DNA of 64,000 nucleotides. Source: Podarcis gaigeae. Lineage: Eukaryota. Shown one piece after another: positions 1 through 64,000 of the stretch. The notes beneath the pieces were generated by a model that was not told the DNA's origin, made no database searches, and was given only the letters and a program-made list of their open reading frames with translations. Numbering within the stretch: the stretch's first letter is position 1; every line of letters starts with the position of its first letter. A program made the position numbers and the translations under genes. Location: assembly GCA_964106915.2 (NCBI GenBank), contig OZ066926.1. One strand, written 5' to 3'.

Positions 1-279
1 AAACACCCAACTTCCCACTTCCCCTCACCACCCCACCTGTCTCATAATCTGCAAGACACCACTGAAACCTGGTTTGTGGTCCTTTATTCAAAACCTCTTG
101 ACCCTGAACCTTTCCAACCTGAGACCGACTGACTCTTAACTGTCCTCTAAACTTAGGATCCATGGAACAACAACATTATAACTGAGAGAGCTATATGTGA
201 GCAAAGCATATGAATCAGGGGAGCCTACATTCCATCTCAGTTTAATACTGGGCCTCTGGTGACTTCCATTTTGTAACAC

Positions 280-2400
280 TGTTATTAGCCTCTTTCAAAG
301 GTCACAGACGAGGTGCTACCTAGACAGGGGTGTGTCAGTTCTTACATATTTACCAACTTTGATCTCTCCATTCTGGAGTCTTCTGCCCTTCGCTTTATGG
401 TACATAGTTGTTTTTTTATTGGTCAACCCCCAACCCACCCTTGGTTTCTGTTCACCTACTTTTAACTTCTCTGCTGAAGACAACTGCCTGGAGTTAAGAG
501 AATGCATAAATTGTTCAGACAAAAACTGGCTACACTCCATTTAAATTTTTTAATAATGGCATTGACATAACTGGGATTATACAACATATTTATTAGTGTC
601 TTTTTTTCTGGAATAATTTCCATTACATTTAGCCTCCTGTGAGCAAAGGAGATTAAATCCAGTGTTAATCAGCCACTTAAAAAATTCATGCATACAAACT
701 TGGGACCTTTAACCTTTGCATTAGAGCAGGAGGTAACAGTCGTGAAATTGGTTCGTATTACTTATTGTCCTTCTGGGAAAGATGTCAGTCAGATAACAGC
801 TGCTATTTTAATTTTTTTTGTCTGGGTCAAAAACACAGTTTGACTGTCTCCTTAAGTGTTGTGTGACCTGGACCCTGATTCCATCCAAACTATTCTGTCC
901 CACTTACCGGTACGACTTATATCAAAATATGTTAGATGCTTCAATCCCACACTTCATAGGCATCTACACACCATTACAAAACAGTGGAACATGGTCAAGT
1001 GACATAGATCTGTGTAGGTACAGAAGTCTTACTTCTTCCTGCAGAGTTTGAGCACTTGCACTCTGCCCCTGGAATACCTTCACCCCCTTGTTTTCCATAA
1101 GGTTGGGCGGAGGGGGAATCAGGGGTCCTCCAGAATACATTGGCTTGCCAACTCCCATCAGCCCCAGCCAGCATAGCCAGTGATCAGGTTTGATGGAAGT
1201 TTTAGTCCATCCATAACTGGAGGGCCACCATTTCCCCATCCTGCCACAGGGATGCCGCTTCATACAAACTTCAGCAAAGTGTAATATGGGACATTTCAAC
1301 AGCCCTTTCAGTCAACTGTCTCATGGAACAGGGTTTGGATATTAATGGTGGTGGATGGAGAGGGAGGGTGAAATTGCATTCTGTAAATGCAATCTGGTGC
1401 AGGTAACTTTACTGGAGAGAAGGTATTATTTTCCTCCATTCTTCTTTTCCCATCTCTATATCCTCCCCTCCCTGGAGGAGGTAACTTTCTTGAATTAATT
1501 ATTGTAATTTTTTGTATTTGCATAATTTATTTTAAAAATGTTTTTTTTCTATTAAATTATTGTAATAAAGGTACCTGCTTAAAAATGGGGAAGTTTCCTG
1601 GTGTGTGTGTGTTTTAACTGGATAAGAATCTGTATCTCCAGGGCTTTTCCATGCCTAGACAGGCACATTTCCCAAAGAATATTAGTGACTTTAGTGAGCT
1701 GGATCATCCTTTTTTCTAACCCAGGGGGTTGTGTTTATTGGACAATTACAATTGTTAAAGAGGAAGGAGTTTTTGGCATAGTTGGCAGCACATGTGTGAA
1801 ATCTTACCTTGTTAACACTTGGGCAGCTTCCCTGTTCATCTGCTGCCTGTGGCTTGCTCCAGTAGTGGAAGAAAATAAGGTGAGCTTCCTTCTGGATTTT
1901 TAGAAACCTAAAATTTAAGGTGGGTGCAGGTTTTCTCGAATTCTCCCCTTCTGGATTGTAGCAATGGAGAGTGTTTCAGCAGTCTGGTGGATGCCTTGGA
2001 TTTTGTGAAGAGAGATGCTTATGGGGAAGGGGATCTGCATGTTGAGTGCCTCAGGCCAGAGGAAATGGAAGATCTACTGACATTATCCAGACTGCTGGTA
2101 TTTAATTGGAGAACATTATAGTATGCCTTGATTCATACTAGTTGATAGCAGCTGCTGCTGTAACTGGGGCCTTGGAGAAGAAGCAGAAGGGCTGGGCAGG
2201 CTTGAGGGGCTACAATGCAGTGGCTGGATGAGTGTTTTAATTTTAAGAAACCATATTTTGGGAAGTTGGTATTCCTGCTTCCATATCTTGGTAGTTTCCT
2301 ATCTCGTCTCGTACCCAGGGAAGAAGAGTCAGGCAGAGGTACATTGCTAGTATAGATTCCCATACTAGGATTAAACAAAGGCTTTGGCCCATTCAGAGCA
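280..2400 (-). mobile_element. Highly decayed Ty3/Gypsy retrotransposon pol relic (RNase H end to integrase); boundaries approximate
   Basis: Minus-strand fragments occur in pol order: LTLFSSTTGASHRQQMNREAAQVLTR*DF (~1795-1890, like the RNase H C-terminus), QEEVRLLY (~1015-1045, like the integrase HHCC region), LTDIFPRR (~769-792, cf. LVDYFSKW), GPKFVCMNF (~681-707, cf. NGPQF), LYNPSYVNAIIKKFK (~540-583, cf. YxPQxNGxxERFN) and GEIKVGKYVR (~340-370). Many stops and frameshifts; no LTR recognised. Confidence 0.5.
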
Positions 2401-3519
2401 GAACCCACTGTTTACAATGTATCTCAATCTAATAGGCAGCTGAGCCTTACACTAGTTTCTGCATTTTAACTGCATCCTCCTGTGCAAGAACATCTTATGT
2501 AGCTTCCTTCCACGTGTGGTTGATTCTTCCAAATATAAGCAGCTATGATACAAAAACTTAATCCTCAACAATGATCTACACCTTTCAAGTTGTCAAGGGT
2601 TAAAGTAGCAAAACCATATTGGCCTTGAGGGAATGAAGTTAACAAACCTTAGATTACTATGCTGGAAATTAGTCTTCTCTCAGCTGCAATTAGGCTGTGC
2701 TTAACTTTGTTAATAGCAATTGCCCAACAGTATAAAAAACTGAAACAAATTTACAAAATGACCCAATGCCTACCCTACTAGTGCTGCACAGTATCTGCAG
2801 TTTTTTTTGTATTACTATATTATTTAAACATGAAATACCTAGTGTTGCAGTTAAGTGATGATAAACTTTTAACCCTTATATGTACACTGTAGTTTGCAAT
2901 CAATCTGCAAAGAACCTCTACATATTTTTTCTATATAAAAGCAAGCCCCACTGAGCTCTATGTGAGTCACCACCAAGTATATTATTTATGATGGCATTTA
3001 AAATATTTTTACCCTACCCTTCAGCCGACCAAGCCACCCAAAGCAGTTTACAGTAATGAGTAATATGGTCCCCTCCTTTACAATCTAAAACACCTGGCAA
3101 AAGGAAACGAGATTGGAAGGTGGGGAGCATTAGGGCTGCGATTCTGACCTGGGAGTAAGCCCCACTGAATTTAATGGCGTTTAGTTCTGAGCAGACATGG
3201 CAGGGTTTGCAGCTTTAGTTGCGAAATCCTTACAGCTGCGGGGCCGAAGCAAGAGTCCTGTGGCTGCTAGTCACTTTACTTTATGGATGGGGCCAGGTAG
3301 GTCTCACCCTTTCCATAATGTTCTTCGAGGGCGGCACGGGGAGCAGCCTATATATGAGAAAATACATAAAATTATATGGCGGTGGGGTGGGAAAGCACAC
3401 GGTGCTTTTAAGCTCCACAAGAAAAACGCAACCAACCCAATTGTACGAAAGAAAATGGGCGGGTCAAGGAGTGGAGAAGCAAAGCAAAGAAGAGAGAGGA
3501 GGGGGGGGGAAAGCAACTC

Positions 3520-3900
3520 CCTCTAGTCACGTGATAGACGAAGCGATCACATGACAGAGGGCTGGTCACGCGGCACGGTTACCTCCCCGGAAGCTACGGC
3601 GCTTTGAGGATCAGGTGACCAGAGGAGGCCAAAGGGGGAAACCGGTCACGTGGCGGGGGCTGGCTGGGTGAATGTGCCGGGCGGGCTTGGCTGAATCGCC
3701 TGGGCCTGAGGAAGGTGAAGGGAGGAGAGCGGGGCTGGAGCGCAGGGGGGCCGCCTTGTAGTTGGGGGGCAGCCGGCCAGAGGCAAAGCGGGCAGCCGGG
3801 GCTTGGGGCGGAAGCGACGGGGCTCCTTGAGTCAGGGCCTTCCCGGGGAGGTTCTCTTTTTTTAATTTTAAAAAAGGAAAAAGGATCCCCCTTCAGGCGG
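3520..3900 (+). promoter_or_regulatory. CpG-rich promoter of the NUFIP2-like gene with clustered E-box/CLEAR-like motifs
   Basis: GTCACGTGAT 3526, ATCACATGAC 3546, GGTCACGCGG 3564, ATCAGGTGACC 3610, GGTCACGTGG 3644; ETS CCGGAAG ~3587; GC box GGGGCGG ~3805; local CpG enrichment. Confidence 0.7.
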
Positions 3901-4703
3901 AGGGTTCCTGGCTGTGATTTTGAGAGCGTCAGGCTGGGCCTAGAGTTATCTGAGCTCTGACGAAACAAGTGCCCCAATTGACGGAACTGGGAAAGGGAGG
4001 CCGAAAAGGTTGGAAAAGGCTGCGGAGGAAGTTTGCGACCCCCAGAAGCGGGGGCGGTAGATCTGGGCTGGTGGGGTTTTTTTAATAAAAAAAAGCAGCA
4101 AAGACTGCCGGGCAGCAAAGCTGTTAGTAAAGGTTGCGGGGTGGGTGGGAGTCGCCTCGAGTGTGGGGGTGTAAGCAAAGGAAAAAGCTTTTTTTGCTGC
4201 TCGTTAAGGAAGAAAGCTTCTGTTACGGTTGTAGGGAGGTGCCGCGTTTGGGGCTGGATCCTTGGGTTGATTGGTTTTTCAGCCGAGAAGCGCTAACTGG
4301 GGTGGGTGGGGTACCGTAGGGCAGACAGACAGCTAAAACAGGTGTTTGTATACAGCGTAGGGTGTTGAAGCCTAAGCTGCAGAGGTGGAAAGGAGTGTAG
4401 GTACAAATAGAAGTAGTTTCCTTTGGTCCTTCAAGCTGCTGTAGCATTTCAGAAGTTGGGGAGCTCTGCGGGGTATCTGGCAACTTTCTCTGCCACTGAG
4501 GTAACTTTTGCCTTAGGAACAGGCTACTAATTTGCAGTGCAGGGAAACAGAGGAAGAATAGAGTCCCTGGGCACGCTGTGGTGTTTTGCTTGAAAAGGAG
4601 GCTGAGAGCAAGACTGTAGTCAGGACTCTGGGGTATAGGAATACCTTCCACACCCTCGAAGCTCTATTGCTGTTGAGATCTGCATCACACACAGTCAGAG
4701 GCC

Positions 4704-7700
4704 ATGCAGAAGGAGGAGCTGGGAATGGATGAAAATCGCAACCCAGAGGAGGAGCTGCGTCTCCTCGGTGGAAAGAAGGAAAAATGCCACAACCTCAGCA
4801 ACCGCATCCGGACAGGTAACTTAAACTGCATCCAGTATTTTATCTTCTTCTAAGTCACTTCTGGTCCTCCAGAAATGTTGGACTCCAACTCCCATGAGCA
4901 CTAAGTCAGCATGACCATTGGTCAGGGATGATGGAAGTTGTAGTCCAGCAACATCTGGAGAGCCACAAGTACCCCAACCCTTCACCATCGCCAACTCAAG
5001 ACTGGCTACTAAAAACCCAGCTTCTTGCGCACCCAGAGCTTTGGTGTTGGTGCTTAGCATTTTGAAGCATTTCCTTTAGTTCCCAACGACCTCAGCAGAT
5101 CCTTGCCCTTATCAATCCATTCACACACACCCCAAACTCCTTGCATACATCTGTTATCCATTTAATCCTAAACTGAATTCTTGGGACAAGCAAGCTTTTT
5201 TCACCACTAGAGCGCATCCTTATTTCAATTTCCTTTACCTCAGCCCTATAGTGTCTATCTGATTTGTGGAGCTGTGAACCCCCATCCCCCAAGCTAAGTT
5301 TCCTGCTCCCCCCCCCCCAAAAAAAGTTTCAGACAGCCCATGTTGGGAATCCTACCCTAAACCATCAGCTGCTGCATCTCCACAGAATCATGCAGACGTG
5401 CCCCTTACCTGGTAAATCTCAACTTACTGGATCGCACTCCCTTCCCAGAGTTTGTTTCCTTTTCCTTACTGGGGCGGGTCCTATTTGGCTATTAATTCAG
5501 TGGCTCTGGTTTGATTAACTGCCTTTTGTAGCATGCATCTAAGTTCTAGCTGTCCTTAATGCATCTAAATGTTGAAAATAAAACCTTCTTTCTGTCACGC
5601 AGGGGGTGGAGCAGAGCTGGGCTACAGGCCAAGCCGGGTCTCCAGAGAAGGTGTGTTGTACTGAACTGGGATTGGCCGTTCCCCTTTTCCTTTCTGTCAT
5701 GCTTTTTCTGCATGTTTTTCTGTTCCAGAGGTGGCTGCACCTCAGTGCTGGGTGAGGTACATTCATCCTGAGAACCTAGAGCCCTGAATGCCCACCCTCT
5801 ATGCTCCCCATCTTCTCTTCCCTGTTGAAAAGATGTGGAGAAGTGATTATCTGCCACTGTGCTTCTTTACTAGATACCCATGTGGGAAAAGTAGCATGTT
5901 CTTCATATCCCTTTCCTCCTCCTGTTCCACTCCTGGGGTATACTTAGGAGAGGAATGAAGGCCTACAGATGGGAAAACGAGGACTCTTTAATTCTCTGGG
6001 CAGCAAGGCCAGAGCTCAGTGGCTTACAGGAAGGGATCCTAGAATTATTGGGAAAGGGTTTGAGGAACCTGAAATTGGTTAGGGCTTGAGAGAAGGGATC
6101 TCATAGGTTTGAGCTCTTCAGCATGAACACCTCTGATTCCATTCCCCCCCCCCCTTTGCTAATCACAATGTAGAGAAGCTTGGAAACTTGAAGACAGCAT
6201 GTTTTGAATGCTAAATAACCAGAAAAGCGGGGAGTGGGCTAAACCAACCTCCGAAGTGGTATTTTCATATGATCTCCTGATGTTGCTGAACTACAACTTC
6301 CGTCAGCCCCTGTCAGTATGGCCATAAAGATGCAAAATATGGTTCAGCAGTTTCTGGAGGGCAAAAGGTTCCTTGTACTTGTCTTAGAGTTTATAATTCA
6401 TTAATAAATATCAGAAGAGGAATCCCCCCCCCCCCGCCATTTTATTGACTAAAGATCACTGTTTTGGAATTGACTGAGTTAGCAGCACGGAGAGGGGTAT
6501 TGAAATCACTTAAGTGATGTGAAGATTTTAGCCACCTGCACACCCCAGATAAACGATCTCGAGGGTATTTTAACCCCATGGGCTATCTGCCTTATCTATG
6601 ACCTGTTGACCCCAAACTGAGAGAGGTGAATGTGTCTGCATTCCAGATAAATGAAAACCAGAAATACGTTCAAATATTTAGATATCATATTCAAGTACCT
6701 TTTAATCCCCCAATTTTCTTACCCAAACTCCAAACACTAACTGAGCAGTCTGGTATTTTGGGAGGGTTGGAATGAACTGCGCTGAGGCACCATTTTTGTT
6801 GATGGTGCACTTAACATAAGCTCCCTACCTGCCGAAATAAAAAATGGGGTTGCTGCTCTGAGGTGCTTACATTCTAGGTGTGAGAGGGTGACAAAGGGAC
6901 GTGAGACAGGCATGGTCTTCACCCTTCCTCTTCTTCCTCTTCAGGTGCCTGGGAGTCCAACGGGTATACTGCTCCCTCTGAGATAGCTGACGAACCCAGT
7001 GTTCCCCTGAGCCCTTCCAACAGCCTCAACATCCGCAATCTCCAGTTGTCTGAGCGGGACCCTCCTGTTGCCCACCATCCCCACCGCTACCCTCATCGCT
7101 TTTACCATGCCCGCCCCTTCCATGCTACAGCATACCGCAAGACCTACCGAGGCAGCCCCTCAGACCGCAAGGAATGGGGACCTAGCACAAACGGCCATCA
7201 CTGTGCTCCTGAGAGCATCTCCAACGGGCGGTGGCAGCACCGGCGCCGCGGCTATTCCGACCCACCCTCCCCGTCGTCGTCTCCCGAATCCGAACGAGGC
7301 AGCACCATCAAAGCCAGTGAGAAGCCTGCCGCCACATCTAGTGCCGCCAACACAGCCAACGAGGATTCTGGGAAGGAAACATGGTCGCTCTTCCGGCCAC
7401 TTCCCGCTTTCCCTGTCGATAGCAGCAGTGCCCGGATCATCCCCAAGATCTCTTATGCCAGCAAGCTGAAAGAGAACCTGGATCAACCGGGGAAAGCCTG
7501 CCATGTTCCTGCCTCAGCCGTCCGCACCACCAATAGCCTCCCCAACTGTGTCTTGGCGCCACCCCCAAGTAGCCCCCCGCCATCTGACAGCAGTCGGCGA
7601 CAGCACCTGGGAGCCATCTTTCAGAATGAGTGGGGCCTCTCCTTTATCAACGAGCCGGGGGCTGGGCATGGAGGGGGTGGCGGGACGGCACCAGACGTGG

Positions 7701-9590
7701 ATGAACGAGATGCAGATGCTGGAGCATCCTGGGAGAAAATGGAAGTTAGCGACTGGCAGGCTGCAAAAAATTACCATCTGGACGGTAAGGTGCTGGAAGG
7801 AGCCCAGTCATTGGGCATGAGGGAAAGGGAGGAGAACCAATGCATGTGTGTTGAGGCTTGGGAGCTGTTCCATAGGTAGCTGAACATAGTCAAGAGAGAA
7901 GGGATGGAAGACACAAGGAAATGCTTCACTTGGAAAGCTAGGGATGTTTGTGAAGATGGTGAGTGAAGGGGCAGTCACACAGCACAAAGAACTTTTGCAG
8001 TTCATGAAAGTGGAGAGGTGTTGGGTAGTATTGGCTGTCAGAAGAAATAAAGGACAATCTCTTCCCTGCTCTGAGGTTGATTTCTACTATAGTTTACATT
8101 TGCTCTACAGACTAGGGCATGAATTACTTTGGGTAGAAGATGATCAAATAGCCTATCCCTACCTTTTCTGATTACTTTGTCAGCTATTGTTTTTAGAAGG
8201 CTAAAGAGGTAGTTATAGATGGATATCATTTAGCTCCCTCATAATTTTAAACATTGCTCCAGAGAGCACAGATTCCCACATCCAGTTTTATGTAGCTTGG
8301 GAAAAGGTTTGGATGGGCATGTGACCTTCAGTGCACTGAGACCCCAACTTTTCTCAGTGTGGCTGAACTTTCGGGGCATTGTCTTGAGAAGTGAGCAGCT
8401 TCAGCTGTGCTAGGGGGTTTTAGGGCACTGGGGCTTATTTACAAACAGTGCTTGGCTTCTTCTAATTTCCCTTTTCCCTTTCCCCCTCTTCTAATACAGA
8501 GTGGAGACATATATGGGAGCTACACAGTCAAGGTAAGCAAATGGAGGTGCCTGGGCCTAAATCAGTGGCTTCATAAATAAGACCTTTAGGGCTCAACAGT
8601 GGGCTGGATAGCTTCATATTAAAGGGGGTATGAAGATTTGCAGTAATGTACAACAATGTGAAGTGGAAGGGAGCAGAGTCCTAGGACAGGGATGTGACTC
8701 TAAGAATTGTGGGTGTGTAATTCATACTTTCCAATCCTTGCCATATATTCAGTTGCGTCTCCCTCTCTACTGTACCACACATGCAAAAAACAAACAAAAA
8801 CCCACAAATTTAATCTGACCACTCGTATTTTGAAAAAATCCAGCCTTTTGTGAGGATTGCTTTCAGAAGCTGAGGGGCACTGATTCTACATTTTAAGACT
8901 GTGTCTTTTCGTGGTTTGCTTTTTAATGTTGTGCCCTGGATGTGTTTGAGTGCATGTGCTCCATAGCTTTGAAGCCCTAACTGGTAGGAGGTGCTGGCTT
9001 TTGATCATCTAACACAAGTTTAAAATTACATTTTGAAAATGCTTCTGACCCCACATCATTTGCCTGGAGAACTTGAGTCGGTGACACTGAAGACAAGTGC
9101 CACTGCCAGCCTGGGCCCATGAGCCAGGCAGCCAGGCAGGTTTTCTATTCATGTAGTATCAGGCAGGAGCAGGTAGATGCTATCTAAAAAACTGGGGTGA
9201 TTGGTTCTGTGCAGTATGGGGAAGTGAATAAACTGGGCCTTATGAAGTTGTGTGATGGGAGATAGGAAAGAGAAGTACAGCTGCGGAAATCCACAACTAT
9301 CTGATGTTGGATGTGGAGCTGCCTTAAACAATTCAACCAAATCACAAAAGAGCTGCATATGTGGGAACAGATTAATGAAGGGTCTGTTCTGTGGCCAGCC
9401 ATTGAGGATAGCGGGGAGAATAGTGGGGCTTCGGGCAGGGGTGTGTGTGTGTGTGTGTGTGTGTATACACACATTATCTATGGCACATCTCCCTTCAAGG
9501 CATTGTTCCTGTTGCCATCACTTTTTCTTTTTCCATCTAGATCCTAGCAGAGTGACGGTCTACACAGACACCTTCGATGGGAAGGGTTAA
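4704..9590 (+). CDS. NUFIP2-like protein (FMR1-interacting protein 2 paralogue), 344 aa, 4 coding exons
   Basis: Exons 4704-4815 (gccATG..ACAG|gtaac), 6945-7784, 8500-8532, 9541-9590 (TAA). All introns are GT-AG and phase 1; 1035 nt, in frame. Blocks match NUFIP2: WSLFRPLPAFPVDSSSARIIPKISYASKLKENL, QHLGAIFQNEWGLSFINEP and C-terminal DWQAAKNYHLDEWRHIWELHSQDPSRVTVY. AATAAA at ~9882 and ~10374. Confidence 0.88.
9440..9463. repeat. (GT)n microsatellite
   Basis: Direct GT dinucleotide run in the last intron of the NUFIP2-like gene. Confidence 0.95.
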
Positions 9591-11269
9591 CTTCAATAAT
9601 TCCCAGGGGAAGCACCGCTAAGACATGAGGGGGGGCACATGGGCAGAGGCAAGATGCCCACCCCACCCCCCTTGAAGACTGGAGAAGCCCAAGCATCTTG
9701 AAAGGGGAAGCTCTGCCACCTGCCTACCTCCCTCCCTTTGCTGTTATAGCTCAAATTGTCTCAGTGGGGCTAACGCCTCACCTCTCTTTTTCTCTCTTGC
9801 TCTCTCTCTCTTTCTCTCTGATTTAATGCTCTGGTTTTTAATTTCTTCACATGGTTTTTAATTTCTCTGGATTCCCCTGAAAATAAAGGCAAAAAAAGAA
9901 TTTATTTAAATTCACTTCTCTTGCCTTGTCAGTGTCTCATTATTCATTGCTACACAGGTGTGTTATCAGCATGGGGTAGGTAGTGATGTGGCTCAAGGCA
10001 CTGAAAATGGTTTGGGAGGGAAATTATTTTAAGGGATAGAGATGGAAAAACGTGAAAAACATGATTTTTGAAAGCACAAAGGAGAAGCTTTGGGAAGTTT
10101 ACCACAAGGAACTATTAATATAGGGCAAAGAAATAGTTTTATTTGTTTATCCACTGAAGAATTTATAAGCTGCATTCTCATAAGTATTGACAAGGTGGTA
10201 TGCAACATACAAGATAAAACCACCAAAGGCATCATTAAAAACATCAGTAAATACTAGTTACCACAAAGGAAAGAAATGTGAAGGCCTGTCTATAAACAGT
10301 TTTCAGAAGATGTCTTAAAGAAGGCAGGGGTGATTTCTACTGAAATTGTGACTTGATCAACTTGATTTAATAGGAATAAAATATTTGCTCAGTGTGTCTT
10401 CTGCCAGCATAGTGACGAGATTATGCCAAGCATAACTTTACTTCTAGGTATCTTTTAGATGTACAGTGCTAGTTTACCTAAATGCTAATTAATGGTTCGA
10501 TACTCTTTATTTCTATTCTCATGTGCTGAGCTTCTAAGCTGGTTGCCACTGTAAAAAAGCTCCTCACTTTTAAAAATAAGATTGCCATCTTAAAAGCCAG
10601 TAAACTGATGCGGCCAATTTACTGAAGAGTAAAGCCTACAGAGCACAATGGGGCTTCTCAGTAAAGATGCTTAGTTGCAGTGGTAATGAGGAAGTGTGTG
10701 AAATAAATCCCCACCACAATTTATCATGAAAGCCAAAGGAAGGAGCCATCTGTGTCCTGTTGGGTAAGAGTGCAGTGTTGATAGCCTTCATAGGGGCAAA
10801 ACATTTTCTTAGCCCAGCTGTTTTGTAGAAAAATACAGAAAGCTATGAGCCCAATCTCCCCCTGCCCCCTGAAATGGTATTAAAATCAATGGGATGGGTC
10901 CATGTAAACATTGCACGGTCTGAATTGCTTGCTTATTTGAACCTGAGCCTCCTTTTATACAAACCTGAGCCTGGGTTGCTTTGCAGTTACTCTTTTCTGG
11001 GCTTAAAAACACAAGTAGACAAGTAACAAAAAATGAGCCATATAACTCACTGTTCCTGACCTGCACTGGGGGAGGGGGAGGAGAAAATGCGCTCTTTGTT
11101 GGTTTGCCTCTTTTAAAAGGTGACTATTTCATAAGAGTTGACCTAAATGTAGCTAAAACCGTTTTTGACGATACAATATATTAATGATCTATAAATAAGT
11201 ACTCTTTGCCCTCGACCAAAATGGCTCTCAAAGCTTCCAGTAGTTGTGGTAGCTCTATGCTCTTCGGAA

Positions 11270-11630
11270 GACTCTCCTCTATGGTTCCGAACAGCCGTTA
11301 TACGGGAAGGCGCACGGCCTCCTCTCTTCCGAGGCCTAAGTCGATGACGTGATTTACAGTGTAGGGAGCAGCACTGTTTCTATGGCGGGAGCGTAGCGCG
11401 AGGCGCGTGCGCGCCTGTGCGTCACTCCAAAGCGCCCATTCGCCCGCGGATTGAGAGCGGCGCGGAGGAGTCTCGCCTGCGCGCGAGAGTAATACCTGAT
11501 AGGATTCCTTTGCAGGAGTTAGGAAATGGGTGTGCGCAGCTGCCTCTTAAAGAGGCAGAATCCTCGAGTAAAAGGGGAAGTCGCCTGAGCGCCAGCCTGG
11601 AGGGCAGTAGAGAACAGGACGGAGGTAAGA
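11270..11630 (+). promoter_or_regulatory. CpG-island promoter and non-coding first exon (probable TMEM219 exon 1; possibly shared with the Harbinger-derived ORF)
   Basis: CpG-dense, with CRE-like TGACGTGA ~11345, NRF1-like GCGCGTGCGC ~11403 and a strong donor GAG|GTAAGA at 11624/11625. It is the only non-transposon CpG island between the NUFIP2-like gene and the TMEM219 coding exons. Confidence 0.7.
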
Positions 11631-12399
11631 TAAGGTTGCACCTTTCTTAACTGTGTGCCATTCTTGCATTTCTCCCCCCCCCCCCCCGGGTCTGTTCTCC
11701 ATCTGGTTATTCTCATCTAAATCCTTTTGTTCAGCTATTTTGGAGCAAGGATTTAGGTTTCGAAGAATGTAGCCCCTTGGGGGATAAAATAGGGGGTTTT
11801 TTTGCCCTCGTTTGCTGCCTCACACCAAGTCAGCCCATTGGTCCATCTTGTATTGTTTACTCTGACTGGTAGCTGCTCTCCAGGGTCTTTCTCAAGCTGA
11901 ACGCTTCTAGCTGCATGGCCAGAGGTCGAACTTGCATTTTCTGAATGCCAAATATTGACTTTGCCTCTGAACGATGGCACCTCTCAGTCAGAGAAAGTCA
12001 CAATTGGTATCCTATACATGCCGCAATCCTTTGCATATATATGCCCAGAAGTGAATTCTACAGTGGAGTTTATTTCTTAGTAAGTATGCATAGAATTGCA
12101 ATTGAGAGAGATTAATACACTCCCGTATTTCTGGGGCTTAGACTATTTACAAGTGAATGCATTTTTTTCTCAGTGCACAGCTGAAAAAGAAGTTATATGT
12201 CTACCTTCCATGTGAAATCTGCGAAATTCCCCATGATCATTAATTACGGTATTCCTAAAGCACTTCTTAGCAAGCAATCTTGGTTTTCAGTGCTCTTCTT
12301 GTCACTATGGAAGTCAGTCAGCCACATCATTGTTTCTCACCATGCTTGATGGACTTTTGCAATTAAGAAAGTTTCTACCTGGATCTCCTAACCCTAATG

Positions 12400-12606
12400 T
12401 GGTGCTGCGGGTGATGTGCCAGACTAGGACCGGGGAGACCAAGATCCAAACCCCCCATTCAACTATGAAGCTCACAGGGTGGTCAGTCACTGTCTCTCAG
12501 CCTTACCTCACCCACAGGGTTGTTGTGAAGATAAAATGCAGGGACAGCGACGTATGCCTCTTTGAGCTCCTTGGAGGAAAGGTGGGCTATTATGTATTAA
12601 ACGAAT
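12400..12606 (+). mobile_element. CORE/MIR-like SINE fragment (similar copies ~13115-13330 on + and ~41960-42190 on -)
   Basis: Contains CTCTCAGCCT(T)ACCTCAC..CAGGGTTGTTGTGAAGATAAAATG core-like sequence; recognised from memory. Confidence 0.6.
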
Positions 12607-13434
12607 AACACTGCTGTACCACACTAACCATCTTCACATGTACTTACTCATATTTCTCTCTAACCCAAAAGCTTATTTTGAGCTGGGAGCTTAACCTGCC
12701 GGGAACCTGTTTTGAGTGCTACCACTGAACCATGAAATAACAGTAAGCCATGCTGTTGGTTCTCATCTGGCAAGAGGGCTGTGGTTTGCACATGGCATGC
12801 TGCCTTTTGGCCTTCCCTCCCCAGACTCAATAGCTGAGCAGGCAGTTTTCGTAAAGATAGGGCAGGATTCAGTTATCCTATTTCACTAGCAGACAAAGAC
12901 TTCTACTAGCCTAATGGGGCTTCACCCACCTTACGCCTCTCCCAAATCTGCTCTGAAGGATCATGAGAACCCACAGAACAGATCACAGGGAGGAGAGGGG
13001 AAATTGTTCCATCAAGCAAGCAGCAGACAGAACAATCTCCTTAGCGCTAGCCAGAATTCCACCCATGGTGGTTGTTTTTTAAATCACAATTGTCCCTCAG
13101 TAATTTAATAAGAGAAAGCTGGTGTAGTGTAGTGCCTGAGAGACTGAGCTATAAGTCAGAAGTCAGGACTGGTTTGGATCTTACCTCTGCCCTGAGCTCA
13201 CAAGGTGCCTTGGGGAAGCAATTCTCCTTCAACCTCACCCCTGTTGCCGTATTGGGGGATAATGCAGATTTACAGACTTACAACTGGATGATGCATGTGA
13301 ACTACTGTGAGCACTTGAAAGCAGTCTAGGAATATGAGGTATTGTTATTAACAGGACAAAAGACGCCTCTACAGTTGTAATGTGAGCAGGCTGTGTGCTC
13401 CCATTGCACATTAGTGTCTGTGCATTCACACGTG

Positions 13435-13570
13435 CAGGCACCCCCAAACTCGGCCCGCCAGCTGCTTTGGGACTACAACTCCCATCATCCCTAGCTAACA
13501 AGAGCAGTGGTCAGGGATGGTAGGGATTGTAGTCCCAAAGCATCTGGAGGGCCAAGTTTGGGGATGCCTG
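13435..13570. mobile_element. Short palindromic hAT-type MITE (family with degenerate copies ~4860-4980, 6270-6380, 42940-43030, 45367-45502, 55500-55590, 61910-62010)
   Basis: TIR CAGGCACCCCCAAACT / AGTTTGGGGATGCCTG; internal inverted GACTACAACTCCCATC / GGGATTGTAGTC; 8-bp TSD CACACGTG / CACATGTA. The copy at 45367-45502 has TSD CCCTAGAG / CCATAGAG. Confidence 0.8.
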
Positions 13571-14051
13571 CACATGTAGGTGCACTTGAGATGAAACACA
13601 CCTATAGATTCAACTGTGTGTGTTTGTGTGTGAGAGATGAATGCTGGAGAATGAGAGCTCTAGTACGTGATTGCTAATGTGATTTTGGTAACAAATTCCC
13701 AAAGGCAGGGCCACAACTAGAAATAGGGACGGATAAGGAGTTTCCCAGTAGATCCTTTGTTAGAGTTTAAACCAAACCACTTTCTGTCTCCAGACTATCT
13801 GTCTTTCCATGCCACTATCTTGGCCACCCTTCCCCTCTTCCCTATACCCAGTCACTGCTCTCTCATCTCTTCCTTGTCTTTGGCAACTGAGTATGGGATG
13901 ATGATCAGATTAAATGAAGGGCTCTTCTGCCTTTCAAATAAGTATTTAGAAGATAGTGGCTTGTACAGAACTACGTAGGAACCCAGGCTGCAATTGAAGC
14001 TGGTACCTCTATCAGTAATAGGGTCCCAAAGCTCTCTCTGTGTGTCTATGT

Positions 14052-15391
14052 CAGTGTTTCCCAACCTTTTTTGGGCAAAGGCACACTTGTTTCATGAAAA
14101 AAATCTCGAGGCACACCACCATTAGAAAATGTTTAAAAAATTAACTCTGTGCCTATATTGACTATATATAAAGTAACTCTCTTTAATAGGCATCAAATAA
14201 ACACAAAGAAAGTACCGGTATTTTATAATTACTTTATTATGAAATAGTAAGTACCGTATTTTTAGGACGCTCCGTCCCATAGGACGCACCTACTTTTTTT
14301 GGGGGGGGGAAATAAAGGAAAAATTTTTTTCCTTTATTTCCCCCCCCAAAACCAGGTCGGGGAACAGTAGGATGGCGGTGCTGCGCCTCCCTGCTGTCCC
14401 CCGAGCTTGTGGGGCTGGCCCATGTCTGCCTGGCGCGAGGGGCGCTCTGCTTCAGGGCGCCCCGCGCATCGGGCGGCAGGCTACAGTCCGCAGCATGGGG
14501 AACCCTCTGTTTCAGGGCGCCCCACGCACCCCCCCCCGGGTGCGCAAGGCTTGCCAACACGAGCGCGGAGCACGGGGCGTCCTCCGAAGGGCGCCCCGTG
14601 CTCTGCGCCGCCCGCAAGCCTTGCGCTCCTGGGGGGAGATCCCCTGGGTGCGCAAGGCTGGCCAACACCAGCGCGGAGCACGGGGCGTCCTCCGAAGGAA
14701 CGCCGCCATCCCGCTGTCCCCCGACTTGGTTAGAAGGCTGGCGGGGGGAGAAGCCTGCTCCTCCCCGTCGCCAGCCCCGCAAACTCGGGAGACAGCGGGA
14801 GAGGCGTAGCGCGCCCACCCGCTGTCTCCCGACATGGTTTGGAGGCTGGCGGAGGGCTTCCTCCTCCCCCAGCCCCGCAAGCTCCCAGAGCTCTGGGTCC
14901 CGTTCTGGGGGAGGGGAAAGCTCGGGCTTCCCCCGCCCCAGCCCCGCGTCTCCAGCCGGGAGACGGTCGCGCTTTAGCCCCGTGCGTGCTCTCCCAGCTG
15001 GAGAGGTGACGCGCGCCTATGGAGGCTCCTGCCATAGGCGCGCGTCACCTCTCCAGCGGGGAGAGGGTCGCGGGGGGCTGCTTTAGCCCCGTGCGTGCTC
15101 TCCCAGCTGGAGAGGTGACGCGCGCCTATGGAGGCTCCTGCCATAGGCGCGCGTCACCTCTCCAGCGGGGAGAGGGTCGCGGGGGGCTGCTTTAGCCCCG
15201 TGCGTGCTCTCCCAGCTCGAGAGGTGACGCGCGCCTATGGCAGGAGCCTCCATAGGCGCGCGTCACCTCTCCAGCTGGGAGAGCACGCACGGGGCTAAAG
15301 CAGCCCGACTCACCCGCCTCCCTCCCACGGCACACCCGGCAACTTCTCGCGGCACACTAGTGTGCCGCGGAACACCGGTTGGGAAACACTG
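14052..15391. mobile_element. Young non-autonomous hAT (Charlie-like) element, 1340 bp, with CpG-rich tandem and hairpin cargo
   Basis: Perfect 15-bp TIR CAGTGTTTCCCAACC / GGTTGGGAAACACTG; perfect 8-bp TSD GTCTATGT (14044-14051, 15392-15399); repeated subterminal GGCACAC motifs; 22-bp perfect palindrome at 15348-15369. Confidence 0.93.
14971..15306. repeat. 109-bp tandem hairpin repeat (units start 14971, 15080, 15189); the last unit is a long palindrome
   Basis: Each unit contains the stem GAGAGGTGACGCGCGCCTATGG / CCATAGGCGCGCGTCACCTCTC around a 9-nt loop. 15184-15240 and 15250-15306 are 57-bp inverted arms with one mismatch. Confidence 0.95.
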
Positions 15392-16605
15392 GTCTATGTG
15401 GTTTGCATCCAGCCCTAACCATGTTATTATTTAAAAGTAAGTACCACTGAGTTCAGTGCGATTTGCTTCCAACCAAGGATGTGCAGGGTTGCAGCTCTAA
15501 TGTACTGAGGACACACGGAAAACTGTGTTGCATGAGAAAAATCAATATTCCCTGTGGAAGGGGGAGTGGGGGAGTTATTGTAGCAGAGAACATGTAGATC
15601 AGTTCCCAATGTTCTTCATTGTTTTTGTAGTAAGTCAAAGTTGGGCATTAAATGACTTCTGGGCGTTTTGCTAAGGATGGTGGAAGAGCAACTGAACTGA
15701 ATTATTTGGGTCAGTAGGCCAACAGAACTGCTCTGATTCCGTGAGCTTTAACCACTGAGAACACATTAGCATTCTGCTCATTTCACAGAAAAGAGGATTT
15801 AAAACTGTTCATTTCGCTGTAGTCATGGTTCAAATGGAATATTTGGGGGGAAATAAAGTACAGCTGTCTCACTAACTTGCGCAGAGGTGGAGCTGTGGAA
15901 AAGTGGTAAGATTTTAAATCTCACAGGATTTACCTCAGAACCTGATTTGCAAGACTCAGCCTAATTGCCTCTGAGCATGTATAGAGCACTTTCCCATCAC
16001 TGCTGAGTAACTCCTGTTGGGCTGAGCACACCTGAAACAAGCAGGGATGCTGAGCCTCTGAAGCCAATTAAGTTACAAATCAGATATCAGGTGGTTGACC
16101 AGTTTTGAGTTAGAGTCCTAGCTTCAGAGAGTAGGCAGTTACTGGAGGTGGGTGTGGGTTGATGTAAGACAAACATTATGGGAGTAATATAGCAATGTGA
16201 TTGAGGGGTGGTCAGCTGGAAGACTGTTTATGGGCGCTGGAGGTAAGCTGGTATGGGGAAGACATATGCAACTCTGAAACCTTTAAGAATTTTGAAATGT
16301 AGAACGTGCAGAGATTGGACCTTTCCCAAGTGTGGTGGAATAAATTTCTTATGCTCAATCTATTTTGCTGTTTAGAAGAGCCCTTCACGGTTGAAATACA
16401 AATATGATTCTGTTACAATATATTGCCCTTCAGCTCAACAGCACCTTTCCGGCTGAAGCAGAAGGACTGGTGATGTCTCGTCCCTGCCCAGCGACATCAT
16501 CCCTGCCTTGGCTAAGGGTGTAGCAAGGGGAAGGTTTTTCTCGTAGCACCTTCACGCCACTTCCTTCCGAGCCTTCTGCAAGCTTCTTCAAGAGCGGCCG
16601 AATAA

Positions 16606-17961
16606 ATGGAGCAGGAGTGCCTGGCTCTGGTTGCTGCCTGCGTCCAAACCTCCCAGTTGCTGGTGCAGCAATGGATGCTCAACAGGCGCACGGTGATTTT
16701 CGCCATAGCGAGGATTCTGCAGAGGAGGCGCTTCCGCAGGTCAGCCGCGGTGCTGAGGCGCATCCTCTCAGCCAGCGTCCGCCGCAAGAGAGCCCTGCTG
16801 CGGCTTCACCGGAACGCCATCGTCTCCGTGGTCACCATGGTGTACTCGTCTTCCCCCGCGCTGCACTACGAGCACGAGCTGATGGCCTTGTCTGAGCGCT
16901 CCCACTGGATGCTTCCCAGGTGCAGCGAATGGTGGGAGCGGATGATCAACTCTGAGCAGGACGACAAGTGCTGGATTTCCTTGTTCAGGATGTCGCGGTC
17001 CACACTGATGTACATCGCCGAGGAGCTGCGCCCTGCCCTGCAGCGCCGGGACACGGGCATGCGCTCTCACATCCCTGTGGAGAAAAGAGTCGCCATGACT
17101 ATCTGGAAGCTGGCGCACCACGACAGCTACAAGACCGTCTCAGAGCTCTTCGGGGTGGGGATTTCGTCAGCCTGCTCGATATTTGAAGAGGTGTGCGAGG
17201 AAATAAACAGCAGGCTGCTGGCCCAAATCATTAAGCTGGGAGACCCGCAGGAGATCATTGAGGGCTTCAAGGAGATGGGTTTCCCCAACTGCCTTGGCGC
17301 AATCGATGCAATCCACATCTCCATCCTCTGCCCCCCGTTCTCTGCTGACTCCTACATTAATTGCAAGGGTTTCTATTCTATGGTGCTGCAGGCCCTGGTG
17401 GACAGCAAATCCCGGTTCACCGATATCTACGTCGGCTTTCCGGAGAGGTCCCACGACTCCCGCATCTTGCACAACTCTCCGTTCTTCAACAGCATGGACG
17501 AAGGCACTTTTGGGCCACAGACGCCAACGGTGCTGGAAGGCGTTTCGATGACCCCTGTCATAATTGGGGATCCTGCCTATCCGCTTCGGCCCTGGCTCAT
17601 GAAGCCGTACCCAGCGCCAAAAACCGGGGCCCAGGAAAAATTCAACGAGCGGCTCGCTAAGTGCCGAGCGTGTGTGGAGAGAGCTTTTGGGGTCCTGAGA
17701 GCTCGCTGGAGGTGCCTGCAGATGAGGCTGGATGTGAGGGAGAAGCTCATTCCGGTGGTCATAGCCACCTGCTGTATCCTGCACAATATCTGCGAGATCA
17801 AAGGGGATGAGTTGCTGGAGCCGTTGGAAAGCCCCGCAGTGGCTGAAAGCCAGAATGCTTCAGCCAGGCCAAGGGTGCCCTTGTCAGAGGCTGGACTGAC
17901 CAAGAGAGCTTGCCAGATCAGGGCTGCTTATTGCTCCTATTTTGAAAAGAGCCCTGTGTAA
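16606..17961 (+). CDS. PIF/Harbinger-family DDE transposase-derived protein (HARBI1/ALP1-like, DDE_Tnp_4 type), 451 aa, intronless
   Basis: Uninterrupted ORF. N-terminal Harbinger motifs WWER..DDKCWISLFRMSR, VEKRVAMTIWKLA and the HTH-like YKTVSELFGVGISSAC; catalytic motifs GAID, IGDPAYP, VERAFG; C-terminal CCILHN. Acceptor TTGCCCTTCAG at 16433; AATAAA ~18093. The sequence does not look like the HARBI1 orthologue, so no symbol is given. Confidence 0.92.
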   Translation: MEQECLALVAACVQTSQLLVQQWMLNRRTVIFAIARILQRRRFRRSAAVLRRILSASVRRKRALLRLHRNAIVSVVTMVYSSSPALHYEHELMALSERSHWMLPRCSEWWERMINSEQDDKCWISLFRMSRSTLMYIAEELRPALQRRDTGMRSHIPVEKRVAMTIWKLAHHDSYKTVSELFGVGISSACSIFEEVCEEINSRLLAQIIKLGDPQEIIEGFKEMGFPNCLGAIDAIHISILCPPFSADSYINCKGFYSMVLQALVDSKSRFTDIYVGFPERSHDSRILHNSPFFNSMDEGTFGPQTPTVLEGVSMTPVIIGDPAYPLRPWLMKPYPAPKTGAQEKFNERLAKCRACVERAFGVLRARWRCLQMRLDVREKLIPVVIATCCILHNICEIKGDELLEPLESPAVAESQNASARPRVPLSEAGLTKRACQIRAAYCSYFEKSPV

Positions 17962-18446
17962 AGTGGGGTGGGGGTGGGGGGAAACAAAGCAGGCTCGTTT
18001 GTCCATGTAATTTCATGGGTGTGTATGACCTGGTTGTAGTATACAGACCCTGTATTGCTGATGCCTAGTATGTGGTAGTTTTCTACATGTCAAATAAAAA
18101 GGCTATGATTTTGAGTGGTCTGCTGCTATATTTTCTAAGAGATAGGATTTTTTAAAAGGTAATTGCTATGGTAAAAGCATAGGGTGGGACTTGAACCAAT
18201 GATGGTGTAAAATAGAAGAGTGAACAGTTTTTCTTAAAGAGGATTTATATACCTACCACTCGTATCTGTAAAACATTAACAAAAAGACATGGTATACCTG
18301 CCTAATGAAAATGGAAGTTCATGGACAAATTTTCTAGCCTGTTAGAAAGTACACTCTGGATGCAATCCTATGTACACTTACCTGGGACTACGTTTTACTG
18401 AACCCTCTGGGACTTTCTGTGTAATCCTATCATGTTCACCCAGAAA

Positions 18447-18631
18447 CATAGCTGTCAACTTTCATATTTGAAAATAAGGGATCAGCAGCCTCAAAAATAA
18501 GGGATCAGCCTCACCTGTCCCAGGGACAGTCTACAGAATATCTAACAATCTGGGATAGCAGTGGGAAGCAGCGGAAAATGGCACTGGAATAAGGGAATTT
18601 CCCGCAAAAAAAGGGAAGGTTGACAGCTATG
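18447..18631. mobile_element. hAT-type MITE, 185 bp
   Basis: TIR CATAGCTGTCAAC / GTTGACAGCTATG; perfect 8-bp TSD CCCAGAAA (18439-18446, 18632-18639). Confidence 0.9.
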
Positions 18632-20741
18632 CCCAGAAATATCTCAAGATGTTTCAGTTGGCTAGTCCAGTATCCAGATGCTTGTGGGGGAAATCAACAA
18701 AGATCATGAAGATGCATGCTACTCCAGCCTCTCCAATACTAAATGCAGGTTTTATGCTACTTTGCTACATGAAGCTATCGTCTTCTGCGTGTCATCCAAA
18801 AGCTGTTTCAGTGTTGCAGGTTCATCTAGACACCCAGGGATTTTAAAGATGAGACACATGTATTTCAAGGGGAATGGCAGACGTGAGATTTATATGAACC
18901 AGCAACCATGGATCCACATAATGAAACAGTTTAGACCGTCTTCTTAAGCTAAGATACGAACAATACTTTTGTTCACACTAAAACCAGGAATCTTCTAATC
19001 ATAATTTCCTGGTTTGGTAGGGTTGCCATGTTTCAAAAAGTGAAAACACTAAGTTTTATTTTGTTTTTTTGCAAAATTGCAAAAATGGCTATTTTTTTAA
19101 GGGAAATCGACACTGCTGGCTTAACTGGTTTAATTGCAGCTTTCAGGGAAAAGTGCAGGGGCTGTGTTCAGGGGCAAAAAGCTTATGCATTTTTCAGCCT
19201 AATAAGTCTAATAAGATATTACTAATAAGATACGACTGTCTGAATGCATGTGATAACTCCCACTTTCCATATCTAGGCAGACATGGTTTTATCCTGCCTT
19301 GCAAACCAGAAATGTCAGTAACATTGAAACCACTGTTTCTCAGTTCAGATGTCAAGTGAAGCTGATTTAACAAACTGGGAATCTTCCCCTCCTATGGGGC
19401 ACATGAGAGAGGAGGCACCCATACTCGTGGTTCGCTCCTGCTCTTAAAAAAATAAAAATCACTGAGCTGTTTTACGAAAGGAAACAACAAAAACACTTGT
19501 CCTTCCATATTTAAGATTTTTCTAGGAAAGTATATTTTTTTCAATTAACAGGGAAGCAAAACACAGAATAAATGCTGATGGTCATTGTGCTTAATGCCCT
19601 GCTTGCTAATTGCTAGGGATGGTCTTCAAGGGGAGACTTCTGAAGTGATAGTGCAAAGCCGTAACCAGTGTACTTTGGCTGCAAACATGTTCTGCTGATC
19701 CTTTCTTTCACAATGCAATATTGTGCACACACAGAACGTGTAGAAAGTAGCTTTTGACAATTACGTGCCATTTGCCACAACTGCAACGTTGAACAGTTAG
19801 TGGGATCATTTTAACAAAATGGCTTTAAGCAAAAACTGTAGCATGTTCCTCCACTTCAAAGTAAAAAGAGGATTTGTTGCATTTCCTTTGCTTCCATGGG
19901 CAGCAGTCTAGTGTCGCCAAGATTGAATTTGTAGCAGAACTCACCTAAGCTTAGCACTAGAGTGCACAGGTTGCTCAAGAGAGTCTCTGGGTTGTATCCA
20001 GCTAAGTTCTATCTTATTGAACCTAAGATAGTCTTGTCCATTCAGTTCATTGGGTCTGTTCCGAGTACAGCTACCACTGGAGACAATCCTCTCCCTCACC
20101 ACTGAAGGACACTTCCCCTGTTACAAGTGCTGGAAATGTACAACCCACACTAGAAAATGGTGGGCAACAATCACATGTGTAGAATAGTTGCTGAATAAAC
20201 AGGCTTTGAAGACCACGAGGAGTGTACTTGCCACATGTGATAATCTTTATGTGCTTACCGTGTTGTTTTTTTACAGAGGACTTGCCTCCTGTGTGTTGTG
20301 TAATGTAGGAAGCAATCCAGAAAAACCACAACTATTCCCCCTCAGCAGCACCACAATCACTCAATAAAGCAATACATATCTAAGATCAGGGCGTCAAGGC
20401 AGCCTTCAACTCTCCTCCAGCCAATGCCTTTTCATTTAATCTGCGATTTAGAAGAAAGATGCTAGGAGGTGGACATGAAACAGTGGGGTGGGGGGAAGGA
20501 GGCAACATACAGATTGTCTTAGCCTTTTGAGGACATGGTGGCTGCTATGGGGATCATAGTGGGATGTGAGAAATCAAAAAGGACCAAGTGTCCCTCAGTT
20601 GTCCAGCACTCTATTTTTGAAAGTGTATAAGTTGATTGTTCTGTATTTAGCAGTTACCTTGGGACACTTAGGAGGGTGTTGGAGAAGTTGGTTGTGAGGA
20701 TCACCAGGCAAAATGGCCTTAGCGGAACTTTCAGTGTTGGA

Positions 20742-20940
20742 GAACATAACAACAGTTTTGCTGAATCAGGCGAAAGGTCCATCTAGTCTGGTATCTCCTT
20801 TCCCACAGTGGTAAACTATATGCTTCTGGGAAGCTCATAAAATAGGCATAGAAGCAATAGCTGTCACCTGTTATTACTCCCTAGTGACAGTATTATCAGG
20901 CATGTTACCTCTTAAGTTTGGAGGTTGTATGTAGCCTTCC
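20742..20940 (-). mobile_element. CR1 LINE 3' end fragment (a second one ~21370-21500, minus)
   Basis: The reverse complement resembles the GACTAGATGGACC..TGATTCAGCA..TTATGTTCT CR1-type tail also seen at ~40300-40590. Confidence 0.55.
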
Positions 20941-23011
20941 CTTACACTAATAGCAAATTCATTCTCCCAGGTGTGGATCCTTGTGCAGCTAAAAGTGCAT
21001 GATGAGTGCACGTGGAAGAGATATTCAGGAAGAACTGAACATGCTCAGTGGCTATAGAATATTGACTCTCAGTTGAATGGAGGGAAGAATGGATAAGCGG
21101 GAGGAGGGAAAATGGAATATCCAGGAAAAGGGCATGGCTGGCTGGCAGGAATTCCAAATAGGAGCCTCCATACTGCAACTTTTTGTTGCAGGTTCCACTT
21201 GTCATGATTAATAGCTAATGGTAAAACACATTAATTCTCCATGAAAGTGTGTTTAATCCATCTATGCTAGTGCCCATCACCACATCTTGCAGTGTGGCAG
21301 GGAACCATTTGTGGGCTTAAAAAGAGCTCATGATGATCGCGTGGGCACAGCCAAGGGCTAATCTGTATGTTAAGAATGTATGAATGCTGGATCAGGCCAA
21401 TGGCCCATCCAGTTCTCTTTGCAGCCAGCCAAACGCCTGTCAAAAGTCTGCAAGCAGGATCTGAGCACAACAGCCCTGTCCTCACATACAATTCAGCAAA
21501 GGTACAGGAGATCACATACTGCACAATGATCTTGCTAGCAGTTCACTGCAGTATCTGCTAGCAAGTTGTTTGTGTGATGTAAACACACCAACATTTGTGA
21601 TATATAGCACAAAACAAGTCTACTATGAAACTACGCACTCACATGCAATTCTTAAGAAATATGGGGAGAAACTCTCACAAGACCAGAAGACTCAAAGGAG
21701 GGAAGCCTTATATAACAAAGGAATGGAACAAAACTAAAACATCAAACAAATGTGGCATTCAGTTTACCATTGTTTATGCTGCTTATTCATTTTGTGGGGG
21801 GTTCTCTCTGTTGGTGAATTTTGAGGGCACACACAAAGATCAGCATCCCCATATTCTTTTTTAAAAAACTTTATTTAACAAAGGAAAAACAATGTGATCA
21901 ACAACAGTGCATCATGTGGCACATTATACTTTAAGATTTGACAGAGATTGTTAAAAGTAACCTCCTTATAAAGTTTTTCCCCTTCCTCATCCCCTACAAA
22001 TAACACCACACTGCGAGAAGACTTGGCAATGATGAGATTGCCATGTTGGGTGGAGCAAATGAAGCAACTATGGGTTGCAATTATCCAACTTTCACCTATA
22101 ATTCCAGCTCTTTCTTTCCAACTTAATCGTGTTGAAATTTGCCACCTTCATCAGAAATATAGAGAAGTAGGAAAACCTGTCAAGTAGGAAAACCTTACCT
22201 GTATATCCTTGAGTGCGACCTTCTTTCATACAAGCAGAGTCATCCAGCCAGTTGCGATGATCAAGAATCTAGTGGTTGCTAACTTCTAAGTCCCCCCCCC
22301 CCCCGCAATGCATAGATTTAGAGCTGATTTAAACAATGAGGTGTATGTAGTGGAGTTTTCCCTGAGGGCCTTACTATGTCAAGATACACATGGGCGGTGG
22401 TTACTTGTCTAAAAACACCCCAGTCAAAATATATTCATTTTATTAATTTTTGAATTGCCTTTCACATGTCTCAATCTGAATTACAATATAAGCAACTAAC
22501 ATACTTTTAAAAGCAATACAAGATGGAGACCTTTTCATCCAGATGGAAATGTTTGTTGAAACAAAATGTCTTCAGGTTTTTTTGGAAAGCACATAAAAAA
22601 TGAATATGAAGTAGCAGTAGATCACCTTTCCATTTACGTGGCGATCTTGAGGCAGGGGCAATCTCAAGGAAACCAATTCCCACTTTATTTTCAGCAAGTT
22701 TAGTCCCTTTAGACAACCAGACTGCATGCACGCTAAATATTTAAATAATCACTGAGCAATTTATGAGATTCAATTAATATCTTTTGGTGTTATTTCCATT
22801 CACATTTCTGGGACACGATTTGACTTTTTAAAATTTATTTATTTAATAAAGCAAAGCTTATGATTGTACCACACAAAATGCAAAGGGGAATAGGTAGCAC
22901 ACCGCCTGCCTTTTCCTTACCCTTGATTCTGGCTGTTCCAGCAGACGTTTCAGCTTCTTCTAGTGCTGGGATGACACTGCAACCTTCTTACCCTCATTCC
23001 TAGGGTTGACC

Positions 23012-24712
23012 ATGGTCACCTGCTCCCTGCTGGGCTCCCTGCGTGTCTGCCTGGAGCGACACCCACCTCTGGTCACCTTCTTCTTTTGCCTCCTTTCGTT
23101 GGCTGTTGCCTTTGTTGGTTTTGCTGCCTACATCCAGTCACATGATGTTCAGAATCCCGATGTCAAAGAGGTGAGCTAGAGATGATCACCTTAAGTAGAA
23201 AATCAGACCAAAATGCTGGGGGTGGAATTGGGTTGTGGTTGTAAAGCACGCATGAGAGACTTTAGGAGGCATGTTAGGAGGTAGAGGCAGACTTGTGTGA
23301 TTTATCTTTTGGCAATTGTTTTTATTTATTACCATTTTCTAACAGACTTGAGAGATTTACCCAAATTTGAACAGCTGCATTGATTTGCTCTCAAAAATAG
23401 TGTTGCCTGTGTTGGCTGCTGTTATCATACCATAATGACCCAAGCTAAACATTCATGAATTACAGAGGGTTGGGTGTTGTTGGTTTTTACAAATACGCTA
23501 TAAGAAACTGTCATTGAAAAAATAGTCCTGAATGGATACTATCACAAGAAGTGGGGAGCAAAAGAATAGGATATTCAACAGTACAAAATTTTAAATTAGT
23601 AGGTGCAGCTATATCTGAAATATTCAACGATCCGGCTGTTCTGAGATGTTTTATGGTACTTTTAAAATACAGTTCCCATCTTTCAATTTTCTAGCTGTTA
23701 AGAGCAAAAGGGAATTTTTAGAGGCAAGATTGGGTGAAATTGGAAAGGTACTTTAAAAGGCAGAAGCAAATGAAAAAAATGCAATCAAGAGAATAGAATC
23801 AACTAAGAGTCAATTCTCATTCCTTTCCCTCCCTCATCTCTAAGGACTGGAATTCTCTGCTAAAGTCTCTGGCACACTTAATGTTCTGTATCCCAAATAA
23901 GACGCAGGAAAGTGCCTTGACACCAGCTCCTTCCACAACCACTGCTGAGACCCCTACAACAGTCTCTGTCATGGTTGGCTTGACCTTTGACCTCCACAAT
24001 GGCACAGATCCTCCCAATGGTACACGTCTAGGTCTGACAGTCACTGGGGAAAAACTGGGTCTCAAAGGTGAGTGATTTCTCACTCCTGACCAATTGCAAC
24101 ATCCTCCCAAAGATTTCAGAAACTCTGGTTCCGTGTCCGTCTCCCCTTGACCTTTCCTTCCATCAACTTCCAACCACAGGTCCAGATGCCCAGGAATCAA
24201 TCCACTTCCTGACTATCATCACGAACTCAGTCTCCCATGAGAACTGCCTTAGCATCACTGCACCTTCATCCCTTCTCCCCAAGACCAGGTGAGCCAAGAG
24301 ATTTAGTTTCAAGGAGTTCTTAACCCATTAATGCAATACTCCCATCTTGTCCCCAGACAACCACCTAAATGTGTGATAGAGGAATGGGACATGCACCAAG
24401 AAGAGACAGGAATTTGTTACCAGCCACATTACCAGGCTAATCCTGCCCTGTCCAGCATGCTGGATCAGGTAAGATGAATGTGGGCAGTGACAGTATCTGG
24501 ACCTGGGGATTCTGGGCTTCTTCAGGATGCAAGCTGGATTATAAGGGGAGGAGCATTCACTGTTGCACTCCTTTCACTCTCAGGCGGATCGTGCCCTCTG
24601 CAGCCAGCGGCTCCTGATGACCAGTGCTTTCCTTCTCTGCCTCTGTGCCATGCTATGTTGTGCAGCTGGCCTGTGCTATCCTAACCCCAGAGACAAGTGG
24701 GGGCAAATCTAA
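23012..24712 (+). CDS. TMEM219: Transmembrane protein 219 (IGFBP-3 receptor), 243 aa, 5 coding exons
   Basis: Exons 23012-23170 (acceptor 23003, accATGg; MVTCSLLGSLRVCLERHPPLVTFFFCLLSLAVAFVGF..NPDVKE), 23845-24067 (DWNSLLKSLAHLMFC), 24180-24288, 24357-24468, 24584-24712 (DRALCSQRLLMTSAFLLCLCAMLCC..TAA). GT-AG introns, phases consistent, two TM segments, AATAAA 24861. Lies upstream of TAOK2 on the same strand as in mammals. Confidence 0.92.
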
Positions 24713-26247
24713 GCGGGTCCAGCAAATGCCGGACCTATATTGCAGCGAAGCCAGGTAGCCTGCTCATTTGCCCTGCTTTCTCCAAGTACCTGGATCATGC
24801 AACGATACCATTTTTCAGATCTGAAATTAGCCCATGTACTGTTGTGACAGCTGAGCTGTGAATAAAAGTTTATCTTGGTTAACTGTGGGGTGACTGTATG
24901 AACCCCTATGAGAGCGGATGGTGCAATAAATAACATACAAATGATAGGAGTATTTGGTTTTTGTATTGTAAGTGGCTGTACCAGTGACACAAATTGAATC
25001 ATGTAATATTTCTCAGGTAGTTACTGGAGGAGCTTCAGATGTGGTTGAGTAGGTTAATGACTACCGTAACATTATTCTAAATGGGATTACCATGCCTTTG
25101 CCAGTAAATATTCTGTTAGAATTAGGAGCTTTGGCTACAGATTAACATAATTTCATTTTTTAAAAAAATGAATTAAAATTAAAAAACCAGTATATAACAT
25201 AGTATCACTGATCAGTGGAGTCAGGGAATGTGTTCATAAGAAACCCAATGTTATTTCTTGCTGGTTTGCTTGTTTATTGCTTGTGTTTTATGTATTTATT
25301 TTCCACTTTTTAATCAAAAGATGCACAAAACACCTTACAACATTTTTTTAAATGATAAAGTTAGATAGGACTCTATGACAAAGCTTACCAGAACCATAAT
25401 AAAAGCAGTTTAAAATCAACAGTCAGATTGAAAGCAGAGAACAGTAATTAGAATAGAAATATTAAAAACTCAGTGGAGTCTTCTACGACTGCTTGAAGGA
25501 GAAAAGGAAAGCAGCCCAGCAGATCTCAACAGGAAGGCCATTCCACCATTATGGGATAACCACTGAAGTTTTATCTCAAATACCCACCCAAGGTTCAAGA
25601 GCAGAGCATCTGAAGTTGACATATAGCCTACCCCATCCCAAAGACTTTACCTTATCTCTGTCCCATCAAGACCGTTTTGATAAATACATCTTACGTCAAA
25701 AGTTCGGAAGATTCACAGGCAAGGACTTTGGTGAGTCAGGGTTAGAGGGAGAAGATCCTTGTTTATAAGCACCTCCCTAATGTAAGGTGGAGGAGGGTCT
25801 GAAATGTGTGCAATTTTGCATCCTACTTCCTAACTGGAGCTGGCTTACAGGCCTCATTCCTTTGAGCCTGAAACATTCAGTGATCATTGCACAGCGACGC
25901 TAGCGGAGTGCTGGGTACGCCTTAACTCTTTACATGAGTCACCCACTGGAAAGGAAGGGATCTTCCAGGGCATTCCTTTGACAGTAATGACAGTAATCTT
26001 TCATTAATATTAAAGGGATCACGAGATGCCATCCTTTTGTACATAAAATCACAATTTTCATATCACTGATTCCAATTTATGGGTTACTGATAGGTAATTC
26101 AACCCAGGTTTCAAGGACCCAGACCCTCCCGTCTCTAGCCCTCTTTTTCCAACTCCATGACCCTACCATCCATTGCTTCCTCAGGCCACAGCTTGTCAGG
26201 CCACTGCCTACTTTGTTCCCCTTCCTTTCTCTACCATGTTTCTAGAT

Positions 26248-26547
26248 CAGGGGTTCCCAAACTGCACTTAACGGGACACACACACACACACACTTCATTC
26301 AGGTGATCCATGACATGATCTGTGGCTACTGAAGACAAGAGATGGCATATCCATTGCATAAATACTCATACTGATTTTAATTGTATTTCTTCTGTATTGT
26401 ATTATATTGTTTTACAGTTTGAATTCTATAAAATTGTAATGCACAGTGTATTACAGTTACTAAACAGGCAGAAAAACCATTAAGTGGTTCACCAAGATGC
26501 TAAGCAGTTTTCAAGTGGACCACGGATGTGAAGTTTGGAAACCACTG
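26248..26547. mobile_element. hAT-Charlie-type MITE, 300 bp
   Basis: TIR CAGGGGTTCCCAAACT / AGTTTGGAAACCACTG; perfect 8-bp TSD TTCTAGAT (Charlie NTCTAGAN preference); internal (CA)n. Confidence 0.9.
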
Positions 26548-27299
26548 TTCTAGATCACTCTTCCTATTTCTCCTTCCATCTGCCACATAAAATTCTACTC
26601 GTCTTAAATGCTTTGAAATTCCTTTTGAGATGTAATTTATCCTTGTTGCCCTTTCAGGTCTCAATTCCCTCTTTCTTACCCTACCTCCAGGTTCCTCCTC
26701 CTCCTTTTTCTTATTTATTAAATCAACTAGTTACTTTTTTGCTATGGGAACGCAAAGTGACTTACAATATTTTAATCAAAAAACAAATACATGGTGTTAT
26801 AATCTTTTTTTTGGGGGGGGGGGTTCCCCAGAGAAGGAGGAGGAAGTAAGGCTGCGATCCATCTTGGAGAGGGAGACGAAAGGGTCTCCTGCACTGCTGT
26901 GGACCATGCTGTAAGATCTGGACTCCCCTCATGCAGACTGAAAGGTGTAAATAGGCAAATAAACCCTATTTCTTAAAACAGTCTCCAATGTGTCTTCTAT
27001 TCTCCAAAGGGAGACAGACCCTGTGTGTGTGCCTTTGGCTCTGAGGGCAGGCACCGGGCTATTGTAACAATACAAATCTGTATTTTTTAAAAAAATCTGA
27101 GTTAAAAGAAGCAGCCACTTTCTCCACTCTGCCCCTTCATTCAGCTTCCTTGCCTTGGGGCTCCCTGTCCATTAGCTTCTCTACCTCCTCTCTGGGCCAT
27201 CACAATATTCAACCATTCCCCTGAGATGTTTTAATGAACACCAACCAACCAACCCTCTTTTCCTCACAGAAGGTGGACCACGATCTGCTCTGAAGTGTC

Positions 27300-28900
27300 C
27301 CAGCCAATGCACCAGCCCAGCCAATCTGTGTCCGATACGTCACCGGGCTCAACAATGTACAGGCTGTGCTGCATTAGCATCCGCGGAGTCAACAAGCGAG
27401 GCCAAATCACGTGACACTGTGGGGAGGGGGTTGTTCCGAAGCAGGTAGAGCCTTTCGATTTTTTGGGAGTGTTTCTATTTTGCCGCCTTTTCATTTTTGC
27501 TTGGTTTTGAGGGTTTAAAATTTACGGCGAAAAGGGCGTACGATTTATTCCGCCGCCGCCGCCCCCTTGAGAAAGGGCGGTTATAGCTCGCCTTCGTCCC
27601 AACTGCGCAGGTGCCAAGGTGCTGCTGTTCCCATATAAGGCGAGGGAAAGGTCACACTAGGGAGACCGCGCGGCACCTGAACATTCCGTCGAGTGAGGGG
27701 AGCCTGACCCCGCCCTCCTCCAGAGTGGTTCGGGCGAGTGGCCGCGCGCTCGTGACGCTTTAACGGTCGCCAAAGCGTCCTTTATTCCTCCCCCTCCCCT
27801 TCAACAGCTGGCGTCCCTTCGCCCGTTTCCTATGCGCGCGCGCGCCTGTTTTTTCGGAATCCTGCCCCAGTAACAGCTGAGCGCTAGAAGCTCCGCCCCC
27901 AACAACGCCAACCTACCAATCACATTCCGCCTCCACCGTATGTCCCAATCAAAACTGGCTGGAGGGCTTGTGCCGTCCCAATCTGACTCCTTTCATTGAA
28001 CAGCTCTTTCCCCTATCAGCCAACCAGGGCGCCGACCTCCTTGTTTGCCCTCGCCCTTCCCGAAGCCCCGCCTCCTCCAAGCCCGCCGCGGCTTCCTCGC
28101 CCCTAGGCCCGGTTCCAGACATCCGCCCGCACTCTTTTCGTATTGTCGAGGGAAGCCACGGTCCCGCCCATCGACGCCGCAGCAACCCAATGAACGCAGC
28201 GCCCTCGCGAGCGACTCGGCTCGCTCGCTCGCACCCTTTATATTAGTGTACATGCGCTTTGTCTCATTCAGCAACACCTTGTTTCATCACAGCTCATGCT
28301 CGGTTAACTCTCTCTCTCTCCAGAACGCCCTTACCAAGGCGCAAGTCGTACGCTACGTCTCTGCTCCGCTCTACGCATGCGGCCGTTCCTTGGCTTCGGA
28401 AAGGCGTTCGGCGCGTGTCCAGTCCGCGGCGCATGCGGCTTTCTCCCGGCTCCCTCCCACGGCTCACTGCGCGTGCGCCCTCTCCTCCGCCGCGCGCCGC
28501 CTATGCGCATGCGCCCGGGCTTCTCTCTGCCTTGGTTCCGGTCTGGCTCCTGCCTTGGGCGCCATCTTGGATTTGGGGACAACTGGAGTGAGTGAGTGAG
28601 TGAGAAGGCAGAGGAGCCCGAGGAGGCGAGAGAGGGGAGGGGGGGCCGGATAGCGCCAGGCCCCCCATCCCCACAGTACTCCACATCACCGACCCCACCC
28701 TCTGCCGTAGAGAGGTAGCCCCTCCCTTCCCCCGGCCCCCCGCCCCGCAGGGCTCCTTGGACGTTGGAGGATTTCTGGGGCTCCTGGAGGACCAGTCCGC
28801 CCACCCCGCCCCGGCCCCTCCTGACCCCCCGCCCCAGTTTCCCCGTGAGGGCGGTGGCACGTTCCGCTTCGGAGGTGCAAGCCTGAGTCCCCTCCGCATC
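27300..28900 (+). promoter_or_regulatory. TAOK2 CpG-island promoter
   Basis: CpG-dense. TCACGTGAC 27407; CArG CCATATAAGG 27631; CCAAT boxes ~27304, 27321, 27916, 27945, 27978, 28187; NRF1 GCGCATGCG ~28429 and ~28505; YY1 GCCATCTT 28561. Confidence 0.85.
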
Positions 28901-29445
28901 CATTACCTGTGGGTCCTTTATAGCTCACCCCACCTGAAATATATGGCAGGGGCTGCAACGTCCCACTTAGCCCGCGTCTTCCATCCCTTAATAGGCTTCC
29001 CAAAGAGTCGTCTGTCGGTAGGGCCTCTTGTCTGATAGAGATTTCCCCTCCTCTAAATTGGGATATTCTCTCCTCCCTCCCCCCCCCCACCGCCCTGAAG
29101 AGTCTCCATAGAATTGGGTCTGCTGGGAGACTCCTCATTCACCTTTTCAAAGGGATGCCCCCCATCCTTCCCCTTTAAGTAGAGCCCCCTGCACGTCTTC
29201 GCTTCTGCGGATCCTTTCTTCCCTAGCCAAGCCAGAGAGAGGGAGATACTCTAGGTGCCCTATGTCTCCTACGCAGAGGCCTCGCTCGTCCAGGGGAGCC
29301 AGTGACAGTTCCCTCTAAACCCTCTTCCTTGATTGGAGGAGTTGGGGAAGAGGAGGAGGAGGTCGGGGGTGTACTCCCCACCCCCAATATCCTGGAGCTG
29401 GAGCCGCAAGGGGAACAGTATCAAGGCAGCTGCCGAGACTTACAG
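28530..29445 (+). other. TAOK2: Probable long non-coding exon 1 of TAOK2 (start approximate)
   Basis: Runs from the YY1/NRF1 region to the donor TTACAG|GTGAGA at 29445/29446. The first coding exon acceptor at 38983 has only 41 nt of UTR before the ATG. Confidence 0.45.
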
Positions 29446-32400
29446 GTGAGACCTGAACGTACTGATACAGGGGAGAGGTGAAGGGATGTGTGTTTTGGTG
29501 GTGGTGATGGGGAGGCTGGGAAGATAACAGAAGGTGAACGTTTGCAGAACAAAGAGGTTGTATGCACCAATTTTGTGGAAATCCGATTTTCTTTCTGTCT
29601 GCTTCCCCTGCCTTCCCCCAACAATCATCCCTCCTATGTTGAGAAGCACACGCCCTCCCACCCCACCCCAACTCATTTTCTTCTAAAGGCTTAATGAAGG
29701 AGTAGCAACTTGCAGCTTTCCCCTGCCACATCTGGGCCCCACTTCTCTCTTCTGAAGAAGCCAGGAGTTCTGTTCACCAGAACATGGATCCTGGGTTTCC
29801 ATTCTGCCACCTCAAATCCTTGTCTTCTTTTTATTGAGAATAAAAGCTGACACCACCACCCCCATCCCTCCCAAAAACCTCCTTTGCAACCTAGCAATTG
29901 CATCTCACTATGACTGCTAGACTCATTTCTTGACTATGCAACTAAAAGCCCCTGGCTCCTAGTCCTGTTCCTCTCCATTAGGTCTTGTTCAGCTTTTAAG
30001 AAAACCTAGAGGCCTGTTGTTATGCCCTTAAATATTTGATGACAAGGTTGGGGGTGTAGGTGTTATCAAGGTAGGTTAACATGATGGACTACTGTTGGCT
30101 TCCCTAGGAATCATCATTCAGGCTGAAACTTTGTTGTAAATATTGAGCATGCAACCAGGAGTGAATTTTGGGGAAATGGGATGATTGCCCTTGGCTTGTG
30201 GTCTGGGGTTGGATTTTAACGTAGCACGCTACCAAAAGTTTTGTATGTGTGTTTATAATGGGTTAGGAGGAAGACATGGTGAAACTGTATTTGGTTGCAG
30301 GGGTGCTTCACACAGATACTGCAGAGTAATGAGGTTTAACATGACCACTTGGAAGGAAAGAGGATGAATGGCTTGTCCTAAATGCTGGATGGTGTTCAAT
30401 TTGACATCCTTTTAAGCTACAGGGACCACTTCCCACTGGTCCTGCTCTTTTTGTATTCTGAGGGGCAACCAGAAAAAGATTTAATGTCAATATAACATTG
30501 TACAAAAAATATCAATTCTGTTAGTATGCAGGAGTTTCACATTTAATTCAGAGTTTTAGGTAAATTGAGCATTATTTAGTACTTGGTGATGTGAAGGTGC
30601 TGTTAGGAGGCAGTATCTATAAACAGTGGGGTATAAGAAAACCAGTAGTGTGTTCCTTGAGCAATGGCAGTTGTCTGTTTCTCTCCCCCCACCCCCGCCC
30701 ACCCTGTGGACCAGGATTGTTTTCAGATATCTCTCTAGAAACATGGGGGCTAGTACCTTTAAAGAAGAGGTCTTCAGCAGTCTAGATTTCTGTGCATGTC
30801 TTGTCTCAGAAGATCAATTAATGAATGATGGCATGTCTATCAAGCCCATTAACACAAAGCACACAAGTTTCAAGACCTCCACTTTCATGGATTGTATTAC
30901 TGCTTGACTTGGGTCAAAAAATGGGAGTTGGGAATATTTACCACCTCAAGGGACTGCACATTTCTCTGGGACATACCAGTTCAAGGTAGGAATTTAAAAT
31001 GAATCTGAGAATAAGGGGTGTTTCTTGTTGTGTGCATCCAACAATTTTCATTGTAGCTTGAACATCATTCCAGAAGGTTTCAGGAAAGGCTTTGTGTGGC
31101 ATGCCTCTATCAAGGATGAGTAAGAGTCCTTGAGAGCTATGTTGCTTTTGGGGCTCCTCCATCCGCTGTCCTTATAGGCAGTAGTTTTATCATGCAAGAT
31201 GGGGCCCAGTATCTACTTGGTTGCTTTTTGACAAAGCTTTTCCTGTGATATTTTTTTGAAGGCTCTTTCTGAAGTGCTTGGCCACCGAGATAATGGGATA
31301 AATTGCTTTTCTTTTGTTGACAGGAGCTCCTCAGACTTTTAACCCAGCTGATTCTCTCTTGTGACAAGTAACACTCTTATTTTGTCTGTTTAGTTGGGTA
31401 CAGCCTTGCAAATGAATCCCCCAAAGTTACTAATCTGTCCACATATGCTTATTCAATCATTTCAATTATATCAAGAGCCCAAAAGAAAGGAAAAGAACCA
31501 ACACTTTTTCCAGTTTCTCTGACTTACAGCACAGTTCTGTGACAAGTTGGAAACATGTCCTATTGAGTTCAATGGGGCTTATTCCCATGTGAGTGAGGTT
31601 AGAATTGCAGCCCCATTCCCCTAATACACATGTCCATTTAAAACCCTGGTTCTGCCCCTGTTGCTACAAAGAGCATGACTTCTCAATGAGCATTTAGGAT
31701 TTTTCCTTTGCTGGATTTCCCCCACCTATGTTCTTGATTATAATACACTACTTACTTCCAGTAATCTAAAACAGAATCATGAGCCTCCTTTCAGCTGGAC
31801 ATGTCGTCATGAGAGAAGTTTTATCCTGGAATATTCAGATTTTTTTAAAAAAAAAGATGACTATGATGGTGTAACAAAAGTGTTGCTTTGAGCCAAAGGA
31901 CTGCAAACAAGCCAACCCAGACCAAGAATAAAAGCATCCTACCCCTCTTGCCCAGGCGCTACTTAGGGGAGGTGGAGTTGTTTCTATATTTGTGGCTGCT
32001 GATTCTGTGTTAAGAGGCTGCCTCTTTTTGCACATCTCACCACGATGTGACATAAAATAATAATTGGTAACACTCTTTGGTCAGATAAATTTAACAGCCC
32101 AAAGTTTCTAACTTTGATCTTGTCCTTTGTCAGAGAATACGTTGTTAAGAGCTGGCAAGCAGAGGAATGAATGAGAGTTCCAGTATAATGTCTGAAAGGA
32201 CACATGTAGAAGCTTGAGATACGATTAGAACTTCTCTCTTTCACACACGCACATCCCACCTCCTCGACACATACAAAAGTTCCCCTTTAGACATTATGGA
32301 GGACTTGCGAAAAGTGGAAGTGCTTTCTATAACATCCTACACTAGTCTTGTTTTCTGCCTTTAGTTTTCAGTTGAATCTGGTTTGGTGAGAGTCTGTCAT

Positions 32401-33059
32401 ATATACATCTCATGACTACAGGCTTAACATATGTGACAGGGTATGCAAAACTAAATCGCCTCACTAGTCTGGACGAATGCAATATTTTCTTTCGGCCGGC
32501 GAAGGGCATTTGTTAAGGTAACTGAACTCCTTCCAATTCTTTCTTAAAATAGTTTTCTAATGGTTGCAGCAAAATCTCTGGAAATGACTGCATTGTGTTC
32601 TCAAAGCATTATTTTCTGTCATGCTGTTGTAGTAGAATACAACCCCTAGGGCTTGCTTCTGAGTTACCCACAGGTTACTCAGTAAGCCCTGTATTCTTCC
32701 AGCACAGAAGGAATTGGTAGTGCGGGGGAGAAGACCCCCTGGAATGAAAGCATCCTAGACTCTGAAAGGAAAGAGGCCAGGACAGGGTATTTCAGAATAT
32801 TTAGGAAAGAGACTTTAAGGCCGGAGTCCATTTACCTGGAGTAAGTCCCATTGAATTCAGAAGGGCTTAGATCTAAGTAGGCGTGTAGGATGGCACTGTA
32901 TGATTTGTAACCCTGTATAGTTAATTGAGATGAACCCCATTGAGCACTGTAGGAGTTGCTTCTGAGTAAACAGTCAAAGGATTGTGCTGCCTGGGAAGGA
33001 AGGACTAGGAAGCATAACAGAACAGAGATGTGCTTCTGTGGACCCAGGATGCTGTAGCT

Positions 33060-33125
33060 TTGCTGAAGCTAAGCAGGTCTGGGCCTGGTTAGTTCCTGGA
33101 TGGCAAGAGTGCCTGGGAACTTGAG
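33060..33125 (+). mobile_element. 5S rRNA-derived (SINE3-like) head fragment; not a functional 5S gene
   Basis: GAAGCTAAGCAGGTCTGGGCCTGGTTAGTTCCTGGATGG..GCCTGGGAA matches the 5S internal control region with several substitutions; the 5' part of 5S is absent. Confidence 0.6.
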
Positions 33126-36100
33126 TTCCATGATGGAAAAAAGACATATACATCTATTTAATATAGAAATTGCTGCCATAATTTTTAATAAGCATTTTAT
33201 AATCCTTGTAGCTGCAGTGCAAAGCCAGCAAATATGAAGAGGGCAGCAACAGGTGAAGGGGCAGCTCTTCTGCTGTTTTGTGGCTGGATCTTTAATGCGT
33301 TTCCTAGGTTTCTATCAAGAGGGTATCCAGATGGGCGACGTGTGAATATTTTGGAGGCTTAAGTAAGGCGAAGGGATCAGAAGCCCTTTGTGGAGGTGCA
33401 GCGGCCTCCCTTGAGTAAGTTCAACAAACTGGACCAGAGTCTGTCCTTTCTTGCCCATTGGTGGTATTTGGCACAAGGTGCTGTCTAAAAGCATTTACTG
33501 GGCCAGTGAAGAAAGAAAGAAAACCCACAACTTGCTTCTCTGCCACTACCACAAAGGACAGTGGCTAACATTTGGAGATTGGGAGCAGACCAGACATTGT
33601 GGCTTCCAGTGTTGCAGGCAGGTGATCTTTAGGCCTCTTGATTTTGGGTGTGTGGAAAGATCCACACGTGCCACAACTGTGGCATTATCCTGCTTTCAAA
33701 TACTTAAAGCCCACCTGTGGGTATTGAATAATTCTGCCCCCTTCCTCTATAGGTTCAGATGGCTCTTCCTTGCTCCATATCCCCACCACTGATGATGTTT
33801 TGCATTAGGGAGAACCTGATGGAGTTTATGTGTTCTTCACTTTTCAGTGGGACTTCAGCAGCCTAATGCTACCGTCTCCTAGTGTATCTGTTTTCACCTG
33901 CGATTTAATGACTTTATGTTTGTGGAAAATCTGCCTTAGGATTTTACATTTCACTGTTGGCAAGTGTCTGCAGTCATAAGTTACCTAGCTTTAATTGCCA
34001 AGTTAGGCCTGAGGCCTCATGACCACTTCTCTTAAGACTTTCTCCTAACCAGCTTTCACTGTATATAGTTTCACTGATTAAACCCAGAATAATCAGGCTG
34101 TTCTTTTAGTTCTTCTGTTTTCTTTACTCTCTGTATCTTAAAGAATGCAGTGTAAACAGCTCAATGCTTGATATATTTCAGGTGGTAAAATAGAGTAGAG
34201 GCAACCTCACCAATTTTGGCTTTCCAAGCACACATAACAATCATATACTAGGTAATGCATTTTTGTTCCTTTTTCCTGCACAGTTGAGCCCATCATTGTC
34301 AACCTACTTAGCATGTTGGCATCCCCAGCTAAATAAATAAGCTGGTCGCTACTCCCTGTCAGAAATCTGGTACCCCTCTTTGCCATCCAGGCATATGAGG
34401 TGCATTTTCTTCAGGAGAACCTCAAGTTACATCCTCAGTTTGTGAAAATAAACAGAAGAATTCAGGATCAGTATCTCCAGTTCTCTAAATTGTAGGAGCT
34501 GGAAAGACATTAAAGTCAAGGGTCCATCTCCCAGACTTTGGATAGACACTTAATTTTTTACAATATGTCCGTCCACCCACCCTTGGCAAATGTCATTCTG
34601 GGTAGTGTGTTCTGCAAGCTGATTGTTGAAACTGGCAGCAGGTCCTGTGTCAGAGCTTCCTGACTAATTTTCATAACTCACTGTAGCTGGATTGAGCAAG
34701 TGAGCCAAAGCACATGCTATAGAAAAAGCAAGGTGTATTGTTTGTCCTGGGTGGTTAACTCCTTTCCAAATGTGCTTATCAGCAGGGATGAGGGACCTTT
34801 TTTTAGCCCAATGGTTGCTTTCCTTTCTAGGCAGCCTTCTGAGGGTAACATGCTGGTGGTGCACAGGGATGGAGGCAAAAGTGGGCAGAGCGACCTTTGA
34901 ACAGTAGGTTAGTTTCTATGAAAAACTTACACTCCCCTTTCTCTTTCTGCCATCCAGGCAAGCAAGAGGCATTATCAGAGTTCAAAGACACCTTCCAGCC
35001 AGGCAGAAACACAGGCAGTCAAGCAGGGCCAGTGAGAGCAGTTGCCTGGGGAGAGGGGAATGCCTGGGGAAAGTTCTGAGGGCCAGATAGAGGGGCCTGA
35101 GGTTCCCCACCCCTGTGTTACACTCTGCAGTTGAGAAGAAATCCTTAAGCCGTGCCTTCAGGAGTGCTCTTAACCCTCTAGCACAGGTCCTTTTTAATAG
35201 TTATATTACAGTAGATTATTAAAGATTATATATTCTTTTTGTGTTTATTGGAAGTGTTTTGTGCATTGATGGTAAGTGCCATAAGAACTCCTGGAAAAGT
35301 GGCATAGAAGTATGCTGGCAAATGGTAACTGCTGCTTTCTTTATCTAATTGCAGCCTCCCAAAGCTTCAGCAGAAGCAGCAAAATCTTGCATGACTCTTA
35401 AGAGTCACAGGCCTATAAACTGGTTCCACTTTTAGTCTGCACATCTTGGGTCAAATGTGACATCCAGACCTGCTGGTGATGACCTGAAAGCAGGTCTACT
35501 GTTCCATGTTGGGTGAGAGCCTGATCTACTTTTGCTCTCCATTTTGCAGACGATACAGCTTACGCTGCAGGGGGCATTTCTTTCTGTGTAAGGAGTAGCC
35601 CTAGATGACTTCTCTGAATTCATTGTATAACCTTTTCCATTGACTTTAACCTGGAACCTCAAAACCAAACCTGAGAGGTTAAATTCTGTGCGCTGCTTAG
35701 TGAAGTGAGGTACAGCAGAAGGATGCCTTCCCACCCGCATTACTGCTGCCAGGCTGGCCTTGTGATTTGCCTTTTTGCTTTGGATTGTTCCCTGGGAAGC
35801 AACTGAACAATGCAAGGATTTCCTCTCGCTGACATGGCCTGCCTGCAGGCCCTTGATTTCCTTGTTTTTCTGTTCATTGGGTGGAGGAGGGGAATTGGTT
35901 CGATGAGCTCTGCCCATCCCAGAAGGTGAAGAGGTACCCCAAGAAACTTGTTTTGGCAAACGGAGTTTAGATGCAGGTTGGTGCCCCTCAAAAGGCAAAG
36001 GCCATGGGCTTTGTTTTTCTAATATTCATCTAGCCAGCCTGGCCTGACCCATTCCCATAGGCAAAGACTCCAGGGGGTTACATCCAGCTGACTAATGTCA

Positions 36101-39024
36101 AGGGCAAGGAATGGATCCGCAGTCCAGACATACAAGATGTTTTAGCCTATATGAATACCATGCTGGTTCATTCAGCTGATGGAGGCGTGCAAAGGATCAC
36201 TGTGGAGTTTTGCAGCCTTCAGAGGTGGTATCTGGGGGGGGGGGGGAGTAGCTGGTGCCAACTTTTACAGACCTCTTTCTTGCCTTCTGTGTTGAGCAAA
36301 GATGAAGAGTGCCCAGCCTGCCAGGGTGTGATTAGCAATAAGGTCAGAATAGTGGCTTATACCTGCATTAAGCATAGCCTCCAAAATAGTGAGGTTCCCC
36401 CTCTAGGAAGCAGGGTACCCATGTGGGGAGTGTCTCCCTTGGGCCAGGGTGGGAGGCAGCATGGCTGTCCACCCCTCTTCCCATTTAGTGTAGGGTCATA
36501 GGTTGCAGCTACTGCAAGTGGCAAACACATTCTCCTGCTGAAGGATCTCTCCCAGGGAATTTAGGTTGGTATGTCTGGAAATGTGAGTTGTTTGATGTAG
36601 GGTTCAGAGCTAAAGTCTAGGCTGCCTGGATTTTTCTGTGTTCTCTTTTAGAAACTTCAGCCTCTTGTACACTATAAAGGCACATCAAGAAGTATGGGTC
36701 ATCTTGCCATAGAATTTATTGATTGATTTAGAGCACTTGTACCCAACTCTTCAACCTAAAAGTCTGCTGGAGTGGCTTGCATACATAGTTTGCAAGACAG
36801 CCCCTGCCTGCAGACTTACAATCTGAAATGTATTTCTGCTCTCCCCCCCCCCTTTTTTTTTTTACTTCTATGCCACCTGCATCTTTTAATCTTAAAGACC
36901 TTGGTTAAAATAAACTCCATAGATGTACCAATTGGGGCAGTGTGTTGCAGGTAAAACATTTCAACGTAGTGACATACAGCTGTTTCATATGTGGATGGGA
37001 AGCTTTTAACGTAAAATTGTATGATGGAGGTGATATCTTCCAGGTGGTGAACAGCTCTGAGCACCTCTTTGAGGACTAATAAGGAGTAAGCAACTTCTGT
37101 ACTGTCCATGCTTCCTGTGTACAGGGTTATTGGTCTCTGGGCCCAGTTCAGGGTGATCACATTAGTGAGCCCTAAAAAGCTCAGGCCCCAAATATCTGAA
37201 AGACTGCCTCCACCCCTTCCAAAGTTGTTGGGTGTTAAGATTGACTGAGGGGGCTTCCTTGGTATCCTCTTCCTCAGAAGTGTGGGGAAGAGTGGCCCAG
37301 GAGAGGCCTTTCTTTGTGGCAGCCTCTAGAGTTGTGTGCAACATCTTCATTGGACAGCTTTCACTGTATGTAAAAGACACGCCTCTTTGCCCTGGCCTTT
37401 GTTTTTTGGGGACTGAACTTTTGTTGGATTTATACTGTTCTGTTCCGTTCAGAGAGGATTTACTACGTTGTTATCATTGCAGTGGTCTTAACTGTTTTTA
37501 TAACTGTATATTGTAAGACTGTAACCCACCCTGGAACCTGTTGGAGAAGGGCAGGTATAAAATCTTAGAAATAAAAAAAATACCTAGTCCACTTCTCCTG
37601 TACCAAGCCCAGTAAAATCCAAGGCAAGCCTCTCAAAAGTCTCATTTGCTACATGTCCCCATAATTCCCTTCAGCCCCTCACAACTGACTGACCTCAGTT
37701 TACCCAAGAAAAGGAATGGGGAACCTGTGGCCTTCAAGATGGTGGTGGACTATTTAACTTTCATTATTTCTAACCTTTGGCTTATTCTGATAGGGGTTTG
37801 AGTGCCAACAACCTCTGGAAGTCGACATGTTCCCCATACATCCCTGCTTTAGGAAGAATTGTTAAGGAAAGCAGCACAAGATATCCAAATCACAAAAGCA
37901 ACCGTGGAAGGGTTGGGCTTGATTATTTCTTTTTGGTTTTGTTTATACATCCTTGGGAGTAAATGCCATCGAAGAAGTAGTCTTTAAAGAAGATCTTGTT
38001 AATTTCTTCCTCCTCCCTAACTTGACTTTCAACGAGAACAGAAGGGAAACTATAGCAAGAAAGAAGTTTATTAAGCTGAGGCAATTCTTTGTGAGAATGT
38101 GGCTGTTGTACATGCAGGTCTTTGCCCACTGCAAGGGAAAGGTGGCACTGTGCATGCAAGACCATGGAGCTGAAGCATGTTCAGTCCTTCCACACTGAAG
38201 AGGGAAAACCCAGCAAGAACCTTCATCCTGTCATAGAAAGAGCAAGTCATGGAGGTTATTTTAGTTGGGAAAGCAGCAGGGACAAATGTGCTCTGAGTCA
38301 GAGTGTATTGTATCTCAGGGAGATACTCCTGAGTTTGCTTAGGAAGAATTGGAGCCTGTAATTTATTTTCTAAAAGAAATTTAGGGTATATTGTTGTGGT
38401 TAGAGCAGAAAAGTTGGAAAACTTAGCGATCAGCAAAGTTTCGGGTGCATGCAGTTCCTCAATTCAGTACATTTTCAGTTCCCAATTGAATGCTGCTGCT
38501 AGTGCAGCAGGAGCACAACATGGAGAGGAGAAACAGCTATATCTTCTCTGATCTCTATGAAATCTTACCCCATTTGTTGGCATTGGTGCCCCCCCTCCAA
38601 ATTCTTCTCCTTGATTACCATTCTACACCACTTCTCTTATTTTTGTGGGTGGGAACTTGCGACTCCTGGATTCTCTTGTGAAGGATGTCCTGTATGAGCA
38701 GTGACTAGATTGGATGCAGCTGTGGAGGATTCCCCATCCTGGCTGATTTAGCAAAAGAAGGGCCCTTTTGTAGGGAGTCTGATATATTTTTATAACCTGC
38801 CTTTCTTCCACTAAGGAACTCAAGGCAACCTACATGAGGTCCTTAAATGCCCTTCCCCAGGTCCAGTCCCCTTACTGATCAGGCCTAGATATGTTTAGCT
38901 TCAGGAAGGTAGCCTCATTGTGTGTCCTATCAGACCATGTCTTACGCTTGGTGACCTTGCTAACCTCTGTTTCCCCACCTTAGGAGAAGGGCAAAGGTGA
39001 AGCCCAGCCTCCTCCACGGCCGCC

Positions 39025-63083
<24,059 letters not shown>

Positions 63084-64000
63084 GGCGATGGGGAGAGAAC
63101 AGGGAAACTTTGCTGGAGGGAGACGGGGGAATTGGCTGGTGGAAAGGGGGAGGGGAGGAGGAGGAGGCAGGGGGGCGGCGCGTTTGCCGGGGCTCAGCAA
63201 GCTAGAACTGGGAGAAACCGAACCGCAGTGTGAAGGCTCCTCAGTCGTCATCTGTGGCCTTTGACTTGCCACCCACCTTGCAAGCGCAGAGACACAGAAG
63301 ATTGGACTGTGCGGCGGAAGGTTGCACTCATGCCCTCTGGAGCATGGCTGGGGCCTCCTCCTCAGATCGTGGTTTCCTATCCCCCGCCAAATGGATGGAG
63401 ACACCGAAGCTTGTGAACGTGACGTTGGCAATCGTTTTTTTGCGTCCCTGGTGGTTGTCAGCCGCTTCCCCCAGCGTTGCCACAATCTGTAGATGGAGAG
63501 AGGCAGAGAGCGGTGCCCCGGCAGCGGAGGCTAAATTGTGTCTTCAGGATGTGGCTGAATATTCCCAGGACGAGGGGCGGGTGGGGCGAAAGGCCTCCCA
63601 CATCGCAGCAAATCCAGAATTCTTGATTGTGCATCCATAGCTTGCCCCACGCGCTGCAATCGGAGCTGATGCGCTCGGGAGAGCCTGTTCTGTGTCTCCT
63701 GCGTCATGGTTCCTTTCAATCAGTTCAGGCAGTGAGAGAGAGAGAAATTAAATTAACGGGAGTGGATTTTGGGAGAACCCTGGATTGCCATTGGTGGCGG
63801 CCGATCGGTGCATGCATAGAATTACCAGATTGACAGTGAAAGAACTTTGCCTCCTTCCTGAGGCCTGGACAGTGGCTTCTGATCCTGAGTTCACAGGCGA
63901 CCATTACCGAAATCCATTGTTTCTGGACCGTTCTCAGCTCCCAGAACCTTCCTTACCTCACCACAGTCTGTGGCTGGAGAAGGAATTGTAAATTGCAAGC

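Follow-up and report, generated by a model that had tools for sequence, protein, structure and literature searches.

The stress-granule protein NUFIP2 is for the most part disordered and has been linked to FMRP, Roquin, G3BP, ataxin-2-like and TDP-43, and to our knowledge its motifs have barely been mapped. In the human protein, F511 is reported as the Phe that binds the NTF2L domain of G3BP1 (bioRxiv 10.1101/2025.11.30.691455), the fragment 255-411 binds Roquin and FMRP (PMC5775257), and an NLS-deletion segment has been defined (PMC9533235). As an earlier note on the DNA analysed here had stated, NUFIP2 and TAOK1 are both at 17q11.2 (PMC4886423). Paralogues that are kept outside mammals form a common class, with hundreds per species (PMC5577775), and for this reason the evolutionary event described below is in itself unsurprising.

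We analysed a window of 64,000 nucleotides from Podarcis gaigeae (contig OZ066926.1), in which a NUFIP2-like gene lies on the plus strand, with its ATG at 4704 and its TAA ending at 9590, both ends exactly as noted earlier. The joined exons give an open frame of 344 aa, all three introns are GT-AG and in phase 1, and the donors score 9.2, 8.9 and 11.1, where scores of 8 or more occur at 1.7% of the 3354 plus-strand GT sites. The Pfam NUFIP2 model (PF15293) matches the protein (94.1 bits, cut-off 27, E 1.3e-26), and the exon architecture of the family, with a large exon 2, a 33-nt exon 3 and phase-1 introns, is present in the window DNA. The description of a complete four-exon gene for 344 aa is confirmed, but it had overlooked an in-frame 48-nt cassette exon (Table 1). 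The 360-aa isoform that includes this exon agrees with the X1 proteins of Rhineura and Sceloporus, and its 16-aa insert is that of P0002 and P0006. Isoform X2 of P. muralis LOC114581571, annotated as 'uncharacterized', is identical to the 344-aa product at all but two residues (342/344). The CpG-rich region upstream of the gene is probably a bidirectional promoter.

Table 1. Features of the NUFIP2-like gene and its neighbours in the Podarcis gaigeae window.
Feature	Position	Strand	Remarks
CpG-rich promoter region	3000..4500	.	GC 0.48-0.62, CpG obs/exp 0.53-0.66; probably bidirectional
E-boxes CACGTG (two) in promoter region	3528, 3647		
Donors left of NUFIP2-like gene	3308, 1808, 908	-	
Coding exon 1 (aa 1-37), 112 nt	4704..4815	+	contains paralogue-specific DENxNP
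In-frame alternative cassette exon, 48 nt	5603..5650	+	donor score 9.2; 360-aa isoform
Exon 2 (aa 38-317), 840 nt	6945..7784	+	N-terminal paralogue motifs, block 1, VPxSA, block 2, start of C-terminal helix
Block 1, aa 184-216 (WSLFRP..FPVD..KISYASKLKENL)	7382..7480	+	~human 334-366
Block 2, aa 262-275 (IFQNEWGLSFINEP)	7616..7657	+	F271 = human F511 equivalent
Exon 3, 33 nt (11 aa)	8500..8532	+	later half of predicted helix 305-328
Exon 4, coding portion and stop, 50 nt	9541..9590	+	
AATAAA downstream of stop	9882		
TMEM219 coding exons (synteny anchor)	22964..24072	+	Pfam PF14940 E 7e-13, 2e-9; more exons to ~24700
TAOK2 coding region (synteny anchor)	39025..63000	+	TAO kinase; best PDB match TAO2

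The frame is open across four or five exons with strong splice sites, squamate NUFIP2-like proteins are 87-94% identical among each other, and full-length spliced relatives (P0013, P0038, P0050 and P0053) sit on read-assembly contigs of 1.2-4.3 kb. A pseudogene or a chance open frame would hardly leave such a record, and we give that reading practically no weight.

The gene lies upstream of TMEM219 and TAOK2, with TMEM219 in between, and is co-directional with TAOK2. The TAO kinase gene has a long hydrophobic exon at 51900-53591, which we take to be a TAOK2-specific feature. The Pfam scan took in 150 of the 196 stop-free stretches (1-3600, 9600-16600 and 18000-30813; the 46 left out are farther downstream), and TMEM219 was the sole match above the cut-off in these 150. 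The earlier note had suggested looking for a mammalian relic between KCTD13 and TMEM219; on the left of the lizard gene, none of the 31 stop-free stretches of at least 50 aa in 1-3600 exceeded the Pfam cut-off, and KCTD13 was not found in the window.

The search for relatives produced 49 matches, 43 of them named (21 from frogs, 9 from squamates, 6 from turtles, 5 from caecilians, 1 from paddlefish and 1 canonical variant from medaka). The axolotl and coelacanth paralogues were added by a further search, and a representative search gave 45 matches in an unnamed-protein library. Six canonical-type proteins (P0122-P0124, P0151, P0155 and P0156) were left out, as was P0144, a paralogue of paddlefish type whose annotation joins it to a low-complexity frame that is unrelated. 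The main tree contained 44 proteins and 309 of 1098 alignment columns, and was unrooted, without a jawless or invertebrate outgroup. With amphibian, turtle and shark sequences included, as the earlier note had proposed, the lizard protein fell into an ancient clade (100/100) with the turtle, frog, caecilian, axolotl, coelacanth and paddlefish paralogues, apart from canonical NUFIP2, and each of the two clades roughly tracked vertebrate phylogeny. The paralogue/canonical split recurred in a 20-row tree made with a different aligner, in which sharks were not recovered as sister to the bony canonical rows. Paddlefish and P0145 are long branches in the 44-row tree and may attract each other.

Could the gene be the lizard's sole NUFIP2, an orthologue that has been translocated or has degenerated, or else a recent squamate duplicate? 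No squamate canonical NUFIP2 was among the matches listed (the best 120 of 393 and the best 120 of 444), and databases call some members plain 'NUFIP2' (Bombina and Microcaecilia). However, most canonical matches lie outside those listed, at least five species carry both types by name (Pelusios, Pelobates, Pelodytes, Geotrypetes and Polyodon), and the AU test rejected a grouping of the lizard protein with canonical amniotes (p 4e-99). In Pelobates and Pelodytes the two types are on contigs that differ in size. The AU result and the separate clade refute a canonical orthologue or recent duplicate as candidates for the lizard gene, in agreement with the earlier note, and we regard this whole reading as very improbable. 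The lizard gene is instead an intact, probably expressed and ancient NUFIP2 paralogue in the TMEM219-TAOK2 block.

AU tests also rejected a duplication confined to tetrapods (p 4e-61) and a paddlefish copy that arose as a fish duplicate (p 1.6e-4). Since the paralogue clade spans ray-finned and lobe-finned vertebrates, the protein trees show that the duplication is older than the split between these groups. The gene stands by TAOK2 as NUFIP2 stands by TAOK1 at 17q11.2, the paralogous-block arrangement of an ohnologue, here with a single anchor pair; further pairs between 17q11.2 and 16p11.2 are SEZ6/SEZ6L2, ALDOC/ALDOA and CORO6/CORO1A. Human NUFIP2 directly adjoins TAOK1 head-to-head, so the co-direction with TAOK2 in the lizard would require a local inversion. 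Most probably the paralogue dates, along with the TAOK1/TAOK2 pair, from the genome duplications of early vertebrates, and later disappeared from mammals and, it seems, from archosaurs. An ancient and separate paralogue, as the earlier note had proposed, is upheld by the tree and the AU tests; its date in the genome duplications is called likely and nothing stronger because the tree is unrooted, with no outgroup and no named shark member found. A root on the shark branch, with the duplication in the bony-fish stem, fits the unrooted tree too and counts against the genome-duplication date.

Such a root leads to an alternative in which a segmental duplication with transposition occurred in the bony-vertebrate stem after the shark split and the copy landed beside TAOK2 by chance. 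It could draw on the unlike orientation to the TAO kinase, on the named chondrichthyan matches listed, which were canonical in 6/6 cases with no shark paralogue, and on bit scores against the coelacanth paralogue, which among the matches listed were 139-152 for shark canonical proteins vs at most 121 for canonical proteins of bony vertebrates. These scores are, however, accounted for by slow shark evolution (short branches), it is improbable that a copy would by chance end up next to its own neighbour's paralogue, the additional 17q11.2/16p11.2 pairs would argue for a duplicated block, and P0053 is a basal member of the paralogue clade whose taxon is unassigned. We therefore consider this alternative unlikely and keep to an origin in the genome duplications. 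As for the loss, the named matches listed contained no mammal, bird, crocodilian or shark member of the paralogue clade, so that the loss, as far as annotated proteins show, is not confined to mammals. An excerpt of the human 16p11.2 gene list (PMC11211608) has no NUFIP2-like gene, in line with the claimed absence beside human TMEM219/TAOK2. Neither the text nor the 6 supplements of Lovell et al. 2014 (PMC4290089) mention TAOK2, TMEM219 or KCTD13, which speaks neither for nor against a gap in bird assemblies. Our literature search found no paper on a TAOK1/TAOK2/NUFIP2 paralogon.

The conserved blocks occur in the paralogue in the order WxLF..FPVD..ISYASK, VPxSA, IFxNxWGLxFI and C-terminal helix block. 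The three blocks said to be kept are all present, and VPxS[AS], found in 20/22 paralogue and 21/22 canonical rows, is added as a fourth. Conservation reaches at least 90% in both clades at 43 positions, and 29 positions are conserved in the paralogue only; DENxNP is in 20/22 paralogue and 0/22 canonical rows. The canonical NLS segment shows the opposite distribution (21/22 canonical vs 0/22 paralogue rows). The protein is indeed short, as the earlier note remarked, but its length is derived: paralogues have 537-540 aa in axolotl and P0053 and at least 508 aa in coelacanth, with a stepwise shortening from 540 to 333 aa. The lack of a His/Gln tract does not set it apart, because the first 100 aa of shark canonical proteins contain 0-3 His in 6/6 cases, and we discarded the tract as a diagnostic character. 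The retained blocks had also been viewed as a set of minimal NUFIP2 motifs. The shared blocks are retained, but the clade has conserved N-terminal motifs of its own, which makes the lizard protein a paralogue that has diverged and more than a NUFIP2 cut down to its minimum. A search of the ESM Atlas with residues 1-130 gave NUFIP2 clusters only, at 0.78, which is below the useful range, and linked the N-terminal motifs to no new family.

The AlphaFold model of the lizard protein is disordered except for a helix at 305-328 (pLDDT >90), and a PDB sequence search with the 344 aa gave no match at E up to 10. A homodimer prediction for residues 296-344, in which the alignment was not used, scored 0.01. 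We propose that the protein, disordered and cytoplasmic, would serve mRNA granules as an adaptor by way of short linear motifs. WGLxFI of block 2 is in 85/85 aligned proteins; human numbering is based on the 695-aa length and on non-human mammal proteins, and the F of GLSFINEP, counted back from the C-terminus, is F511 with camel and ground squirrel and 513 with opossum and turtle. Block 2 would thus be a probable ligand of the G3BP NTF2L domain. Block 1 falls within the FMRP/Roquin-binding fragment and is somewhat favoured to carry an FMRP/FXR or Roquin contact, and the C-terminal helix is a putative additional binding element. As it lacks the NLS, the paralogue is expected to be confined to the cytoplasm, and the N-terminal motifs of its own would bring it regulation or partners absent from canonical NUFIP2.

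The paralogue has evolved 2.0-3.0 times faster than canonical NUFIP2 (five species-pair distances), which counts against a shared mechanism, as the partners may have changed. Together with the loss of the NLS and other canonical-only blocks, the paralogue-only conserved positions and the stepwise shortening, this rate would suit an ancient paralogue of altered function that keeps the binding motifs but is a competitor or tissue-specific regulator, such as a low-valency G3BP binder that dampens granule assembly, and not a NUFIP2-like scaffold; isolated NTF2L-binding peptides do disrupt granules. On the other hand, all four blocks common to the two clades, and with them the C-terminal helix, have kept their order for >400 million years, suggesting the same partners, and an Arg/His/Tyr-rich low-complexity region remains at aa 80-140. 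An altered function therefore seems rather improbable to us. It is compatible with the origin of the paralogue in the genome duplications.

The end of block 1, SYASK[VL]K, is in 85/85 aligned proteins and has the Ser-aromatic-Ala-x core of the RACK1-interacting helix (RIH; PMC12823453, bioRxiv 2024.11.01.621267 and 2026.08.26.747346), which it shares with ZAK-alpha, LARP4/4B, RNF10 and USP10. As in these proteins it is within a disordered region, and like ZAK it has a hydrophobic residue at Tyr+4 and a basic one at Tyr+5, residues whose mutation in ZAK abolishes ribosome binding. The RIH consensus is hydrophobic at its fifth position, whereas all NUFIP2-family rows have Lys there and the hydrophobic residue one later, as with ZAK V615. 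The FPx[LF] partner motif of RIH proteins was in 0/85 aligned proteins, the helix pattern is present in 8-9% of ribosome-associated proteins according to the RIH papers, and NUFIP2 is unnamed in the three papers (main text of the preprints). That this segment docks on ribosomal RACK1, as an RIH does at blades 5-6, may be entertained, at a little under even chances. The same tentative standing applies to a broader proposal, in which NUFIP2 proteins would be ribosome-to-granule adaptors, with SYASK[VL]K, as a RACK1-binding helix so far overlooked, docking on the 40S, the F511 equivalent binding G3BP, and FMRP and Roquin competing at the SYASK[VL]K block.

Hezroni et al. 2017 (PMC5577775) described genes whose coding potential was lost and whose mammalian locus yields a lncRNA. 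Their table pairs the human XLOC_025863 (chr16:29938156-29940254, plus strand) by position with X. tropicalis ENSXETT00000063296, a gene lost in eutherians, the pairing being anchored on taok2. The frog gene of this pair is unnamed, the sequence similarity column is 0 and there is no lizard or coelacanth match; most such pairs are due to chance, with 53 of 241 above expectation. The human lncRNA at the matching position is a candidate descendant of the paralogue, which would make the paralogue a candidate origin for a lncRNA of the 16p11.2 region. KCTD13-DT, a human lncRNA within the 16p11.2 autism CNV, may be the fossil of the paralogue gene, though we would not quite bet on it. The joint proposal of a RACK1-docking ribosome-to-granule adaptor with KCTD13-DT as the fossil of its paralogue is doubtful. 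If true, the paralogue would be a natural deletion series of 400 million years that reveals NUFIP2 proteins as such adaptors, and frog and fish models of 16p11.2 would have one extra RNA-granule gene.

The paralogue is already in databases and was not found in print. LOC114581571 (Podarcis), LOC100145486 / XB5854344 (Xenopus), H3ACB7 (Latimeria) and the frog and axolotl 'NUFIP2-like' entries are this gene or its orthologues, unnamed or misnamed; our literature search found no paper with these identifiers or with 'NUFIP2-like', and none that links NUFIP2 with 'ohnolog'. The annotation of several frog and caecilian 'NUFIP2' entries (e.g. those of Bombina and Microcaecilia) is corrected to the paralogue. 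A sister gene >400 million years old that at half length keeps ~43 strongly conserved positions makes the shared blocks direct targets for mutagenesis, and since one of them carries the reported G3BP1-binding residue, the others are suggested to be real binding sites. Loss of NUFIP2 function in Xenopus, axolotl and lizard may be buffered by the paralogue.

Compared with canonical NUFIP2 (82-FIP, PF15293), the paralogue is shorter (333-540 vs ~600-700 aa), has 26-127 aa between block 1 and block 2 (canonical 106-147), lacks the canonical-only DGSxSE block (0/22 paralogue rows) and has DENxNP, GxWExNG and PLSxSNxLN[IL]R as motifs of its own. It also differs by its additional cassette exon, its faster evolution and its absence from mammals and birds among the matches listed. 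The two are nonetheless alike in their four coding exons with equivalent junctions, those of the canonical gene being known indirectly, through predicted proteins with skipped or read-through exons that break at the same places, and not from DNA; a canonical opossum model has 11 aa for exon 3, as does the lizard gene. Both have block 1, VPxS[AS], block 2 with the F511 equivalent and the C-terminal helix block, both are mostly disordered, and both are neighbours of a TAO kinase.

The earlier note's placement of the NUFIP2-like gene, with its start, stop, four exons and product length, was confirmed, on the plus strand. The three introns are all GT-AG and all phase 1, and the donors score 8.9-11.1, a score of 8 being reached by 1.7% of 3354 GT sites. 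Exon 2 matched Pfam NUFIP2 (E 1.3e-26), and isoform X2 of Podarcis muralis LOC114581571, labeled uncharacterized in RefSeq, differs from the lizard product at 2 of 344 residues. The 360-aa isoform is also present in Rhineura and Sceloporus. Short read-assembly contigs (P0013, P0038, P0050, P0053) carry spliced relatives at full length, which suggests that the paralogue is transcribed in other species. On the minus strand, strong donors at 3308, 1808 and 908 suggest a divergent gene in 1-3600 with a promoter common to the lizard gene; a Pfam scan of 1-3600 gave no match.

Features in and around the NUFIP2-like gene
Feature	Position	Strand	Remarks
NUFIP2-like gene	4704 (ATG)-9590 (TAA)	+	344 aa, open frame
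Its exons	4704-4815, 6945-7784, 8500-8532, 9541-9590	+	
Its cassette exon	5603-5650	+	48 nt; 360-aa isoform
CpG-rich region	3000-4500		5' side of the gene
AATAAA	9882		3' of the stop
Second CpG island	11000-11650	+	obs/exp 1.08; ends in donor-like site near 11640
Harbinger/PIF-type transposase frame	16606-17958	+	intact; DDE_Tnp_4 (E 3e-29), HTH_Tnp_4; between the gene and TMEM219
TMEM219	downstream of the gene	+	
TAO kinase	downstream of the gene	+	first exon: best PDB match TAO2

TAO1 was absent from the PDB matches to the first exon of the TAO kinase, and the kinase has a long hydrophobic exon taken to be TAOK2-specific. No KCTD13 was found in the 3.6 kb left of the lizard gene. The second CpG island likely represents a first exon without coding sequence, belonging to either TMEM219 or the transposase-like gene. 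No terminal inverted repeats were found around the transposase frame. It may be a HARBI1-like gene that was domesticated, or else a young insertion, and possibly shares the promoter at 11.3-11.6 kb. A GC-rich block of nested palindromic repeats at 14240-15322 (their arms reach 116 nt and are 88-98% complementary) probably represents stacked non-autonomous elements, and a weak Pfam Defb50 match at 19021-19356 (+; E 2.6e-4, below cut-off) is probably due to chance.

For the main tree, 44 proteins (22 of the paralogue type, 22 canonical) were chosen from about 208 ids, and 309 of 1098 columns were used. They fell into the two types with 100/100 support, each type roughly tracking vertebrate phylogeny, and a 20-row set aligned in another mode divided in the same way. 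AU tests rejected three alternatives: that the lizard gene groups with the canonical proteins of amniotes (p 4e-99), that the duplication was confined to tetrapods (p 4e-61), and that the paddlefish copy arose as a fish-specific duplicate (p 1.6e-4). Both types occur, among the matches listed, in at least five species (Pelusios, Pelobates, Pelodytes, Geotrypetes and Polyodon). These results bear out the earlier note's main point, a separate paralogue, and the clade split and rejections demonstrate that the duplication predates the divergence of ray-finned from lobe-finned fishes. Its proposed origin in the vertebrate genome duplications must be restated: since the tree had neither an outgroup nor a species-named shark paralogue, that date rests on synteny. 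NUFIP2 and TAOK1 are presumably directly adjacent at human 17q11.2. The paralogue shares its block with TAOK2 here; NUFIP2 and TAOK1 lie together at 17q11.2 in the accessible text of PMC4886423.

Searching with exon 2 gave 49 proteins of 153-489 aa from 1138 candidates. The 43 with a species name comprise 9 squamate, 6 turtle, 21 frog, 5 caecilian, 1 paddlefish and 1 medaka protein (the last a canonical splice variant); mammals, birds, crocodilians and cartilaginous fishes contributed none. Axolotl and coelacanth members were added by a profile search (among the matches listed, 120 of 393). When the coelacanth protein served as query, the matches listed (120 of 444) held canonical proteins of at least 3 mammals and at least 6 chondrichthyans, and none of squamates; lizards presumably do have a canonical NUFIP2. 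The range of the loss claimed previously needs amending: among the species-named matches, the paralogue is absent from mammals and also from birds and crocodilians. As turtles and squamates are positive, these absences would require two losses or more, although in archosaurs a gap in assembly or annotation may be the cause.

Rhinatrema (P0026/P0032) and Microcaecilia (P0029/P0037) each have two paralogue-type copies on equal-sized contigs, a caecilian tandem duplication. Several paralogue-type proteins (P0019, P0029, P0037, P0047, P0048, P0049) are misleadingly named, as plain NUFIP2, formin-like 7, GPI-anchored protein 58 or SFPQ-like. The divergent paralogue-type P0145 (349 aa), on a long branch beside paddlefish, may be a teleost member; no species-named teleost paralogue was among the matches listed. 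P0155 and P0156, strongly diverged canonical-type proteins with a degenerate block 1, are further, later duplicates in some lineage.

The accessible text of PMC11211608 gives the human 16p11.2 order as KCTD13, TMEM219, TAOK2, with lncRNA KCTD13-DT alone between the first two. The supplement of Hezroni et al. 2017 (PMC5577775) pairs the two-exon human lncRNA XLOC_025863 (chr16:29938156-29940254, + strand), by position and orientation with taok2 as anchor, with X. tropicalis ENSXETT00000063296, lost in eutherians; the two lack sequence similarity. The orientation agrees with the window, where paralogue, TMEM219 and TAOK2 are all on the plus strand. By the hg19/hg38 offset, XLOC_025863 would be KCTD13-DT. 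Because the frog gene is unnamed in that source and such pairs are mostly chance (PMC5577775), XLOC_025863 is a possible relic of the paralogue only as a lead.

The AlphaFold model (85-row alignment; mean pLDDT 53) is disordered, with a single confident, moderately amphipathic helix at 305-328. Conservation of 90% or more in both clades is seen at 43 positions, all within 184-216, 225-229 and 259-275 except Met1, N238 and Y314. Paralogues measure 540 aa in axolotl, 537 in P0053, at least 508 in coelacanth, 460 in caecilian, about 405 in frog, 344 in lizard and 333 in turtle, and the spacer that separates block 1 from block 2 shrinks from 127 to 26-57 aa (canonical, 106-147 aa); judging from these sequences, shortness is derived. 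Paralogues evolved 2.0-3.0 times faster between lineages than canonical proteins, and most squamate copies are 87-94% identical. DENxNP (20/22 paralogue versus 0/22 canonical rows), PLSxS (21/22, 1/22) and N[IL]R[NH] (19/22, 0/22) mark the paralogue; the basic NLS block (0/22, 21/22) and DGSxSE (0/22, 22/22) mark the canonical type. DENxNP (4728-4745, +) presumably resembles KEN-box-like degrons. The "minimal" NUFIP2 envisaged before keeps the conserved blocks but has motifs of its own, and the His tract, in a comparison of canonical proteins, proved not general to them.

A literature search covering few subscription papers found no description of this paralogue; in accessible text, the "paralog" of NUFIP2 in bioRxiv 2025.03.06.641895 is NUFIP1, and bioRxiv 2025.04.07.646890 contains no motif mapping. 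Database entries for the gene exist but carry no useful name. Paralogues retained outside mammals, the class to which it belongs, are common. The gene is valuable as a natural map of NUFIP2 motifs, and it is a candidate for the gene ancestral to a 16p11.2 lncRNA.

To obtain human numbering, we counted residues backwards from the C-termini of named mammal proteins in a frame of 695 aa. F511, the Phe of GLSFINEP (511 with camel and ground squirrel, 513 with opossum and turtle), corresponds to lizard F271, invariant in 85/85 rows. In the accessible parts of the papers, F511 is reported to bind the G3BP1 NTF2L domain (bioRxiv 10.1101/2025.11.30.691455), NUFIP2-NTF2L binding is direct (PMC9533235), and fragment 255-411 binds either Roquin-1 or FMRP, each excluding the other (PMC5775257). 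Block 1 (about human 334-366) and the VPxSA block (about 401-405) lie within that fragment. The NLS segment deleted in PMC9533235, as far as its accessible text defines it, is absent from the paralogue. We read the paralogue as a putative cytoplasm-only disordered adaptor in mRNA granules that would link G3BP with FMRP-family or Roquin proteins, perhaps also 40S ribosomes. The main rival is that it acts as a competitor instead. As an adaptor it would duplicate part of what canonical NUFIP2 does, a redundancy that would make its loss understandable. SYASK[VL]K, ending block 1 in 85/85 rows, resembles the RACK1-interacting helix described, in accessible text, as SYAEVC in LARP4 (bioRxiv 2024.11.01.621267), Y611/V615/R616 in ZAK (PMC12823453) and the consensus Ser-aromatic-Ala-x-hydrophobic (bioRxiv 2026.08.26.747346). 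We rate it, at slightly under even chances, a putative RACK1-binding helix. Because its fifth position departs from the consensus and the pattern is common, this reading is a lead, drawn from its agreement with the core of the helix and with the spacing in ZAK.

What the first reader, a model, noticed from the sequence alone, without database searches (positions are those of the whole stretch)
16434..18110. Candidate newly domesticated Harbinger transposase nested in the TMEM219 5' intron as an alternative terminal exon
Seen: a stop-free 451-aa PIF/Harbinger transposase with D-D-E motifs (GAID, GDPAY, VERAF) and GC/CpG-rich coding sequence in AT-rich flanks. It has an acceptor at 16433 and an AATAAA ~130 nt after the stop, and lies in sense orientation between the CpG-island exon (donor 11624) and the first TMEM219 coding exon. 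No TIR pair, TSD or Myb/SANT second gene was found, although nearby MITEs keep clear TIRs and TSDs. Established: autonomous Harbingers carry TIRs plus a Myb-like gene; domesticated derivatives (vertebrate HARBI1/NAIF1, plant ALP1 and HDP1) have lost mobility, and the plant ones act in chromatin complexes. Inference: this is an independent lineage-specific exaptation, expressed from the host promoter by splicing 11624->16434 and competing with TMEM219 for the same first exon.
Basis: partly seen in the sequence, partly recalled or inferred. Interest (0 to 1): 0.85.

Follow-up and report, generated by a model that had tools for sequence, protein, structure and literature searches.

The report
Lizard-and-snake gene from Harbinger transposon
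About 200 million years ago a jumping gene landed inside the TMEM219 gene of the ancestor of lizards and snakes, borrowed its host's promoter and first exon, and has since been kept almost unchanged as a real gene whose job is still unknown.

Summary
Confirmed and extended. Window 16606-17961 (a lacertid lizard) encodes a 451-aa PIF/Harbinger transposase with an intact D234/D322/E358 triad, no TIRs and no Myb gene. The same 451-aa ORF is 94-99% identical across geckos, a cordylid, lacertids, an amphisbaenian, iguanians and snakes. All seven intact copies whose DNA was read sit between NUFIP2-like and TMEM219, with dN/dS 0.015-0.05. It is absent from the gap-free turtle interval. Transcript contigs of three related lizards carry the predicted 11624->16434 GT-AG junction, and RefSeq files the protein as a TMEM219 isoform in eight species. 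It is therefore an ancient squamate domestication, not a recent one, expressed as an alternative terminal exon. Its sister is a multicopy leopard-gecko Harbinger, whose Myb protein also has a conserved host relative (candidate partner). One timber-rattlesnake assembly carries a pseudogene. Probably glimpsed before: Novick 2011 proposed five unplaced 442-466 aa anole Harbinger ORFs as domesticated. The locus, splicing and selection were not found in the literature searched. Function is inferred: most likely a Myb-partnered nuclear regulator; an active nuclease is not excluded. The scan had not noted it elsewhere (look-up covers this genome only).

The parts
11400..11624 (+). Non-coding first exon in the TMEM219 CpG-island promoter, shared by both transcripts; 5' end approximate, donor GT at 11625-26
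   Evidence: CpG island; transcript contigs start 11459-11494 and end at 11624/5; GAG|GTAAG donor kept in cobra, anole, cordylid, Podarcis; weak homology to the turtle CpG island upstream of TMEM219, E about 0.003
15661..15823 (.). Conserved non-coding element 600 nt upstream of the acceptor; present in all lizard loci read, not found in two snakes or in turtles; probably cis-regulatory (inference)
   Evidence: no Rfam match; no unusual folding
16400..16441 (+). Branch/pyrimidine tract and acceptor AG 16432-33 (used in lacertid transcripts); a second, invariant AG at 16440-41 is the only AG at this site in cobra and cordylid
16434..16605 (+). 5' leader within the terminal exon, conserved in sequence across squamates; in-frame stops upstream of the ATG in most species, so no fusion protein; a 16-codon uORF at 16473 in lacertids
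16606..17961 (+). 451-aa Harbinger transposase-derived ORF: long basic N-terminal helices (aa 1-94), HTH region (about 130-208), RNase-H-fold DDE core (229-399), C-terminal helix
17305..17679 (+). Catalytic triad codons D234 (17305), D322 (17569), E358 (17677), with H237 and H283-D284; invariant in 16 orthologues
18093..18098 (+). Polyadenylation signal AATAAA, invariant in six aligned species and present in two more
23004..23170 (+). First coding exon of host TMEM219 (acceptor AG 23002-03, ATG 23012), the competing downstream exon
   Evidence: TMEM219 gene calls in orthologous loci

Best explanation
A Harbinger transposon inserted into the first intron of TMEM219 in the squamate stem lineage. 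It lost its TIRs and its Myb gene, and the transposase ORF was kept as a single terminal exon. Transcripts from the TMEM219 CpG promoter either splice exon 1 to 16434 and end at the 18093 poly(A) signal, giving a stand-alone 451-aa protein, or skip to 23004, giving TMEM219. SHOWN: orthology, purifying selection, loss of element hallmarks, absence in turtles, the 11624->16434 junction (confidence about 0.95 for domestication, 0.9 for the alternative terminal exon). INFERRED (about 0.5): the protein works like HARBI1-NAIF1, ALP1-ALP2 or HDP1-HDP2. It binds a Myb/SANT protein supplied in trans through its invariant N-terminal helices, is taken to the nucleus and DNA, and acts there as a regulatory or chromatin adaptor rather than as a mobilising transposase. 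The best partner candidate is the conserved squamate Myb gene P0406-P0410. The confidence given is for the whole statement, including the inferred function.
For: One 90% cluster of 44 sequences; the 15 listed are all 451 aa and span squamates. Same neighbours in 7 genomes. YN00 dN/dS 0.015-0.049 over 21 pairs; dN 0.02-0.03 is lower than dN of TMEM219 exon 2, 0.035-0.07. Junction with GT..AG in 3 of 4 runs; exon-1 contigs stop at the donor, as expected for a fork. RefSeq/GenBank name it 'IGFBP-3 receptor isoform X1/1' in 8 species. Residues 51-100 have 0 of 50 variable sites in 16 orthologues, and Harbinger Myb proteins bind the transposase N-terminus and import it (PMC9392472). The sister element's Myb has a host-like relative, 77-92% identical from Pogona to colubrid snakes and 57-64% to the element. 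Fixed changes at conserved transposase positions on the stem, notably G280E (G in 69 of 70 relatives), F134L and K365R. Plant precedents act in chromatin complexes (PMC4671723, PMC5339849).
Against: No interaction, localisation or phenotype data. The plant chromatin adaptors have lost DDE residues, whereas this one keeps them. The Myb candidate is not linked to this locus, its own locus was not fetched, and its relatedness was judged by identity only. The gene is broken in one Crotalus horridus assembly, so it is dispensable at least there. The RNA status of the runs is a guess by the tool, and they are from related species about 97% identical.
Confidence: 0.5

Rival explanations
1. Same domesticated gene and splicing, but the protein is kept as an active metal-dependent nuclease with a host job (DNA processing, repair or programmed cutting), as with RAG1 or PGBD5.
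For: D234, H237, H283, D284, D322 and E358 are invariant in 16 orthologues. The confident model has an intact RNase-H/DDE core (pLDDT mostly over 90) matching Tn5 and piggyBac (Z 8.9 and 8.8). Domesticated ALP1 and HDP1 lost triad residues and PGBD3 has D352N.
Against: 380 of 451 sites are invariant, and 100 of 124 Harbinger-conserved columns were kept on the stem, so keeping the triad is not statistically distinctive. G280E lies next to the H-D motif, and DGTH became DAIH. No cognate TIR substrate was found.
Confidence: 0.27
2. The protein is a repressor of related Harbinger elements. It sequesters their Myb protein or poisons their transpososome.
For: Related multicopy Harbinger families persist in Eublepharis (sister group), Sceloporus and Elgaria. 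The invariant N-terminus could trap Myb proteins.
Against: Near-total stasis does not look like an arms race. The gene is kept in Anolis although A. carolinensis has no active Harbingers (PMC3014272).
Confidence: 0.13
3. The exon is kept only as a regulatory decoy that tunes TMEM219 output by early polyadenylation, and the protein is incidental.
For: The exon necessarily diverts transcripts from TMEM219. Acceptor, leader, poly(A) site and a nearby CNE are conserved (29-31).
Against: Synonymous sites are near saturation (dS 0.5-2) while amino acids and length are frozen, which is selection on the protein. The rattlesnake pseudogene shows how fast the ORF decays without it.
Confidence: 0.04
4. 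It is a transposon copy (recent or horizontally transferred), or simply the squamate HARBI1 orthologue.
For: Several databases name it 'putative nuclease HARBI1'. Transposases can show purifying selection across horizontal transfers.
Against: Same insertion site in all lineages, no TIRs and no Myb gene. No mammal, bird, turtle, crocodilian or tuatara hit was above about 50% identity in two searches, whereas HARBI1 is pan-gnathostome (PMC9392472). The nearest relative is a gecko transposon.
Confidence: 0.02

Closest known systems
Five anole PIF/Harbinger ORFs proposed as domesticated (Novick et al. 2011, PMC3014272)
   Same: Intact 442-466 aa ORFs, motifs conserved, no TIR or TSD. The 451-aa Anolis orthologue fits the size range and is probably one of them.
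   Different: The paper gives no locus, orthology, selection test, host gene or splicing. Identity with this gene could not be confirmed because no supplement is held.
HARBI1 with NAIF1/MSANTD1-4 (jawed vertebrates)
   Same: Host gene from a Harbinger transposase; needs a Myb partner in trans; function largely unknown.
   Different: Independent and much younger event (squamates only), from a different element family, with a long basic N-terminus, nested in TMEM219.
Plant ALP1/ALP2 and HDP1/HDP2
   Same: Harbinger transposase-derived host proteins without TIRs; the model for Myb-partnered chromatin function.
   Different: They lost DDE residues and have proven PRC2 or HAT-complex partners. Here the triad is intact and no partner is shown.
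CSB-PGBD3 exon trap (PMC2268245)
   Same: Intronic transposase used as an alternative 3' terminal exon with its own acceptor and poly(A) signal.
   Different: PGBD3 is a piggyBac and yields a fusion protein. Here the upstream exon is non-coding, so the product is a stand-alone transposase, and it is far older.
Insect DPLG/APLG/BPLG genes (PMC9710019)
   Same: Recurrent lineage-specific PIF domestications diagnosed by the same criteria.
   Different: There the co-domesticated Myb/MADF gene is usually adjacent; here none is linked.
Squamate Harbinger beside the harbiTRIM cluster (PMC12262214)
   Same: Described as an apparently domesticated Harbinger about 200 Myr old in squamates.
   Different: Different neighbourhood (TRIM/butyrophilin genes; none in this window). 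Possibly the 483-aa family P0004/P0011, about 43% identical; not confirmed.

Membership tests
PIF/Harbinger transposase (protein family) | DDE_Tnp_4 domain with D-x2-H, H-D and DD35E motifs | tested here: met
PIF/Harbinger transposase (protein family) | HTH region plus RNase-H-like DDE fold | tested here: met
   model pLDDT 82.5 (63); top matches Tn5, piggyBac, Tn3 TnpA at Z 8.4-8.9 (71); Foldseek hits weak, E at or above 0.01 (70)
Autonomous Harbinger transposon | TIRs with 3-bp TSD | tested here: not met
Autonomous Harbinger transposon | Second Myb/SANT gene in the element | tested here: not met
   tblastn with the sister element's Myb;
Autonomous Harbinger transposon | Dispersed near-identical copies | tested here: inconclusive
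   no genome-wide search possible; one copy in the window, one contig per run on the ORF at 88% or more; all orthologues fetched are at the same locus
Domesticated transposase gene | Orthologous position across species | tested here: met
Domesticated transposase gene | Intact ORF under purifying selection | tested here: met
   dN/dS 0.015-0.049 (84); one exception, Crotalus horridus
Domesticated transposase gene | Transcribed and spliced as a host gene | tested here: met
   (related species; RNA status guessed by the tool, but the joint is GT..AG and unique intron stretches have near-zero depth)
Domesticated transposase gene | Demonstrated host function | not testable with these tools
   needs knockout or biochemistry
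HARBI1 orthologue | Present across jawed vertebrates | tested here: not met
   no non-squamate hit above about 50%; absent at the turtle locus (42)
HARBI1 orthologue | Groups with HARBI1 on a tree | not tested
Exon-trap alternative 3' terminal exon (PGBD3 type) | Own acceptor and poly(A) signal inside a host intron, spliced from a host exon | tested here: met
Exon-trap alternative 3' terminal exon (PGBD3 type) | The same upstream exon also splices to the host's next exon | tested here: inconclusive
Exon-trap alternative 3' terminal exon (PGBD3 type) | In-frame host-transposase fusion protein | tested here: not met
   exon 1 is non-coding; in-frame stops precede the ATG
ALP1/HDP1-type chromatin adaptor | Broken DDE triad | tested here: not met
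ALP1/HDP1-type chromatin adaptor | Binds a Myb partner and a chromatin complex | not testable with these tools
   candidate partner only

The most novel reading that the evidence does not exclude
A squamate-specific, catalytically active domesticated nuclease, co-domesticated with the Myb subunit of the same element family at another locus, performing a host DNA-cutting or repair function, with its dose tied in a mutually exclusive way to TMEM219 by one splice choice.
Probability: 0.15. Interest if true: 0.85.

Novelty: new member of a known kind. Interest (0 to 1): 0.55.

Why it matters
It is a very conserved gene found only in lizards and snakes, hidden in databases as a 'TMEM219 isoform' or mis-named HARBI1/ALP1. 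What animal Harbinger-derived transposases do, and whether their retained DDE is catalytic, is an open question. This case is unusually testable because three things come together: a young multicopy sister transposon in the leopard gecko as an active control, a candidate co-domesticated Myb partner, and a possible natural knockout in the timber rattlesnake. It also shows exon trapping of a non-coding first exon as a route to a stand-alone gene, and indicates that Harbinger domestication recurred several times in squamates.

Tried and rejected
PDB sequence search: no relative. Foldseek: only weak DDE/integrase hits. ESM Atlas on aa 1-100: unnamed clusters and a weak DUF8040 lead only. Rfam 9000-30000: nothing. 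The CNE as structured RNA was rejected (z about 0; little covariation); as a Myb remnant or part of the gecko element it was rejected too. The bacterial promoter scan is irrelevant to a lizard and was ignored. TIR search was at chance level. The Xenopus locus was uninformative because TMEM219 is not within 10 kb. The true ends of the gecko element were not found, since tandem arrays run to the locus ends. The careful tree did not finish, so the quick tree with SH-aLRT only is used; the gecko element is a long branch and test_one_clade was not run. Literature searches for TMEM219 plus transposon and for Harbinger plus squamate selection or co-option found no description of this locus.

Full report
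Observation. The ORF, motifs, acceptor, donor and poly(A) signal are all present at the stated coordinates. The ORF is 16606-17961, 451 aa, with Pfam DDE_Tnp_4 at aa 233-394 and a DD35E triad D234/D322/E358. The genome is a lacertid: the protein is 99% identical to Podarcis muralis and Lacerta agilis, and the intron aligns to P. muralis at about 93%. The gene order is NUFIP2-like, CpG-island exon, transposase, TMEM219 coding exons, then a kinase gene I read as TAOK2 from its sequence. An inverted-repeat listing and a TIR plus 3-bp-TSD scan gave nothing above shuffles. The Myb domain of the closest element finds no remnant in the window or five orthologous loci.

Orthology and selection. The best database hit represents one 90% cluster of 44 sequences. 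The 15 listed are all 451 aa, from Gekko, Eublepharis, Heteronotia, Hemicordylus, Podarcis, Lacerta, Rhineura, Anolis, Pogona and six snakes. The next hits drop to about 50%. In the six other genomes whose intact copy was fetched, the ORF lies upstream of the TMEM219 coding exons and, where the flank reaches, downstream of NUFIP2-like. There are no indels, and 380 of 451 residues are invariant in 16 sequences. Pairwise dN/dS is 0.015-0.049 (YN00, 21 pairs). Because dS is raised by GC/CpG turnover, I also compared dN alone: 0.02-0.03 here against 0.035-0.07 for TMEM219 exon 2. The transposase is thus more constrained than that exon of its host.

Age. In Lepidochelys and Carettochelys the interval from the NUFIP2-like stop to the TMEM219 ATG is gap-free, 1.3-2.7 kb, and holds no transposase. 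A full HMMER scan found no closer non-squamate relative; the tuatara protein it returned is only 39% identical. The gene is in geckos and in all other major squamate groups sampled, so it predates their split, about 200 Myr (figure from PMC12262214). An unannotated tuatara copy is not excluded.

Splicing. Contigs of four probable RNA runs from related lizards were laid on 11350-17349. Three show a joint skipping 4809 nt with GT..AG ends, exactly 11624->16434. The fourth has an unspliced contig from 16344. In three runs a separate exon-1 contig ends at the donor, the pattern expected when the exon has more than one continuation. Unique intron stretches have near-zero depth. The tool only guesses that these runs are RNA, and contigs give no levels. 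Independent support: eight species' annotations call the protein an isoform of the IGFBP-3 receptor, that is TMEM219; the TMEM219 ATG exon begins with an acceptor in squamates and turtles; and the exon-1 region has weak homology to the turtle CpG island (E about 0.003). The junction to 23004 itself was outside the stretch laid. The donor, leader and AATAAA are conserved. The AG at 16432-33 is lost in cobra and cordylid, but an invariant AG 8 nt downstream remains. In-frame stops before the ATG exclude a fusion protein.

Origin. On a quick ML tree of 41 proteins the orthologues form one clade, sister (SH-aLRT 100) to a leopard-gecko family (long branch, no bootstrap). That family has copies 99.5% identical on five chromosomes and a head-to-head Myb gene, so it looks like a recently mobile element. 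It is 51% identical to our protein. Other squamate families branch separately, so this domestication is independent of them. HARBI1 was not available for the tree; it is excluded by distribution and synteny.

Mechanism. The model (mean pLDDT 82.5) has long basic N-terminal helices, an HTH region and an RNase-H DDE core resembling Tn5 and piggyBac. Harbinger Myb proteins bind the transposase N-terminus and import it to the nucleus (PMC9392472). Here residues 51-100 show no variation at all, which suggests a retained partner interface. The gecko element's Myb has a conserved relative in Pogona and colubrid snakes, 77-92% identical among themselves and 57-64% to the element. It is a plausible partner in trans, untested, and its locus was not fetched. 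The triad is intact, unlike ALP1, HDP1 and PGBD3, but with 81-84% of sites retained this is weak evidence for catalysis. G280E beside the H-D motif is a fixed departure from 69 of 70 relatives. I rank a Myb-partnered nuclear regulator first (0.5), an active host nuclease second (0.27), an element repressor third (0.13).

Counter-evidence. In one Crotalus horridus assembly the orthologous ORF has two frameshifts, a stop at codon 354, a MITE of about 210 nt at codon 408 and nine missense changes at otherwise invariant sites, while C. tigris is intact. If real, the gene is dispensable there. It also shows how fast the ORF decays without selection.

Prior art and verdict. Novick et al. 2011 reported five 442-466 aa Harbinger ORFs without TIRs in Anolis carolinensis as probable domestications, with no loci; this gene is probably one of them. 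A 2025 preprint notes another at the harbiTRIM cluster. The architecture has a precedent in CSB-PGBD3. I found no description of this locus, its splicing or its conservation, but most subscription journals were not searched. Verdict: a real, ancient, squamate-specific domesticated Harbinger transposase; a new member of a known kind; interest 0.55.

Noticed in passing
L019:10001-11573 (Crotalus horridus, GCA_051820455.1): The orthologue is a pseudogene: +2 nt near codon 242, +1 nt near codon 270, stop at 354, hAT-type MITE at codon 408, many missense changes. Possible natural knockout; one assembly only.
   Followed up: partly
proteins P0406-P0410 (no locus fetched): Conserved squamate Myb/SANT protein (Pogona, Thamnophis, Pituophis, Erythrolamprus) whose closest relative found is the Myb of the gecko Harbinger element; candidate co-domesticated partner.
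   Followed up: partly
L006-L013:2508-10808 (Eublepharis macularius): Young multicopy Harbinger (99.5% identical, five chromosomes) whose Myb plus transposase core is flanked by long tandem arrays of 248-bp and about 655-bp units; ends not reached.
   Followed up: partly
L014:1-14275 (Varanus komodoensis); proteins P0004, P0011: A second squamate-wide 483-aa Harbinger transposase gene, next to a Myb-domain gene and histone H2A; possibly the harbiTRIM-linked element of PMC12262214.
   Followed up: partly
proteins P0135, P0255 (Elgaria, Phrynocephalus): KRAB-(zinc finger)-Myb-Harbinger transposase fusion models of about 1120 aa; the transposase part has altered catalytic motifs.
   Followed up: partly
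protein cluster P0088 (Podarcis, Zootoca, Lacerta, Rhineura): A lacertoid-only 437-aa Harbinger protein, apparently another single-copy domestication, on a contig of the same length as the TMEM219 locus in three species.
   Followed up: no
window 15661-15823: Non-coding element conserved in all lizards read, not found in two snakes or turtles; no RNA structure or Rfam match; unexplained.
   Followed up: partly
window 14052-15392: Young non-autonomous hAT insertion with 8-bp TSD, GC-rich interior with a 109-bp palindromic tandem unit; absent in Podarcis muralis.
   Followed up: yes
window 4704-9590: NUFIP2-like gene with orthologues in squamates, turtles, frogs and cartilaginous fish; no mammal or bird among the 48 hits.
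   Followed up: partly
L017:374-598 (Carettochelys): Unrelated Harbinger transposase fragment upstream of KCTD13, outside the TMEM219 interval.
   Followed up: no
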